From an uncultured bacterium (lineage in GTDB: Bacteria > Latescibacterota > MWCZ01 > CAZVGZ01): a stretch of 64,000 nucleotides of DNA. The stretch is from positions 8,362-72,361 of the forward strand of contig CAZVGZ010000007.1 in NCBI GenBank assembly GCA_964627605.1. The letters are read 5' to 3'. The notes beneath the pieces were generated by a model, which was not told the DNA's origin, made no database searches, and was given only the letters and a program-made list of their open reading frames with translations. Made by a program: the position numbers and the translations under genes. This document shows, piece after piece, positions 1 to 64,000 of this stretch; positions within the stretch are counted from its first letter, which is position 1; every line of letters starts with the position of its first letter.

Positions 1-1
1 C

Positions 2-1726
2 AGCGACGGACTACATCAGGCTCTTGAGGCCAAAGAGAACGTCAAAGTCGAGCACGACACCCAGACCACCGCAACGATAACTGTGCAGAACTACTTCCGT
101 ATGTACAACGGTCTGGCTGGAATGACAGGCACCGCCGAGACTGAATCGACTGAACTTTACCAGATATATAAGCTTGAGGTAGTGGTGATCCCCACCAACC
201 AACCCATCCGGCGACCTGACCTGGACGACATCATTTTCCGCACGCGTAAGGAGAAGATCGACGCGCTAATTGAGGAGGTCAAACAGCTTAACGAAGAGGG
301 GCTGCCGGTCTTGGTAGGGACGCGGACGGTGGATGTATCAGAGACTCTGAATAGAATGCTCACCCGTGCTGGGATAACCGGACACAAAGTGCTCAACGCA
401 CGCTACCACCAGCAGGAAGCCGAAATCATATCCAGAGCTGGGCAGCCAGGCGCGGTGACCATTGCGACGAACATGGCTGGTCGAGGTACAGACATCAAGA
501 TCCACCGTAGTTTGGTGAAGTGCGACGAATGCAAGGTCGGCTCAGGAATGTCAGGTAGCACGCCTACCAACACCGATGACGGTTGGACACTTTCTCACTG
601 TGAGGAGAATCTGCCCTGCGGGCTTCACATTTTGGGGTCTGAAAGGCACGATGCGAGGCGGATCGACAGGCAGCTAAGAGGGCGTGCTGGGCGCCAGGGC
701 GACCCTGGATCGTCTCAGTTCTTCCTCTCGCTTGAAGATGACCTGATGCGGTTATTCGGGTCTGAGCGGATCATTAAGATTATGGACCGTTTGGGGGCTA
801 AAGAGGGCGAGGTCATTACGTCGCCGATGGTCACAAGGGCCATCGACAAAGCCCAGAAGCGAGTGGAAACCAACAACTTCGAGATCCGCAAGCGGCTCCT
901 GGAGTTCGACGATGAGATGAACAAGCAGCGTGAGGTGATCTACGGTCGCCGTCGCCAGGCGCTTGAGTCTGACAACCTGGACGATGAGGTGAAACAGATC
1001 ATCGCGGACGTTGCTGCCGATCTGGTCGCTGAGTACACGCTGGGTGCTGAGGAGCCGATAGATTGGAACATTCCCGGCCTTACCGCCGACGTCAGAGGGA
1101 TATATCTGGCGGAGATAGGCTTCCCCGATGAAGAGATAGCCGATCTAACGCCGGATGATCTTGAGCAGTTGATTACCGAGCGGGTAGTCAAAATCTTCGA
1201 ACAGCGTCGGCACGCTTTCGGTGAAGAATCGTTCGACTATCTTGAGAGGGTAGCTGTCCTTTCGACCATTGATGACAAGTGGCGCGAACATCTGTATGAG
1301 ATCGACCTGATGCGCGAGGGCATATACCTTCGGGCGTATGGCCAGAAAGACCCGGTCACCGAGTTCAAACGCGAAGCCTACTCAATGTTTGAGGAGATGA
1401 TCGGCGATATAGACCGCGACACGCTTCGCGTCATTTTCAGGGCTCAACCAGTGGACGAGAGGGAGGTCCAAGCGCGCCAAGCGGTGGTTGATCAGATGCG
1501 GGCAAGCCACGATGAGATAGCACCGAGCGCTGCTGGCGAGGGTGGCAAACCAGGTGCCCGCCCGGCTGCCCAAGGTTCTGGCCCTCCCAAGCGCCAGCCG
1601 GTCAAAGTCGCTGACAGACCGGGCCGCAACTCGCCCTGCCCATGCGGCAGCGGCAAAAAATACAAACAGTGCCACGGCAAGCCCGGCGCACCGGCGCTCC
1701 CTGGCCAGATGGCTGACGCAAAATAG
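2..1726 (+). CDS. secA: Preprotein translocase ATPase SecA, C-terminal ~575 aa (5' end lies outside window)
   Basis: Frame is open from the window edge (SDGLHQALEAKENVKVEHD...). SecA motifs LAGMTGTAETE, TIATNMAGRGTDI and RIDRQLRGRAGRQGDPGSS are present. The C-terminal zinc finger is CPCGSGKKYKQCHGK, and the stop is TAG at 1724-1726. Confidence 0.95.
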   Translation, partial: SDGLHQALEAKENVKVEHDTQTTATITVQNYFRMYNGLAGMTGTAETESTELYQIYKLEVVVIPTNQPIRRPDLDDIIFRTRKEKIDALIEEVKQLNEEGLPVLVGTRTVDVSETLNRMLTRAGITGHKVLNARYHQQEAEIISRAGQPGAVTIATNMAGRGTDIKIHRSLVKCDECKVGSGMSGSTPTNTDDGWTLSHCEENLPCGLHILGSERHDARRIDRQLRGRAGRQGDPGSSQFFLSLEDDLMRLFGSERIIKIMDRLGAKEGEVITSPMVTRAIDKAQKRVETNNFEIRKRLLEFDDEMNKQREVIYGRRRQALESDNLDDEVKQIIADVAADLVAEYTLGAEEPIDWNIPGLTADVRGIYLAEIGFPDEEIADLTPDDLEQLITERVVKIFEQRRHAFGEESFDYLERVAVLSTIDDKWREHLYEIDLMREGIYLRAYGQKDPVTEFKREAYSMFEEMIGDIDRDTLRVIFRAQPVDEREVQARQAVVDQMRASHDEIAPSAAGEGGKPGARPAAQGSGPPKRQPVKVADRPGRNSPCPCGSGKKYKQCHGKPGAPALPGQMADAK

Positions 1727-1754
1727 GGCAAGTGACCGCCCTGGGAGAAGCGCG

Positions 1755-1913
1755 ATGATCAAATCGCTCCTCATAGTTGCCGGAGTGTATCTCATCGTCA
1801 CGAAAATTCGATCAGTTCTGTCAGATAGAGTCAAGACGCGCAGCCAACAAAATGAGCAGCCGCCGATCGACAGAACCGACATCGAAGACGCCGAGTTTAC
1901 CGAAAAATCGTGA
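1755..1913 (+). CDS. Small hypothetical membrane protein (52 aa, one predicted TM helix)
   Basis: ATG at 1755 is preceded by GGGAGAAG. The N-terminus is hydrophobic (IKSLLIVAGVYLIVTKI). The ORF sits in the secA-holA gap and no homolog is recognised. Confidence 0.3.
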   Translation: MIKSLLIVAGVYLIVTKIRSVLSDRVKTRSQQNEQPPIDRTDIEDAEFTEKS

Positions 1914-1955
1914 CGGCATTACAATCCGTCCATCAGGATTACGACTCCGTCTCCA

Positions 1956-2999
1956 ATGCCACCTAGAACTTCCGACAAAGACTCGATTGATCTGCCTGCA
2001 TTCGAGAGGATGCTTCTGAACGAGGAGATTCCTTCCTCGTGCATCTTCCTAGGAGACAACGAGTTTGACAAGGGCGAAGCGCTTGACGCGGCGATTGAGC
2101 GGTGCGTCGAACCAGCGACACGGGCGTTCAATTTTGATGCGTTCCATGGCGATGAGGCAACGGCTGAGTCGGTCGCCAATGCGGTTATGGGCGCTCCCAT
2201 GATGTCGACTACCCGCACGGTTTTGATGAGGGCTGTCGATAAGGCCAGCAATGGGGTCCTAACCGCTCTTTCCGACGCTCCACCATCGACACGACTCATA
2301 CTCACCGCCACCAAGCTCGATGGTCGGCGTCCAAAGCATCGGGACCTGCGAGAAAAAAGCTGCGTCGTCCAGTGTGATGTGCCCTACGAAAACAATCTGC
2401 CCACATGGGTGCGCCGCCGGGCTGACAAGGCGGGCAAGAAGATAGACGGCCGTGCTGCAGCCCTTCTGGTAGAATGCGTCGGACGGGATGTTGGGCGGTT
2501 GGCAGACGAGATAGCCAAGCTCGACCTGTTTGTGGGCGCGGTGCCAGAGATAACCGTGGAAGACGTGGAGAAAGTGGTTGGGATTACGCGAGAGGACACG
2601 GTGTTTGCACTGATGGATGCCCTCGGCGAGGGTCACACCGCTGAGGCCGTGGCGGTTGTAGGCCGCATGGTCGATGCAGGTAGTTCTGCGATCTATTTGG
2701 TCGGTCGCATTGTAAACTATATGAATACACTTCTTGACGCCGCTGATCGGCTGCGACTCAAAGGTGTTGCAGGTTTGGAGGAGTCTCTTGGTCGCTCACG
2801 AGTTTTTTTGGTCAAGAAGTACCGCAGACAGGTCAAGGCTTTGGGGATGCTGAGAATCCGGCGTGGATTGGGACTAGCGCTTGCGGCGGAGAGCAACCTG
2901 AAGAGAGGGCTGGGTGATCCATCGGTAACGCTCGACGCCTTGATTGTGGCGCTTGCGGCCTCAGTAGAACCCTTGGCAGCCGTGAAATCTCAACTGTAG
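1956..2999 (+). CDS. holA: DNA polymerase III delta subunit-like protein
   Basis: About 347 aa. The N-terminal IFLGDNEF...GEALDAAI segment and the central VGRDVGRLADEIAKLDLFVG...ITVEDVEKVV segment fit the HolA pattern LxxExxKL plus an I/V-T-xEDV stretch. The C-terminus is helical. An alternative start at 2010 is possible. Confidence 0.7.
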   Translation: MPPRTSDKDSIDLPAFERMLLNEEIPSSCIFLGDNEFDKGEALDAAIERCVEPATRAFNFDAFHGDEATAESVANAVMGAPMMSTTRTVLMRAVDKASNGVLTALSDAPPSTRLILTATKLDGRRPKHRDLREKSCVVQCDVPYENNLPTWVRRRADKAGKKIDGRAAALLVECVGRDVGRLADEIAKLDLFVGAVPEITVEDVEKVVGITREDTVFALMDALGEGHTAEAVAVVGRMVDAGSSAIYLVGRIVNYMNTLLDAADRLRLKGVAGLEESLGRSRVFLVKKYRRQVKALGMLRIRRGLGLALAAESNLKRGLGDPSVTLDALIVALAASVEPLAAVKSQL

Positions 3000-3062
3000 A
3001 CTTTACTGCTTCGTTTACCCCTAGAAAAGCAGCGTAAAGTCGAGGAAAGGAAACCCTAAAAA

Positions 3063-3386
3063 ATGTCAGAACCAGTTCATGTAACCGATGACATATTTGA
3101 GAGCGAAGTGCTGGAGAGTGCGACGCCTGTATTGGTCGATTTCTGGGCGGAATGGTGCGGCCCGTGCAAAGCGATCGCTCCGCTTGTCGAAGAGCTAGCA
3201 ACCGAGTTTGACGGTAAGCTCAAAGTGGCCAAAGTTGATGTTGATGCCGCCCAGAAGTACGCCCAACAGTATGGCGTTCGGAGCATCCCCACTCTAATAA
3301 TTTTCAAGGACGGCAAGCCGGTTGACCAGATCATAGGTGCCGTCCCCAAGAACCAGTTGACCACCAAGATTCAGGCGCACCTTTAG
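3063..3386 (+). CDS. trxA: Thioredoxin
   Basis: 107 aa with the WAEWCGPCK active site and a thioredoxin fold pattern. An RBS (AGGAAAGG) lies upstream. Confidence 0.95.
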   Translation: MSEPVHVTDDIFESEVLESATPVLVDFWAEWCGPCKAIAPLVEELATEFDGKLKVAKVDVDAAQKYAQQYGVRSIPTLIIFKDGKPVDQIIGAVPKNQLTTKIQAHL

Positions 3387-3394
3387 ACACACCT

Positions 3395-3467
3395 GCCAAC
3401 GTAGCTCAGCTGGTAGAGCAGCTCACTCGTAATGAGCAGGTCAGCGGTTCAAGTCCGCTCGTTGGCT
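3395..3467 (+). tRNA. tRNA-Thr (anticodon CGU); CCA not encoded
   Basis: Cloverleaf read by eye. Acceptor GCCAACG pairs with CGTTGGC. D-arm is GCTC/GAGC. Anticodon stem GCTCA/TGAGC carries loop CTCGTAA (U33, CGT, A37). T-arm is AGCGG/CCGCT with loop TTCAAGT. Discriminator is T. Confidence 0.85.
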
Positions 3468-3474
3468 TCCAAAT

Positions 3475-3517
3475 AAAGGCCTTGAAACTCTTTTGTTTCA
3501 AGGCCTTTATCATTTTG
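3475..3517 (+). terminator. Rho-independent terminator after tRNA-Thr
   Basis: Perfect 13-14 bp stem AAAGGCCTTGAAAC / GTTTCAAGGCCTTT with loop TCTTTTG, followed by a T-rich tract (ATCATTTTG). Confidence 0.7.
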
Positions 3518-3924
3518 AGTGCTCCACAGATTTTGACATTTCCTCTGATGTAATATTGCCCCATGGCACACTGACGGCACACCTGACCACAATAGATAGC
3601 CACAACCTGTGACACTCTACGGCCAATATGTGAGGTCTTTCCCATCGGTCAATCCTCCGATAACGCTTGCCCAGCAACGACATCCAACTATCACACGTAG
3701 CGCAAACCTGTCCACCTCTGTGCCATACCAATACAGCACCATCCCTATCATCCTGTATATAACGAAGTTCCGACTGTAATACAGATCATTTCTTGAAAAC
3801 CGCTGGTCGCCTTGCCTTCCTCGTCTTCACGTCGGACCGTTGCCTGACACGCTCTATCCTTCGGCAAATCACGGGATGATTGGGTTTGGTGTCGATATGT
3901 TGGCGGGTTCAGAACAACACCTTG

Positions 3925-4404
3925 TCAACGGCGTCTTGCAGTGAGGTTGGCACGACATGAGCAGGATGTTGGGGCGATCGTTAGTAATCTTGCGTTGGGC
4001 TCCTTGCGATGTCGGCTGTTGTGATGCAACCCAAAAAAATGGGAATAGACAGCTTTGAAAAGCAACCTGTCGAAGAACTCCGGGTTTGGCTGATCGAGAT
4101 CGTAGACCGGCTGCCCGTCCAGTGCGGTGCCAGGGCCGACCCATCTGTAGGGTGCGATGAAATCGGGGGATTCAGGTTTGCAGGTCGAGTAGGAGTTTAC
4201 TGTGCTTTGGAGTTCTCTAAAAAGTGTGAAAAGGCGTGTGAGCGTAATCTTTTTTTCAGCGGCATCGGCTAGATATCGCTCGAAACAAAACGGGCGATTA
4301 ATAACCGCGCCATAGTGTTCTGTCGCCGTGAGTAGAGCTAACGGATGGCCCCTGAATTCCAACATTTTGGGGTTTTCGGGATGGATTCGTATCGGCGCAG
4401 ACAT
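3925..4404 (-). pseudogene. N-terminal fragment (~120 aa of homology) of a DUF4038/GH5-like glycoside hydrolase; truncated
   Basis: IHPENPKMLEFRGHPLALLTATEHYGAVINRPF...DLDQPNPEFFDRLL matches the conserved N-terminus of DUF4038/GH5-like hydrolases. The ORF then runs into non-homologous low-complexity sequence and stops. No continuation is found in other frames. About 400 bp of non-coding DNA follows toward the tRNA. Confidence 0.4.
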
Positions 4405-4527
4405 TGAATTATCTCCAAAAGTTTCTGGATAGGCGGATGCTTATTTTCAGCAATGTGATCCATACCGCAGCGGCGGCCCGGCTTCGTCACGCCGCAAAAA
4501 ACGCATCGAACGCTGTCGTGGTGTCAT

Positions 4528-5580
4528 CTACAACGAGATCGTCCGACCGCTGCGCACCGACTCGTAGGCCGCATCCAACACGCGCATTACGTACAACCCG
4601 TCATCCTCAGAGATCATCGGGTCTCCCTCCCCGCAGACAGCGCTAGTTAGAAACTGGCGCACGAAATCACCGATCCAGGCTACGTTGGCAGCGGCCTGCT
4701 CATCATAGGTCTGCTCGCTCTCCTCTCCACCTTTTCCGTCGAGCTGAACGGACACAGTCGGGCTTGGACCTGCTGGCGACCAGCGGACCGCACCGTGCTC
4801 AGCCTCGATACCTATGTATATGTCTTTGGCACCGTCTGGCAGAATCCAACCTGTGCGGATGGTTCCTATAGCGCCGCCCTCGGTTAGCATTGTGAGGTGG
4901 GCGTTCTCTTCCACATCACGCACTTCATTGGTGTACCGCGCAATCATCGCTGATATCTGCGCCGCCGGGCCGAACAGGTCGTGCGCCAGATCGATCCAGT
5001 GCACCCCCAACCACGCGAGAATGCCACCGCCGCTTCTGCTGTGATCCCGAAGCCACGTCCAGTTTTTCGGAGACTCGGTCGGCTCTGACGGGCGATGCGC
5101 CAGGCGTGTGGCGTTAAACCGCATCTCAAACGCCCGTGTTGGTCCTAGCTCTCCTCTAAGCGCTCTTCTCACGTCGTGGACAGCCGGGTTGTTTCGCCAG
5201 GGGTAGCAGACACTTAGGCGACGTTTGTGCTTGCCAGCGCTTGCGATCATCTCCTCAAAACGGTTGGCATCCAACGCCGCTGATTTTTCGCACAGTACAT
5301 GCGCACCTGAGCCGCACAGCCGCTCCGTAAAATGGGGTTTTTGATCGTGGGGTACCAGAAGGATCGCCGCATCCAGTTTTTCGTGCTTGAGCATCTCCTC
5401 AAGATCGACATAGCGCGGCCCCAGACGAGGGTGCTCCTCGTGGTGCGCCATCTCATCGATGGACTCGGCGAAGAGCGGCACATGGTCTACCAGGTCGTCG
5501 AACGATCGTAAAAGGTTGACATAGAGGTGGTTGTGGGGATCGCCTGCGCCGACGACGGCCACATTCATTCGATCTGACAT
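4528..5580 (-). CDS. Gfo/Idh/MocA family NAD(P)-dependent oxidoreductase
   Basis: The start is ATG at 5580 (MSDRMNVAVVGAGD...), giving a Rossmann N-terminus. The EKP-like motif CEKSAALD and the C-terminal alpha/beta domain are present. The longer ORF reaching 5799 is an upstream in-frame extension without homology. Confidence 0.85.
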   Translation of the reverse strand: MSDRMNVAVVGAGDPHNHLYVNLLRSFDDLVDHVPLFAESIDEMAHHEEHPRLGPRYVDLEEMLKHEKLDAAILLVPHDQKPHFTERLCGSGAHVLCEKSAALDANRFEEMIASAGKHKRRLSVCYPWRNNPAVHDVRRALRGELGPTRAFEMRFNATRLAHRPSEPTESPKNWTWLRDHSRSGGGILAWLGVHWIDLAHDLFGPAAQISAMIARYTNEVRDVEENAHLTMLTEGGAIGTIRTGWILPDGAKDIYIGIEAEHGAVRWSPAGPSPTVSVQLDGKGGEESEQTYDEQAAANVAWIGDFVRQFLTSAVCGEGDPMISEDDGLYVMRVLDAAYESVRSGRTISL

Positions 5581-5609
5581 TTTTTCTCTCTCGGTCTGAT
5601 GGTCTGTTG

Positions 5610-5930
5610 TCAGTCGCGTTGGGGCATGTGAAATCGCCCGCGCTCGTCGTCTGGTATTTTGACGAGTGTCTGTACAGGCCAGTGTTTGGTGTCCAAAAGC
5701 GCCCCTCGAATCATCCAAACCTGTCTTAGACGTGCGTTGCCGTGGTTTATCACCCTGATACAGTTGCCTGCCACCGACTCGAATGTTTTGTGGTGCCAAT
5801 GGGGCGGCTTCTGATGAAAAGCGTCGTCGTCAAGTGCTTTTATCATATCTATGCAGATCGCGAAAACCTCGTCCGCTGCACCAGGCAGCACGCTGAAATC
5901 AGAGCCAGGTTGACGATGACTCAATGGCAC
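5610..5930 (-). CDS. Hypothetical protein (about 78-106 aa)
   Basis: ORF sits immediately upstream of, and is co-oriented with, the Gfo/Idh/MocA gene. No recognisable domain. Start is uncertain (M at 5930 or 5846). Confidence 0.25.
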   Translation of the reverse strand: MPLSHRQPGSDFSVLPGAADEVFAICIDMIKALDDDAFHQKPPHWHHKTFESVAGNCIRVINHGNARLRQVWMIRGALLDTKHWPVQTLVKIPDDERGRFHMPQRD

Positions 5931-5960
5931 CCCTGCGGCGAGGGTTAGGTGCGAGCAATG

Positions 5961-6497
5961 TCACGATATGGGTAGAACAGGGTAGTCCGTGTAATCAAGC
6001 TGCCTGAGTCTAAACATCATTTTGGCGCGATGGTGGTGTTCGTGTCCAATCATGTCAAGCACATGGACTCGACCGGGTTTTTCTTCTGATATTCCAGCGT
6101 GTTCGATTGTATAGATGGTTCCCATCGGTTCGCTGAGCCCTGATTCCAAGAATGACCACACCCGTCTGCTGGAATCTTTGATTACCTGCGGGAACATTTC
6201 GAGTTCTGGATCAAAGCCAGGTGTGTATGGCAGCCCATCGCCCATGACCGAGGACATCTACCAGTTGATCGCGTCGAGGATGTAGGAGAAATGGGTGCGT
6301 ATCGACCACTCGTGACCGTCTGGTGTCTGTGAGAACAGCAGAGAGGGAACGCGGCCAAACAGGTCGCAAGTGTCATTACCTGTCTGCGTGAAGTGATCCA
6401 AAATCACCCTGTCAATGTCATGTATCGCTTGTTTCCCCAGACGCATTGCCACGGTCAGATCATGAACAGACAAGACCGTCGTTTCGTGCGGCGTCAA
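5961..6497 (-). pseudogene. Metallophosphoesterase (calcineurin-like/ApaH-type) interrupted by an in-frame TAG
   Basis: ORFs 6258..6497 and 5961..6257 are the same frame, separated only by TAG at 6258-6260 (...ILDAINW*MSSVMGDG...). The joined product carries phosphoesterase-like motifs (GNDTCDLFGRVP, IEHAGI, DMIGHEHHH). Confidence 0.5.
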
Positions 6498-6521
6498 ACG
6501 GCCCTGTCTATCAAACCGACC

Positions 6522-7481
6522 CTAGTAGCCCCGCTCAAAGTCCACCACGCCATCTAGCTGCTCGCCTGCGATAAATCTTCGGTAGTTGGCGGCGAAGACC
6601 GGCATCACGGTGTCTGGATAGCTGCGCAGACCTGCGTTGTGGGAGGTGACGATGACGTTGGGCATGTCCCAGAGCGGATTGTCATCGGGCAGCGGTTCTT
6701 TCTCGAAAACATCCAACACCGCAGAGACTTCTGGCCTGTTTGCCAGAAACTGAGTCAACTCAGCCTGATGCACCGTCTTGCCTCGACCCATACTGAGGAA
6801 GATCGCGCCGTCTTTGAGCCTGTCCAGGTGGCTCCCCCTCAGTAGCTGGCGGGAATCTTTGGTGTAGGGAACGACCATCACCAGATCGTCGATGCTGTCC
6901 ATGAAATCATCAATCTGGTCTACAGTGAACACCCGGTCCGCGTGTTTGGGCAGATGATTTTTTGAGGTGCGGACACAGGCGTGAACGTTCATGTCGTACG
7001 CCTTCGCTTTCCTGCCTACCTCCTGGCCGATGCTGCCGTAACCAAGAACACCCAGTGTGCGGCCCAAGCCTCCGATCCGTCCCTCGCCGTGCCGCGCCAT
7101 CCAGACGTGCTCTCGCTGCCACTGGTACACCTGGTTGGATTTGCGGCGGATGATCCCGAAATGGATCATCGCGTATTCAGCCATCTGCGGCCCGAAAACA
7201 CCTTTTGGCTGGGTGATCGTAAATGGGTAGGGATCAGTACGATCCCAGGTAAGCGCTTCGACACCAACATAGAGCGTCATCGCCCAACTGATGTGAGGCG
7301 CTGCGTGTTCGAGATTCTTGACGGTGCCAGGACCTGTAAGAACGATGTCGGCTTTGGGCAGCAGGTCCGCTGCTTCTTCGATGTTGGTGGCCGCAAGAAC
7401 GGTGAGATCGGGAAGACCCATCTCATAGGCTATAGGTGGGTAGCCATGTGCCAGGTCATCTATTACAACTGCGGTGTGCAT
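6522..7481 (-). CDS. D-isomer-specific 2-hydroxyacid dehydrogenase family protein
   Basis: NAD-binding GVLGYGSIGQEVGRKAKAYDMNV, a catalytic-domain HNAG motif, and the RGxxxD pattern. The likely start is ATG at 7481 (MHTAVVIDD). The ORF extends to 7538. Confidence 0.85.
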   Translation of the reverse strand: MHTAVVIDDLAHGYPPIAYEMGLPDLTVLAATNIEEAADLLPKADIVLTGPGTVKNLEHAAPHISWAMTLYVGVEALTWDRTDPYPFTITQPKGVFGPQMAEYAMIHFGIIRRKSNQVYQWQREHVWMARHGEGRIGGLGRTLGVLGYGSIGQEVGRKAKAYDMNVHACVRTSKNHLPKHADRVFTVDQIDDFMDSIDDLVMVVPYTKDSRQLLRGSHLDRLKDGAIFLSMGRGKTVHQAELTQFLANRPEVSAVLDVFEKEPLPDDNPLWDMPNVIVTSHNAGLRSYPDTVMPVFAANYRRFIAGEQLDGVVDFERGY

Positions 7482-7512
7482 TTTATTCGTATCCTCGTTT
7501 TTGCGGCAAATG

Positions 7513-8595
7513 TCACTCAGCGGGCAACCACTTATCAAGCGGATGGTGCCTCTCGGTCATTGGTAGTGTCATCCGGGCGGATGTGAGCTGGGACTGGTAG
7601 GCGGCAGCAATAATCTCCACAGCGGCGCGACCGTGCTCGCCTGACGATGCAGGGGGGCGGCCAGTGTCGATGGCATCCAGGACATCGAGCATCATCAGCT
7701 CCACCGGATAGCGTCGGCGCGCCAACGCCTCCTTTTCGCGGGTACCGCAAGGTACCGGCAGCGACTCCCAAGCGCCCTCATCGCCATTTCCAGTGTACCA
7801 GCCTGGATCGGCGCAGTACATCAGCTCAGTCTGGGTGCCCCTTAGCGCCAGGGAGCCTTTTAACCCCACTACCTCCCAACCAAACGCCCCAAACCCATCG
7901 TACATCTCTGCTGTGCCGTCAGCGCCGCTGGAGAACCACATCGACATCTGAATGTCAGTACCCGCCCCGACACCGGTGCCCAATATGTCGCGTTCGACGT
8001 GTTTTGGGGCTATCTCTTCCTTGTTGTGGGTCAGGTGGGCGTGGACCCACTCTACATCACCCATCAGAAGACGCATTGAATCGAAAAGATGGGACCCTAT
8101 GTTTTGAAGATTGTATGCTGCGGGGTAGGATTTGCTGTAACCGTGTATCGCTCGAATATCGCCCACCAGTCCGTGCTCCAATAGCATTTTGGCGTGGCGG
8201 TGGTACGGTTCTGTCCTGCGCTGGGTGTTTACCGCGAGAATGACACGGTTGTCTTCGGCGGCTTTTATCATTGAGTCGCATTCGACCAACGTCGGTGCCA
8301 AAGACTTCTCGCAGAGGACGTGTACGCCTCGCTTGAGCGCTTCGATTGTAGGTTTGGCATGATCTATCGGGCGTGTGGCGACAGCGACTATCTCAGGATT
8401 AGAGCTGTCGATCATTTCGCCCACGTCTGTGTACACCGCTTCGATTTCAAACTCTTTGGCGAAAGATGCGGCTCGTTCGGCATCAATGTCGCAGACGGCC
8501 ACCAGATCGGTTTCGGGCATCAGGACGTAGTCTTGGGCGTGATGGTGGGCCATGCCCCCACATCCGACGATGGCGACGCGACGAGAAGATGACAT
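7513..8595 (-). CDS. Gfo/Idh/MocA family oxidoreductase
   Basis: Start is ATG at 8595 (MSSSRRVAIVGCGGMAHHH). The CEKSLAP motif is present. The product is about 360 aa. The ORF upstream extension to 8775 is non-homologous. Confidence 0.85.
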   Translation of the reverse strand: MSSSRRVAIVGCGGMAHHHAQDYVLMPETDLVAVCDIDAERAASFAKEFEIEAVYTDVGEMIDSSNPEIVAVATRPIDHAKPTIEALKRGVHVLCEKSLAPTLVECDSMIKAAEDNRVILAVNTQRRTEPYHRHAKMLLEHGLVGDIRAIHGYSKSYPAAYNLQNIGSHLFDSMRLLMGDVEWVHAHLTHNKEEIAPKHVERDILGTGVGAGTDIQMSMWFSSGADGTAEMYDGFGAFGWEVVGLKGSLALRGTQTELMYCADPGWYTGNGDEGAWESLPVPCGTREKEALARRRYPVELMMLDVLDAIDTGRPPASSGEHGRAAVEIIAAAYQSQLTSARMTLPMTERHHPLDKWLPAE

Positions 8596-8789
8596 CTGAA
8601 GTCCTTCCGGGTGTAGAGCTAATGGATGGGTTTCTACTGAACACGAACGGCCCTGCCGTTGACACGCCGAGCGACGTATGAGAAATTGAGGCCGCCAGCC
8701 CCATGTGTCAACGCAACTCGCGGTGCGGTGGTATTGCGGAGGCCTGCGACAACGTCTCTTTTCACCCCTCGACAATGGATCGGTTCTAA

Positions 8790-10175
8790 GTGTCCAACCA
8801 TGAAAAGTTTCATTTAAAAAAGCTCGAAGACCTTGAGCGGGAGATAGATCGGCTGAGTGTCGATATACCCGTTTCAGGTTCTGTTGAAAATCTTAGTAGT
8901 TCCGTAGCCGTCGGCGATCTCAAGATCCCGAACCGCTTGGGCGTTCACCCGATGGAAGGATGCGACGGGCTGCCTGATGGCTCTCCAGGGCCGCTGACCG
9001 TCAGGAGGTACGAGCGGTTCGCTCGCGGTGGAGCTGGACTTCTTTGGGTCGAAGCGACCGCTGTGGTACCCGAGGGGCGAGCCAATCCACGCCAGTTGTG
9101 GCTCCATCAAGGGAACCTCAGCAGTTTCTCAGATATGATGGAACGAGCGCGGCGGGTGCAGACCGACTTAATGGGGGCTAATCACGATCCGTTCTATGTT
9201 CTTCAACTGACCCATTCAGGACGGTACAGCAAACCTGCAAGCGGGTTTGAGCCGATTATCGCCGCCCGAAACCCCTATCTGGACCCCAAAGGCCACATAA
9301 CTGACGCCACGCCAGTGATCACCGACGATGAGCTAGAACAGCTCGAAGACGTATACGTAGCAGCCGCTCGGATGGCGTACGATATAGGATTCCACTCGGT
9401 GGATATCAAAGCGTGTCACCGGTATCTGGTGTGCGAGCTGCTGGGGGCGCATACTCGCGAGGGGCGGTATGGTGGTTCGTTTGAGAACAGAACGCGGTTT
9501 CTGTTGAACGTAGTAGACAAGATTCACGACCGGGTGCCAGGATTGCTGGTGACGCCGCGAATGAACGGCTACGACGGAATCCCCTATCCCTACGGTTGGG
9601 GGATCGATCAGTACGACCACAGGACGCCTGACCTCTCGGAACCTATTGAGCTTCTGGATCTGCTAAAATCACGCGGGGTGCCGATGGTCAATATTACGAT
9701 CGGCAACCCTTACTACAACCCGCATGTCGGTCGTCCATTCGATCTGCCGATTGACGGTGGATACACCCCTGACGAGCATCCGCTGGAGGGATGCGCCAGG
9801 CTTTTTGGTGTCGTCCGCGATCTGCAAAAAGCGCACCCGGATCTGCCTCTGGTCGGTACCGGTTTTAGCTGGTTGAGACAGTTTTTGGGTCATGTTGGCG
9901 CGGCTATGGTGGATCAGGGGTGGCTGACGATGGTGGGGGTCGGACGAGAGGCGTTCGCGCACCCGGAGTTCGCCTACGAACTGCTGACTCACGGCAACCT
10001 TGATGCTCGTGCCGTGTGCATAACATGCAGCCGCTGCACTCAGATAATGCGGGATGAAGGGCGGACTGGATGCGTACCCAGGGACCACGAAGTCTATTCG
10101 TCGATCTTTCTGGAAGGACGCAGGCCAGACAAGGGCAAGCCCAAGAAAGCGTCCAGAGTCGCCGAGCATCTTTGA
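8790..10175 (+). CDS. Old Yellow Enzyme family NADH:flavin oxidoreductase (TIM barrel)
   Basis: KIPNRLGVHPMEG...GAGLLWVEATAV is the OYE N-terminal signature. Product is about 460 aa. A GTG start at 8790 is assumed; the true start is uncertain. Confidence 0.8.
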   Translation: MSNHEKFHLKKLEDLEREIDRLSVDIPVSGSVENLSSSVAVGDLKIPNRLGVHPMEGCDGLPDGSPGPLTVRRYERFARGGAGLLWVEATAVVPEGRANPRQLWLHQGNLSSFSDMMERARRVQTDLMGANHDPFYVLQLTHSGRYSKPASGFEPIIAARNPYLDPKGHITDATPVITDDELEQLEDVYVAAARMAYDIGFHSVDIKACHRYLVCELLGAHTREGRYGGSFENRTRFLLNVVDKIHDRVPGLLVTPRMNGYDGIPYPYGWGIDQYDHRTPDLSEPIELLDLLKSRGVPMVNITIGNPYYNPHVGRPFDLPIDGGYTPDEHPLEGCARLFGVVRDLQKAHPDLPLVGTGFSWLRQFLGHVGAAMVDQGWLTMVGVGREAFAHPEFAYELLTHGNLDARAVCITCSRCTQIMRDEGRTGCVPRDHEVYSSIFLEGRRPDKGKPKKASRVAEHL

Positions 10176-10355
10176 CAGCAAGCGACCCGATTAAATCCGA
10201 AGCCTCTATTTTCATATCACCGAGCCGTTCTTTGGCTGCGTCAATCGGGAGAGACTGGCGAATGGATGTGACGTCCGTGGGATGATGACCCTAACTGAGT
10301 GCAAGTACCCGGTAGCCACCCGGTTTTCCAGAGTTCAGACACCCCTATAGAAAGA

Positions 10356-10403
10356 GGGCGCGCGTAGAGCGCCCCGAAAACGACACGAAATGTCCGAAGT
10401 GTC
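10356..10403 (+). repeat. REP-like palindromic element, copy A (GC hairpin + GACACGAAATGTC hairpin)
   Basis: GGGCGCGCGTAGAGCGCCCCGAAAACGACACGAAATGTCCGAAGTGTC recurs with about 80% identity at 11314-11362. Both hairpins are conserved. Confidence 0.6.
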
Positions 10404-10418
10404 TATAAAGGAGATGAG

Positions 10419-11177
10419 ATGAATCGACGGGATTTCAGGAGTGAACCGTTCAAGCGTCTGGTGGTATTAGGAGAGAGTACAGTTCAAGGGGGCGGATGGC
10501 TTGAGAGCGATGGTGACAGGTGGGCTGACGTCCTTGCTGGGCTTATCAGCTCGTGTCAGAAAGAGCCGGTGGAGTACATGAACAAGGGGATTGGTGCCAA
10601 TGCGGTCAGCTCTCGCAGCCCTGGATATCCACTTTCTGCCAAGCCAAGCGCTTTGGAGCGGTACAGAGACGATGTGATCGCCAACGATCCAGACCTGTTC
10701 GTTTGCGCATACGGCCTGAATGACATGAGGGCTGATATGCCGCTGGCTGAGTTTATAGAGGATTTGCGCACAGTCGTTACGGATGTGAAAGCGGCGTGCA
10801 ACCCGATAATCGTGTTGACGACGGTGTACTACATGACCGGATGGAAGAGCTTTGGCCCGTATGACAGGGGATCGGTGGCGACGACAGAGGGGTATAATTC
10901 TGCTATCAGAGCACTGGCTGCTGAGGAGGACTGCCTATTGGCGGACGTGTGGGGTGGTGCGGACAAGGCGGACTGGCTTGTCAATCCTGACGGGGTGCAC
11001 GCCAACAAAGTGGGCAATATGATAATCGCCAACCGGGTTTTTGAGGCGATCGCCAGGGCGTGCAGCGGAGTCTCGGCACACACGTATGAGGAGGACTTGG
11101 AGCGTCCGTGGACCAAGCATACGATGGAGGCCAGGGATAACTCGAACGATCCGCACGATCCGTGGTGGATCAAATAG
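10419..11177 (+). CDS. SGNH/GDSL family hydrolase
   Basis: Block I is VVLGESTVQG (GDS-like). Block III is YGLNDM. Block V is DGVHAN. An AAGGAGAT Shine-Dalgarno sits 5 nt upstream. Confidence 0.8.
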   Translation: MNRRDFRSEPFKRLVVLGESTVQGGGWLESDGDRWADVLAGLISSCQKEPVEYMNKGIGANAVSSRSPGYPLSAKPSALERYRDDVIANDPDLFVCAYGLNDMRADMPLAEFIEDLRTVVTDVKAACNPIIVLTTVYYMTGWKSFGPYDRGSVATTEGYNSAIRALAAEEDCLLADVWGGADKADWLVNPDGVHANKVGNMIIANRVFEAIARACSGVSAHTYEEDLERPWTKHTMEARDNSNDPHDPWWIK

Positions 11178-11313
11178 CCGAAACAGAATCGCGAAAAAAA
11201 GAGTATCGGACCGCTACGTACAGAACGCACGACGTACGTGGTCGTGTTGAAAATAGACACCCAAGACCGTTCGTTGTGAGCTGCTAACGAGCGCCGCCGC
11301 CCAATGCCAAGCA

Positions 11314-11362
11314 GGGGCGAGCGAAGAGCGCCCCAAAGAAGACACGAAGTGTCCGAAGTGCC
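11314..11362 (+). repeat. REP-like palindromic element, copy B
   Basis: GGGGCGAGCGAAGAGCGCCCCAAAGAAGACACGAAGTGTCCGAAGTGCC has the same orientation as copy A. It lies in the convergent intergenic region, where it may act as a bidirectional terminator. Confidence 0.6.
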
Positions 11363-11893
11363 TCAGTCGTGGTGGGCTTCGGCTTTGAACGTGAAGCGGA
11401 TGTTTTCGTAGCGCTTTGCACCTGTGGCTTTGAGACGCAGGATGACGCGGAAGTCGGTGAATTCGGTGACCGTCTGGGCTTGGCCGGATAGAAGCGGGAG
11501 AAATGTCGTCCGCTCGTCGGACTCGGGTTTGGCGGCAGGATCGGTGACATGCGAAAGGCCGACATTCTCTCTCACCGGGCGGTTGTTCTGTTTGGCTCTA
11601 AGGTCTACGTAGGCGGTGTCGACGGTGGTTTGAGCGGATAGGGCGGTGACCATTTTAGTCTCGGCGTCGGCGTCTTTGCTGTAGATGTAGACCTGGAACG
11701 CTCCCTGATCGGACACGATGAGCTCTACCAAGTTGTCACCCCAGATCGCTAGGGAGCCGTCGGTGGGGGTTTTGTATGTGTCGGTCAACCTGCTGTCTAC
11801 GTTACCAGCGTGGATGTGCCCGCCGTGCGCCAGGGCTGAGGATGGGAGTGCTGCGATAATAGCCACAGACAGTGTGATGAGCGCTTTTTGCAT
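11363..11893 (-). CDS. Secreted His-rich protein, possible periplasmic metal-binding accessory of the RND efflux system
   Basis: Signal peptide MQKALITLSVAIIAALPSSALA, then HGGHIHAG. The C-terminus is AEAHHD. It is the last gene of the czc-like operon. Confidence 0.5.
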   Translation of the reverse strand: MQKALITLSVAIIAALPSSALAHGGHIHAGNVDSRLTDTYKTPTDGSLAIWGDNLVELIVSDQGAFQVYIYSKDADAETKMVTALSAQTTVDTAYVDLRAKQNNRPVRENVGLSHVTDPAAKPESDERTTFLPLLSGQAQTVTEFTDFRVILRLKATGAKRYENIRFTFKAEAHHD

Positions 11894-11955
11894 ACGATTT
11901 ACCTCCGTTGCAACCCCTTCGCCGTCGCGGGCCGAAATCAGGCCGTTGGTTCGGG

Positions 11956-14900
11956 TCAGGTGAACAGGAAACCGCCCGCGATGGCACTTAAAACCGCCAC
12001 TGTCGGAACGATCACAAACAGTACGAACGCCGCTATTAAGAGCGGCTTTATCATCGGGTCAGTCTCGAGACCGTGGTAGAGTGCTGGGATCACCAACAGC
12101 GTGAGGAGTGTAGATGTAGCCATTCCGCCTACGATAACTACCGCCAACGGCTGCTGAATCTCGGCACCGGAGCCTGTCGCTAGAGCCAGTGGCACCATGC
12201 CCAACCCGGTGGACAGAGCGGTCATCAGTACTGGACTGACCCTCTCTTCCGCGCCCTTGAGAATCGCCGCCTCAAGGTCCATCCCCTCGGCTCTTAAGTC
12301 GTTGATGTGGGAGACCAAAATAATGCCGTTGCGCACAGCGATGCCCAGCAGAAGTATGAACCCAACATAGGATGGCACGCTCATCGTGCCGCCAAACGCC
12401 CATACGCTCACCGCACCGCCTGCCAGCGACAGGAGGAGGTTGAGAAATACCATAAGTGCCATCCAACCAGACTGGAAGGTGACGTACAGGAGGAGGATGA
12501 TTACGAAAACGACGATTACAGATTCGACGGTGAGCAGTTTGAAAGAGGCTTGTTGGCTTTCGAATTGACCGCCGAAAGTCAGGTAGTAGCCTTTGGGCAG
12601 ATTGACCCGGTCGTCAATCTGCTGCTGAAGCTCTGCCACAAAACCGCCTAAGTCCCTACCCTCGACGTTGGACTGGACGACCATACGACGCTGAGCGTTC
12701 TCACGGTTGATCGTGTTAGGGCCAACATCTTCCCTGATGTCAGCGACTCGCTTGAGCGGAACCCACTGACCGTCAGGCGTACGGATCGGGTAGTTTGAGA
12801 CCGACGATACATCGCGCCTGACGCTCGCCTCGGTCCAAACCAACAGTTCATAGCGGCGCTCGCCCCTCAATACCTCCCCCACCACAGTACCGTTGAACGC
12901 GGTCTCGATCAGCTCTGTGATGTCGCCGGTCTTTAGACCCAGACGAGCGGCTTCAAGGTGGTTTATGCGGATGAGTATCTGAGGGATCGGCAGTTGCGGT
13001 TCCAGGGCGGCTCCCACTGCACCGTCGGTGGAGCGAACGATGTCGAAAACCTCGGCAGCTTTGGCTTTGAGGACGGTCATCTCAGGACCAAACAGCTTTA
13101 TGGCCAACTGAGCGGTCACCCCTGAAAGCATGTGATCGAGCCTGTGCCCCACTGGCCGACCCACGGTCATGGTCATCGCACCTGGGAACTCTCCCAAAAC
13201 CTCATATGCCAGCTTTTCGACTTCCTCGCGGCCGTAGTCGGTGATGTCCCTCGGTGGAAGCGGAAGTTCAACACCAGGAAGTGCGTTTGTGATGCCAACG
13301 GCCCAGTCGTTGACACCGAACAACGTTGTGGGGTCCGCTGGGAACTCGCGGTCGGGATATGCCGATCGAAGCTGGGCGTTGAGTTCGGAGACGCGGTCGT
13401 GGAGTGTGTAGAGATCGTCGCCTAAGTCGATGTCGTAGTCAGAAAGGTGCGATGACAACTCCTCAATGACCGATACTTCCCACTGGGGGACATCCCACGG
13501 ATCGGGAATGTCTGAGTCTGGGAAGAGGCGGCGCTTCTCCTCCACCAGCTCGCGAACGTAGGCGGTGTCGTGCCTCTTTTCTGGAGGTATCACCCCCACC
13601 AACGTCTCGTTGTAATATGACCCTTCGGCGTGCTCGTCTTTTTCTGCACGGCCTGTCCTCGTGCCTGTGACTGTCACCAGGTCTGGCATGCGGGTAAGCA
13701 GCGCTTTTTCGTAGAGCATTGCGAATCTGGAGGTCTGTTCCAACGAAGTGCCCGGCTTCAAGAGCGCGTTGATGGTCATGGCGCCTTCGTCCATGATCGG
13801 CAGAAACTCTTTGCCGGTATGGAAGGCCAGGTAGTAGGTCGAGCCCAGTATCGCAGTTAATGCCAGAGCGAGAACCGGCCATTTGGACGGAAGGCCGACC
13901 AGCCACTCGGTTACAGGGCGATAGACCCTCTTTACCGCCACCATGATCGCGTTGTCTTCTTCCTCATGCCTGGTGCCGGTGGTGAGCATCATCTGGCACA
14001 TCGCTGGCGTCACCATCATGGAGACCATGAACGAGGCGATCATGGCGATAATCACGGTCCAGCCAAGCGGTGCGAAAATCCGACCCTCCAGCCCACCCAA
14101 CGTGAGCAGAGGGACGAAGACCAGCACAATGATTACCGTGGCGACCATGATGGAGTTTCTGATCTCCATCGTGCCGCGAAGGTTCACCCGCCAGGACTCA
14201 GTTTCGATTCCTTCGACACCATCGGCACGCATCTTGAACCACTCTACCAGACGTCGATTGGTGTTTTCCACATCTATGATGCCGTCGTCAACCACCATTC
14301 CGATGGCGATGGCAAGCCCACCGAGGGTCATAATATTTACGGTGAATCCCGCGACTTTCAGGAACAACAGCGCTACGATAAGAGCCAGCGGGATGTCGAT
14401 AAGTGGGATCGCAGCGACTTTGAACGACGACCATGGCTGTTTTGGCTTGAAGAGAAAAATGAAGATGATGAAAATCACCAGAGCGCCGCCCTCGACCAGA
14501 GCAGTGCGGACGTTGTCTACAGAACGCTGGATTAGATCGGCCTGACGGTAGACCGGAACGATAGACATGCCGTCTGGAAGTGCCCCGTTAAGCTCGTCAA
14601 ACGCTGTCAGGAGACGCCTGGTAAGCGCGATAGTGTTTTCGTTGGGCTGCTTTATGACTTTGCCGCGAACAGCTTCGGAGCCGTTGTAGGTCCCCACGCC
14701 GCGCCTGAGGGCGGCTCCTTCACGAACCTCCGCTAAGTCTCCCACGGTGATAGGGACACCACCTTCCCTGGATTCGATCACCAGTGAGCGCACGTCCTCA
14801 ATCGTCTCGACGCGGCCAATTCCTCGCACGAGAAACTCAAGATACCTGGCGAAAAGAAGCCCGCCAGCAGCGTTCTGGTTGCCCTGTTCCAGAGTCTCCA

Positions 14901-15519
14901 CCACATCGGCCAACGCGATGTCGTATTTCTGGAGTTTTATCGGGTTAACCAACACCTGGAACTGGCGCAGAAGACCGCCTATGGTTACCACCTGCGCAGC
15001 TCCAGGAACGGTCTGGAGGCGGTAGGTAATCATCCACTCGGCGTAGTCCCTGGTGTCCATCGCTGAGTAGCGGCCGTGGTCGTCTGATACTACATACTCG
15101 ACGATTTCGCCCATCTGTGAGGTGATGGGGCCCATGAACGGCTCGACGCCTTCGGGAAGTGCGCCCAACGAGACAGAGAGCCCTTCGCTTACCATCTGCC
15201 TGGCGAGCCTAATGTCGGTGCCCCACTCAAATTCGACGAAGATGACCGACTGACCAATACCCGACTGGGAGCGGACCCTTTTGACGAACGGAGCGCCGTT
15301 GAACTGCGACTCCATTGGGAAAGTCACCAACTGCTCGACCTCCTCTGGAGCCATACCAGGTGCTTCAGTGAGGATGGTGACTCTGGGGTCGTTAATGTCG
15401 GGGTAGACGTCGATCGGGATGGTGCGGATGATACCGATGCCCCCAACAATAAGGAGCACCACAAGCGCAACGACTATCACGCGATTTTGTATGCAGAACG
15501 CTACTAGAATGCCAAGCAT
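11956..15519 (-). CDS. Heavy-metal efflux RND permease (CzcA/CusA family, HME-RND), 1187 aa
   Basis: N-terminus IDVYPDINDPRVTILTEAPGMAPEEVEQLVTFPME is diagnostic for the CusA/CzcA family. It has 12 TM helices and two large periplasmic loops. It is longer than the typical ~1040 aa because of an insertion. Confidence 0.95.
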   Translation of the reverse strand: MLGILVAFCIQNRVIVVALVVLLIVGGIGIIRTIPIDVYPDINDPRVTILTEAPGMAPEEVEQLVTFPMESQFNGAPFVKRVRSQSGIGQSVIFVEFEWGTDIRLARQMVSEGLSVSLGALPEGVEPFMGPITSQMGEIVEYVVSDDHGRYSAMDTRDYAEWMITYRLQTVPGAAQVVTIGGLLRQFQVLVNPIKLQKYDIALADVVETLEQGNQNAAGGLLFARYLEFLVRGIGRVETIEDVRSLVIESREGGVPITVGDLAEVREGAALRRGVGTYNGSEAVRGKVIKQPNENTIALTRRLLTAFDELNGALPDGMSIVPVYRQADLIQRSVDNVRTALVEGGALVIFIIFIFLFKPKQPWSSFKVAAIPLIDIPLALIVALLFLKVAGFTVNIMTLGGLAIAIGMVVDDGIIDVENTNRRLVEWFKMRADGVEGIETESWRVNLRGTMEIRNSIMVATVIIVLVFVPLLTLGGLEGRIFAPLGWTVIIAMIASFMVSMMVTPAMCQMMLTTGTRHEEEDNAIMVAVKRVYRPVTEWLVGLPSKWPVLALALTAILGSTYYLAFHTGKEFLPIMDEGAMTINALLKPGTSLEQTSRFAMLYEKALLTRMPDLVTVTGTRTGRAEKDEHAEGSYYNETLVGVIPPEKRHDTAYVRELVEEKRRLFPDSDIPDPWDVPQWEVSVIEELSSHLSDYDIDLGDDLYTLHDRVSELNAQLRSAYPDREFPADPTTLFGVNDWAVGITNALPGVELPLPPRDITDYGREEVEKLAYEVLGEFPGAMTMTVGRPVGHRLDHMLSGVTAQLAIKLFGPEMTVLKAKAAEVFDIVRSTDGAVGAALEPQLPIPQILIRINHLEAARLGLKTGDITELIETAFNGTVVGEVLRGERRYELLVWTEASVRRDVSSVSNYPIRTPDGQWVPLKRVADIREDVGPNTINRENAQRRMVVQSNVEGRDLGGFVAELQQQIDDRVNLPKGYYLTFGGQFESQQASFKLLTVESVIVVFVIILLLYVTFQSGWMALMVFLNLLLSLAGGAVSVWAFGGTMSVPSYVGFILLLGIAVRNGIILVSHINDLRAEGMDLEAAILKGAEERVSPVLMTALSTGLGMVPLALATGSGAEIQQPLAVVIVGGMATSTLLTLLVIPALYHGLETDPMIKPLLIAAFVLFVIVPTVAVLSAIAGGFLFT

Positions 15520-15531
15520 CGTACGGTTCCG

Positions 15532-16674
15532 TTATTGAACGGCCATCGTCCGCAGTTCCAGATTGCCACGGGTGACTACGACATCGCCGTCGTAGATTCC
15601 ATCGACGACCTCGATGTAACGGTCGTCGCTCACGCCTGTCACAATGTTAACTCGGACGTACTCTGCGCCGTTGTCCACATATACAAACCGCTCTGCGCCG
15701 TCAATCAGTACCGCGTCCTTTGGTACCGCTGGCACCTCTTGCGCCTGCACCACGACAATCGCCATTCGGGCGAACATCTGAGGCCTGAGTACTATGTTGT
15801 TTTCGATGGCGACTTTGACAAGCGCCGTTCGGGTGATTGGGTCCAGAGATGCGGCGCGGTAGTACAGACTGCCTTCAAAAACTTCGCCTGGTGCCGCCTC
15901 CACTCTCACGCGAGCCCAACTGCCCTCGGCGGCCCTGTGGTAGTCCGCTTCCGGCACCTGACCTTCGGCAGAGACGACACTAAGGTCCTCAATGCGGAAC
16001 AGCGCATCCACCGGTTCGACAAAACCGCCGATTATCATGTTGCGTTCGGTGATGACACCTGCTATGGGCGCTCGGAGGTAGATACGTGCTGATGGGCGTT
16101 TACGGTTGATGACCGTGTCTATCTCAGAATTGGTCATGCCCGCGAGACTAAGTTGGCCCCTGAGCAGTCGTCCACGAGCTTCGCCTCGTGTGACCGACAG
16201 ACGCGCTTCCAAGAGGTCCTGCCGTGAGGCTAGGTTGAGGGTCTGGAGCCTTTCCTGCATCGCCAAAGTCTGTTTAGCTATCTCAGTCTCGTTGATTACG
16301 TCTATCAGCTCCACCTGGAGGTCTCCGACCTCCATGCTCTCAAGCATTACGACTCTCTGGCCTCGGCGGACCGATTCGCCAAGAGTCGCCAAGACGCGAA
16401 CAACACGCCCGCCGATTGTCGGGCTTACGGCCGCCCGTCGGCTGAAAACAGAGTGTATCGTCGCTGGCACGGAGATAACTTGATCGATCGTCCGAGTTTG
16501 AACAACTTCGGTCTCTATTCCGATGTTTTCTTTAGCGGCATCGCTCAAACTGATCTCTGTGCGCTCGCCTCCGCTGACAGTGGGCAGCGCCGCGCCGTTG
16601 CCCCACGCGCCACCGGTCAACACCAATCCAAACAGCGAGGCCACAAGCCAGCGGCGACCACTATTCTCCTGCAT
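15532..16674 (-). CDS. Efflux RND periplasmic adaptor (membrane fusion protein, CzcB/CusB-like)
   Basis: Start is ATG at 16674 with a GGAGGTG Shine-Dalgarno. It has a signal/TM segment, coiled-coil and beta-barrel regions typical of HlyD-family MFPs. It overlaps the TolC-like gene end by 14 nt. Confidence 0.85.
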   Translation of the reverse strand: MQENSGRRWLVASLFGLVLTGGAWGNGAALPTVSGGERTEISLSDAAKENIGIETEVVQTRTIDQVISVPATIHSVFSRRAAVSPTIGGRVVRVLATLGESVRRGQRVVMLESMEVGDLQVELIDVINETEIAKQTLAMQERLQTLNLASRQDLLEARLSVTRGEARGRLLRGQLSLAGMTNSEIDTVINRKRPSARIYLRAPIAGVITERNMIIGGFVEPVDALFRIEDLSVVSAEGQVPEADYHRAAEGSWARVRVEAAPGEVFEGSLYYRAASLDPITRTALVKVAIENNIVLRPQMFARMAIVVVQAQEVPAVPKDAVLIDGAERFVYVDNGAEYVRVNIVTGVSDDRYIEVVDGIYDGDVVVTRGNLELRTMAVQ

Positions 16675-18049
16675 TGCCCACCTCCGTCCAATCGTTGAAC
16701 GACACTCCAACCGCAGCCGCCAACTCTGCCAGGGCTAGTCGAGTCTCATGCGCCGACTCATTGTAGGAGCGCTGAATCTCCAGGAACTCCAACTGCGTCT
16801 GTATCGCCTCAAATAGCCCAACCTGTCCTTCGTCGAATGCCCGCTCGACCGCCTCCAACTCCAGGTCCACCGGGCGATCGAGACCGTTGGTTAAGTAGAA
16901 CTTGTGCCGCTCCAGCGCCGCGTTGAACGTCCGATGGGTCGCGGCTACCTCCCCACGCACAGTTGCTTTCAATGCAGCCAACTCCAGTTCGGCGGTGCGA
17001 AGAGCCGCTCCACTCACTGCCCGCTCGGCTTGACCTCGGTCGAACAGCGGCAGCGGCACCTCAACCTCTAAACCCCAGAGTCTTGAGTTCGGTGCCCTTA
17101 GATAGCTAAGCCCAAGACCGACATCAGGCACCCACTCACGGCGACCTATCGCCGCTTCGGCGCGGGCAGCAGCCACTTCGGCGCGGGCGGCTTGGACATC
17201 GGGCCGCTGAGCAAGCGCTCTCTGCTCAAGCTCGCCCAAATCTAGCTCAGGTTCTGATGTCTGGTTGATTAGACTCAACTCCAGAGGATCGTTAGGTTGC
17301 CGACCCAACGCCCGGTTTAACTCCATTTTTGCTGCGGCGATCTCATTCAGCGTCTGAGTTAGCTCGTTGCGGGTGTTCTGGTAGGTAATAGCGGCCAACC
17401 TTAGCTGAAACGCTGGAATAAATGCCGCTTCGTGTTTGACCCTGGAGACCTCATACAGCCGTGCCTGAAGCGATGCCTCGCGCTCGGACACTTTGTGCAG
17501 ACCCGAGAGCAGTGTCACCTCCATAAACAGACGTGTCACATCGATGCTCACCAAACGCGCGGTATTCTCTGCATCGAACTGAGCTTTGGCGATCGCCGCC
17601 CTTGCTGCCTGTTTGCGAAGGCCCCTGGTAAAACTGAGATTGAACTCTTTTGTGATTATTACGTCCGCTGCGGTATACGACGCTGAGACGGCTGAGACGG
17701 TGTTGTCGGCTGCCATTTTGGGGAACTGAACCGGCAGGCGACCACTACGAGCCCACAGAAGCGAATCAAGCACCTGATCGACTTTATACGCGAACGTCTG
17801 CCTGTCGTCGATTATCCTGAGCCTGGGCCAATCGTCGGACACCGCGCCGAACGCTAGAGTCGGGTTGGAGTAGACAGTTGCGTGGAACATCGCCAGTTCG
17901 GCTTGCCGCACCTGCTGCTCGGCGACCAACATTTCTGGGTTTCGCTCGCGGGCCTCGCCTATGGCCTGCTCCAAAGTCAATACATCGCCTTGGGCCGCCG
18001 CGACTGCCGCGTACAGACACACCGCCACTAATGTTAGTTGTGGGATCAC
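16661..18049 (-). CDS. TolC-family outer membrane efflux protein (CzcC/CusC-like)
   Basis: Signal peptide MIPQLTLVAVCLYAAVAAAQG. Two tandem coiled-coil/beta repeats match the OEP pattern. It sits directly upstream of the MFP and RND genes. Confidence 0.85.
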   Translation of the reverse strand: MIPQLTLVAVCLYAAVAAAQGDVLTLEQAIGEARERNPEMLVAEQQVRQAELAMFHATVYSNPTLAFGAVSDDWPRLRIIDDRQTFAYKVDQVLDSLLWARSGRLPVQFPKMAADNTVSAVSASYTAADVIITKEFNLSFTRGLRKQAARAAIAKAQFDAENTARLVSIDVTRLFMEVTLLSGLHKVSEREASLQARLYEVSRVKHEAAFIPAFQLRLAAITYQNTRNELTQTLNEIAAAKMELNRALGRQPNDPLELSLINQTSEPELDLGELEQRALAQRPDVQAARAEVAAARAEAAIGRREWVPDVGLGLSYLRAPNSRLWGLEVEVPLPLFDRGQAERAVSGAALRTAELELAALKATVRGEVAATHRTFNAALERHKFYLTNGLDRPVDLELEAVERAFDEGQVGLFEAIQTQLEFLEIQRSYNESAHETRLALAELAAAVGVSFNDWTEVGNAGE

Positions 18050-18056
18050 GCGCTGC

Positions 18057-18683
18057 CTACTTCACCACTTCAAAGATTACGGTCTGGGATGCTGTCATAC
18101 CGACCGGGGGACTCGCCTCTGGGTCGTATACTGATATGGCCGGATCAAACACCCCATCGTCGGGAATGATGTAGCCAAAACGTCCCGAAATCGAGTTGCG
18201 AAACAGGCCCCGCATATCGACGGCGACAAACGTCACTGTGTCACGTCCGGTCCAAGGCCCGAACACCTCATCCACTATCCCAAAACTCAGAATAGAGGCG
18301 TTTTCGGCCATAGATTTGTATTTGACACCATCGTTATCCCGCGTAACTCTCCAACTGATCGGGCGCGGAGCGGGGTTTTCGATGTAGAAGACCAGGCCGC
18401 CGTAGAGGGTGGCGGACTCGCGGTCGGTGGCTTGATCGGTAAGGCTGAAACCCGGAAACAGAGTCGGCTGTGGCCCGCTGCGCGAAAGGGTAATCACGCC
18501 GGTCCCATCGCTTGTGATAGGCACATCCGGAAAGGCTGGTGCGATTACGTCCAGATAGTATTGGGGCAGGTCTTGCAGAAAATGCGGGGGAGTGTTGAGG
18601 TCGGCGGTTGTTATCACCTCACACCCCTCAACGGCCAAAAATATGACAGCGGCGCTGCCCCAGCACGCCAATCGGGAAAACAT
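18057..18683 (-). CDS. Hypothetical secreted/lipoprotein
   Basis: N-terminal signal with Cys (LAVEGC). No recognisable domain. It lies between the T9SS-CTD protein and the czcC-like gene on the same strand. Confidence 0.45.
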   Translation of the reverse strand: MFSRLACWGSAAVIFLAVEGCEVITTADLNTPPHFLQDLPQYYLDVIAPAFPDVPITSDGTGVITLSRSGPQPTLFPGFSLTDQATDRESATLYGGLVFYIENPAPRPISWRVTRDNDGVKYKSMAENASILSFGIVDEVFGPWTGRDTVTFVAVDMRGLFRNSISGRFGYIIPDDGVFDPAISVYDPEASPPVGMTASQTVIFEVVK

Positions 18684-18693
18684 TTTCGTTCTC

Positions 18694-20235
18694 CTAGCGA
18701 ACCAGGACTAGCCGACGCACAGCTCTGTGGTCGCCCATCCTGATTTCTGCCAGATAGACGCCTGAGGACACCTCTCGTCCAGCGTCGTCAGTACCGGTCC
18801 AGACAACCGATCCTGCACCATGAACATCGATACCGACACTCAATTCACGAACCCGCTGCCCCATCAAATCGTAGATCGTGGCGGTCACTTGTGTCAGACC
18901 AGGGGCCGTGAAATGGATCTCGGTGCGGGGGTTAAAGGGGTTCGGTCGGGGGTGCTCCACGATCACCCGTGACGGCTCAGTGGATTCAGCAATTCCCACA
19001 ACAGTCGGATCGAATATCAGTAGAAACTCGCCGGGATAGGGTGTGTCGAGGAGAACACTCGCGACCGGCGGCTGTCCTGGGTCGGCTGGCAGCGTCAATC
19101 TCGCAATCTGAGTGGTTTCCTCGCTCCCTACGAACAGGTAGCGGATGCCATCAATGGTCGCCAACGCCAGAGATGTTGGCTTTGGAGGCACATCAGTGTA
19201 GATGTATTTTACAGCACTGGCGGCGGTAAACTCCTCTGCCCTGGCGTCTAACACCCAAACCTGGTTGGACTCTCTACAAGCGATGTAGGCGATGCCGTCT
19301 TCGCCAACAACCACATCGTGCGGCGCTCCACCCAGACCGGAGACCCGACCGTTTTTCAATAGCTCAGATGACGAGATGACATCCTGGCTCAGCGGAATCC
19401 TGACAACACTCGCCAACCCTTTGAATGTCACCAACGCAAAGCTGTTTGCCTGGTCCACCGCTACGCCGTGCGGCGCAGCACCTTGGGCGAGATCAAACAT
19501 CTGTGCGGCGTCGAAAATTATGCTGTCAAACGCTCGGTCCCAATAGACGGCGTGAACCATGTTGTCGCCGCCGGCGATGATCGCGTAGACCGCTCCTGTG
19601 TCACCACCGGCCAACCACAGATCAAAACGCACCGGTGCTCCCAGCCAGAACCCTGGGAGCGATGTGACCCTTTCGCCTGACGAAAAGTCCAACAACGTCA
19701 GTCTCGGGGTGGCATCATTCTCGTTAATAACGGCAACTATGTCGGTGCCTGGAATCGTCTTGGCACTGGTAGGATGGTTGTTTCCAGGCGCACCTGTGGC
19801 ATCGACTATGACGCCGACGCTATCCAGCACGGAGTAGGGGGATTCTGCGTCATAGACTATCATTTTTGTGTTCGCGCCTTCGTCGTTGCGACGGACGCTC
19901 ACAACTCGTGGTACACTCGGTACGAACGCCAGAGCCATTGGCCTGGGATTGACCCTCTCCTGCGCGTCGGTGCCCATCCCTAATTTCACCAACCAGTTGG
20001 CAGTGACGCTCATGGCTTTCGGGTCGATGACTGTGATCCCGCCCCTGTTGGTTGACGACGCCCAAAGCCTTGGTTGTGCTGTGGCTGTTCCCACTAGGGA
20101 TACCGCAGCTAGAAACACACACAGAGTTCGCCAATCTATCTTCGTCGGTTCTCGCTTTTTCGGCACGGCAATCAGTCCGTGCGAACGCCCAGTTTTGGAC
20201 GACCACGTCGAGCGATGATTAAGTGTGTGGCGCAT
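18694..20235 (-). CDS. Secreted beta-propeller (YVTN-like repeat) protein with C-terminal T9SS sorting domain
   Basis: Signal peptide LCVFLAAVSLVGTATA. The C-terminal ~80 aa (NPFNPRTEIHFTAPGLTQVTATIYDLMGQRVRELS...GVYLAEIRMGD...) matches the Por/T9SS C-terminal target (FlgD-Ig-like) domain. Start codon is uncertain. Confidence 0.7.
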   Translation of the reverse strand: MRHTLNHRSTWSSKTGRSHGLIAVPKKREPTKIDWRTLCVFLAAVSLVGTATAQPRLWASSTNRGGITVIDPKAMSVTANWLVKLGMGTDAQERVNPRPMALAFVPSVPRVVSVRRNDEGANTKMIVYDAESPYSVLDSVGVIVDATGAPGNNHPTSAKTIPGTDIVAVINENDATPRLTLLDFSSGERVTSLPGFWLGAPVRFDLWLAGGDTGAVYAIIAGGDNMVHAVYWDRAFDSIIFDAAQMFDLAQGAAPHGVAVDQANSFALVTFKGLASVVRIPLSQDVISSSELLKNGRVSGLGGAPHDVVVGEDGIAYIACRESNQVWVLDARAEEFTAASAVKYIYTDVPPKPTSLALATIDGIRYLFVGSEETTQIARLTLPADPGQPPVASVLLDTPYPGEFLLIFDPTVVGIAESTEPSRVIVEHPRPNPFNPRTEIHFTAPGLTQVTATIYDLMGQRVRELSVGIDVHGAGSVVWTGTDDAGREVSSGVYLAEIRMGDHRAVRRLVLVR

Positions 20236-20782
20236 GGTGGGGTGTCCTGGTTAAACGTTGGCGGACAGACACCAATAATAGGCTCCGATGGTATCTGTGG
20301 CAACGGTGCCATCAGTTTGCTGAGTGCCATATTTCCATCATTTATAACATCGTCCGAACCGCTCCGGTACGGCTTGCCGCAATGTCTGATCCCGGTTTCC
20401 GTACGCACCAATATCATCTATATGTATATGGCCTTGACCGGGGACCCAGGGTGAAACCATCCGCATGACCGTTACGCCATCAGGGGTCGAGGATGTCGAT
20501 CCACCCACTGCGGTGATTTCCCTGGTGGTTGTGGACCCGGATGAAGCTGACGTGCGCTCCGCTGAGGCGATATGGGGCACCTTCTGCCACTATATCTACT
20601 TCTTCGCATCCTTCGACGAAGGCGAAAAGTGAGCTGCCGACAGAGACGACATCGTTTTCGTCACGCCGCAGGAGGGCCACGAGTTGGTATGCGGCTGTGG
20701 TCGTCCGTATTTGATAGCGCCAAAGACATTGTAGGCGCTGTGGGGTGATATACCGCCATATCCACTACTGAAGGAGGTTCGC

Positions 20783-20911
20783 CATGATTCGCGTTCTCTA
20801 TTTTGAAGAAGGTTGCCCGCACCATGCGCCGACCTCCAAGCAGGTGCGAGCAATCGCTAACCGTGCAACGTCATCTCTCGCCGTAGAAGACATCGAAGTG
20901 ACAACGCTATA
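20783..20911 (+). pseudogene. Truncated or frameshifted small thioredoxin-family (redox-active disulfide protein 2-like) gene
   Basis: A strong Shine-Dalgarno (GAAGGAGG) precedes ATG at 20783. The product is MIRVLYFEEGCPHHAPTSKQVRAIANRATSSLAVEDIEVTTL, which resembles MKIEVLGTGCxxC...IDAEIEKV. It lacks the second Cys and stops at 43 aa. A family-like continuation (LGFLGSPTVTGKRG) is in another frame. Confidence 0.3.
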
Positions 20912-21965
20912 ACAGGCCCAGACACTTGGGTTCCTGGGATCGCCCACTGTAACAGGTAAACGGGGTGGACATAGAACCCGGTGTCGAAAAAGCTGTACCG
21001 GTCGAGTTTGCGTGCCGTGTATATCGTCTGGACTCAGGGTTAGGCGGGGTGCCTTCCATGGGGTGGTTGGAGCAAGCCTTAGAGGCACGAGGCGTCGCCT
21101 TGGGTCGTCACCTGAACTGACGCCGTGTTCGGGGAGCAGAGTTCGAGCACGCACCCAGAGAGTTTGCATTCACATACGACCAACCCCGATCTGACACCAC
21201 AAAAAAGTTCGTCGGTAAAGCCGCTGGGGGTTGCAGAACCTCGATAGTGAGCTAACTGGTTTTGTCACACATTGTTATGATTGATCCGACCTTTTTTGGC
21301 AGAAAAGACGACTGACGGCCCGCGATGTCGCAAGATAGTTTCTAACGGTGTCGTACCTGCCTATTCGATCGTCGGTAACTGTCCGCCAATACAGACTTTA
21401 TTTGGAAGACAATCGACAGCAAGTGGATATACCCCCATGGGTATATTAGCGCTAAGTCGTGTTGAGGGCGAGACTGAGAGATTTTTTGGCGAGTTGCGGG
21501 GATTTTTTTTTGAGATTCTTACGCCCCGACGCAGCAAGGGCTGATGGACTGCCTCGCCACAAACACTGTGCCCTCCAACGTCTTTGTTGTTCGCCATTGG
21601 CTCGCAACTTTTTACCCGTATGAGACGCCCCCCCCAAATACCCTGTGATTCCCTGGACCGGTCTGCACTGCCCAAAACTTCAGCTTGGCGACCTCAACTG
21701 TGTTTGCTAGGTTCATCGTCGAGAGAGGGATTTCTTGTTACGGTAACGGAGGACTCAGCCTCTAGACCGGGTCGTAGTGAGGAAATGGTCTGCCGAAGTT
21801 CTTGAGGGGAGTACCGCGAAAGCACACCTCCAAACAGTCATCAAGTCTCTTTAGCGTGCGTGTTGTAGCATTCTCAGTGTAACAAACACTAGAATTGCGA
21901 GCGCTAAGAGTATGTTTTGACCTGTAGGCATCGACATCCATAATTCCTAGGGAGTTGTAAACCGG

Positions 21966-23330
21966 ATGAGCGCATCCCCCGCAGACGTTTGGGCCGAGTG
22001 TCTGTCGGCTTTGGATGGAAAGGCAAATGCAGGAGAGGTGGATGAATGGCTTCGTCCGTTGGTGTGTCAACGTTTCGACGGCGCAGAGATCGTCCTTCAG
22101 GCCGCCGACCATGCAGCAGCCCAACAGGTGGAATCCCGTTACCGCAGGCCACTCCAACAGGCGGTGCGTCAAGTGTCTGGACTGCGCCCGTCCCTCAAAA
22201 TAATCGTCCGAAGTAACAGCTCAACGGTTCGCGAACCGGCCAAGCCTGTCGATGTCGGGGTGACACAGGAGATAGCGCCCGCTGAAACCAGTGAGCGGCT
22301 GAATCAAAATTATACGTTCGACAACCTAGTCATCGGCGAGGGAAACCGTTGGGCGGCGCTAGCGGCGCACGCGGTGAGTGAGTGTCCCGGCAACTCTGGG
22401 GCAAACCCGCTTCTACTCCACGGCCCAGCGGGATTGGGCAAGACGCACATCATGCAGGCGGTCGCCCACCGATGCTCTGTCGGCCCTAACACTCGACGCA
22501 CCCGATACGTGACCTCCGAGGGATTGATGCGCGACTTCGTAAACGCGATAAAATCCAAACGGATGAACCAATTTGTTGACCGGTACCGCCAAGCGGAGAT
22601 ACTGCTCGTAGAAGACATACAGTTCCTATCTGGCAAACAGAAGCTGCAAGAGGAGTTTTTCCACACATTCAACGCTCTCCACCAGGAGGGCAACCAGATT
22701 GTCCTGTCCGCCGACCGTAGTCCCAGCCAGGTTGACGGTATAGATGAACGGCTGACCAGTCGTTTTCAGTGGGGCATCGTCGCTGAGATCTGCCGGCCGG
22801 ACTTAGAGACTAGGGCCGCCATTCTTCAGCAGAAAGCTCTTCAGAGAGGCGTCGGGCTTCCTGACGATGTGACTGGTTACCTTGCCGCGAGGATCAGCGG
22901 GAACATCCGAGAACTGGAAGGTGCTCTAAACTTCCTTTTCTTGCTGTGCGACCATCTTGGCGAACAGGCGTCAATATCGCTCGCTGAGAAGGCTCTCAAT
23001 CAGAACCTGAAGCTCCCGGCACCAAGGGGCCATCTTACTATAGACTGCATTCAAGAGGCGGTGTCAACTGATTTCGAGGTTCCCAAAAAAGAGCTGCTAG
23101 GCGGATCGCGAAAAAGAGATGTCACCGTGGCCCGGCAGGCGGCAATGTACCTCTGCAAGAAACTGACCCCCTATTCCCTTTCGCGGATCGCAGGCCACTT
23201 TCACCGCCGCGACCACACCACCGTAAGACACGCCTGCAGACGAACCGGGGAGCGGATGGAGAACGACACCCAATTTGCTCGACGGATTTCAGCGTTGTCG
23301 ATGGCCGTCGGTGGCCGCGCACTGATCTAG
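21966..23330 (+). CDS. dnaA: Chromosomal replication initiator protein DnaA
   Basis: Walker A is GPAGLGKTHIMQAV. AAA+ sensor motifs are present. The C-terminal DNA-binding domain is RQAAMYLCKKLTPYSLSRIAGHFHRRDHTTVRHA. Confidence 0.95.
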   Translation: MSASPADVWAECLSALDGKANAGEVDEWLRPLVCQRFDGAEIVLQAADHAAAQQVESRYRRPLQQAVRQVSGLRPSLKIIVRSNSSTVREPAKPVDVGVTQEIAPAETSERLNQNYTFDNLVIGEGNRWAALAAHAVSECPGNSGANPLLLHGPAGLGKTHIMQAVAHRCSVGPNTRRTRYVTSEGLMRDFVNAIKSKRMNQFVDRYRQAEILLVEDIQFLSGKQKLQEEFFHTFNALHQEGNQIVLSADRSPSQVDGIDERLTSRFQWGIVAEICRPDLETRAAILQQKALQRGVGLPDDVTGYLAARISGNIRELEGALNFLFLLCDHLGEQASISLAEKALNQNLKLPAPRGHLTIDCIQEAVSTDFEVPKKELLGGSRKRDVTVARQAAMYLCKKLTPYSLSRIAGHFHRRDHTTVRHACRRTGERMENDTQFARRISALSMAVGGRALI

Positions 23331-23479
23331 GCACGACTCGCCGCATCGTCCCACAGGAGACTCTCAACGTCTGGACGTTCTTCGTGCAGCCCTTGAGACT
23401 CATTCGCCGATGCGGTCGACAGGCTTGGCGGTGGGTGTTTTCACGATCTGCGGAATCACCCGAAAATACGCCCCACAGA

Positions 23480-23835
23480 TCTCCACAAACCTCACCACCC
23501 GATTCTACTTGAGGCGCCTAGAAACCAGCCACAGAACCAACGAACACCCCGAATACAGATATATGCACCCACCAAAAATCGCTAAATCTCATCCACATTC
23601 TATACACAATGCCGATGACTGTCCACAGGTTGCAGTGCGACGTCCACAATGGCGCTGTCCTCTGGTGGATGATATCCACGATCCATACACATAACATCCC
23701 CTTTTCTGTCGTAGGGGAGTAGTCACTATTAATCCCTGTACAACAATATGATAGGTGTGTTTGAAGTGTGCTGTCCACATATGCACGGCTCCCTACTATT
23801 TCCACTTTTTTGTAGACTATCCTATTTCAATTAGA
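23480..23835. promoter_or_regulatory. Putative oriC: DnaA-box cluster plus AT-rich unwinding element downstream of dnaA
   Basis: At least 7 TCCACA-core boxes lie within 300 bp. They are TCTCCACAA 23480, TCATCCACA 23589, TGTCCACAG 23620, CGTCCACAA 23641, TGGTGGATGA 23663 (reverse), ATATCCACG 23672 and TGTCCACAT 23772. AT-rich tracts follow at 23700-23760 and 23795-23835. Confidence 0.5.
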
Positions 23836-23949
23836 TGGGTTGGAGGAGGGCCTACAGTGATCGTGAAAAAAGTTGGAGCGCACCTCCTGGTCTGGACAGA
23901 AAGCGTATGAAGGTTGTAGTTTGCCTGAGGGACGGAAGGAGACGCCCTT

Positions 23950-24063
23950 ATGGCGGTCAGACGGAGATTCACACAGGAATTCAAGCTGGCGGTTGTCAGG
24001 GAATATCTGGCAGGGGGCGTGAGCCGCGCAGCGCTGGCGCGCCAGTATGACGTTGCCCCTGGT
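23950..24063 (+). mobile_element. Remnant of IS3-family transposase OrfA (N-terminal HTH fragment only)
   Basis: MAVRRRFTQEFKLAVVREYLAGGVSRAALARQYDVAPGQ resembles IS3/IS911 OrfA N-termini (RRKFS.EFK..AV.....G.SV..VAR..GV). Homology ends after about 38 aa. No OrfB and no inverted repeats were found. Confidence 0.35.
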
Positions 24064-24196
24064 CAGGAAATTGGGGGCACCCTAACGGCCCAGATACTAG
24101 CTCTCGACATGGACCGGTTTCAGGGAAGCAAGTCACAATCACCGCAAGTTGATAGAAGGAACCTGTAGGGATAACGAGCATCATGAAGGGGAACAT

Positions 24197-27121
24197 ATGA
24201 TGAGCAAGTGCATATTCCCGCATAAATCTTATCTGGTACTGTTGCTCGTTGTCGTTGGGATGCTGATCAGCGTTGGTACGACATACGCTGGCCAGGCTAC
24301 CGGAGACGCGACAACTGAACGTCTGGAACGAGTCGTCGATCTGGATGTCGATGAGTGGTCGTTCAAATGGGGAGACTTCGATGGCCCGGTGCACCCGAGC
24401 TATGACGACTCTGACTGGGAGACCGTCGGGACAGACCATCGATGGCTTCCGCCGAACTCAAAAGCGTGGTACCGCAAGTGGATTACGATCCCCGAAAAGA
24501 TCGCCGGTGTCGACGTGCGTGGCTCGAAGGTCTGGTTGTGGATGCAATTCGACGACGACGGGATCGTGTTTGTGAATGGTGAACTCGTCGAAACGAGCAA
24601 CCAGGCAGAAGGGCGTGTGGCGGTTCTGACCGAGTCGGCCGAACCAGGCGCGCGCATATTAGTGACGATCCAGAACATCAACAACGCCGTCTCAGGCAGT
24701 CTGGAGAGCGCTGAACTGCACTCGGACAGAGGTGAGCCTGTCGTACTGGGCATCCGGCGGTATCTATCGGCACTCAGGCAGACCAGTGGACTTGGTTTCG
24801 CCGGGGATAACAGGCTCATCCGCGACCGCGCGCTGACCGAATCCGTCGCCATGCTGGATATGGCAGCGCTGGATCGGGGTGAAACCGATGCATTCATTGC
24901 GTCGCTCGATCATGCAGTCGAAAGACTCGCCGGACCTCTCGATCTCATACGCTCAAGTACCGAGCCGCAGCTAGATGAGGCGGCTCGCCTCCTGGGTGAA
25001 CTGGACGAGTTGTTGGCTACTGCACGCGAGCGTGGCATTGACATATCGTACCCGCTTGTCTCGCGCACTGTGGTCAACAACTTTCTGACATTCGCCAGAG
25101 ACGACCTTGGCGCCGATGAGTCACTCACAGTGCTACGTGGAGTCGCTGTCGCCGATCAACTGATCGCTATTTGCCGCCGTGCGAGCGCTGAGACACATCG
25201 CCTTTTGTCCGATGAACGATTCGCGGCCAATCACCGCACACCACGGTATCGCACAGGCACACTGGAGATCAGGGATGGCGCCCTCTACCAGGGCGACAGA
25301 CCGGTGTTTCTCTCAGGATTCGGTCACTTCGACCAAGTTCGCGATGACACCCCCATCTTCAACGACTACGGGTTCAACGCCATCCAGATTGTCATCGGTC
25401 CGGGAGGAGTAGTCAAACGCGATAGTATAGACACGACCGGTATTGACAATCTTGTTAACGATTTGGACCGCGCCGCGGAGCACAACGTCGCAGTCGACTT
25501 ACTCATCCTCGACAGCTTCCCTGGATGGCCGTATGACGATGAGCCGGGCTTGCGCGTCGAACAGACCGGGTCGCTTTGTTTCAACATTGAGCACCCTCTT
25601 GCTCGCAAGGTTCTTCGACGCTACCTCGAAGCACTCATTCCGCCGATTGCCGTTCACCCAGCTCTCTTCTCGATTTGTCTGACGAACGAACCTTCCTATA
25701 CCGACGACGGGTCGATATCCGAGCGAGAATTCCATCGTTGGCTGATGGAGAAACATGGATCGATCGGTGCGCTCAACACTCGCTACCGGACTTCCTACAC
25801 CGGCTTCGACGAGGCGCCTCTGCCAACACGAGCAGGCATCTTCGACGGCGATCCACCACGACCGGTCTGGTATGACTGGTGCATATACAACCAGAACCGC
25901 ACGTACGAGCATCATCGCTGGTTGAGGGATGTGATCGCGACGATGGCCCCGAATCTTCCAGTGCATGTGAAGATCCAGGGTCGAGTCTTCGACGGTGAGT
26001 ACCCGTATTCGTGGGGCATCAATCCTGAAGACTTCACCCGCTTGAGCACCATCAGCGGTGGTGACAACCATTCTTACGACCAGACCGCTTTACACCGCGA
26101 GTACGCACAAGGATGGCGTCGTCAAGCGATGTTCTACGACTTTCAGCGCTCAGTGGCTCCGGCCAACCCGATCTTCAACTCAGAGAACCATCCTATCGAA
26201 GATGCTGTGCCGATTTGGGTCGGTAGCGATCATATGCGGACAATGCTCTGGCAAGGTGCGATCCACGGACAAGGTGCATCTACGACATGGGTATGGCAAC
26301 GTTATCTGAGTCAGAGAGGTTCCTTTGCGAGCAACATCCTCACTCGCCCCAAATGCGTCGATGCATCGGGACGGACAGCGCTCGATCTCATGCGTCTTGG
26401 CGACGAAATAGTAACCCTCCAGCAGGCCAGAGCAGAGGTGGCGATTCTGTTTACGCCGGCGTCGATTCCGCAGAACGAACCGTATCTGGATGAATCGAAG
26501 AACGCTTACGAGGGTCTTTACTTCCTCGACACACCGATACGCTTCGTGACCGACCGCATTGCCACCCGCGACATTTCAGGATACCGAGTGCTGGTTGCGC
26601 CTGGAAATACATACGTCGCTGACTCAACGACGGGCGCGATCACTCGGTTCGTGCAGGAAGGTGGCACGCTGTTGCTGGTCGGTGATGCGCTCACACACGA
26701 CGAGTACGGTCGAGAGCGCAGCCGCGGCACGACGCCGATCCTGCCGCAGTCGGCGGCGCAAGCACCGGGTACAACCTGGCAGGTCGGCGCCGGGCGAGTT
26801 GTCCATGTTGCCGCTTCGATGGAGCCGAAACAATATGCCGACAAGCTCGATCGACTGCTCGACGACGTGGGTGTAGCACGGAAAATCCGCGTCGTCGATC
26901 ACCACCAAAGTCGTGTGTGGGGAGTGCGAACACAGACAGTAGAACGTGATGGTGAGTATCTCATCTACCTTGTGAACCTGCTCAGCCGGTCGCAGGCAGT
27001 GAGGCTCGTGGCTGATGGTCCGCTTGGCTCGGTGACCGACCTGCTGACCAGTGAGCGATCGGGACCGCTGCTGGAACTGAAGCCGTTGGTTCCGATGGTG
27101 TTGTCGGTACAGAAACTGTAG
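24197..27121 (+). CDS. Secreted GH42-like glycoside hydrolase with N-terminal beta-sandwich domain (putative beta-galactosidase-family)
   Basis: Start is ATGATG at 24197 with a signal peptide. The TIM-barrel region NAIQIVIGPGG...AAEHNVAVDLLILDSFPGWPYDD...CLTNEPSY resembles GH42 around the NEY motif. A C-terminal GH42-type trimerisation/GATase-like domain is present (VLVAPGNTYVADSTTGAITRFVQEGGTLLLVGDAL). Confidence 0.7.
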   Translation: MMSKCIFPHKSYLVLLLVVVGMLISVGTTYAGQATGDATTERLERVVDLDVDEWSFKWGDFDGPVHPSYDDSDWETVGTDHRWLPPNSKAWYRKWITIPEKIAGVDVRGSKVWLWMQFDDDGIVFVNGELVETSNQAEGRVAVLTESAEPGARILVTIQNINNAVSGSLESAELHSDRGEPVVLGIRRYLSALRQTSGLGFAGDNRLIRDRALTESVAMLDMAALDRGETDAFIASLDHAVERLAGPLDLIRSSTEPQLDEAARLLGELDELLATARERGIDISYPLVSRTVVNNFLTFARDDLGADESLTVLRGVAVADQLIAICRRASAETHRLLSDERFAANHRTPRYRTGTLEIRDGALYQGDRPVFLSGFGHFDQVRDDTPIFNDYGFNAIQIVIGPGGVVKRDSIDTTGIDNLVNDLDRAAEHNVAVDLLILDSFPGWPYDDEPGLRVEQTGSLCFNIEHPLARKVLRRYLEALIPPIAVHPALFSICLTNEPSYTDDGSISEREFHRWLMEKHGSIGALNTRYRTSYTGFDEAPLPTRAGIFDGDPPRPVWYDWCIYNQNRTYEHHRWLRDVIATMAPNLPVHVKIQGRVFDGEYPYSWGINPEDFTRLSTISGGDNHSYDQTALHREYAQGWRRQAMFYDFQRSVAPANPIFNSENHPIEDAVPIWVGSDHMRTMLWQGAIHGQGASTTWVWQRYLSQRGSFASNILTRPKCVDASGRTALDLMRLGDEIVTLQQARAEVAILFTPASIPQNEPYLDESKNAYEGLYFLDTPIRFVTDRIATRDISGYRVLVAPGNTYVADSTTGAITRFVQEGGTLLLVGDALTHDEYGRERSRGTTPILPQSAAQAPGTTWQVGAGRVVHVAASMEPKQYADKLDRLLDDVGVARKIRVVDHHQSRVWGVRTQTVERDGEYLIYLVNLLSRSQAVRLVADGPLGSVTDLLTSERSGPLLELKPLVPMVLSVQKL

Positions 27122-27588
27122 GTAGCGAGCAACGTTGATCTGACGCAGATGGGTTGCCAACCCAGATATGTTGATGGAAGGCGCACCGGTCCTCGTACCT
27201 GGCGCCGGATGTGTGAGACAGTGATCGCGCACAGCATCCTGATCGTCTGCGAGATCCCATAGGATGCGAGCGGCGAGTCCATGGACAACTCACATCCTGG
27301 CCTCAGATTCGTCCGCGATGCCGCACAGTTCATGTTGTGACTGCCCACATACCGGGCATACCAACTACGGGAGTAGATCATGCACTACCCCATCAGACTG
27401 ATGCATTCAGATCTTACCTGTCGTAAGAGATTTCCACTGATTGTCACCCAGGACGATCCTGAAGAGGTGAATATGCCCGATATCCATACACGTTCCTGTT
27501 CATCTCGTTGACGTGGCACTTTGCCGTTCAGGATATTCGAGCGAAGCCGCGACACATTCCGTCCTTCAGTTTGGAAAGAGGTGGTGTC

Positions 27589-30500
27589 ATGTCGAATCAG
27601 ACTGGACGATACGCCAACGACACTGGGCGCTCCTCTACCTGCGACCTCCGATGCGAGTTCAAAGACCCCGACCGCAAGTACGGTCCTGTGGATTGCTGGT
27701 GGTGGGAGGCGGCTCATCTCTCGAAAGAGAAACTGCAGCTACAGCTGGAAGACATGGCAGCGAAGGGGATCTCCGGGACCTGGTACTACCCCCGCTATGT
27801 CCGCGAAGAACCATTACGACCAGATCCGGAGTACTGGTCCGACGGCTGGTGGGACTTGACGAAGTTCTCGACTGAACAACATGATGCATGTGGATTGGTA
27901 TCGTGGATATCTGACTGGACGGCTCACCAGTGTTTCCAGGACAGACTCAGGGCGGAACGATCCGAACGACCAGAACTGCGTGGCAGACGTCTCGTTCTGT
28001 ACGAGGGGCACATACAGATGCCCCAACCGATCCACATGGAAATCCCGGCGGAAGAGCAGGTACTCCACGCTTCCGCATATGAGATGAATGACGCCGGACT
28101 GGATTATTCCTCCCGCATTGATCTGGTTGAGCACATCGACGGCAACCATCTCACATGGGATTCGCTGGGTAGTAACTGGAAAATCGTGGTAGTTGTTGCC
28201 CAGCCTCATGATCTCGATTACCTGAATCCGGTCGTGGCGAATAGCTGGATGGACCTGTTGATGGGCGAGTATGAACGTCGAATGCCCGACCAGATGGGAA
28301 CCATAGTCCAGGCATACGGTCCTGATGAAATGACCATGTTACAGGGGAACACCCTCTTCTCCCCGGAACTACTGGAACGCTTCCATACCGAAAAAGGTTA
28401 CGATCCCCTGCCGTTTCTCTCGGGCATGTTCCATGATATCGGGTCGTTCACGGATAAGATCCGGTGTGACTATTTCGACGTCATGGTCTCGCTTCTAGAT
28501 GAAAACTTCTACAAGCCCATCGCCGACTGGGTCCACAACCGAGGTATGCTCTACACGACGATCGCCACGTGGGGTCGCGAGGACCCGACCGGACAGACAT
28601 ACCACTACGGCGATTTCTTCAAGATGATGCGCCACTTCAACGTGACTGGGAACGAGGACCCGGAAGCGAAGGAAATGAAACGTCGCGCTTTCATCGACGC
28701 GAAGTTCTCCAGTTCCATCGCGCACATCTACGGTGGCGAACGAGTCGCCGTATGCGGTTACTGGGGTTCCGGCTGGGGAGTGACACAGGAAGAGAATCTC
28801 CTGTGGACGTATGCCAACTACGCATATGGCATCAACTTCTATAATCGACATGGAGGTGTATACACGCTGCTTGGTGGGTGGTACGAATGGGTACCACCAT
28901 CGGTCCATTTCTACCAGCCGTACTGGCAATACTGGCGACACTTTACCGATCACGTCCGTCGAATGAGCCATATCATGAGCCAGGGTACGCACGTCGCGGA
29001 CGTCGCGATTCTCTACCCGCTGACGACGATGCATGCCGGTTGGACCGGTGGTCAGAATTTCGCCGATACCGCACAAGAGACCTCGCTACGCACAGTGGAT
29101 CTGGCGAGAAGTATCTACTACAACGGCATCGATTTCGAATTCGTCGATGACAATTCCCTCGTTCAAGCTGAATGCGGCGACGGCATCCTCCGTATTGCGA
29201 ACATAGATCTCCAGGCGATTGTGCTTCCGTCGCTTGCGACGATTCGCAGAGACACGCTAGAAATGCTTCACCGATTTGTCGAATCAGGTGGCGTGGTCGT
29301 CGCGTTCGGGCGACTGCCGGATGCATCACCAGAAGCCGGCAGGGAAGATCCGGTTGTTCGGGCGACAATTCTGGAAATGTTCAGGGTTGAAGCTAGTGTG
29401 GCGCCATCGGACATAGCGCAGAACGAAAACCCGAGTGGTGGCAGGGCAATCTTCGTTCCAGGCGATCCCGAAGATGTCGCGACTCAGATCATGAACGCAG
29501 TTGATCGAGATCTCGTCGCGTCGCAATCGGACGTGTTCCATACGCACCAGCGTACTGGCAATCTCGATATCTATCTCATCGTTAACGTCAAGCCCGAGTC
29601 CCGGCGTATTTCGGTCAATCTGCGGACGACCGGATACCCCGAGATCTGGAACACATTCACAGGCGAGATTGAGTCTGTATATCGTTTCGAACATCGGGGT
29701 GACCGAACCGTTGTCGAACTCGACATGGATATCTACGAAGGTGTCGTGCTCGTGGTGGATCCGGATCGGGATAGCACGAGGATCATCACGGACGACCTCG
29801 ATGCCATCAAGCGGATTACCTGCGAGAACCAGATTGCGGAAGTAGATGGGGTGTGCGAAACTGGTGGCACGAAGACGATTCACCTTTTATACGATGGAAC
29901 CGAATACAACGCGGAAATCGACGTGGAAAACCCGCCAGATCCGATACTGCTTGATAGTACATGGGATGTCCGTTTGGAGCCCACGATGGACAACACATGG
30001 GGAGATTTCCGTTACCCACCCGCGAAAACTATGATTGGTCCGGAAGCCCGGACTTTCCAGTACCGCGAAGAAACGGACAAACCCGGCGCAGAGCTTGGGT
30101 GGCACGAGCCTCGGTTCGACGACGCGGACTGGGAGCGAGTCACGTGTGGGTACGGGCCCTACTGGTGGACACTCGGACCATTCGGCGTGGATCACGAGCC
30201 GAAGCAGGTACTTGATGACACGATCAGGGACAACTTCGATCCGAACCTGTCGATGAATGCCGCCGGACGTCCGATCGCATGGCAACCACTCGTGTTCTCG
30301 CTCAAACATGGCGCGGAATTCCCGGAGCGATCGTGGGGTGGGTTGGAAGGAGTCCGTGACGAGTTTCTCACCTGTCCGGAAGTTGCTGGCGAGAACGACG
30401 CAGTGCGGTATCTCTTCACGTGCATCAACGTATCGGAAAAGACGGATTGGCATTTCGATCTTGGTCGATTACTGGTCGAATATCACCAGGTGGTTGGTGC

Positions 30501-31431
30501 CGTTTCATTTGCGCGAGACGCATGGATCAACGGTGAGCAAGTTGTCTCGGCGACCGTCAATGATCCGCTGGAGACGGTACCTGTGACACTGCACAAGGGG
30601 TTGAATGCGGTTCTGCTGCGGATCGTTCAGCCCAAAGGCGCTACGGTGAGTTTTCACGCGGCGTTCGTAGATCCGGATGCCGTTCCGGAATTCGATCCGT
30701 ATGTACCTTTGCTGAGATGGTTTCGCGAACCGCCAGTCCTGGCGCAGGAGGTCACCCCCGACGAGCAACGCGTAGGCTGGTTCCGATTCACTGCTCCTCC
30801 GGGACTCACGTCGATGCGAACGAAGATGTTCGCGGAACATATTCAGGCGTGGATTGGTGGGAACCAGGTCCTCGATCAGGCCGTCGAATGCTCGCCGGAA
30901 CAGAAAGAGTCCACCGAGATCGAGGTCTCGCTTGAATCTCCCATCAACCGGTGTTCACAGATCGCATTCCGTGTCGAGATGGCACCAACCTGCTACGCGG
31001 GAGCGGTATTCGACGAATACGTGAGTTTCGCCTGCGAAACTGCCCAGATTGAGATCGGCGACTGGTGTAGACAGGGTCTGGAATGCTATTCGGGCGGCGC
31101 GATCTACTCTACGTCAGTGACACTGGATACGATCGACTCCGACATGCGAATCACCCTCGATCTCGGGAATGTCGGAATCGTCGCCGAGGTATTCATCAAC
31201 GGCGAATCGGCGGGTGTACGCATGGCGAGGCCATACCGGTTCGACGTCACCTATCTCATGAAAGCGGGCGCAAACACACTTGAAGTAAAGGTCGTCAACA
31301 CCCTCGCCAACCACATGACGAGTTATCCGACCGAACGAATTCACACCGGGCAGACCGTATCCGGTTTGCTGGGTCCGGTGGAGATCAGGTTTTCACGTCT
31401 GGTGAGGGCGTCCGTGGATCCGGCGACCTAG
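27589..31431 (+). CDS. Large (1280 aa) cytoplasmic multidomain glycoside-hydrolase-like protein with C-terminal GH2-type sugar-binding beta-sandwich (possibly GH106-like)
   Basis: Start is ATG at 27589 with a GGAAAGAGGTGG Shine-Dalgarno. There is no signal peptide. The C-terminal NGESAGV...DVTYLMKAGANTLEVKVVN...GLLGPVEI matches the GH2 N-terminal/sugar-binding jelly-roll signature. Several beta-sandwich and TIM-like regions are present. The exact family is not determinable by eye. Confidence 0.65.
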   Translation: MSNQTGRYANDTGRSSTCDLRCEFKDPDRKYGPVDCWWWEAAHLSKEKLQLQLEDMAAKGISGTWYYPRYVREEPLRPDPEYWSDGWWDLTKFSTEQHDACGLVSWISDWTAHQCFQDRLRAERSERPELRGRRLVLYEGHIQMPQPIHMEIPAEEQVLHASAYEMNDAGLDYSSRIDLVEHIDGNHLTWDSLGSNWKIVVVVAQPHDLDYLNPVVANSWMDLLMGEYERRMPDQMGTIVQAYGPDEMTMLQGNTLFSPELLERFHTEKGYDPLPFLSGMFHDIGSFTDKIRCDYFDVMVSLLDENFYKPIADWVHNRGMLYTTIATWGREDPTGQTYHYGDFFKMMRHFNVTGNEDPEAKEMKRRAFIDAKFSSSIAHIYGGERVAVCGYWGSGWGVTQEENLLWTYANYAYGINFYNRHGGVYTLLGGWYEWVPPSVHFYQPYWQYWRHFTDHVRRMSHIMSQGTHVADVAILYPLTTMHAGWTGGQNFADTAQETSLRTVDLARSIYYNGIDFEFVDDNSLVQAECGDGILRIANIDLQAIVLPSLATIRRDTLEMLHRFVESGGVVVAFGRLPDASPEAGREDPVVRATILEMFRVEASVAPSDIAQNENPSGGRAIFVPGDPEDVATQIMNAVDRDLVASQSDVFHTHQRTGNLDIYLIVNVKPESRRISVNLRTTGYPEIWNTFTGEIESVYRFEHRGDRTVVELDMDIYEGVVLVVDPDRDSTRIITDDLDAIKRITCENQIAEVDGVCETGGTKTIHLLYDGTEYNAEIDVENPPDPILLDSTWDVRLEPTMDNTWGDFRYPPAKTMIGPEARTFQYREETDKPGAELGWHEPRFDDADWERVTCGYGPYWWTLGPFGVDHEPKQVLDDTIRDNFDPNLSMNAAGRPIAWQPLVFSLKHGAEFPERSWGGLEGVRDEFLTCPEVAGENDAVRYLFTCINVSEKTDWHFDLGRLLVEYHQVVGAVSFARDAWINGEQVVSATVNDPLETVPVTLHKGLNAVLLRIVQPKGATVSFHAAFVDPDAVPEFDPYVPLLRWFREPPVLAQEVTPDEQRVGWFRFTAPPGLTSMRTKMFAEHIQAWIGGNQVLDQAVECSPEQKESTEIEVSLESPINRCSQIAFRVEMAPTCYAGAVFDEYVSFACETAQIEIGDWCRQGLECYSGGAIYSTSVTLDTIDSDMRITLDLGNVGIVAEVFINGESAGVRMARPYRFDVTYLMKAGANTLEVKVVNTLANHMTSYPTERIHTGQTVSGLLGPVEIRFSRLVRASVDPAT

Positions 31432-31860
31432 GTACTGCTCCGTTCATTACGAGCGAATCGCGACAACGATGCACGCGATTTGAAGCGGTATCCTGTCATA
31501 TACAGATCACATCGATTCGCATGAGCTCGGCGAGTTGATGCAACTCGTGTCGTACGTCGCCGCGCACAGTGATGCCGTGGTGCGGCACGCCGGTCTTGAG
31601 CAGTGCTTCCGCCTGCTACTTTACCGGACGCTTCATCTTTACCATGGCATGCACGTCGTTGATCGGGAGTGGTTCCAGATTGAGTATCTCGCCGCCGATG
31701 ACGATCATCTTCCAGCTATTTGCACGGCGTTATCGTGCCGATGTATACACCCGCTACCTCTGACGGTGGGCTCGACGAGGGAGGGATTCGCACCTACACT
31801 GACTGGCTCATTGAGACGGAGACGATAACGACGCTCTTTCCCCGGAGCGGCCTTGGATAA

Positions 31861-32130
31861 ATGTATCGCTTTCGCGTCGATCAAGTGCGCCGCATCATCG
31901 ATATCGACGGCGACGGGGCGCTCGAGTATGTGCTGTGCACGCAGCGCGGCAATCTGCTGACGTTCAGCAGCGCTGGAGAGGTGATCTACGACCACCAGTT
32001 CGACAATCGCACCATCAACGTCACAACGGCCTTTGGTGACATCGTGAGAGACCGCCCCGGCTTGGAATTCGCGGTAACCGGTGGCGAATCTCGCGTAGGC
32101 TTGCACGCAGCAATCAGATCACTCTCTTGA
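31861..32130 (+). CDS. Orphan FG-GAP/VCBS-like repeat fragment (89 aa), probably a gene remnant
   Basis: DIDGDGALEYVL...GEVIYD...FGDIVRDRPGLEFAVTGG resembles FG-GAP repeats. It lies in a 1.1-kb poorly coding gap between the GH gene and the sulfatase. Confidence 0.2.
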   Translation: MYRFRVDQVRRIIDIDGDGALEYVLCTQRGNLLTFSSAGEVIYDHQFDNRTINVTTAFGDIVRDRPGLEFAVTGGESRVGLHAAIRSLS

Positions 32131-32614
32131 GTTCCTTGGAAACTTCATTGCCGAGGACATTGACGGCCTTCCCAATCGGACCGGCCCCAACTTGGTGGAC
32201 TTCTTCTATATTTTTTTGGCTTCAACGATATTTACTCGCGGGGAGGTGGACTACCGACTCGACGGATATACACCTAAGAAGGAATCCGCGAGATCAGTTG
32301 ACGCGGCATATTGGGGGATGTCATCACCAGAGCAATGGAGCCGCGCGAGTTTTCCAATTCTGAAAAAGCGTGTATTGCGCCTACCGCATACTCCGAGTTG
32401 TAGTGATTGATCTAAATACCGAGGGTATACTTGCGTAGTTTGATGGGGCGACCACATCTAGGAGCGCACTACTCCAAAATTCTTGGCTAGATGCGCCTGC
32501 CCTGACCAAACAGTCTGAAAAAAGAAAGCGCCCTAGGAAGCGACAGTTCCGCAAAAAGGTTTGCTGACAGGGCCCGAAGCCGAGAACAGAGACGCCAGAG
32601 AGGACCAGCCGCAC

Positions 32615-33985
32615 ATGCATCACCCAAACGTGGTCGTAATGCTGATGGACAACTTGGGATACGGAGACCTGGAGTGTTACGGGTCGACACAGCACCGGAC
32701 GCCAAACATCGATCGACTGGCCCTGACGGGCATGCGGCTTACCAGTTTCTACAGCACGAGCGGTGTGTGTACGCCCTCACGGGCAAGCTTGATGACAGGG
32801 TGCTATCCGCGCCGGGTGAACATGCATGTTGGCGGACACGGTAGCTGCGTGTTGATGCCTGTCGATCCCAAAGGAATTCACCCCGACGAGTTGACGCTTG
32901 CCGACCTACTGCGCAACCAAGGCTACGTAACCGCTTGCGTCGGGAAATGGCACCTTGGCGACCAACCGGAGTTTCTGCCGACCAGACACGGGTTCGACGA
33001 ATTCTTCGGATGCTCTTACAGTGAGGACATGGTGGCGACCGACCTCCATCCAGAGAGGCCACCGCTGCCGCTGATGCGTGGCGAGACCGTCATCGAAGCG
33101 CCTGCAGACCGCGACAGCTTGACGAAGCGCTACACCGAGGAGGGCGTTCAGTTCATTGAGCGGAACAAAAACCGCCCGTTCTTCCTTTATCTCTCCCACG
33201 CCATGCCAGGCAGCACCGACCGCCCGTTCTCCAGCCCTGCGTTTCAAGGCAGGTCCCCCAATGGCCCTTACGGCGATGCGGTCGAAGAACTCGACTGGTC
33301 GTGCGGGCAGATCATGGAGACGCTGACCGAGCACGGCCTCGACGAGAACACACTCGTGATATGGAGTTCGGACAACGGAGCGGTAAAATGGGATCCGCCG
33401 CAGGGAAGCAACGCGCCGCTTCGTGGTTGGGGCTACGACACGTCCGAGGGCGGTCAGCGGATGCCAAGCATCGTTCGCTGGCCGGGAGTGGTGCCCGCAC
33501 GGGCCGTGCGAGACGATGTGACAACCATGATGGACATCATGCCCACAGCCGTGCAGGTCGCAGGAGGCGAGCTGCCTACCGACAGGACCATCGACGGCCA
33601 CGACATCCGAGCCATCCTCTTGGGCGATGCCGATGCGGTGTCGCCATACGACGAGCAGGGGTTCTTCTACTATCACATGCACCAGTTGCAGGCGGTGCGT
33701 TCCGGCCAGTGGAAACTGTACTTGCCATTGGCGAACAAGATAGAGGACCTGCGTGGCGACTATGACAACGGCCGGAGCACTACCGCCGAACTATACGACG
33801 TTCGGCACGATGTGGGCGAGACGCGGAACGTAGTGGCCGAGCTCCCGGATGTGGTCGCGCTGTTGACAGCCCTCGCCGACAGCGCACGGCGCGACCTTGG
33901 CGACTGGGATCGGGAGGGCTCGGATCAGCGGCCAGCAGGCTGGGTCGATGATCCAACACCGCAAGTGCTGTCGTCGCCAAATTGA
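32615..33985 (+). CDS. Cys-type sulfatase (arylsulfatase family), no signal peptide
   Basis: Start is ATG at 32615 (MHHPNVVVMLMDNLGYGD). The formylglycine motif CTPSRASLMTG is present, along with metal ligands (DN...D) and the GKWHLG motif. The 3' end contains copy 1 of the 56-bp repeat. Confidence 0.9.
   Translation: MHHPNVVVMLMDNLGYGDLECYGSTQHRTPNIDRLALTGMRLTSFYSTSGVCTPSRASLMTGCYPRRVNMHVGGHGSCVLMPVDPKGIHPDELTLADLLRNQGYVTACVGKWHLGDQPEFLPTRHGFDEFFGCSYSEDMVATDLHPERPPLPLMRGETVIEAPADRDSLTKRYTEEGVQFIERNKNRPFFLYLSHAMPGSTDRPFSSPAFQGRSPNGPYGDAVEELDWSCGQIMETLTEHGLDENTLVIWSSDNGAVKWDPPQGSNAPLRGWGYDTSEGGQRMPSIVRWPGVVPARAVRDDVTTMMDIMPTAVQVAGGELPTDRTIDGHDIRAILLGDADAVSPYDEQGFFYYHMHQLQAVRSGQWKLYLPLANKIEDLRGDYDNGRSTTAELYDVRHDVGETRNVVAELPDVVALLTALADSARRDLGDWDREGSDQRPAGWVDDPTPQVLSSPN
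33863..33918 (+). repeat. 56-bp direct repeat copy 1 (inside sulfatase 3' end)
   Basis: TTGACAGCCCTCGCCGACAGCGCACGGCGCGACCTTGGCGACTGGGATCGGGAGGG is 54/56 identical to 36270-36325. The 9-mer TTGACAGCC occurs a third time at 33980, overlapping the sulfatase stop codon. Confidence 0.8.
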
Positions 33986-34340
33986 CAGCCGATTCGCGAT
34001 CCCTATTTTCGTTTCTAACACAAGCCAGCTCCTGCCGTTAACTCTAGACACTGACTTCAGACGGGGTCAGTCATAGGAGTCAATGCAACGTATGTACAAC
34101 AGAGGGTTAGAAGAGGTTCAGAGCGGACCTGTTTTTGGGGACACTCACTAGTTGCACGATCGGCAACTCCACTGTAGGCCTCACACGTCGGGTGGCACCC
34201 CCTTTGGGGTACGTATAGCTTTGTATATGTATTGAGGATGGAAATCGCGCTACGGTGATATGCTAATGCTCAAGATACTTCCATCAACAGGGCAGAGCGA
34301 GACTGTTGCAATCGTAGGTGCATGCGAACGGGACCAATGA

Positions 34341-36260
34341 ATGAAGATGGGAAAACGCTATATCGGAGTCGTCTGCATCCTGACCGCATGGGCTGTTGCG
34401 CTGTTTCTCTGGGATAAGGGCGCTCAAACCAACCCGATCGCACTACTCACACCCGCTAGGATAGCGGAAAATCCGTTCGTGGGTATCTACCGATTTGTTG
34501 GATTGCCAACCTATCTCATCCACAGATGGATGGGCGTCGCAACATACGGTTTCCCGGTCCTGCTTCTACACATCGGATGGCGCCTGGCGCGGGGAGCGAA
34601 TTCAGTCGAGATTTGGCGGCGTGCGCTCATGGCGCTACTGCTCATATTCGACCTGAGCCTCTTGGGATCGATCTACGACAGACTGCTTGGTACCGCAGAA
34701 GATGCCAGCGGGGGTCCATTTGGTGCGCTGGCGTTAGATGCGATTGCCAAAGCCGCAGGCACTCCCATCGGTGCGATCCTGGTAATCGTCGCCAACTGGT
34801 TTGGATTGCGATGGTCAGGGATCGCTGATAGCCTGGGTATACCGAGGATTGAGGCCGAGAGGCTTGGATCGGGCCTGAGGGAGGGCTGCAGAGCCATCTG
34901 GGCTCACCTCAGCGGATTCGTAAAAGGGGTGGCGGGCTCAACCCCAACGAAGAGTCGGCGACGAGCGCCTCCCAGAAAAGAAGCGCAGCAAAAACAAGGC
35001 AGCCGCAGCAAGTTGACATCACAGGTGTCAGACGCATCATACCCCAAAGGGGAATCGACCGATACCACAGGAATGATCCACGATTCAGACTCATCGCGAA
35101 CCGTGTTTGAGACTTGTGAATTGAACAAACGGCGGCGCTCTGCTAAGTCACCACCGCCATCCTCAATCATAGATGCCGAATCGCGAGCCGATGCCTACGC
35201 AGAGGACGAGTCGCTCGCGGCGATTGCCGAGGCGATTGTTGGTAAGTTACGGGAATTCAAGGTTGACGGTGATATAGCGGGCCACGTAGTCGGTCCCCTC
35301 GTCACGCGGTACGAACTGAGATTGGCGCCAGGCGTGAAGATCAGTCAGGTGAGAAACCTGTCCGACGACCTTGCCGTCGCCCTCGGTTCTCCCTCTGTGA
35401 GGTTCGAAATCCCGATTCCCGGAAAGAACACAATCGGCATCGAGATCCCCAACACCGCACCGACGGTTGTGCCACTCCATGGCTTGATCGACGGTTGGGA
35501 GGACGAGTCGCCGTTAGCTTTCCCGCTTGGCGTGGATGTCGTCGGTGCGCCCAAATTCGGCGACCTGGGTAAAATGCCACATCTTCTTGTGGCTGGAGCG
35601 ACCAACTCTGGCAAAAGCGTGTTTCTTAACGCTCTGCTAAGCAGCCTGCTCCTTAAGAGCGGTACTCAAGACTTGCGCCTTATTCTGTCCGACGTGAAAC
35701 GCACGGAACTCACACCCTACGATGGCATACCGCACCTGCTCTGTCCGGTGTTGACAGAGCCCAAAGCTGCTGAGGAAGCCCTTGAGTGGGCGGTTCAAGA
35801 GATGGACTCTCGTTTCGAGACGGTAACCGCCACCCACAGCCGAAACATCAGCGAGTACAATGCGGGGTGCAGCGAAGTCGAACAGCGGCTACCATACCTG
35901 GTCGTGATCGTCGACGAGCTCGCCGATCTGATGATGCAGGCCGACAAAGGGCTCGAGCAAAATATCGTGCGGCTAGCTCAGAAGGCTCGCGCCGTGGGAA
36001 TCCACCTCATTCTGGCCACGCAGAGGCCATCCACCGATGTTGTCACCGGAATGATAAAAGCCAACTTCCCAAGCCGGATAGCATTCCACGTCTCCAGCAT
36101 GGTCGATTCCCGCGTCGTGTTGGATGAGAACGGAGCCGAGAAACTCGTCGGTCGCGGCGACATGTTGTATAAATCTGCTCAGGGGCATGAGCTTACTCGA
36201 TTGCACGGCGCCTTCATCAGCACAGACGAAACCATGCGGATTGTTTCTCACTGGTGTTAG
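34341..36260 (+). CDS. ftsK: DNA translocase FtsK/SpoIIIE (4-TM N-domain + linker + alpha/beta motor), lacking gamma domain
   Basis: The N-terminal membrane domain is present. Walker A is GATNSGKS. Motor motifs are VVIVDELADLMM, LILATQRPSTDVVTG and GRGDMLY. The ORF stops at ...RLHGAFISTDETMRIVSHWC*, exactly where the gamma winged-helix domain normally begins. Confidence 0.9.
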   Translation: MKMGKRYIGVVCILTAWAVALFLWDKGAQTNPIALLTPARIAENPFVGIYRFVGLPTYLIHRWMGVATYGFPVLLLHIGWRLARGANSVEIWRRALMALLLIFDLSLLGSIYDRLLGTAEDASGGPFGALALDAIAKAAGTPIGAILVIVANWFGLRWSGIADSLGIPRIEAERLGSGLREGCRAIWAHLSGFVKGVAGSTPTKSRRRAPPRKEAQQKQGSRSKLTSQVSDASYPKGESTDTTGMIHDSDSSRTVFETCELNKRRRSAKSPPPSSIIDAESRADAYAEDESLAAIAEAIVGKLREFKVDGDIAGHVVGPLVTRYELRLAPGVKISQVRNLSDDLAVALGSPSVRFEIPIPGKNTIGIEIPNTAPTVVPLHGLIDGWEDESPLAFPLGVDVVGAPKFGDLGKMPHLLVAGATNSGKSVFLNALLSSLLLKSGTQDLRLILSDVKRTELTPYDGIPHLLCPVLTEPKAAEEALEWAVQEMDSRFETVTATHSRNISEYNAGCSEVEQRLPYLVVIVDELADLMMQADKGLEQNIVRLAQKARAVGIHLILATQRPSTDVVTGMIKANFPSRIAFHVSSMVDSRVVLDENGAEKLVGRGDMLYKSAQGHELTRLHGAFISTDETMRIVSHWC

Positions 36261-36269
36261 TCGATGGAT

Positions 36270-36325
36270 TTGACAGCCCTTGCCGACAGCGCACGGCACG
36301 ACCTTGGCGACTGGGATCGGGAGGG
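36270..36325 (+). repeat. 56-bp direct repeat copy 2 (9 nt after ftsK stop, same reading frame as ftsK)
   Basis: TTGACAGCCCTTGCCGACAGCGCACGGCACGACCTTGGCGACTGGGATCGGGAGGG. The flanking sequence on both sides is unrelated to copy 1. Confidence 0.8.
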
Positions 36326-36520
36326 GATGGAGTTCAACAACTCTCTCATCGTCTGCAAAGATTCGTGTCATCAAGTTACACTACCGGACACCTGAGGCTT
36401 GCTGGAACTGTCGCACCCGAACGTTGTAGTCTCCGCAGTAAAACCGGGAGAAGACGGTGCGATGACTGGCAATGCGTGTACCCGACAGTTGTTTACCTAT
36501 CACGATTGGAACAGAAAGAG

Positions 36521-37411
36521 ATGGCACTAGTACCTGCGAAAGAGTTGTTGAGGGAAGCCCGGGCAAGCGGCTATGCCGTGGGTTACTTTGAGAGCTGGAA
36601 CTTGGAGTCATTGCAGGGCGTAATCGACGCCGCCGAGGAAACCAGGTCGCCCATAATAGTAGGTTTCAGCGGGGACTTCCTCAGCCATGCGGGGCGGGTG
36701 TCCACGGAGCGGCTATCATGGTACGCCGCGCTTGGTCGTGCTGCGGCTGAATCCGCCTCGGTGCCATGCGCACTGCTGTTTAACGAATGCGCTCAGGACG
36801 ACTGGATTATCGAGGCTATGGATTCTGGTTTCAGCCAGGTCATGCTCGATGATCCAGCAGCAACACGCGGTGACCTTGTCAGCCGCTTGAGGCGGTTGAC
36901 AGAGTACGCGGGGCCGCGTGGCGTGGCGGTAGAGGCGGAGATCGGTAATCTACCAAGCGGTGCTTCGGGCGAGATAGAAGATGTTGACTCGGGGCTGACC
37001 GACCCCGACATGGCTGCCCAGTTTGTGCGAGAAACCGGGATCGATGTGCTTGGTGTCAGTGTGGGCAACGTTCACATTCTGCTCAATGGTGATCGAAGTC
37101 TGGATTTGGACCGCCTCGCGGCAATCGCTTCAAGAGTCGATATCCCCCTCGATCTTCATGGCGGAACCGGCATCGTTGCAGACGACCTCAAGAAAGCGAT
37201 CTCTCTCGGGGTGGCGAAGGTCTGCTACGGCACGTATATAAAACAGCGATATCTTAGGGATGTGCGTGCGACGCTGACGGGCGATGAAATCAATCCCCAT
37301 CAACTCCTGGGTATGGGTGGAGACGCGGATGTGATGGTGGTCGGTCGCAGGGCGGTGCGCGACGCTGTGTTGGAGCGCATAGGGCTGCTCGGTTGCTGCG
37401 GGAGGGCGTGA
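36521..37411 (+). CDS. Class II ketose-bisphosphate aldolase family protein (FbaA/GatY/IolJ-like)
   Basis: Start is ATG at 36521. The N-terminus is MALVPAKELLREARASGYAVGYFESWNLESLQGVIDAAEETRSPIIVGFS. The metal-binding H residues and the DLHGGTG motif are typical of class II aldolases. Confidence 0.85.
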   Translation: MALVPAKELLREARASGYAVGYFESWNLESLQGVIDAAEETRSPIIVGFSGDFLSHAGRVSTERLSWYAALGRAAAESASVPCALLFNECAQDDWIIEAMDSGFSQVMLDDPAATRGDLVSRLRRLTEYAGPRGVAVEAEIGNLPSGASGEIEDVDSGLTDPDMAAQFVRETGIDVLGVSVGNVHILLNGDRSLDLDRLAAIASRVDIPLDLHGGTGIVADDLKKAISLGVAKVCYGTYIKQRYLRDVRATLTGDEINPHQLLGMGGDADVMVVGRRAVRDAVLERIGLLGCCGRA

Positions 37412-37414
37412 GTA

Positions 37415-38371
37415 GTGGCCCAAGTCGGATGCGCTGGAATACTGGTGGCAGATACATTCTGCGGACCGATGCCCGAACTCCCCCGCGAGGGCCATCTCCT
37501 GGCCATCGATGCCATTGAGCTCGGAGCAGGGGGATGTGCTGCCAACGTGGCGATCGGTCTGGTGAAACAGAGCTATACCGTTGATCTGGTGGCGTGTGTA
37601 GGCACCGACTCCTCTGCTGGGTCGCTGCTCAAATCCCTGGAGGACGACGGGGTCAGTTGCGAACGTGTAGTAGTTACCGAACTGTACCCGACAAGCAAGA
37701 CGATGGTCCTGTTGGTGGAGAGTCAGGATAGGCGGTACATACACACGTTCGGGGCTAACAGAGCGTTCACCATCGATCACATCGACCGTGACTGGGTGGC
37801 GAATCTGAAGGTATTATACCTGGGCGGGTTGCTAGCCCTTCCATCCATAGATATGGACGAGCTGGGGGACCTGCTCAAGTTTTGCGGGGAGCGGCAGGTG
37901 GTCACAGTTGTGGATGTGGTGATTCCTCATGGGACCGAGGTGTCAAGTGCGACCAAAAGCCTCCTTTCTGATGTCGATTACTTCCTTCCGAACGACGACG
38001 AAGCGGCGCAGATCACCGGCAAGTCCGATCCTTTGGAGCAGTTGAAAGATTTGGGCGTTTGGGGAGCATCTACCAACATCATCACCTTGGGAGAGAAAGG
38101 CGCCATTGCTGCCAACGAGGCCAGATGCTGGCAGGTAAGCGCATACGGTGTTGACTCGGTTGATCCTTCTGGTGCAGGGGACGCGTTCACCAGCGGGATC
38201 ATCGCCGGTATCCTACGTGGTCTCGAGATGCCCTCGATGCTTCGCTACGCCAGCGCTCTCGGCGCGAGTGTCACCACCGCTGTAGGCACCACAAGCGGCC
38301 TGCTGCCGCCTGCAGAGATCGACGCATTCGTCGAGGAACATCCTTTAACAATCGACTCCGGCACGTTGTAG
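37415..38371 (+). CDS. PfkB-family carbohydrate kinase
   Basis: GTG start 4 nt after the aldolase stop. The GG motif (LGAGGCAAN) and the anion-hole motif DPSGAGDAFTSGIIAG are present. This is the ribokinase fold. Confidence 0.85.
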   Translation: MAQVGCAGILVADTFCGPMPELPREGHLLAIDAIELGAGGCAANVAIGLVKQSYTVDLVACVGTDSSAGSLLKSLEDDGVSCERVVVTELYPTSKTMVLLVESQDRRYIHTFGANRAFTIDHIDRDWVANLKVLYLGGLLALPSIDMDELGDLLKFCGERQVVTVVDVVIPHGTEVSSATKSLLSDVDYFLPNDDEAAQITGKSDPLEQLKDLGVWGASTNIITLGEKGAIAANEARCWQVSAYGVDSVDPSGAGDAFTSGIIAGILRGLEMPSMLRYASALGASVTTAVGTTSGLLPPAEIDAFVEEHPLTIDSGTL

Positions 38372-38407
38372 CGGTGCGCCAAAACCTCCCGTGAAAGGGT
38401 AAAATAG

Positions 38408-38656
38408 GTGATGAAGAAGATTGAGATGAAAATGCCCTACCTGGCAACAACAACTGACACTGTCACCGTGTTGAGTTGGCTGGTAGAGGTTGATGGGCCG
38501 ATCAAACGCGGTGAGCCGCTGTTGGAGATTGAGACCGACAAATCAATCATGGAGGTCGAATCTTACACCACGGGCACGTTGTGTGAAATACATGTGCAAC
38601 CAGGTGATGAAGTCGTAGTAGGGGAGCTGATAGCCACCATCGAGGTTGAGGGATAG
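38408..38656 (+). CDS. Stand-alone lipoyl-domain (lipoyl carrier) protein, about 80 aa
   Basis: PYLATTTDTVTVLSWLVEVDGPIKRGEPLLEIETDKSIMEVESYTTGTLCEIHVQPGDEVVVGELIATIE is a canonical lipoyl domain with the lipoyl-lysine in ETDKS. There is no catalytic E2 domain. Its stop lies 2 nt before the E1 alpha start. An alternative start is at 38426. Confidence 0.8.
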   Translation: MMKKIEMKMPYLATTTDTVTVLSWLVEVDGPIKRGEPLLEIETDKSIMEVESYTTGTLCEIHVQPGDEVVVGELIATIEVEG

Positions 38657-38658
38657 TC

Positions 38659-39675
38659 TTGATAAAAGGAGACAGCGTGATCGAGCAGACTACGGAGATA
38701 TCGGTCGAATCGGCCTCAGGCTACAGCGAAGAGTTCCTCAATGATCTCTACGCACGCATGGTTTTTGTCCGGGAATTTGAGGAAGGCGTCAAATTCCTGT
38801 TCCTGGAAGGCACCATGCCAGGCACCATCCACCAGTGTCAAGGACAGGAAGGTACCGCTGTAGGAGTCTGCACTGCACTGGAGAACGATGACTACATCAC
38901 ATCCACTTTCCGTGGTCACGGCCATGCGCTTGCCAAAGGTCTGACGCCTGAAGAGCTACTTTTCGAACTGTCCGGTGCCGGTACTGGTTGCTGCAAAGGC
39001 AAAGGCGGCTCGATGCATGTGGGGAATTTCGACAAAGGTATGATCCCCGGTATAGCGATCGTTGGCGGTGGAATCCCTTTGGCCGCAGGGATGGCTCTGG
39101 CTTTCAAGATGAAGCAGACGTCGCAACTGGTCGCATGCTTCTTCGGCGATGGGGCCACATCAGAAGGGGCGTTTCACGAAGGAATCAACCTGGCTGCGAT
39201 CTGGGACCTGTCTGTGATCTATGTCTGCGAAAACAACCTCTATGGTGCCTCCACCAGTTTCAATAAAGTCACGCGGGTGGAACGGATATCGGAGCGAGCA
39301 TCGGCGTTTGGCATCCGTGGCGAAACAGTCGATGGGAACAACGTTCTTAAGGTCTACGAAGCCACAAAGCAAGCTGCAGAGGAGTGTCGCGCAGGAGAGG
39401 GTCCCGTGCTTTTGGAGCTGCTGACATATCGCCGAACGGGCCATTCCCGGCGCGATCCCGGCCACTACCAGGCAAAGGATGAGAAGGAGTACTGGTTCGC
39501 GCGCGATCCCATCGAACGTTTAGGACGCCTCTTGGTCGCTCGCGGAGATGCGAATGAAGACTCTCTGGAGGCTGTACGCTCTGAGGCCGAGCGGCGATTT
39601 GACCAGGCGGTAGAGGCAGCGCGTCAAGAGCCGGAACCTGAGGTCGCAGATCTGTTGACGGACGTATATGCGTAG
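38659..39675 (+). CDS. TPP-dependent 2-oxoacid/acetoin dehydrogenase E1 component alpha subunit
   Basis: Motifs GQEGTAVG, GKGGSMH, GDGATSEGAFHEGINLAAIWDLSVIYVCENNLYGAS (TPP-binding) and RTGHS are present. Confidence 0.9.
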   Translation: MIKGDSVIEQTTEISVESASGYSEEFLNDLYARMVFVREFEEGVKFLFLEGTMPGTIHQCQGQEGTAVGVCTALENDDYITSTFRGHGHALAKGLTPEELLFELSGAGTGCCKGKGGSMHVGNFDKGMIPGIAIVGGGIPLAAGMALAFKMKQTSQLVACFFGDGATSEGAFHEGINLAAIWDLSVIYVCENNLYGASTSFNKVTRVERISERASAFGIRGETVDGNNVLKVYEATKQAAEECRAGEGPVLLELLTYRRTGHSRRDPGHYQAKDEKEYWFARDPIERLGRLLVARGDANEDSLEAVRSEAERRFDQAVEAARQEPEPEVADLLTDVYA

Positions 39676-39714
39676 TCATCTCCAGACCCGCTCACCACGA
39701 TTGAAGGGTAGCTA

Positions 39715-40731
39715 ATGAAGCGAATGAGCATAGCAGAGGCGCTGCGCGAGGCGATGGCCGAAGAGATGGAACGCGACGAGACCGTGTTCTGTATTGGTGA
39801 GGATATAGCCATACCAGGGGGTTTTGGTGGAGCATTTACCGCCACACTCCATCTTGAAAAGAAATTCCCCGATCGCATGTTGAATACACCGATTGCGGAG
39901 CTTGGGTTCTTCGGCGCGGCTGTAGGGGCTGCCATGATGGGGATGCGTCCCATCGCCGATGTGCAGTATGGCGATTTCCTACTGCTACCTATGGACCAGA
40001 TCATAAACAACGCTGCCAAAATGCGCTACATGTCAGGCGGTACGGTAAGTGTACCCATGGTCATACGGGCTCCGGTAGGAGCGACGGGCCGCGGATCGCA
40101 GCATGCCCAGAATCTGGAAAGATATTTCATCGGCGTGCCCGGCCTCAAGGTTGTGGCGGTCTCCAACGCCTACGATGCCAAGGGGATACTCAAGGCCGCC
40201 GTTCGCGATGACAACCCGGTGATGATGTTCGAACACAAGCTGCTATACGGCTCGAAAGGAACCCGCGCCGAGACCGGAACCACCGACGGTAGCAGGGAAA
40301 TCCCGGAAGAAGACTACGTCGTGCCGTTGGACCGTGCGGCGGTAGGACGCGAGGGGTCGCAAGCGACTATCCTGTCCTGGCTGCTGATGCACCACTTTTC
40401 GATGGCGGCTGCTGATACTCTCGCCGCCGAAGGCATCGATGTGGAGGTGGTCGATGTGCGTTCGCTATCCCCTTTCGACTACGACACAATCTGCAAATCG
40501 GTACGCAAGACCGGAAGAGTGGTTATCGTGGAGGAAGGCCCCAAGACCGGCGGCGTCTCCGCAGAACTCGCCACAGGAATCATGGAGCACTGTGGAAAAG
40601 AATTACAAGAACCGATAGTCCGTGTAGCTTCCCCGGACGTTCCGGTGCCATTCGCGCCGGTTCTGGAGAACGCCTATCGCCCAGATACGCAAAGGATAGT
40701 AGAGGCGGTACGTCGGATGCTGCAGGATTGA
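39715..40731 (+). CDS. TPP-dependent dehydrogenase E1 component beta subunit
   Basis: Transketolase-like Pyr domain (CIGEDIAIPGGFGGAFTATLHLEKKFPDRMLNTPIAELGFFGAAVGAAMMGMRPI) plus a C-terminal domain. Confidence 0.9.
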   Translation: MKRMSIAEALREAMAEEMERDETVFCIGEDIAIPGGFGGAFTATLHLEKKFPDRMLNTPIAELGFFGAAVGAAMMGMRPIADVQYGDFLLLPMDQIINNAAKMRYMSGGTVSVPMVIRAPVGATGRGSQHAQNLERYFIGVPGLKVVAVSNAYDAKGILKAAVRDDNPVMMFEHKLLYGSKGTRAETGTTDGSREIPEEDYVVPLDRAAVGREGSQATILSWLLMHHFSMAAADTLAAEGIDVEVVDVRSLSPFDYDTICKSVRKTGRVVIVEEGPKTGGVSAELATGIMEHCGKELQEPIVRVASPDVPVPFAPVLENAYRPDTQRIVEAVRRMLQD

Positions 40732-40767
40732 TTTCGCAACCATGGTCACCGACCAGGAGCTGACACT

Positions 40768-41313
40768 ATGCTGACCAAGGCGCAAGTGAAAGCGTACCAG
40801 AACCAGGCCGCCGATATGTTCCTCAAAGCCGGAATCTATATCACGGACCAGGAGAGGGAACAGGTCGAGATCGCAGATTTCGACCTGGATCAGTTCGAGC
40901 AGACAGGGTTGGGGGTGCTGGTATACGTGAATACCGAACGATGCTGCGCCAAGGAGCTGGCGATGTGGCCACGCCAGACATGCCCTGAGCACCATCACCC
41001 CTCCAGCGGCGACAGACCGGGCAAAGAAGAGACATTCCGCTGCCGTTGGGGGACGGTGTACCTCTATGAATCCGGCGAGCCAACTACCGAACCAATATCA
41101 AAGCCGCCTGTCGGCCGAGAACATACCTACGATGTCTGGCACGAGATTGTGTTGAAGCCAGGCGACCAATACACACTTAGTCCTGCTACCTGGCACTGGT
41201 TTCAGTCTGGAGATGAAGGGGCGGTAGTCTCAGAGTTCTCCTCAACGAGCACTGACGATACCGATATCTTCACCGACAAAGAGATTCAGCGAGACACACA
41301 GATCGTAGATTGA
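40768..41313 (+). CDS. D-lyxose/D-mannose ketol-isomerase-like cupin (Lyx_isomer family)
   Basis: ERCCAKELAMWPRQTCPEHHHPSSGDRPGKEETFRCRWGTVYLY matches the AKEL...CPEHHH...KEETF cupin metal site of D-lyxose isomerases. Confidence 0.65.
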   Translation: MLTKAQVKAYQNQAADMFLKAGIYITDQEREQVEIADFDLDQFEQTGLGVLVYVNTERCCAKELAMWPRQTCPEHHHPSSGDRPGKEETFRCRWGTVYLYESGEPTTEPISKPPVGREHTYDVWHEIVLKPGDQYTLSPATWHWFQSGDEGAVVSEFSSTSTDDTDIFTDKEIQRDTQIVD

Positions 41314-41466
41314 TGCGAATACAGCATCCAGAGCCTAATTCGTTCACGTTAACTGCAGCGCTGGCGGGCATGCCACCATCACCCGAATAACACGCGCCAC
41401 GTCGTCAGGATTGGAGTTGCTGCGCGGGGCCATCGGTCGTGCACTATCGCATTGGTTAGGCACCCG

Positions 41467-44412
41467 TTATATAGACAGTAGATAGACCTTTGTGATGACG
41501 TGCATTGATGTTTCAGCGGCAGCGGTGATATTGATCTCATAAACCCGCTCAGTTGTAGATGGACCGATCTCAATGCGCCACACCTGCCATCCACAGGGGT
41601 AAGTCTTGTGCCCCATCGCCTCGACGAACTCCGTGTTTCTTCCGTCATGCGTAATCTCAGCCTTGAAATACCGACCAGGGCCGTTCCTTTTAACAGGGCG
41701 TTCGTCATCGAGTACCTGCGCGACGATCGCCAACACTCCGTCGGCTGAGCAGGCCGGAACCGTGACAGTGCCACTGACCGTCGCTTTTGGTATAGACTCG
41801 GCTTTGGCACCGTCCCCATCAGAGTCTTCTATTGCCAGGTGCATGTGCGGACTGTCGAAAGACGTTTCGACATCCATCACGAGTGTACGACTCGGTTCGT
41901 CGAAGCCCTTTTCGATCTGTTGGTCAGGCAGCGAGATATTGGGAGCCGGTTTCGGCCCCGATGGCACCACCTCCAGCAGCATCACTTCGAACGGCCTAAG
42001 TGCATACGAGATCGCGCCAGAAAACGAGCTCCCCTCGCCGTTGACGAGTCGTGCAGGGGACGGGTACCGCCGATAAAGGTTCCATTCTTTTCCGTCGGGA
42101 AGGCCTATCTCGGCACCTAGTTTGAGCCGAACGGTAACATCATCCCAAGTGGGGTTATTCAGCGCCACGAACGCACGCTCGCCTGACGCGCAGGAATAAC
42201 CGTACGGCTCGTTGTTTAGTGGATCGCCGACCACTAGGCGTGAAGTGCGAAAGCACTCGGGATATGCGCGCAGAATAGCGATGAGCTCTGCGATCTCATG
42301 ACGTTCCAGGGGAGTTAGCCAGTCGTGATCGCTCCAGGGCTGCGCCAACATGCTGCCCCGGCAGATGTCCATCACGAATGCATTCTGCCACCGCTCTTTC
42401 CCGATGCTGCTATTCCACCACCAGTTTGAGAGCCATACGCCGAGAGAATCCTTCCCCAACGCCGGAACATCTCGGCAGTAACGCTGCATCTGGTCTAGAC
42501 CGAGCGTCACACCGTCCCGAGCGTAGAGCGTCGGGACTGCGGCAGGTGAGGCTGCTTCGACTGCGAGGCCCGGCTCAAATAGCGTGTCTGCATGGAGAAG
42601 CCACCATGGCGAGCGGTACCCCCAATAGAGCATCAGGAACACTTCGGGACTCTCATCGTCCATGGCATTCAGAAAAGAGATGACCGCTTCGTGTATAGCC
42701 TCTGTCGAGTAGATGCCTGGCAAATGGTCGTGTTCGACGTTCGAACAGTAGGAGCGAAGGTTGTCGAATTTGAGCAGCCGAACGCCGTTCTCACGGATGT
42801 GGTGGCGAAATGCGTTTCGATATACGCTTTTTGTCGGATCTGTCGCTCGACAGAGAAACGCCCCGGCCCCAGCGTGTGGTTCATACGACCGGTTGGTGGT
42901 CCGCGTCGGTGCGACGGCTGGGTTAGCTCCGATGGACCAACTGCCTCTCGAGCTAGCAATCCAGAGCCCCGGTGAGCTGCCGAGCGACTGGATCGCTTCC
43001 CGAACACGGTCGAAACCATCGGGGAACCTGTCCGGCGCGAAGCGTGTGAGATCACCGCGCGGGTCCACCCAGAAATCCGTGGTGTAGACGTCAAACCGGC
43101 AGTCCGTCTCTTCTTGTGACTTAGCGACCTTCTCCAAGCTGTCCAATACGATCTCTTCGCTGTTCAGCACCCAACGATCACTATCTTCCTCTATCGACCA
43201 CGAGCCGAATGCCGTGAATATCGCGTATGGGTGGTCGTGTTTGCGCACAGTTCTTCGCATGCGTCCTTCGACATGCCTCAAAAACTGTTCTCGGGTTTGA
43301 TTGCCGTCGCTCACTCCATACACGATTTCGCCTGCATCCCAGGCCTGCCCTGGCGACAGCGCTATTCCGATATTCCAGCCCGATGGGTGAGCGATACAGA
43401 CGAACCGGTCGTCACCGATGTGGACTGGGAAACCGCGCTCGCCGTCAGATACGCTGGTTTGCGTTTCGTATTCACCGAGCCCAGCATGCATCAGACGAAT
43501 TGGCGCTTCGCCGGAGTTCATAAATGATGTTTCTTTGCGCAGTACCGGTTCCATCGACGAAGCACGATACACTACTCGCGCCGAGAGGGATTGGTCGTCG
43601 GTGGACAGCGAGAACGAAACCGTCACCTCGCCTGGAGAGTCGTCGTCAATATCGACAGCCTCCACGCGAAGACGCGGTGCCTTCAACCCGGTACCGGCGA
43701 CGACGTACTGCTCGAACGGTGACGCGAGGATGCTGCACGCTGGCATGTGCCAGTTCTGAAGAGGGTCGATGTCATCAAGCTCTTTGGGGCGAAGAAACTG
43801 ATCCTGGAGCTGCACGGTGATGGTGTTGATCTGCCCGAACCGAACGTGCGATCGGAACTGAGAGTCGGAACCTATATCGAACACGCCGGGGCTGGTCCAG
43901 CGGCCAGACGTACGCCTGACGCCTGCTACCTCGCCGTTGACGAAAACCCGCATGTAGCGATAGTCGCCGAGACCGTAGCCCCCAAGCATCAAGCTTAGTG
44001 GTTCCCCAAAGGCGGAGTCAGGAAGGAACAGATTTGTTCTCGCCCATATATGACGTCCTCCGGTATCAGCTCCCTCATCGATCAATGTATCACTAACTTT
44101 CCACGTCGAATCGTCAAACTCAGCGGCATGGAATCCTGCGACGTAGCCAAAATCCTCGTCTGGATCGGACACCGACTTCTCCGACTGTTTAATCGCCCAA
44201 CCCTCTATCCAGTACCGAGCTTTGGCCGCGTCCAACTCGGCTTCGCACTCGATCCCATCGCCCAGGGAGATGGTCCGACCAGTGAGTCGGTTCTCCCACT
44301 CAACACCACACAGGCCGTCGCTTGTGTCGAGCTGCAACCGGTAGACCGGAGTTTCGATGTCGATTCTGGCGCCATTGACCCCTACGCTCGCGCCGACAGT
44401 TTCGTCGCCCAT
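41467..44412 (-). CDS. Large cytoplasmic GH36/clan GH-D-like glycoside hydrolase (alpha-galactosidase superfamily)
   Basis: Start is ATG at 44412 with an AAGGAGGT Shine-Dalgarno. The central TIM barrel FDVYTTDFWVDPRGDLTRFAPDRFPDGFDRVREAIQSLGSSPGLWI...VRLLKFDN resembles the GH36/GH27 catalytic core. N- and C-terminal beta-sandwich domains are present. No signal peptide. Confidence 0.65.
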   Translation of the reverse strand: MGDETVGASVGVNGARIDIETPVYRLQLDTSDGLCGVEWENRLTGRTISLGDGIECEAELDAAKARYWIEGWAIKQSEKSVSDPDEDFGYVAGFHAAEFDDSTWKVSDTLIDEGADTGGRHIWARTNLFLPDSAFGEPLSLMLGGYGLGDYRYMRVFVNGEVAGVRRTSGRWTSPGVFDIGSDSQFRSHVRFGQINTITVQLQDQFLRPKELDDIDPLQNWHMPACSILASPFEQYVVAGTGLKAPRLRVEAVDIDDDSPGEVTVSFSLSTDDQSLSARVVYRASSMEPVLRKETSFMNSGEAPIRLMHAGLGEYETQTSVSDGERGFPVHIGDDRFVCIAHPSGWNIGIALSPGQAWDAGEIVYGVSDGNQTREQFLRHVEGRMRRTVRKHDHPYAIFTAFGSWSIEEDSDRWVLNSEEIVLDSLEKVAKSQEETDCRFDVYTTDFWVDPRGDLTRFAPDRFPDGFDRVREAIQSLGSSPGLWIASSRGSWSIGANPAVAPTRTTNRSYEPHAGAGAFLCRATDPTKSVYRNAFRHHIRENGVRLLKFDNLRSYCSNVEHDHLPGIYSTEAIHEAVISFLNAMDDESPEVFLMLYWGYRSPWWLLHADTLFEPGLAVEAASPAAVPTLYARDGVTLGLDQMQRYCRDVPALGKDSLGVWLSNWWWNSSIGKERWQNAFVMDICRGSMLAQPWSDHDWLTPLERHEIAELIAILRAYPECFRTSRLVVGDPLNNEPYGYSCASGERAFVALNNPTWDDVTVRLKLGAEIGLPDGKEWNLYRRYPSPARLVNGEGSSFSGAISYALRPFEVMLLEVVPSGPKPAPNISLPDQQIEKGFDEPSRTLVMDVETSFDSPHMHLAIEDSDGDGAKAESIPKATVSGTVTVPACSADGVLAIVAQVLDDERPVKRNGPGRYFKAEITHDGRNTEFVEAMGHKTYPCGWQVWRIEIGPSTTERVYEINITAAAETSMHVITKVYLLSI

Positions 44413-44429
44413 TCGGGTAACCTCCTTGC

Positions 44430-44963
44430 TTAGGTGACAGCTTGCTGCCTCTGGAGCGCCCACTCATGGCTGCCGTGCATGTCGAAGTTGTGGCCTTTGA
44501 TATTCGGTCCGTGCCAGTTGTTCCGCGCCTCATACGCTGTGCCTGGGACGCCTGTGCCCGCTATCGCGTGTCGAGTGTTGTCGAAACGGTTCGCTTCGAT
44601 CAGCGCGTCAGAGCCGTCGAGGCATACTCCGTAGCCTAGTCCCGCACGATGGCAGTGGTGGATGTAGTTGTGATGAATGTGCGTGCCTTTGGCTTCGGGT
44701 CCAGAGCCGATTGCCGCGTGGCTCCAGCCGAACAGCTCGCAGTTGTCGACTTCAAGACCAGGATGGCTGCCCATTATTCCCTGACCGATGGGGAAACTCT
44801 TATATCCCTTCCCGTTCCATGTGAGCTCAGGGTGGTTGTTGAGCACTTCGATTAGCTCATATCCATGGAACTTCTGGTCTGGCCCTTTGATCCTCAGACC
44901 CGTGATGCGGACACCTGGGCCTGTGGACCAAATCGATTCCAGCGATCTTTGTTGATTGAACAA
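44430..44963 (-). CDS. Right-handed parallel beta-helix repeat protein (177 aa; possibly truncated)
   Basis: Repetitive G-x-x-NxxxH/Cxx beta-helix turns (IHHNYIHHCHRAGLGYGVCLDGSDALIEANRFDNTRHAIAGTG). Short for this fold. It lies 18 nt after the CocE/NonD gene in another frame. Confidence 0.45.
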   Translation of the reverse strand: MFNQQRSLESIWSTGPGVRITGLRIKGPDQKFHGYELIEVLNNHPELTWNGKGYKSFPIGQGIMGSHPGLEVDNCELFGWSHAAIGSGPEAKGTHIHHNYIHHCHRAGLGYGVCLDGSDALIEANRFDNTRHAIAGTGVPGTAYEARNNWHGPNIKGHNFDMHGSHEWALQRQQAVT

Positions 44964-44989
44964 GGTGCCATATCAAACCACGTTTCATG

Positions 44990-46663
44990 TTAGTCGATTA
45001 TCGGCAGAATTATGTGCGACGGATGGTCGGCGTCGTGGCAGATTTTCTGTTTGGCGATCACCATCTCTGTTTCTGTTGCCGGATTACCGCCTGTGTTCAA
45101 GTTCCTGTCCCACAGTGGGAAATTGCTGCTTGTAATGGCCAACCGAATGCGATGCCCCTTCCTGAAAACGTTACTCGTTACCTGTAGGTCTATGGCATAT
45201 TCGTACACCGCGTTTGGCTCGATCAGTTTGGGGGCGTCCCACACCGATTCCCGCCATCGCGCACGAATCACCCCCTCGGTGATGCAGATTGACCGTCCAT
45301 CCGGATATACGTCGGTCAGCCTTGCCACGAAATCGGTGTCACATGCCGATGTCGCCGCGAACAGCTTCGTCAAGACTGACCCTGTTACCTCGATGTCCCG
45401 ATCAAGTGGGTCCGATGTATAAACGAGAATGTCGTCTCGCTGCTCCACCGATCGCTGATCCATCGGGCCGGGTTGCACCAGTTCGTAAAGACCCGGGTTG
45501 TACGGCCCTATCGAGTGGTTACCGCCACGCGTGGGCGCAGGGTCTGCTGGGTCGTAGGTGTAGGTGTCGACAGGCTCTTTGCCTGGTGCATCGGTCGTAA
45601 GAGAGCCTTCGAAGTGCAGATAGTAGTTCACGTAGCGTGTCTCTTTAGGAGGCCACTCATAGAGGTCGCGCCACACGTTGGCACCCATAACGAATATCCG
45701 AATTGGCGCTTGATGGAAGTCTGAGGCGTCACCACCGTGCAGCATGCAGTCCAGCCAACGATTTGTTGCGTCATTCTCTGAGGTTGCGACTGCGCCGAAA
45801 TCGAGTTCGCCCAAGATGCTCGTACCGGAAATACCGTGTGACCATGGTCCGATAAGCATGCGATGCGAGTCCCGGATCAATGGTGTCGGCGCATTCTCGC
45901 GGATGCTGATGAAATTCCGAAACGTCTCCGCTGCGTAATTGTCATACCATCCGCCGATGAGGAACACCGGCATGGTAAATCGGTCGGCGCGTTTGCGGAT
46001 GTTAAGAGCTTCCCACTCCTCGTCATATTCAGAGCGGGAGACGTAGTCGCGGTAGGAAGGCACTTCACTTATCCCACTTGCCAGGTCCAGGTCTGTAATC
46101 GGCAGCGTGCGAAGCACAGACTCCACGTCGAAATAGGGCATCCATGGGGCATCGGACGTTTGCGACGAGCATTCGAAGCACAGCCAGCTCCACGTAAGGG
46201 CCAAGCTGAATGCACCGTCGCAGTAGTAGGCCCGTTTCCAGCAATCGCCCGCCATGAAACCCGGGTTCAACACATGGAGCATCTCGGCACTGTCCATAGC
46301 CGCAGCGAACTGCGTGGCTGCGAGATATGAGTCGCCAAACATGCCCACTTTGCCGTCGCACCACGGCTGGCTGTGTATCCACTCGAGCGTGTCGCGCCCA
46401 TCCGCCGCCTCGTGGGTGAACGGGTAGTACTCACCTTCGGAATCGTAGCGACCCCGCACATCCTGGACGACGAGGATCATTCCGTGCTCTGGAAAGAACC
46501 GGTCGAAGAGTCCCAAGCGGTTGTAGGCCGTCCTGACGAGCGCGACAGGATACATGCCTTCACGCAGCGGTTGGTAAACCGATGTCGCAAGCGATACACC
46601 GTCGCGCATCGGAACGCCCACATGCCGCGAAAAACGGCAATCGCTTATGTGTGCTTCGATCAT
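44990..46663 (-). CDS. CocE/NonD family alpha/beta hydrolase (S15 X-Pro dipeptidyl-peptidase-like)
   Basis: Start is ATG at 46663 (MIEAHISDCRF...VPMRDGVSLATSVYQP). The nucleophile elbow is GDSYLA. The C-terminal beta-sandwich ends ...HPSHIILPIID. Confidence 0.85.
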   Translation of the reverse strand: MIEAHISDCRFSRHVGVPMRDGVSLATSVYQPLREGMYPVALVRTAYNRLGLFDRFFPEHGMILVVQDVRGRYDSEGEYYPFTHEAADGRDTLEWIHSQPWCDGKVGMFGDSYLAATQFAAAMDSAEMLHVLNPGFMAGDCWKRAYYCDGAFSLALTWSWLCFECSSQTSDAPWMPYFDVESVLRTLPITDLDLASGISEVPSYRDYVSRSEYDEEWEALNIRKRADRFTMPVFLIGGWYDNYAAETFRNFISIRENAPTPLIRDSHRMLIGPWSHGISGTSILGELDFGAVATSENDATNRWLDCMLHGGDASDFHQAPIRIFVMGANVWRDLYEWPPKETRYVNYYLHFEGSLTTDAPGKEPVDTYTYDPADPAPTRGGNHSIGPYNPGLYELVQPGPMDQRSVEQRDDILVYTSDPLDRDIEVTGSVLTKLFAATSACDTDFVARLTDVYPDGRSICITEGVIRARWRESVWDAPKLIEPNAVYEYAIDLQVTSNVFRKGHRIRLAITSSNFPLWDRNLNTGGNPATETEMVIAKQKICHDADHPSHIILPIID

Positions 46664-46985
46664 GAGACGGTCCTCTTGAGGGCGTCTGTTCCAGCACGCC
46701 GTCGGGCGAGATATGTTTCCATGTTTCTCAAATATCAGCGCCGCAGCACGCACATCCGGGCGAAAGCACACTCGGCGACCAAAAAAATTGCGTTGCTGAA
46801 GTTGAGTGTCAAGACCTCCACATCCGAATCAGTTCGCCCGCCTCACCCAACGCCCACGCAGCGGCCGGTTCACATCAGATGCCTAGACCGACCGCTTGTG
46901 ATATGGGTTGGATGGCGTTTCTTTCTGGGAGAACAGTTTTTGCGAATCAGATTTGCCTGCGCGAGATTCACTGACAGGAGAAGGA

Positions 46986-47969
46986 ATGAGCGACAAGATA
47001 CGAGTGGAATCAGTGGGAATAGTCTACAACGATGACAATCACAACGCGTTTACTGATATGTGTTGGTTCAGCGGGCGGATCTACCTCGCATTCCGCAACT
47101 GTCCCGATGGGCACACGATTTTCGATACCTCCAAAATCATCGTCATGAGCAGCACCGACGGTGCCGACTGGCGAGAAGAGTTCTCATTCAGCGTGCCTGA
47201 CAGAGATGTCCGCGACCCACACCTCCTTGCGTTTGGTGACAAGCTATTCGTGTACACCGGTACCTGGTACTGCGAGCAAGACCACGACATCAACCGACAT
47301 CTGGGCTACTGCGCGTGGACTGACGATACCGAAGTCGGGTCGTGGAACGGTCCAAAGCATCTTGAGGGGACGTACGGGCACTATATCTGGCGTGCCATAG
47401 CCCATGCTGGGAGAGCGTACCTGTGCGGCAGACGAAAGAGGGAGTTTGCACACACTGAAAGCACCGGAGATGGTGCAGCCATCACCGAAGCGGCAATACT
47501 TGAAAGCAAAGACGGCTTTATCTGGCGGCACTTGGGATTGACGCAGCCCGTCCACGGCGGTGAGACAGCGTTCCATTTTGAGGAGGATGGAACAGCGTTG
47601 GCGGTCGCTAGATGTGATGATGGGACTCCAACACAGATATGTCGCTCCAGCGCACCCTACGTCGACTGGACACAGACGGACTTGGACCGCCAGATAGGCG
47701 GTCCAATGTTGGCTAAGTGGGGCGATCTGTACTTGGTGGCGGGACGTAAATACGGGGAAAGGAGGTCTGCGGTTACGTCCCTATACCTGCTTGACGACGA
47801 CAGCCTTGAAGAGGTCGCCGATCTACCGAGTGGCGGCGACACATCCTATCCCGGCTTCGTCTCGCTCAGCGAGACCGAGGGGCTACTGTCATACTACTCG
47901 TCTCACGAGGGCAGCGGCGACGGAACCGCGCCGTCGTCGATCTATATGGCGCGATTGAGCAGGGGGTGA
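46986..47969 (+). CDS. BNR/sialidase-like beta-propeller protein (putative exo-glycosidase), cytoplasmic
   Basis: Start is ATG at 46986 with an AGGAGAAGGA Shine-Dalgarno. Blades are Trp/Asp-rich (DPHLLAFGDKLFVYTGTWY...SYYSSHEGSGDGTAPSSIYMARL). Family is uncertain. Confidence 0.5.
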   Translation: MSDKIRVESVGIVYNDDNHNAFTDMCWFSGRIYLAFRNCPDGHTIFDTSKIIVMSSTDGADWREEFSFSVPDRDVRDPHLLAFGDKLFVYTGTWYCEQDHDINRHLGYCAWTDDTEVGSWNGPKHLEGTYGHYIWRAIAHAGRAYLCGRRKREFAHTESTGDGAAITEAAILESKDGFIWRHLGLTQPVHGGETAFHFEEDGTALAVARCDDGTPTQICRSSAPYVDWTQTDLDRQIGGPMLAKWGDLYLVAGRKYGERRSAVTSLYLLDDDSLEEVADLPSGGDTSYPGFVSLSETEGLLSYYSSHEGSGDGTAPSSIYMARLSRG

Positions 47970-48002
47970 CTGCGGCCGATTTTGGTGATGCCGGTCAGCG
48001 AA

Positions 48003-48278
48003 CTACTCGGCACTGGATCCTTTGTTATTGGCCTGTTTGACCAAGTAATTGAACTCTATTTTCGAGCGCTCTTTAACAGCCTGGAAAACCAACGGATCAA
48101 TGTCGCCCATCTCGAGTGCTTCAGCGAGTTTAATGGTCGTCTCCATCGGCGGAACCTTTTCGCCGGACTCCATCTGAGAGATGTAGGTGCCCGTCGTCAG
48201 AGCGATGCGCCTTCCCAATTCTTTCTGGGTCAGGCCCTTCGCTCTCCTCTGCTTCTGCAGCATCCTTGCGAATCGCAT
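48003..48278 (-). CDS. XRE-family helix-turn-helix transcriptional regulator (91 aa)
   Basis: Start is ATG at 48278 with an AAGGAGAT Shine-Dalgarno. MRFARMLQKQRRAKGLTQKELGRRIALTTGTYISQMESGEKVP is a Cro/C1-type HTH. Confidence 0.75.
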   Translation of the reverse strand: MRFARMLQKQRRAKGLTQKELGRRIALTTGTYISQMESGEKVPPMETTIKLAEALEMGDIDPLVFQAVKERSKIEFNYLVKQANNKGSSAE

Positions 48279-48459
48279 TATTTCAATCTCCTTGATAGAG
48301 AAGCCCAACGTCCGGCATCTGGAAGGGCTCGCTCCTTAAGTAAGAGGCCAGCATAACACCATGCCTCTCACGGAAACAGATAGGGGCCTTCTATTAACCT
48401 GAAACACGCCAGCCCCCTGTTGGCGCACCCCAAAAGACCAATCGATCGGTCCGTACGAC

Positions 48460-48903
48460 TCAATTAGGTAACGCCCGCAATCGTTGCGGCTGCTCAAGAA
48501 GTTGCACGACCTGTTCGATGGTGTCGTCTTCCAGGTTTGGAAGGTGACGCACTACGGTTAGCAACAGATCACGCTGTTCCTGGTCCAGTTCGTGAAACTC
48601 CAGATTGCTCAACGCTATGCTTAGATCCTCAGACAGGTTGGAGCTTACTGAGTTGCCAAGTATCCTTCTCTCTTGGCGGCCGCGACGCCCTGATTCGGCG
48701 AGGGTGAGAAGAGGGGTGGGGTCAATAGCTAATGCCCGACTGATATCTAACAACAGTTTGGACTTTGGAATGTGCCCCTCGTTGGCGACGCTCCGTACCA
48801 TCTCATACGTCAGTCCGTGACGACCGGAGAACTTCTGTAGGTTCCGATACCCAGCACTTAAGATTGCCCGACGGACCGCATCGCCCAATGGCCTGGATAT
48901 CAT
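48460..48903 (-). CDS. XRE-family HTH transcriptional regulator with C-terminal helical domain (147 aa)
   Basis: Start is ATG at 48903 with an AAGGAGAT Shine-Dalgarno. MISRPLGDAVRRAILSAGYRNLQKFSGRHGLTYEMVRSVANEGHIP is an HTH. It is a paralog of the adjacent regulator. Confidence 0.7.
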   Translation of the reverse strand: MISRPLGDAVRRAILSAGYRNLQKFSGRHGLTYEMVRSVANEGHIPKSKLLLDISRALAIDPTPLLTLAESGRRGRQERRILGNSVSSNLSEDLSIALSNLEFHELDQEQRDLLLTVVRHLPNLEDDTIEQVVQLLEQPQRLRALPN

Positions 48904-49059
48904 TCCCAATCTCCTTATGACCAACTTCTCCTGATGACTAATAGGGAATATAGTATGAATATCAATTGCGGTCAAACCCGGGAATGCAACCCACCTGACA
49001 CGGGCACCACTTTTGTATGGATAAGCCCTGGAATAACAATATATTAGCGCCATTAAACA

Positions 49060-49310
49060 TTCGTCTATTTGAGGCCTGCCCCGTTTCTCAAAATCGCTAT
49101 TGAGCCGTGATTTTCATCTGTATTTTTCGCATTTATTGCCCTTATAACATCTATATTTACATGAGTTTATACATGATTACGGTAACATACAATATTAATG
49201 CACCAGTGATGTTTTGCACCAGAAGATTGTAAATATATAAGTTAGGTGTATAAAGACGAAAAATTTATCTTTTCTGGCTGCGACAAACCACGGACTCAGC
49301 GCCGCAGATT
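49060..49310. other. 250-bp AT-rich island (about 30% GC in a ~58% GC background) with short direct repeats
   Basis: Composition is visibly anomalous. Direct repeats TGCACCAG-N8-TGCACCAG and TACATGA-N5-TACATGA are present. It lies between the XRE regulator pair and the sensor-kinase remnant. Confidence 0.7.
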
Positions 49311-49312
49311 CG

Positions 49313-49860
49313 GTGCCATACTTCTTCAGATACGATAGCGACACTTACGACTTTATCGAGGATGGCATCGAGAGTTTGACTGGGATCCGTTCGGAGGATT
49401 TCAGCCGCAGAGCGTTTGAGGGGATAAGTAAAGAGACTGTGATGCTCGGTGATATTGAGGGCATGACAAGGGAGGAGGCCCAGCGACTCGCCCGGAGTAA
49501 TCCGAAGGTTAGATGGAAGGCCGACTATCGCGTCAAGACACGCGGTGGGCAGAGCCGCTGGCTGACAAACTCGGCCATCCTCACGGCGCTGTGGTAGGCT
49601 CGTTGGGGATATTACTGGACAACACCTATTTTGTACGAGACAACGGTGCTGGATTTGATATGGCGTATGCCGACGACCTTTTTAGACCGTTTTCCAGGCT
49701 TCACACCGAGGCCCAATTCGAGGGCACCGGAGTTGGGTTAGCTACGGTCGATCGTATAGTCCGCCGATACGGTGGCCGTGTGCAGGCTGAAGGGGAACAG
49801 AACAAGGGAGGGACCATACTCTTCACTCTGGAGGAGACACCGCCTGGTTCTCCGGGATGA
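49313..49860 (+). pseudogene. Remnant of a PAS-domain sensor histidine kinase (frameshift; HisKA domain missing; N-terminus missing)
   Basis: The PAS-like ORF is 49313-49597 (YDFIEDGIESLTGIRSEDF...[17 protein letters not shown]). The HATPase_c ORF is 49513-49860 in a different frame (VRDNGAGFD...[20 protein letters not shown]...GGTILFTLE). No H-box or N-box is found. Confidence 0.5.
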
Positions 49861-49966
49861 GTAGACAGCCCTGTTGACGTTTGGCTTGTTAGTTCCGGCA
49901 ACTTGCCTCTTCTGCTAGCGATAGGGTACTATTTGGAGCGTCTTACCCCCGGCATGGCAGTTTCTG

Positions 49967-51028
49967 ATGATCTCCCGGTCTCCCGGTTCAACTTTTCTTT
50001 TGAGCGCGTCTTCAATTGTCATCTGGGGCCTCTGCGCCTGTTCATCAGTTCCCTCGCCTCGCTGGTCGCCGCCAAAACACCTGATCGAGTATCAGACCAC
50101 ACAACTGCTCCACGGCGACTCAGAGTCCGCACGAAAAGCCCTCGACAGCCTTGTTGTGTGGAGGGATCAAACTGTGGTAGGAGTGCTCCTCGACGCAATC
50201 GGGGACACCGCCCCGGTCCCGCGCCATCGTGCAGAACGAGCACTGGAGGAGATGGCTTGGCCTGATGCGCTGATGTTCGCGGTCAGTGCGCTGTTGGATT
50301 CGGTGGAGGCGGTAAGGCGATCAGGGGCACAGCTCTGTGGTGCCATCGGTGTCAACGCCGCGTTCGGGCCGCTATCGGCAGCTTCAGACGACTCATCGGC
50401 TCCTGTTCGCAGGGAGGTAGCGTTGGCGTTGGGAGCGCTGGGCGACACCACTGCGGTAGACACCGTTGTCAGATTGGCGTCAGATTCGGTCCAATACGTA
50501 CGTGCGGCGGCAATTGAGGCTTTGGTCGCGTTAGGGGCCCGCTGGGACGTGGTGATTTCTGCTGCGGGGAATTACGACGGTCTTGCGACTTTGACCGCCA
50601 TCAAGGTGCTTGGGAGTGCGCCTGGCAGTCTGGGATTTGAGCTGCTTCTGACTGTGGCGGATAGCTCGACCTCAGCGAAAACACGGCAGGCAGCCATCGG
50701 TTCATTGGGACAGACAGGACTGGCAAACGCGGCACAGACTGTCCGAAACAGAATGATAGAGGATGATGATCCGGCGGTTAGGGAAGCTGCGGCGGGAGCG
50801 TTGGCTGCAATTGGAACTGACATGGCGGTTCCTGATCTTCTCACCGCTCTGCGGGCCGAGCCGGACCCGTATGTCCGTTCAGCCATCGCTGACGCATTGG
50901 GGCTTCTTGCTGCTGCGGAGGCGGTGGAAGTTTTAGAGGAGGTCCGCGACCGAGACACATCGCTTGCGGCCCGTCGCGCAGCACAGCGCGCACTTTCGCG
51001 CATACGCAGCGCATCTCAAGCGCGTTAA
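49967..51028 (+). CDS. HEAT-repeat (PBS-lyase/E-Z type) protein, possibly secreted
   Basis: Repeated ~30-aa units (VRREVALALGALGDTTAVDTVVRLASDSVQYVRAAAIEALVALG...). The N-terminus is hydrophobic. Start is uncertain. Confidence 0.65.
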   Translation: MISRSPGSTFLLSASSIVIWGLCACSSVPSPRWSPPKHLIEYQTTQLLHGDSESARKALDSLVVWRDQTVVGVLLDAIGDTAPVPRHRAERALEEMAWPDALMFAVSALLDSVEAVRRSGAQLCGAIGVNAAFGPLSAASDDSSAPVRREVALALGALGDTTAVDTVVRLASDSVQYVRAAAIEALVALGARWDVVISAAGNYDGLATLTAIKVLGSAPGSLGFELLLTVADSSTSAKTRQAAIGSLGQTGLANAAQTVRNRMIEDDDPAVREAAAGALAAIGTDMAVPDLLTALRAEPDPYVRSAIADALGLLAAAEAVEVLEEVRDRDTSLAARRAAQRALSRIRSASQAR

Positions 51029-51299
51029 GATGGTCCACCGAGGTTTGTTGAATTGCGATTGCGGCGGTTCAGAGGTCGCAAACGTAGTCAGCGGACCAGG
51101 GCGACTCTCCGGGCGACGCGGTGGAAACCTTGGTGGCGACAACAATCAGGCAGATGACCAATGCCGGTCGCCAAGAAATCTTGGAGGCGTCTTTCATAGC
51201 TACCAAGTCTCGTAATGCATCGCCCACAAAAGTGGAACGGCCCGACACCCTTCAGGGCACCGGACCGCGTCAATCAACCAAAAAGTCGATCGCTCTAAA

Positions 51300-51506
51300 C
51301 TACTCCGCTACTCCCAAATCGTAGGCTTCCATGCCTTTACGGCCAGGGCGGACCTCAAACGTGACCGGAGTGCCATCATCTAGCCGACGTTCATTGCCAG
51401 GCAAGACGTTGGTGATGTGGATGAACAGGTCTTCACCACCGCCATCGGGCTGGACAAATCCAAAACCCTTGTCGATGTTGAACCATTTGATTGTACCTTG
51501 TGCCAT
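51300..51506 (-). CDS. Cold-shock protein (CspA family, 68 aa)
   Basis: Start is ATG at 51506 with an AGGAGG Shine-Dalgarno. MAQGTIKWFNIDKGFGFVQPDGGGEDLFIHITNV carries the RNP1/RNP2 motifs. The ORF extension to 51602 is non-homologous. Confidence 0.9.
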   Translation of the reverse strand: MAQGTIKWFNIDKGFGFVQPDGGGEDLFIHITNVLPGNERRLDDGTPVTFEVRPGRKGMEAYDLGVAE

Positions 51507-51854
51507 GTTGTCCTCCTGCGCGGACTGCCGCCGACGCCTGCCGACGGTAAACGTTACGTGTTCCCGACTAATCAGCCAGCAGCCAAGAACCCGCGCAGAC
51601 AACGCCTTGCGACACTTGGAGACCCGTGATCATCGGACTTTGCCCGGGTTCGGTGCCCGCAACAGACTACAAAAAATCATAACCGTTACGCCCCTCCGAC
51701 CCGATATTACAGTACAAGTATCGCACAGAGGCTGCGACACAGTCAAGGGGCTATGCAAAAAAGCTGGGCCGACGCGACAACAGACTGTCGAATAAGACTG
51801 CTCGGAGTTGATGCCGTTGAATGCTGGCCACAATGGATGATGACTAAAAATAAA

Positions 51855-53951
51855 TCAGCTGGAGTGCTCTTCCTCCCACCGCTTGGCGGCATCTTCCTTG
51901 ACTTTGGAGACTTCGTCTGCTGGGACCTCCTCGTAGTGAGAGAACTCCCTGGTGTGGAGACCGCGACCGCCTGTCATCGAACGAAGGTGTGTGGAGTAGC
52001 GAAAGAGTTCAGCTAGAGGCACCCTGGCTTTGACCACGGTAAAGTGCCCAATCGTCTCAGTTCCTTGAATGCGGCCACGGCGGCCGGACATGTCACCCAT
52101 GACGTCGCCCATGTACTCGTCAGGCACGGTCACCTCGACGGAATAGATCGGCTCCAAAAGCATGGGCGATGCTTTTTCCATCGCCTGCTTAAATGCGCCA
52201 CCGCCAGCGATCTTAAACGCTATTTCGGACGAGTCCACCGCATGATGGCTACCGTCGAACACAGTCGCCTGAACATCGACTACGATGGAGTGGGTCAGGA
52301 CGCCGTCTTCCAGCGCCTCGACAACACCTTTTTCCACCGCTGGGATAAATTTGCTTGGAATAACCCCGCCAACCACCTCGTTTACGAACTCGTTGTCTTC
52401 GCCTCTGGGTTTGGGTTCCACTCTAATGGAGACTTCGCCGAACTGACCACGGCCACCAGACTGCTTCTTGTGGCGATAGGTGGAATCCGCCGATCGCTTG
52501 ATCGTCTCGCGATAGGGGATTCGGGGCTCTTCCTGATCGACCTCGACGTGGTACCGCTCTTTCAGCTTGCGGATGACGACCTCAAGGTGCAGCTCCCCCT
52601 GCCCAAAAATGAGAGTCTGATGCAGTTCTGGATCGAACTCAAATCTAAACGTCGGGTCTTCTTCGTGAATGCTGTGAAGCCCGTCGCCAATCTTGTCCTC
52701 GTCCCCTTTTGACCGCGGTGAGATCGCAACGCGGATGTTGGGTTTGGGTAGCTCAGTTGCAGGCAGAACAGCCTGTCTGGTCTTGTCACACAGTGTGTCG
52801 CCTGCATGGGTGCCTTTAAGCTTGACCAACGCGCCGATGTCGCCTGCCACCAACTCATGGGTTTCCGAGCGGGTGTGGCCCGTAAGATGATACATCTGCC
52901 CGATCCGTTCGCCATGCGACTGCGTGGTGTTCATGACGTCGGTACCGCTTGTGAGGGTGCCGCTGTAGACGCGCACAAAAGACAGCTCTCCAATATGCTT
53001 CTCGCTGGTGAGCTTGAATACCCGCGAAGCCATCGGATCCCCAGGATCTGGAGCCAATGAGAGGGAGCCGTCGCCGCTGTCAGGTGTGGCTTGTGTTGCT
53101 CCACGTTCTACTGGGGAAGCCATCAGGTCCACGAGTCGATCGAGGAGTTGAGACGTACCTATGTTCGCTGCGGCATCCGCACAGAGGATCGGGAAGATGT
53201 CTCCCTTTGCTACAGCGTTGCGCAGCCCGGTTACCAGCGTGTCCTGGTCGAGATCGCCATCTTCGAGGTACTTCTCCAGAAGCTCTTCGTTCAGCTCAGC
53301 GACCGCCTCCACTAGCTGCTCGCGCAGGGTGTCGGCTTCGTCTTGGTAGCTTTCGTCTATCGCACCTGAAGTCCCTCTGCCATCACCGGCAGACTCGTAG
53401 GTAGTCTGCTGCATATTGATCAGGTCGATAACCGCGTTGAACCCTTCGCCTGGGTTTGCAGGAAGCTGCACAGCGACCGCTCCGTTGCCGAGCCGCTCGC
53501 GTACCTGTTCCAGTACCCCGTCAAAATCGGCGTGTTCTCGCTGAAGGCCGTTAACAACGAGCGCGCGGGGCAGATTGAACTCCTCGGCATATGACCAGAC
53601 GATCTCCGTTCCCACCTCCATGCCATTCTGCCCATTGAGCACCACGACCGCATTGTCAACCGCACTCAAGCCGCTTTTAGCCTCTCCAGTAAAATCTGTG
53701 TACCCCGGCGTGTCGATTAGATTGATCCGTCTTTCGCCCCACTCAAAGTGCATCAGTGTGCTGCTGATGGAGACCTCTCGCTGAATCTCATCGGGATGGT
53801 AGTCAGATACTGTGTTGCCATCGGTAATGGTTCCCATGCGGGTGATTGATTTGGCGGTAAAAAGGATGGCTTCGGACAGTGTGGTTTTGCCCGAAGCACT
53901 GTGTCCCACCAGAGCAACATTCCTTAGATCGGCAGGTGTCGTTGACGGCAT
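51855..53951 (-). CDS. Elongation factor G paralog (EF-G2-like translational GTPase)
   Basis: G1 is NVALVGHSASGKTTL. G3 is DTPGYTDF. G4 is the NGLQREHADF region. Domains II-V are present. It diverges from canonical FusA at the N-terminus. Confidence 0.9.
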   Translation of the reverse strand: MPSTTPADLRNVALVGHSASGKTTLSEAILFTAKSITRMGTITDGNTVSDYHPDEIQREVSISSTLMHFEWGERRINLIDTPGYTDFTGEAKSGLSAVDNAVVVLNGQNGMEVGTEIVWSYAEEFNLPRALVVNGLQREHADFDGVLEQVRERLGNGAVAVQLPANPGEGFNAVIDLINMQQTTYESAGDGRGTSGAIDESYQDEADTLREQLVEAVAELNEELLEKYLEDGDLDQDTLVTGLRNAVAKGDIFPILCADAAANIGTSQLLDRLVDLMASPVERGATQATPDSGDGSLSLAPDPGDPMASRVFKLTSEKHIGELSFVRVYSGTLTSGTDVMNTTQSHGERIGQMYHLTGHTRSETHELVAGDIGALVKLKGTHAGDTLCDKTRQAVLPATELPKPNIRVAISPRSKGDEDKIGDGLHSIHEEDPTFRFEFDPELHQTLIFGQGELHLEVVIRKLKERYHVEVDQEEPRIPYRETIKRSADSTYRHKKQSGGRGQFGEVSIRVEPKPRGEDNEFVNEVVGGVIPSKFIPAVEKGVVEALEDGVLTHSIVVDVQATVFDGSHHAVDSSEIAFKIAGGGAFKQAMEKASPMLLEPIYSVEVTVPDEYMGDVMGDMSGRRGRIQGTETIGHFTVVKARVPLAELFRYSTHLRSMTGGRGLHTREFSHYEEVPADEVSKVKEDAAKRWEEEHSS

Positions 53952-54099
53952 TGGCTCAGCTCCTGAATTGGCGTATCAACAATCGTATTGGAGAGAAGAC
54001 TTGTAGATTATAAGACGCGGCAAATGGCGTGGCAACTCGTTTGGAACCAGAGATCATTTCCCCCTGGGAATTCGCTCCGCAACTATCGGCTTCAGACCA

Positions 54100-54984
54100 T
54101 CAGGCTGGTGTCTGCGGGTCAGCGCAAAGCAGGTCCGCCAAGCGTGCAAGCTCGGACTTGAGGTGCCTGCGATCGACAATCCGATCGATAAACCCATGCT
54201 CCAAAAGGAATTCGGCTCGTTGAAACCCTTCAGGCAGCTCTTCCTTGATGGTCTCCTCCCTAACTCTGTTTCCTGCGAACCCTATCGTAGCCTGCGGTTC
54301 GGCGATGTTTACGTCGCCTAACATGGCGAACGAAGCTGTGACTCCGCCGGTGGTGGGGCTAGTCATCACCGAGAGGTAGGGAAGGCCAGCATCGGCAAGC
54401 TGCGCGAGTTTGGCGCTGGTTTTGGCCATCTGCATGAGGGAGAGTGTGCTCTCCTGCATTCGCGCACCGCCGGAGACCGATATGATTATGACCGGAAGCC
54501 GTTTTTCTATTGCGGTGTCGATGAGCCTGGCGATTTTCTCGCCCTCGGCTGAACCCAGGCTGCCACCTCGAAAGCTGTAGTCGAGTCCACCTAGCGCAAC
54601 AGGCCGTCCGCCAATGCGCCCCAAAGCCGCGGCAAATGCGCAGAGTCGGCCAGTTGCTTTTCGGTCCTGCGCGATCTGATCGGAGTAGCTTTTCACCGAT
54701 TCAAACTCCAGCGGGTCGCTTGACGCAACACCTGGAGCGACCTCCTCCCACTCGCCTCCATCCATCAGCAGTGCCAGGTATGACGATAGCGGCATTCTGT
54801 GGTGGTAACCGCAACTCGGGCACACATGGAGGTTTCGCTCAAGGTCTCTCTGAAAAAGGCTCTGCCCACAGCCTCGATCAGCATCTATCCCCAGCCCACG
54901 GCATTTGACCCAAACGCCATCGGGTACAGTGCTCTTTTCCGTGCGTATCCCTAGCCCTGATTTCCACTTATCAAACCATGCCAT
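54100..54984 (-). CDS. accD: Acetyl-CoA carboxylase carboxyltransferase beta subunit
   Basis: The N-terminal zinc ribbon has Cys pairs (VKCRGL...GC...CPSCGYHHRM) and an extra approximately 9-aa insert between the first Cys pair. The carboxyltransferase core is SGGARMQESTLSLMQMAKTSAKLAQL...GGVTASFAMLGDVNIAEP. Confidence 0.9.
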   Translation of the reverse strand: MAWFDKWKSGLGIRTEKSTVPDGVWVKCRGLGIDADRGCGQSLFQRDLERNLHVCPSCGYHHRMPLSSYLALLMDGGEWEEVAPGVASSDPLEFESVKSYSDQIAQDRKATGRLCAFAAALGRIGGRPVALGGLDYSFRGGSLGSAEGEKIARLIDTAIEKRLPVIIISVSGGARMQESTLSLMQMAKTSAKLAQLADAGLPYLSVMTSPTTGGVTASFAMLGDVNIAEPQATIGFAGNRVREETIKEELPEGFQRAEFLLEHGFIDRIVDRRHLKSELARLADLLCADPQTPA

Positions 54985-55344
54985 ATCGCCTCTCAGGTCT
55001 CCGGTTTTTTGGCGTTTTTACTCCTTAGCCGTTGAAATATACCCATTTGCGTCGGCGTTCAGCGAGGGCAACCCAATTTTAACGCCGTTAGAAGCGTTCT
55101 GGTTGGGAGGTCGTCAAGTTGACACCAGCCGCTGACTACATTATTATGAAACGTCGGTAAACGGCTCTGCGGCTTGCTCGGTTGGCTACGGTGAGATGCC
55201 GTGTCATCGCCACATCTTAAGACCTCCCCAGCGCCGGACGACCATCAACAGATTGAGTAGTCAAGAGCAAACAAGCGAACCGTTTGGCGGCAAGAAGCCA
55301 TTTTGGGATAAGCTTTTTCATCTGGCAATCACCAGAGGCGAACG

Positions 55345-58300
55345 ATGATTACGTTGGGAATAGACGTTGGATCAGTGAGTGCCAAACTAGCGCTCATAGG
55401 CACTGAGGAGGACGCCGAATGGCTTGCCCAACAGCGGCTGCCTCAAGGAATGATCCACCGTTTGCCACCACGCGATGGCGCGGTTGCGACCACCATATTG
55501 ACCAGCCGCTACTGCAGGTTGGCTGGCGACTCGCTCAAAGCTGTAAGTAGTCTTCTTGATGAGATCTGGAGCGTTGTGCCCTACGAACGGATTACTGGTG
55601 CCCGCGTCTGCGGGTCAGGGGCCAACCTGGTCACATCGGAGTTTGGCGTCCCGCAGGATAACGAGTTCAGAGCTTTGGCGTGGGGAGTGGGCACGATTCA
55701 CCCCGAAGTGGTAACCGTGTTCGAGATGGGTGGACAGACTTCCAAGTTCATCCGGCTGGATGTCGATGCCGAAGCTGGTACTGTTGGGATTGAATCGTAC
55801 GAGCGGAACGGTGACTGCGCGGCGGGTACAGGCTCATTCATCGATCAGCAGTCGAGCCGCCTGCAATACGCGATTGAAGATGTTGGACAGATAGTGGATG
55901 ACGCGGATGTGGCTCCGACGATCGCTGGTCGCTGCTCAGTGTTCGCCAAGTCGGATATGGTCCACGCGCAGCAGAAAGGGTATCAGCCCCCTGAAATCCT
56001 CAAAGGGCTGTGCGAGGCTGTTGCTAGAAATTTCAAGGGTGCCATCACCAAGGGTAAGAAGATAGAGGCTCCAACAGCGTTCTTAGGTGGCGTTGCAGCC
56101 AACACCGGTGTTGTGGAAGCGATCAGAGAAGCGTTCAAGTTGGGTGCAGACGAACTGATAGTGCCTGAGATGTACGCGTGGCTTGGGGCGGTGGGAACTG
56201 CGATTCTCGAGTTGCAGGCTGTGGATCATGTTAGACCTACCCCCAAGGGATCAGACTCAGCCAACGTGGCGGACCCGCCAGCTCAGACAAAGCTTTCGAT
56301 GGACAACGTCACCGTTCTAAGAGACAGAGCTGAGTCTTATTCGTTTGAGGATAACGAGGTTCCAGTCGATGCTTACATGGGGATTGACATAGGTTCCGTG
56401 AGCACCAATCTGGTGGTCATCGACACTGACGGTCGTGTGATCCACGAGATATATACCCGAACGAACTCCCGACCGATCCAGGTTGTCAATGAAGGGCTCA
56501 AAGAGATTGAGGAGTCCATCGGCCATGCGCTGAACATCAAGGGGGTCGGTACTACCGGGTCTGGGCGTGAGCTAATAGGGAACCTCATCGGTGCCGATAC
56601 GATAAACGACGAGATCACCGCCCACAAACGTGGCGCTGCTTTTGTAGGGGAGACAATCATCGACCGCCAGGTGGACACGATTTTTGAGATCGGCGGTCAG
56701 GACTCGAAATTCATCAGCCTTCAGGATGGCGTAGTGGTGGATTTCGCCATGAACGAGGCGTGCGCGGCAGGCACCGGTTCCTTCCTGGAGGAGCAGGCAG
56801 AGAAGCTTGGCGTCGAGATTAAAGGACAGTTCGCCGACTTGGCGCTTGGTTCTGAAACACCGCTTATGCTAGGCGAGCGGTGCACGGTGTTTATGGAGCA
56901 GGATGTTGTTCACTGGATGCAGCGCGGCGCAACCACCCCCGACATCGTCGCTGGGCTGGCTTATTCGGTGGTTCTAAACTATCTGAATAGAGTGGTCCGT
57001 GGCCGACATATCGGGAACTGTGTCTTCTTTCAAGGTGGCACCGCTTACAACGATGCCGTGGCGGCGGCGTTCAGCCAGGTGTTGGACAAGGAGATAATCG
57101 TTCCGCCCCACAACGGGGTTATGGGAGCGATCGGAGTTGCGCTCCTGGCATTGGACAAGTCCAAGTTCAGAAGCGCGCCCTCGACGTTTAGGGGCTGGTC
57201 GGTGGATAGCGTTGACTACACGCTGCGGGAGTTCACCTGCAAGGCGTGTTCAAACTTCTGCGACATGCAGGAGTTCATCGTTGAGGATGAGAGGACCTAC
57301 TGGGGCGACAAATGCTCACATCAGTTCCGTAAACGTCCCAAAGTGGACTCTGTGCCGATCATTCCAGACCTGTGCGAACAGCGGATGGATTGGCTCCTTG
57401 ACGGGTTTGATGAGAGCCGAGGCGATGGCCCGGTTATCGGCATGCCCAGGGCGATGTACAACTACGAGAGATTTCCGTTCTGGCGCACATACCTGGAGAC
57501 TATAGGCGCTCGGATAGTGCTGTCTGAGACTACGAGCAAACAGATAGTCCACGCCGGTGTTGAAGCGACTGTCGCCGAGCCGTGTTTCCCCATTCGTTTG
57601 GCCCATGGGCACGTCTCTGATCTTTTGGACAAGAACGTGGATTACGTCTGGGCACCGAATACGATGGATGCTGAGACTGAAGCTCCAGAGGTCGGATCGG
57701 TCCTGTGTCTTTGGGGACAGACACTGCCGTTCGTTCTGCGCCAATCGCCGAGTTTGGCCCACGGTCAATATCTGACTCCCAAAGTCAATTTCCGTTCTGG
57801 TCAGGAGACAGTGGAAACGCAGCTACTGTCCACGTCAAAACTGCTGGGAGCGTCAAAAAGCCTGCACATGGACGCCGTAGAGGCGGCGTACCAAGCTCAG
57901 CGGGCGTTTGAGGTGAAGTGCGAAGAGGCCGGTACCCGCGCACTTGGTTCACTTGAGGCCTCACAAGCCAAAGGAATAGTCCTCGCTGGCCGCCCATACA
58001 ACATCTACGATTCCGGGGCAAACCTGAACGTCACCAGCAAGCTGAGAGACTTGTACGGCATCAATGTTATCCCGATGGACTTACTGATGCTGGCTTCTTA
58101 CGACGTCTCAGCCGTGAACGACAACATGTTTTGGAACTACGGGCGCAAGATTCTTCAGGCGGGGATGCTGGTGGGGGAGAACCCCAACCTGGACCTTATA
58201 TACATAACTAATTTCAAGTGCGGTCCAGACAGCTATATAAAGCAGTTCGTTAGGCCTGCCGCAGGCAAACCGTTCCTGGTTCTCCAGTTCGACGGACACG

Positions 58301-58407
58301 CCAACGACGCTGGGATGCTCACCCGCTGCGAGGCCTATTTGGATAGCAAAGGGTTCTTCCAGGGCGACTCCCGCAACACAGTCGATTCGGTTTTGGAACT
58401 TGTGTAG
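55345..58407 (+). CDS. CoA-substrate-specific enzyme activase-family protein: two tandem BadF/BadG/BcrA/BcrD ATPase domains fused to an HgdB-like (2-hydroxyacyl-CoA dehydratase D-component-like) domain
   Basis: The two ATPase repeats are MITLGIDVGSVSAKLAL... and YMGIDIGSVSTNLVVIDTDG..., each with a CAAGTGSF motif. A Cys-rich linker (CKACSNFCD...C) follows. The C-terminal domain resembles the HgdB family. Confidence 0.8.
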   Translation: MITLGIDVGSVSAKLALIGTEEDAEWLAQQRLPQGMIHRLPPRDGAVATTILTSRYCRLAGDSLKAVSSLLDEIWSVVPYERITGARVCGSGANLVTSEFGVPQDNEFRALAWGVGTIHPEVVTVFEMGGQTSKFIRLDVDAEAGTVGIESYERNGDCAAGTGSFIDQQSSRLQYAIEDVGQIVDDADVAPTIAGRCSVFAKSDMVHAQQKGYQPPEILKGLCEAVARNFKGAITKGKKIEAPTAFLGGVAANTGVVEAIREAFKLGADELIVPEMYAWLGAVGTAILELQAVDHVRPTPKGSDSANVADPPAQTKLSMDNVTVLRDRAESYSFEDNEVPVDAYMGIDIGSVSTNLVVIDTDGRVIHEIYTRTNSRPIQVVNEGLKEIEESIGHALNIKGVGTTGSGRELIGNLIGADTINDEITAHKRGAAFVGETIIDRQVDTIFEIGGQDSKFISLQDGVVVDFAMNEACAAGTGSFLEEQAEKLGVEIKGQFADLALGSETPLMLGERCTVFMEQDVVHWMQRGATTPDIVAGLAYSVVLNYLNRVVRGRHIGNCVFFQGGTAYNDAVAAAFSQVLDKEIIVPPHNGVMGAIGVALLALDKSKFRSAPSTFRGWSVDSVDYTLREFTCKACSNFCDMQEFIVEDERTYWGDKCSHQFRKRPKVDSVPIIPDLCEQRMDWLLDGFDESRGDGPVIGMPRAMYNYERFPFWRTYLETIGARIVLSETTSKQIVHAGVEATVAEPCFPIRLAHGHVSDLLDKNVDYVWAPNTMDAETEAPEVGSVLCLWGQTLPFVLRQSPSLAHGQYLTPKVNFRSGQETVETQLLSTSKLLGASKSLHMDAVEAAYQAQRAFEVKCEEAGTRALGSLEASQAKGIVLAGRPYNIYDSGANLNVTSKLRDLYGINVIPMDLLMLASYDVSAVNDNMFWNYGRKILQAGMLVGENPNLDLIYITNFKCGPDSYIKQFVRPAAGKPFLVLQFDGHANDAGMLTRCEAYLDSKGFFQGDSRNTVDSVLELV

Positions 58408-58429
58408 CCAGAGAAGATTGGGGAGATAG

Positions 58430-59722
58430 ATGTCAACCGCTGTAGAAAGCAATCCGCTAGAAGGTCGGACAGTTTACGTCCCGCAGATGAGCTACGCTGC
58501 CGGCAGAACATTGGCTGCATCGGTACGCTCGCTTGGGGTACAAGCTTTAGTGTCGCCTGATTCTGACGAGACCACATACGTTCTTGGCGGCAAATATACC
58601 TCTGGTGAGGAGTGTCTGCCGCAAAAGGTGACGTTGGGCGACTTCGTGAAAGTCTTGGAAGCACCCGATTTCCGGCCTGAGCGCACCGCATTCCTGATGC
58701 CCACCTCCAACGGTCCGTGCCGCTTTGGGATGTATTCGCCCCATCTGAGGCAACTGCTGGACAGCCAAGGCAATCAGGATGTGGTGATCTGGTCGCCATC
58801 GTCTGAGGATGGGTACGAGGGGTTTGGCGAACAGGGAGGATCATTTTTCAGGACCTCGTGGCGAGGGATGGTCGCTGGCGATGCGCTCACAAAAGCGCTC
58901 CTTCAGACCCGGCCCTATGAAACAACTCCTGGCGACGCAGACGAGGTTTTTCAGGCGCAGGTTGCTGCGCTGTGTGGTGTTTTGGAGTCCACGCACGAAT
59001 CGACCGAGTCGCAGATGGATTTACTCGTTGCGACGCTTAGGTCTGCCAGTGCGGCGTTTCGCGCGGTGCCCGCTGATTACAGCGAACCACGCCCGCTGAT
59101 CGGAATCGTTGGCGAGATATTCTGCCGCTTAAACGATTTCTCAAACAACAGCATTGTCAGGCAGATTGAGGTCCAGGGTGGTGAGGCGTGGATGTCCGAC
59201 GTGATCGAATGGGTACTCAAAACTAACACCGATCAGCTGATCAACCTCAAGGAAGACGGTCACGGGCTGCTGTCCCAAAAAGGGGCCGTAGCAAGGATTA
59301 AGCAGATGTTTCAGCGCCATGACGAACATCAGCTCTGCGGAGCTTTCATGCCTGATTTCGTTGGCTACGAGGAGCCAGCCGACACGCAGGTGCTATACGA
59401 TTTCAGCGAACCCTACCTGTCGGCTTCAGGCTGCAACGGCGAGATGACACTTAGTGTAGGCAAAGTCTGCTATCTCCACGGCAAGGGCGCTGACGGGATT
59501 ATCGACATCAGCCCGTTTACGTGCATGAATGGAATCGTCTGCGAGTCCGTATATCCCCAAGTGAGCACCGATTACGACGGAATACCGATCAAAGTGTTCT
59601 ATTTCGATGGCACCCAGGGCGATCTGGGTTCAGATGTAAGCATTTTTATGGAGCTCGCCCGGACCTACGGTCGCCGCAAAGCTATTCAGAGAAAGCTTCC
59701 GCCACACTTTGGGCGTGGCTGA
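58430..59722 (+). CDS. DUF2229-like protein (CoA enzyme activase uncharacterised partner)
   Basis: Start lies 22 nt after the activase gene with a GGGAGA Shine-Dalgarno. Conserved Cys residues are present (CRFGMY..., CNGEMT, CMNGIVCES). This is the usual genomic partner of double-ATPase activases. Confidence 0.65.
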   Translation: MSTAVESNPLEGRTVYVPQMSYAAGRTLAASVRSLGVQALVSPDSDETTYVLGGKYTSGEECLPQKVTLGDFVKVLEAPDFRPERTAFLMPTSNGPCRFGMYSPHLRQLLDSQGNQDVVIWSPSSEDGYEGFGEQGGSFFRTSWRGMVAGDALTKALLQTRPYETTPGDADEVFQAQVAALCGVLESTHESTESQMDLLVATLRSASAAFRAVPADYSEPRPLIGIVGEIFCRLNDFSNNSIVRQIEVQGGEAWMSDVIEWVLKTNTDQLINLKEDGHGLLSQKGAVARIKQMFQRHDEHQLCGAFMPDFVGYEEPADTQVLYDFSEPYLSASGCNGEMTLSVGKVCYLHGKGADGIIDISPFTCMNGIVCESVYPQVSTDYDGIPIKVFYFDGTQGDLGSDVSIFMELARTYGRRKAIQRKLPPHFGRG

Positions 59723-59891
59723 ACAGGGGAAGCTGCGCGTCATCGAGCATCGTCGTAAGCTGAGTTCGCTACCGCGCTGACGGATGGCGATCTCACCAGA
59801 AGTCCACGCGATGTAGCCGGAGATTCCGAACGTAAAATCGATTTTGCGTTGAGGTCGCAGTGCGCTCCAAAAGCATGCTATACCCCCGCTA

Positions 59892-61061
59892 ATGAAACGT
59901 AGACCCAGTCCCCTGGTGCTGGCCTCCTCGGCTACAGCGTTGTCACTTCTCGGCGACGCGATGATGTACGCGGTCCTGCCGGTCTACTACACACAACTAT
60001 CGCTTATTCCGATACATGTCGGCATTCTTCTCTCAGCCAACCGCTGGATTCGTTTGCTGACGAACCATTTTGCCGGTGAGTTGTGCCGAAGTGTCAGGGT
60101 GGATTTCCTGTTTGGGGCGGCGCTTCTGCTGGGGGCTATCACCACTGCGGCGTATGGCTTGGTGAGCAGCTTCACGTTTCTGCTATTGGCGCGAGTCGGT
60201 TGGGGTGTCGCGTGGTCCGTTATCCGTCAGGCGGGTCTGCTTACTGTCGGGCAGTCCGGCGATATCCAGGGAGTTGGTGGCAGGACGGGAATCTACTATG
60301 CGATCTCTAGAATGGGGGCGTTGGTTGGGCTTTTCGTTGGGGGAATCGCCCACGACGCCATCGGTTTCTCATCTACACTCCTCGTGTTTGCAGCAGCTTC
60401 GGTGTTGGCCGTGCCGCTGGGGACATTGTCTCGCCACGGCCTTTCTGTTGTCGACCAAACACCCTCAAAGGACGCGACCATAGGTGGCAGTATGGGGGTG
60501 ATGGTGGGAGGTTTGATCGTGGGATTAGTAGGTACAGGGCTGATATTCTCAACTCTCGGTGCCGTCCTAAAAGAACGTATAGGCCACGATGTGAGTGTTT
60601 TCGGTGTTACTTTGGGGATCGCCTCGCTGACAGGAGCCGTCCTGGCTGCCAGATGGGTGATCGAAGCGCTCGGAGCCACCGGCATCGGTAGGCTGGCCGA
60701 TCGGGTCGGTAGAGCCAAAATGACCTTTTGGGTGTTTGTGGCTGGCTCACTAGCGCTGGGCAGCGCCGCGATGATCCACAACACCGTGCTTCTGGTCTGC
60801 GCAGTCTGGGGTGTGTTTCTATGTGGGATGGCTTTGCGGGTCTTGGTCGCCTCCGAGGGAGTAGAGAGGGGCGGCGGCGGAGTCATGGCTTTCGCTACAG
60901 GTACCGATGTGGGTACTGCGACCGGTCCGCTTCTCGGTTGGGCCATGCAGCAGGTAAGTTTGCCAATCCCCTACATATTCGTCTTAGGCGCTGTGGTATA
61001 CCTAATTGGGGCAGCAGCAGTTCCTCGCATATTTGACGGTTCGGTATCAACTCGTCGTTGA
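59892..61061 (+). CDS. MFS transporter
   Basis: 12 predicted TM helices. An MFS signature-like loop (GRLADRVGR) is present. It lies downstream of the activase pair. Confidence 0.8.
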   Translation: MKRRPSPLVLASSATALSLLGDAMMYAVLPVYYTQLSLIPIHVGILLSANRWIRLLTNHFAGELCRSVRVDFLFGAALLLGAITTAAYGLVSSFTFLLLARVGWGVAWSVIRQAGLLTVGQSGDIQGVGGRTGIYYAISRMGALVGLFVGGIAHDAIGFSSTLLVFAAASVLAVPLGTLSRHGLSVVDQTPSKDATIGGSMGVMVGGLIVGLVGTGLIFSTLGAVLKERIGHDVSVFGVTLGIASLTGAVLAARWVIEALGATGIGRLADRVGRAKMTFWVFVAGSLALGSAAMIHNTVLLVCAVWGVFLCGMALRVLVASEGVERGGGGVMAFATGTDVGTATGPLLGWAMQQVSLPIPYIFVLGAVVYLIGAAAVPRIFDGSVSTRR

Positions 61062-61158
61062 AAGCCCGTCGTCCTGGCGGTAACTGCTTAGCGGCGAACA
61101 AGGCGTTGCATTCTCAAAGGACAGCATCGCATCGCCATCCCACCTGCTGTTCGCCGTG

Positions 61159-62934
61159 CTACGTCGCCCTGGGGCGCAGCCTGATGCCCACCTCGCCCAA
61201 CTGCTTGTCATCGACCTCGGACGGTGAACCATCCATGAGCGACTGGCCCTGGTTGGTTTTGGGGAAGGCGATCACCTCGCGGATAGAGCGCTCTCCCGCC
61301 AACTGGGCGACCAGACGGTCAAATCCGAAAGCGATGCCGCCGTGGGGAGGTGCGCCATACTCAAACGCCTCCAGCAAAAAACCGAACTTCGCATGCGCCT
61401 CTTCTTCGTCAATCCCCAACAGCCCAAACATCATCTGCTGAAGATCGTTACGGTGGATTCTAATAGATCCCCCGGCGATCTCCTCGCCGTTGATGACCAG
61501 GTCGTATGCTTTGGCTAAGATGGCACCAGGATCGCCGTCTGACAACAGGTCCATATCCTGATCGCGCGGCGACGTAAACGGATGGTGGCGAGCCACCCAC
61601 CGCTTCTCTTCGGCGGACCACTCCAACAGAGGAAAATCGGTTATCCACACAAAATCCCACACCGACTCGTCCACCAAACCTCTATCGGCGGCGAGCTTGA
61701 GACGAAGCGCTCCCAGCCCAGCATGGACGACCTCGGCGGCGTCAGCCAGGAATAGTAGTAGGTCGCCAGGTTTGGCGTTGGTTCGCTCTCTTATCCGCTC
61801 CTGAATCTCTTCGCTGAAAAATTTTGCGATTGACGATTCAAATCCCGATTCGGTGGCCTTCATCCAAGCCAGACCCATAGCGCCGTAGGTCTTTACGAAC
61901 GGGGTAAGCTGGTTCTCTATCGCAGTGCGGGAAATGTCTGAGCCGCCTGGGAGGTTGATCGCTTTGACGACGCCGCCGCCTTCAACCGCCTGGCAGAAGA
62001 CACGGAAATCCGCCTCGCCAGCAATATCGGTTAGATCGATCAGCTCAAGGCCAAACCGCCGGTCCGGTTTGTCTACGCCGTATCTGTTCATCGCATCGTC
62101 GTAGGTCATCCGCTCAATGGATGCCGGGATGTCAACACCGATGGAGCCTTTGAATACAGACCGCATCAACTCTTCGGCTACCCCCATCACCCGATTCTGA
62201 TCGACGAAAGCCATTTCGATATCAATCTGCGTGAATTCGGGCTGCCGGTCGGCTCTCAAATCCTCGTCGCGGAAACATTTTACGATCTGAAAATATCTAT
62301 CGTAGCCGCCCACCATCAGAAGCTGTTTGTAGGTCTGTGGCGACTGTGGCAGCGCATAAAAGGAGCCTTGCTGAAGTCGGCTGGGCACCAGGAAATCCCT
62401 GGCTCCTTCAGGCGTGCTCTTCATCAGAAACGGCGTCTCTACTTCAATAAAATCTTGATCTGAAAGCTGTTTGCGGACGATCTGGTAGGTTTTGTGCCTA
62501 AGGAGCAGGTTCTGCTGCATCTCAGGTCGCCTTAAATCCAGATACCTGTAGCGGAGCCTGATCTCTTCGCTGACTTCCGATCCACCTCGTTCGATGGGGA
62601 ATGGAGGCGATTTGGAGACATTCAGCACGACCAACTTCAAAGCCATCACCTCTATCTCACCGGTACCCAAGTTTGGGTTGGTCATCCCTTCATCGCGCGG
62701 GGCGACTTCACCTTCAATCGCCATAACATACTCCGAGCGGATCTGCTCAGCTTCAGAGTGGACCTGGGCCGATGTCTGGGGGCTGAAAACAACCTGTGTC
62801 ACACCCCATCTGTCCCTCAGGTCGGTGAAGATCACGCCGCCATGGTCGCGCCTGGAGGCGACCCATCCCATCAGAACCACTTTTTGGCCAACATCTTCGA
62901 TTCGTAATTCGCCGAGGTTGTGTGTCCGGCTCAT
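61159..62934 (-). CDS. aspS: Aspartate--tRNA ligase
   Basis: Class II aaRS motifs (FRDEDLRADRQPEFTQIDIEMAF, GGSIRIH, GIAFGFDRLV) and an anticodon-binding OB fold at the N-terminus. Start is probably ATG at 62934 (MSRTHNLGEL). Alternative ATGs lie at 62943 and 62967. Confidence 0.93.
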   Translation of the reverse strand: MSRTHNLGELRIEDVGQKVVLMGWVASRRDHGGVIFTDLRDRWGVTQVVFSPQTSAQVHSEAEQIRSEYVMAIEGEVAPRDEGMTNPNLGTGEIEVMALKLVVLNVSKSPPFPIERGGSEVSEEIRLRYRYLDLRRPEMQQNLLLRHKTYQIVRKQLSDQDFIEVETPFLMKSTPEGARDFLVPSRLQQGSFYALPQSPQTYKQLLMVGGYDRYFQIVKCFRDEDLRADRQPEFTQIDIEMAFVDQNRVMGVAEELMRSVFKGSIGVDIPASIERMTYDDAMNRYGVDKPDRRFGLELIDLTDIAGEADFRVFCQAVEGGGVVKAINLPGGSDISRTAIENQLTPFVKTYGAMGLAWMKATESGFESSIAKFFSEEIQERIRERTNAKPGDLLLFLADAAEVVHAGLGALRLKLAADRGLVDESVWDFVWITDFPLLEWSAEEKRWVARHHPFTSPRDQDMDLLSDGDPGAILAKAYDLVINGEEIAGGSIRIHRNDLQQMMFGLLGIDEEEAHAKFGFLLEAFEYGAPPHGGIAFGFDRLVAQLAGERSIREVIAFPKTNQGQSLMDGSPSEVDDKQLGEVGIRLRPRAT

Positions 62935-62967
62935 GTCGCCCATTGCCTGTCCTTCGATCTTGCCCAT

Positions 62968-64000
62968 TTAAGTTCCCGCCTGGCCGTCTGTGCTGGTTAA
63001 TGCGATGGACAGTTCTGCCGCAAGACTGTCAAGCGGCATCTCGTCCTGACTGTCGCGATCCATCCACTTCACCTGGGCGACCCCGCGCTCCAGTTCGTCG
63101 TCACCCAGTATGACAGCGGCTTTAGCTCCTGTCCTATTAGCCTGACGGAGCTGCGCTTTCAGGCTACGCCCCAGATAGTCTGTATCACTCTTTAGGCCCG
63201 AATCTCGCAGCGATTCCAACACTATGAGTGAAAGCCTTTGAGCGCTTTCACCCCTGGTCGCTACGAAAACATCCAGACTTTCAAAGGAGTCATCAGCCCC
63301 GTCCATGAGCAGCACCAGACGCTCCATACCCGACCCAAACCCAACAGCCGGGGTCGGAGGTCCGCCTAATTCCTCAACCAACCCGTCGTAGCGACCGCCG
63401 CCGCCAAGGGCGTCCTGCGAACCCAACTGGTCGGTGCGGACCTCGAAAACAGTTCGCGTGTAATAGTCCAGACCTCTCACCAGCCGTGGGTCTACAGTAT
63501 GAGGGATGTCTAGGCGCTCCAGCGCTTCTGTAAGCCCTCTAAAGTGATCTTTGCAGCCATCGCACAGATGATCCAACATGGATGGCGCATCCTTGGTGGC
63601 CTCTTTGGTGCCCTCGTCTTTACTGTCCAACACCCTCAAGGGGTTGGTTTTAATCCGCTCCCGACTGGTGTTGTCGAGCGAATCCCCGATCGAGGATAGA
63701 TAGTCGCGAAGGGTGTCGATATACCCCGGACGGCAGATGTTGTCCCCGATGCTGCCGACATGAAGCGAACCATCAACGCCGCCGCGTTTGATTATCGCCA
63801 TAAACAACGCGATCACTTCGGCATCCACAGACGGGCCGTCTGAGCCAAAGGCCTCCACGCCGAATGAATGGAACTGCCTCTGCCGGCCTTTCTGAGGCCG
63901 TTCTTGCCGGAAGATTGGACCCATGTACCACAACTTCTGGAACGGCTTCTGGTTGCCCAAACTGTTTTCCAGGTAGGCACGAACCACCCCTGCGGTACCT
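62968..64000 (-). CDS. hisS: Histidine--tRNA ligase, C-terminal approximately 340 aa (5' end outside window)
   Basis: Motif 2 is FRQERPQKGRQRQFHSFG. Motif 3 is RGLDYYTRTVFEV. The C-terminal anticodon-binding domain is present. The frame is open to the window edge. Its stop abuts the aspS start, making a hisS-aspS operon. Confidence 0.9.
   Translation of the reverse strand, partial: GTAGVVRAYLENSLGNQKPFQKLWYMGPIFRQERPQKGRQRQFHSFGVEAFGSDGPSVDAEVIALFMAIIKRGGVDGSLHVGSIGDNICRPGYIDTLRDYLSSIGDSLDNTSRERIKTNPLRVLDSKDEGTKEATKDAPSMLDHLCDGCKDHFRGLTEALERLDIPHTVDPRLVRGLDYYTRTVFEVRTDQLGSQDALGGGGRYDGLVEELGGPPTPAVGFGSGMERLVLLMDGADDSFESLDVFVATRGESAQRLSLIVLESLRDSGLKSDTDYLGRSLKAQLRQANRTGAKAAVILGDDELERGVAQVKWMDRDSQDEMPLDSLAAELSIALTSTDGQAGT

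Follow-up and report, generated by a model that had tools for sequence, protein, structure and literature searches.

Organization of the six-gene locus

Six co-oriented genes on the + strand fill positions 36521–41313 of the window (the whole 64-kb stretch of DNA analyzed), in the order class II aldolase, PfkB-family kinase, lipoyl-domain protein, E1alpha, E1beta and cupin isomerase. All six ORFs lay where the initial annotation had placed them, in one orientation and almost without gaps, and Pfam assigned each to the family proposed. The gaps are, from 5' to 3', 3, 39, 20, 39 and 36 nt, with the 20-nt gap between the lipoyl and E1alpha genes shrinking to 2 nt if a TTG is taken as the E1alpha start, and a Shine-Dalgarno-like sequence precedes every one of the genes. 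Terminator-like and promoter-like sites were no more frequent than in shuffled sequence, and a scan against shuffles detected no terminator-like site in any gap between the six genes, such as might have split the operon; the genes form one co-oriented unit. The sole long gap around them is the 260-nt intergenic stretch (36261–36520, + strand) between the FtsK and aldolase genes. Promoter and regulatory sites of the operon presumably lie there, although a sigma-70 consensus scan gave nothing above shuffles. There is no regulator gene within the cluster. The operon had been described as flanked by glycoside hydrolases and a sulfatase, but its direct neighbours are FtsK upstream (34341–36260) and, downstream, a 998-aa ORF for which neither Pfam nor the PDB gave a match; on the far side of FtsK lie both the sulfatase (32561–33985) and a GH106-like protein (27508–31431). 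An identical 10.5-kb stretch was found in two other metagenome assemblies.

The first gene (36521–37411; 296 aa) encodes a predicted metal-dependent (class II) aldolase for ketose phosphates, a member of the FBA/tagatose-bisphosphate/YdjI family (PF01116, E = 4.4e-56). Its best NCBIfam scores, for FBA (191 bits) and tagatose-bisphosphate aldolase (175 bits), are far below the equivalog cut-offs (343–545), and its PDB matches were FBA 2FJK (3e-37) and YdjI 6OFU (1.1e-34). The PfkB-family sugar kinase (37415–38371; 318 aa; PF00294, 2.2e-48) has a GTG start 3 nt past the aldolase stop. It reaches no NCBIfam equivalog, the top models being ribokinase (118 bits) and IolC (100 bits), and its top PDB match was Escherichia coli YdjH (3H49, 3.9e-24). 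The last gene (40768–41313; 181 aa) encodes a putative cupin-fold D-lyxose/D-mannose ketol-isomerase, for which the Pfam match (PF07385, 9.2e-9; 35.3 bits, cut-off 20.8) was much weaker than the PDB matches to the Thermofilum D-lyxose isomerase (7NZO, 1e-65) and Bacillus subtilis YdaE (2Y0O, 3.6e-57). This cupin, which has at least 8000 homologues, is 50–60% identical to D-lyxose/D-mannose isomerases over the aligned region, and its residues H75, H77, E88 and H143 were invariant in an alignment of 39 sequences.

E1alpha (38677–39675; 332 aa; PF00676, 3.8e-82) is the predicted ThDP-binding subunit of a heterotetrameric E1 of the PDH/acetoin-dehydrogenase type. Its GTG start at 38677 is preceded by AAGGAG, and the ORF is open from a TTG at 38659. 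The sequence contains the ThDP motif (GDG...NN) and the histidine of YRxxGHS, matches human PDH E1alpha in the PDB (1.8e-59) and is matched weakly by transketolase and DXS models. E1beta (39715–40731; 338 aa; PF02779, 2.3e-41; PF02780, 6.1e-37) keeps residues equivalent to human beta-Glu59 (PIAELGF) and beta-His128 (SQHAQ). The catalytic residues of both subunits, like the lipoyl lysine, are intact. The label “acetoin-dehydrogenase type” given initially is not verified by profile scores: the model nearest to E1alpha is PDH_E1_alph_y (TIGR03182), with a score (347.7 bits) below its equivalog cut-off (393.85), whereas E1beta passes the cut-off of the PDH E1beta subfamily (NF006667, 335.2 bits against 321), and among solved structures E1s of PDH and 2-oxoacid dehydrogenases come nearest.

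The third gene (38411–38656 from its ATG, with the ORF open from a GTG at 38408) encodes an 81-aa stand-alone lipoyl-domain carrier (PF00364, 3.7e-18), to which protein P0121 in public data is identical. The lipoyl lysine, K44 in the motif EIETDKS, corresponds to codon 38540–38542, and the carrier has no linker, subunit-binding motif or acyltransferase domain. Its NCBIfam matches were exclusively to the lipoyl domains of E2, AcoC and E1beta models. As had been claimed, neither an E2 catalytic domain nor an E3 was detected in the 64-kb window by Pfam scans of all large ORFs, and a tblastn search of the window with six E2 and two E3 queries (E≤10) returned the lipoyl domain as the sole match.

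Conservation of the gene set and loss of the E2 acyltransferase domain

Genomes of Planctomycetota, Verrucomicrobiota, Terriglobia, Actinomycetota and Spirochaetia carry this gene set as well. The gene order of the window was found with a full E2 in L016 and L021 and with a carrier of 143–144 aa in L091/L092 and L097, and rearranged complete sets were present in L068/L069 (Terriglobia), L077 (Actinomycetota) and L079 (Spirochaetia). The closest relative, with an E1alpha 86% identical to that of the window, has the order GH38-aldolase-PfkB-Lip81-E1alpha-E1beta-cupin, with the gene for GH38 (alpha-mannosidase) immediately upstream of the set and on the same strand. E1beta is the most conserved of the six proteins, with 73–85% identity to the planctomycete and verrucomicrobial orthologues and 56–62% to those of Terriglobia, Actinomycetota and Spirochaetia; kinase orthologues at the same position (L016, L021, L091, L096 and L097) were 54–68% identical. 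In the sample examined, no other gene accompanied the E1 genes through the different cluster types as constantly as that of the aldolase. Recurrence in such distant genomes, with GH38 as a recurrent neighbour, indicates that the adjacency of the six genes is more than chance.

The locus is one conserved unit and not a fortuitous juxtaposition of an acetoin operon and sugar genes, as the aldolase, kinase, E1, lipoyl/E2 and cupin genes stay linked from phylum to phylum. The gene combination had not been recognized as a described pathway, and a full-text literature search found no description of it. The aldolase and E1 also share one cluster in the Rhizobium and Arthrobacter versions, as in the planctomycete one. 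On an Arthrobacter plasmid, a fused E1alpha/beta is independently accompanied by an aldolase, a kinase and an 85-aa lipoyl protein. Two operons with E1alpha sequences 46% identical to that of the window, the aco-like operon of Clostridium difficile and a sugar-locus operon of Rhizobium, carry E3, as do the L079 and L010 clusters. The planctomycete and verrucomicrobial clusters contain no E3 gene, and their E2s are devoid of a canonical subunit-binding domain.

The absence of E2 does not characterize the system as a whole, because many relatives encode a full but short E2, of 340–380 aa in L016, L021, L006, L008 and L054, at the exact position of the carrier. Alignment of the carrier with full-length E2s displayed a clean loss of all sequence beyond the lipoyl domain. 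These comparisons indicate that the lipoyl gene descends from an E2 gene and that the lineage of the window lost the acyltransferase domain, keeping the lipoyl domain alone. The lipoyl protein does stand alone in the window, where the tblastn search found no other remnant of an E2 nearby. Carrier homologues of 81–82 aa were 70–72% identical to it, and those of 135–144 aa 65–69%.

Three E2-less forms were distinguished: carriers of 81–82 aa, carriers of 128–168 aa with a conserved FARNR tail, of which there are many, and lipoyl-E1alpha fusions, accounting for 62 of the 120 closest E1alpha homologues. The E2-less architecture is widespread and has evolved further into stable fusions, and the leaf order in a neighbor-joining (NJ) tree suggests at least two independent origins. 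The dN/dS values for E1alpha, E1beta and the carrier were 0.04–0.17 overall (E1beta, 0.046–0.051; carrier, 0.05–0.17), including the comparison of L091 and L097, both with the truncated architecture (E1alpha, 0.042; E1beta, 0.046; carrier, 0.17). These ratios indicate purifying selection on E1alpha/beta and the carrier since loss of the E2 domain, and identify the lipoyl ORF as a conserved, selected E2 remnant, not a fresh pseudogene.

Genomic context and proposed pathway

Among 104 ORFs sampled around 13 cupin loci that contain E1, GH38 was the commonest neighbour family, with matches in 9. By tblastn, it was found in 10 of 22 E1-containing sets and was present also in L099/L100, and it is absent from the window itself. 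Around E1-less cupin loci, neighbouring kinases were PfkB (10) or ROK (7) and neighbouring aldolases DeoC/LacD (5) or FBA (2), which fits an isomerase-kinase-aldolase route. This context points to the use of mannosides or mannose, and not of rhamnose, 6-deoxy or sulfated sugars.

We consider the chances to be about even that the operon is a functional catabolic unit of a probable planctomycete, part of a conserved multi-phylum set for mannose-configured sugars freed by GH38 alpha-mannosidases, and that it works as follows. The cupin would convert D-mannose (or D-lyxose) into the ketose; the Thermofilum homologue is D-lyxose-specific, which makes mannose uncertain as a substrate. The PfkB kinase would phosphorylate the ketose, probably at C1, and the class II aldolase would split the ketose phosphate into DHAP and a C2–C3 alpha-hydroxy-aldehyde. 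In the weakest step of the scheme, this fragment would serve as the E1 substrate, directly or after oxidation to its 2-oxo acid (hydroxypyruvate/pyruvate). To our knowledge, no E1 oxidizes an alpha-hydroxy-aldehyde physiologically, and the conserved carboxylate-binding histidine of E1 would suit pyruvate or another ordinary 2-oxo acid just as well. The ThDP-dependent E1 would then reductively acylate the lipoyl-lysine of the free carrier. On the model of the H protein of the glycine cleavage system, the carrier may diffuse to enzymes that act in trans and are encoded outside the operon, at other sites of the genome: dihydrolipoyl dehydrogenase for re-oxidation and, for off-loading, the E2 core of a housekeeping complex or some other acyl acceptor. 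Two observations weigh against this reading: GH38 is missing from the window, and sister strains have dispensed with E1alpha/beta.

Alternative explanations

An ordinary pyruvate (or acetoin) dehydrogenase E1, acting on pyruvate or acetoin formed downstream of glycolysis, present in a mannose operon for co-regulation only and with no new chemistry, is a rather unlikely alternative. The E1beta score, the best model for E1alpha, the nearest solved structures, the retained catalytic Glu and His and the JGI label of relatives (pyruvate/acetoin dehydrogenase alpha subunit) all agree with it, but E1alpha falls short of the PDH equivalog cut-off and the E1 genes are tightly linked across phyla to genes for a sugar kinase and a class II aldolase, with other glycolytic genes unlinked. 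The E3-less planctomycete and verrucomicrobial clusters, whose E2s have no canonical subunit-binding domain, also argue against it. Furthermore, the module is accessory, unlike a housekeeping PDH: sister strains have E1alpha/beta deleted and GH38, aldolase, kinase, carrier and cupin kept, implying that the E1 step is dispensable for the remaining pathway. The related aco operon of C. difficile does not enable growth on acetoin (bioRxiv 10.1101/2023.07.28.551048).

It is improbable that E1 acts in the manner of a transketolase or phosphoketolase, attacking C2 of the ketose(-phosphate), freeing a shortened aldose and loading a two-carbon unit (glycolyl, or acetyl after elimination) on the carrier, with the aldolase taking the remaining triose/tetrose phosphates. 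Acetoin-type E1s cleave alpha-hydroxy-ketones, the class to which all 2-ketoses belong, and E1alpha has its weak transketolase and DXS matches. The planctomycete and verrucomicrobial clusters, devoid of E3 and of the canonical subunit-binding domain, would fit a redox-neutral acyl transfer. However, E3 in the Rhizobium, C. difficile, L079 and L010 clusters suggests that the chemistry is oxidative, E1 and the aldolase would be rivals for one substrate, and the cluster offers no obvious route onward from glycolyl thioesters.

Decay, with E1 and the carrier useless after loss of the E2 domain and heading for deletion while cupin, kinase and aldolase alone work, is very unlikely. Close relatives do bear deletion scars: the L013 carrier is fused to the final 61 residues of E1beta, L001 retains just a C-terminal remnant of E1beta ahead of the cupin, and a 236-kb sister contig has no E1alpha/beta. 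The L089 population shows one gap when compared with the window, and PfkB is called there as two ORFs. Nevertheless, all ORFs of the window are intact with their catalytic motifs, and the low dN/dS values, maintained between two lineages without the E2 domain, and the spread, stable fusions and probable repeated origin of the E2-less architecture argue for function.

The initial proposal, a 6-deoxy-ketose/methyl-ketone from rhamnose, fucose or sulfated glycans cleaved by E1 beside the methyl ketone, is hardly credible: the GH106-like and sulfatase genes 2.5–9 kb upstream, a GH95 gene near the cluster in L091/L092 and a bifunctional aldolase/short-chain dehydrogenase adjoining the cupin in three verrucomicrobial clusters speak for it, but FtsK intervenes, the GH106-like/sulfatase neighbourhood was seen only in copies from the same organism while GH38 recurs in relatives, and the cupin resembles isomerases acting on D-manno/lyxo configurations, not on L-rhamnose.

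The bifunctional verrucomicrobial protein is related to the rhamnulose-1-phosphate aldolase/dehydrogenase fusion, with a score below the cut-off of that model.

Gene content and conservation of the operon

The six genes lie on the forward strand and encode, in order, a class II aldolase (36521–37411; PF01116, 4.4e-56), a PfkB kinase with a GTG start (37415–38371; PF00294, 2.2e-48), a stand-alone lipoyl protein of 81 aa (38411–38656, in an ORF open from 38408; PF00364; hereafter referred to as the carrier), the alpha subunit of a ThDP-dependent E1 (38677–39675; PF00676), the beta subunit (39715–40731; PF02779 and PF02780) and a cupin isomerase (40768–41313; PF07385, 35.3 bits for a cutoff of 20.8). 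The Pfam assignments confirmed the family given to every one of these genes in the initial annotation. The ORF of E1alpha is open from a TTG at 38659; in the public gene call it starts with GTG at position 38677, which an AAGGAG precedes. From the ORF listing and direct reading, the successive genes are 3, 39, 20, 39 and 36 nt apart. In a consensus scan, terminator- and promoter-like sites did not exceed those of shuffled sequence, and none fell within these gaps; no terminator-like site was found between the sugar genes and the E1 genes, where one would have spoken against a single operon.

E1alpha carries the GDG...NN ThDP motif and the GHS histidine, and E1beta retains the equivalents of human beta-Glu59 and beta-His128; together with the PF02779 and PF02780 domains of the beta subunit, these features complete the set typical of a heterotetrameric E1. 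In NCBIfam, E1alpha scored 347.7 bits against TIGR03182 (PDH_E1_alph_y equivalog), just below the cutoff of 393.85, and E1beta scored 335.2 bits against NF006667 (PDH E1beta subfamily), just above the cutoff of 321. None of the sugar enzymes reached a named equivalog in this collection: the aldolase missed all cutoffs widely (e.g. 191 versus 423 bits), and the best equivalog for the kinase was ribokinase (118 bits versus a cutoff of 300). In comparisons with PDB structures, the aldolase was approximately equidistant from FBA, AgaY and YdjI. The cupin aligned end to end with two solved D-lyxose/D-mannose isomerases, 7NZO from Thermofilum sp. (1e-65) and 2Y0O, YdaE of Bacillus subtilis (3.6e-57), with 50–60% identity over the aligned region as counted by eye. 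Its metal-binding residues H75, H77, E88 and H143 are invariant among 39 aligned sequences, and on this sequence evidence it is a bona fide homologue of these isomerases. The B. subtilis ydaE gene is a general-stress gene and, to our knowledge, no characterised D-lyxose/D-mannose isomerase has been reported in an E1/lipoyl cluster.

The cupin family is large, with at least 8000 homologues. Cupin homologues in species-representative genomes were used to retrieve 80 surrounding loci, which were scored with the proteins of the window; E1alpha and/or E1beta adjoined the cupin in 14 of them. A planctomycete locus (L016) and one from the Thermoguttaceae (L021) had the exact gene order of the window, but with a full E2 (the lipoyl-bearing acyltransferase). 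Rearranged sets containing the aldolase, E2, E1alpha, E1beta and cupin were present in Terriglobia (L068 and L069), Actinomycetota (L077) and Spirochaetia (L079), with PfkB also found in L068, L077 and L079. In a Gaiellaceae locus (L047), the order cupin-PfkB-aldolase-E1alpha runs up to the end of the contig, and two metagenome contexts (L004 and L006) agree with the conserved set. The occurrence of the same set in distant genomes refutes a chance adjacency of the sugar genes to an acetoin operon. The operon described in the initial annotation is therefore real, and more general than first noted. To judge by how its nearest homologues are named and where they occur, it probably comes from a planctomycete.

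Homologues of E1alpha with 45–51% identity were also found outside the cupin family, in sugar loci of cultivated bacteria. A Rhizobium plasmid locus combines E1alpha, E1beta, E2, LpdA and a class II aldolase with a sugar kinase, a sugar ABC transporter, a SorC-type regulator and an oxidoreductase. A plasmid of Arthrobacter sp. FW306-07-I (NZ_CP084551.1, 1–12700; L095/L098) encodes a class II aldolase, an E1alpha/beta fused into a single chain of 694 aa and a lipoyl protein of 85 aa, along with two FGGY kinases, an SDR, a SorC-type regulator and a sugar ABC transporter; this actinobacterial isolate, which is in culture, thus offers an independent case of an E1/lipoyl sugar cluster lacking E2. 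Across the sampled clusters, no partner of E1 was as constant as the class II aldolase. PF00198 was present in clusters of the relatives, and genes for E3 (dihydrolipoyl dehydrogenase) occurred in or near only four of the related clusters (L079, L010, Rhizobium and Clostridioides difficile). The cluster is common in abundant, poorly cultivated glycan degraders. Two or three paralogues of the PhyH family (Fe/2-oxoglutarate dioxygenases) are interleaved with or adjoin the E2, E1 and cupin genes in verrucomicrobial, planctomycete and Chthonomonadia loci (L004:1612–9933, L008, L009, L097:4448–7062 and L010:10541–11464); the window contains no such paralogue.

Lipoyl domains without an E2 core

Pfam scans of all large ORFs detected neither an E2 catalytic domain nor an E3 in the 64-kb window. 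With six E2 and two E3 queries, tblastn (E≤10) matched the lipoyl domain only, and there was no catalytic-domain remnant in the 64 kb. The absence of E2 and E3 noted in the initial annotation thus holds for the window, but E2 is ancestral to the cluster and still present in many relatives; the possibility that the lipoyl ORF is a fragment of a disrupted E2 nearby finds no remnant to support it. The carrier matched only PF00364 and PF13533 in Pfam, and not PF01597 (GCV_H). The codon for the lipoyl lysine of its EIETDKS motif lies at 38540–38542.

In an alignment with the E2s of related clusters, those of planctomycetes and Verrucomicrobiota (340–380 aa) have a lipoyl domain and a Pro/Ala linker, then a short (G)GMFA[KR]NRAA motif, which aligns with the initial helix of a canonical subunit-binding domain, and finally a catalytic domain; more distant E2s (L069, L077 and L079) have a full canonical subunit-binding domain. 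The carrier of the window ends directly after the lipoyl domain, indicating that it was derived from an E2. A word-indexed search identified carrier homologues of 81–82 aa with 70–72% identity, together with others of 135–144 aa that keep the linker and GGMFARNR and then end. The gene order aldolase-PfkB-Lip-E1alpha-E1beta-cupin was found on contigs of 6.7 Mb (L092, with a near-identical copy in L091) and 2.1 Mb (L097), and in L096 a PfkB-Lip82 pair is followed by another gene. An exhaustive HMMER search added at least seven 50%-identity clusters of lipoyl-linker-xFARNR-tail proteins of 128–168 aa, and two proteins in which the xFARNR tail runs straight into the N-terminus of E1alpha. The motif of these longer carriers, [GS][MFL]FA[RK]NR, is the one that immediately precedes the catalytic domain in the full-length E2s of planctomycetes and Verrucomicrobiota. 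Because it aligns with helix 1 of the canonical domain for subunit binding, it is a candidate for a minimal motif that docks E1; it has been lost from the carrier of the window. Carriers of 128–168 aa with this motif and a Pro/Ala linker are encoded at L091:10001–10435 and L097:10001–10432, and include proteins P0126–P0130, P0177, P0228, P0253, P0263, P0267, P0274 and P0279.

A second design consists of lipoyl-E1alpha fusions of 412–480 aa, which account for 62 of the 120 closest E1alpha homologues (67–86% identical). The E[TS]DK lysine motif is present in all 62 and the xF.RNR motif in 49. Fusion is thus the majority design among the closest E1alpha homologues (L099:10001–11425, L100:10001–11377, and 62 of the proteins P0291–P0410). 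In L099 and L100, the aldolase lies directly upstream of the lipoyl-E1alpha gene, which is followed by an inserted ORF and E1beta, with a gene for a GH38 alpha-mannosidase a few kb downstream and no E2 within 10 kb of the fusions. A conserved neighbour able to replace the E2 core was sought in the E2-less loci, and none was found. The inserted ORF (L099:11455–12327 and L100:11405–12277; 290 aa, the two copies being 60% identical) was considered as a replacement acyltransferase and rejected: it has only a weak match to DUF4351 and is absent from the window. It may be an unrelated insertion, possibly encoding a protein of mobile-element type.

Selection was estimated as Nei-Gojobori dN/dS, for which L091 and L097, which share the truncated architecture, form the most reliable pair. 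The values were 0.042 for E1alpha, 0.046 for E1beta and 0.17 for the carrier, and 0.089, 0.114 and 0.078 for the aldolase, kinase and cupin, respectively. Ratios involving the window were similar where dS was computable; they are rough, because dS was saturated for most comparisons with the window. In a neighbor-joining tree, a rough one read as leaf order only, without support values, the fusions formed one block and the free-carrier group of the window, L091 and L097 another, with the full-E2 lineages between them. This order suggests that the catalytic domain was lost independently at least twice, and the Arthrobacter plasmid would be a further case. On the combined evidence of free homologues, tailed carriers, fusions and low dN/dS, the carrier is no one-off wreck, and the design in which an E1 has a lipoyl domain and no E2 core of its own is, by these sequence comparisons, recurrent and maintained. 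All parts of the operon are of known families; what is unexpected is the recurrence of E2-less lipoyl architectures and their tight linkage to a mannoside/ketose-phosphate pathway. The free 81-aa carrier, the FARNR-tailed carriers and the lipoyl-E1alpha fusions, all under selection, would show that an E1 of the pyruvate/acetoin-dehydrogenase type can function stably without its own E2 core, which bears on the evolution of the large complexes and on their minimal functional unit.

Other systems offer partial precedents. By analogy, the carrier most plausibly works like the H protein of glycine cleavage, a small free lipoylated protein with a decarboxylase-type loader and separate servicing enzymes that form no stable core. 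The two are not homologous at the family level, the carrier being an E2-type lipoyl domain (PF00364), and the loader of the H protein uses PLP, whereas that of the carrier would use ThDP. The corynebacterial and mycobacterial OdhA has an E2 catalytic domain without a lipoyl domain and borrows the lipoyl domains of AceF in trans, showing that a 2-oxoacid dehydrogenase can obtain its lipoyl and acyltransferase functions in trans from another complex. The window has the reverse arrangement: the lipoyl domain is missing in OdhA and the catalytic domain here. Alphaproteobacterial PDH E1beta, with its N-terminal lipoyl domain (NF008854, also matched by the carrier), is a precedent for such a domain outside E2. 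Another is found in the aco-like operon of a C. difficile plasmid record (L094:11191–12921), the 576-aa LpdA of which has its own N-terminal lipoyl domain, 39% identical to the carrier region of the window.

Putative mannose route and the substrate of E1

In Pfam counts over 104 neighbouring ORFs of 13 cupin loci that contain E1, the most common family was that of GH38 alpha-mannosidase domains (nine members), followed by MFS/sugar transporters, a bifunctional aldolase/SDR and a GH63-like hydrolase. By tblastn, GH38 was found in 10 of 22 E1-containing sets, including those of Terriglobia. In the closest relative, the E1alpha of which is 86% identical, the genes GH38-aldolase-PfkB-Lip81-E1alpha-E1beta-cupin all lie on one strand; the window itself has no GH38. 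This comparative signal points to alpha-mannosides and mannose (or lyxose) as the likely substrates, and not to rhamnose, 6-deoxy sugars or sulfated glycans. The cluster therefore probably has a part in the turnover of mannan and N-glycans in soils and waters. The immediate neighbours of the cupin in 35 E1-less loci (10 PfkB kinases, seven ROK kinases, eight Gfo/Idh/MocA oxidoreductases, five DeoC/LacD aldolases and two class II aldolases) fit a general route of isomerase, then kinase, then aldolase. Two other substrates were rejected. For a sulfoquinovose route (a variant of sulfoglycolysis), no sulfoquinovosidase-type gene was present in the window or in the Pfam-annotated neighbourhoods, and a literature search gave nothing relevant; in pyruvylated mannose, the 4,6-ketal would block the retro-aldol step.

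In the proposed route, the cupin would convert D-mannose or D-lyxose into fructose or xylulose, the PfkB kinase would yield the ketose phosphate, and the aldolase would release DHAP and glyceraldehyde or glycolaldehyde. E1 would then take the C2-C3 half, directly or once oxidised to hydroxypyruvate or pyruvate, and reductively acylate the free carrier, with off-loading and re-oxidation occurring in trans, as in the servicing of the H protein by separate enzymes. The first steps resemble those of Escherichia coli YdjH/YdjI, a PfkB kinase adjoining a class II FBA-family aldolase as in the window; YdjH is the best solved match of the kinase (E ~1e-24) and YdjI is among the best of the aldolase (E ~1e-34), both at low similarity. 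YdjH phosphorylates C1 of 2-ketoses and acts with YdjI. The fucose, rhamnose, sulfo-EMP and liver fructose-1-phosphate routes follow the same logic, from aldose to ketose, ketose-1-phosphate, and DHAP plus an aldehyde, but remove the aldehyde with an aldehyde dehydrogenase or reductase, and not with a ThDP/lipoyl module. We regard this reading of the whole operon, a mannose route with an E1-loaded free carrier, as evenly poised between right and wrong, its weakest link being the identity of the E1 substrate; that this substrate is a sugar-derived fragment of some kind seems to us about equally probable and improbable. Should E1 and the carrier act on such a fragment, they would provide a new means of disposal of the non-DHAP half in isomerase-kinase-aldolase pathways, in which this half might be kept as a thioester and not oxidised or reduced as the free aldehyde. 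The components are small and soluble, and the proposal lends itself to direct testing in vitro.

A broader reading is tentative, and we consider it rather more likely to be wrong than right: the clusters may belong to a branch of sugar catabolism that is widespread (Planctomycetota, Verrucomicrobiota, Acidobacteriota, Actinomycetota and others) but undescribed, and in which E1 would act on a sugar-derived alpha-hydroxy-carbonyl that is kept as an acyl-lipoyl thioester, often without a dedicated E2 core. The substrate would then be the aldehyde half from the aldolase or the ketose phosphate itself, and not pyruvate or acetoin, and the machinery of 2-oxoacid dehydrogenases would be reduced to a minimal, H-protein-like version with a free or E1-fused lipoyl domain. 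The full-text literature searched, in which subscription journals are barely covered, contained no description of the cluster, and this is weak evidence of absence; the sole match for GH38 and acetoin was a paper on xanthan degradation by Paenarthrobacter, in which acetoin was merely a phenotypic test.

That the substrate is plain pyruvate or acetoin is, in our view, unlikely. AcoA and AcoB of the AcoA/AcoB/AcoC/AcoL systems (B. subtilis, Cupriavidus necator, Pelobacter carbinolicus and the predicted acoRABCL of C. difficile) form a ThDP E1alpha/beta of the same size (~330 + 340 aa) that likewise passes an acyl group to a lipoyl lysine; the E1alpha of the window is 46% identical to the predicted AcoA of C. 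difficile, whose own part in acetoin use is in doubt, and the full E2s of the relatives are short, like the 348-aa E2 of that species. However, the window lacks the second domain of AcoC (acyltransferase or alpha/beta-hydrolase), AcoL and the regulator, and its E1 sits in an isomerase/kinase/aldolase operon linked to GH38 in relatives. The C. difficile acoRABCL operon itself did not support growth on acetoin, and its regulator is of the DeoR family according to the authors (bioRxiv 10.1101/2023.07.28.551048); in PGAP it is annotated as a sugar-binding transcriptional regulator. PDH with a heterotetrameric E1 (human, Geobacillus and alphaproteobacterial) gave the best matches in profiles and structures, with the catalytic residues kept; unlike PDH, the window has no E2 core, subunit-binding domain or E3, its E1alpha is under the equivalog cutoff, and the module can be deleted. 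Since the E1 features are present and the E2 core and subunit-binding domain are not, we did not file the operon under the PDH or Aco complexes.

Deletions were observed in several members of the clade. On a contig of 236 kb, recovered from the sample that also yielded the closest relative, the order is GH38-aldolase-PfkB-Lip81-(264 nt)-cupin, with E1alpha and E1beta gone. A deletion scar in L013 (1207–1830) joins the lipoyl ORF in frame to the last 61 residues of E1beta, PfkB being missing, and in L001 (9705–9959) only a C-terminal remnant of E1beta precedes the cupin. These losses mark the E1 module as an accessory of the isomerase/kinase/aldolase core, which argues against a housekeeping PDH role.

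Direct cleavage of the ketose by E1 is more doubtful still, and we consider it quite improbable. As a separate comparison, E1alpha/beta-like two-subunit ThDP enzymes, referred to as alpha-KADH2, act on sugars without E2 in branched-sugar biosynthesis (reviewed in PMC12247030). These enzymes are biosynthetic carboligases of natural-product clusters, and no kinase, aldolase or glycosidase genes are linked to them. We know of no lipoyl partner for them.

The deletions described above keep alive, at low probability, a reading in which the E1 and carrier genes are decaying in this lineage. The PfkB gene is, moreover, called as two ORFs (186 + 142 aa; L089:3215–4175) in a sequence from the same organism that is 99.9% identical to the window over 10.3 kb, with seven mismatches and one gap; this gap probably lies at the split and would reflect a population-level frameshift or an assembly error. 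However, E2-less homologues are widespread and the dN/dS values of E1alpha, E1beta and the carrier are low, making decay decidedly improbable.

Surroundings of the operon in the window

Pfam searches of the large ORFs identified housekeeping genes in the window (SecA, pol III delta, DnaA, FtsK, EF-G, AccD, AspRS and HisRS), together with GH42-like and GH106-like genes, a sulfatase, an RND efflux pump, an S15 peptidase and a 998-aa ORF without matches. Given these surroundings, the operon is not embedded among glycoside hydrolases, as had been proposed: FtsK (34341–36260) lies directly upstream of the operon and stands between it and the sulfatase and GH106-like genes. A methyl-ketone or 6-deoxy sugar as the substrate, a suggestion tied in the initial annotation to the rhamnosidase-like and sulfatase genes, is highly improbable, as FtsK separates these genes from the operon and the comparative signal is that of GH38.

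The 998-aa ORF (41467–44463, reverse strand) is convergent with the operon, and neither Pfam nor PDB sequences gave a match to it; it is kept in other assemblies of the same organism (as 981 aa), and does not lie beside the cluster in relatives. Contigs identical to the window's sequence are found in the assemblies ERZ23491172 and ERZ27245254, and ERZ23491373 has one with 99.9% identity. A stretch of ~1.7 kb without any ORF of at least 150 aa (20236–21965), directly upstream of dnaA (21966–23330), is a possible replication origin region. Finally, the region 55345–59722 encodes a BadF/BcrA-type ATPase of 1020 aa with a fused DUF2229 (CoA-enzyme activase) and, after it, an ORF of 430 aa that matches DUF2229 faintly; the two may form an activase/dehydratase-like pair and are unrelated to the operon.
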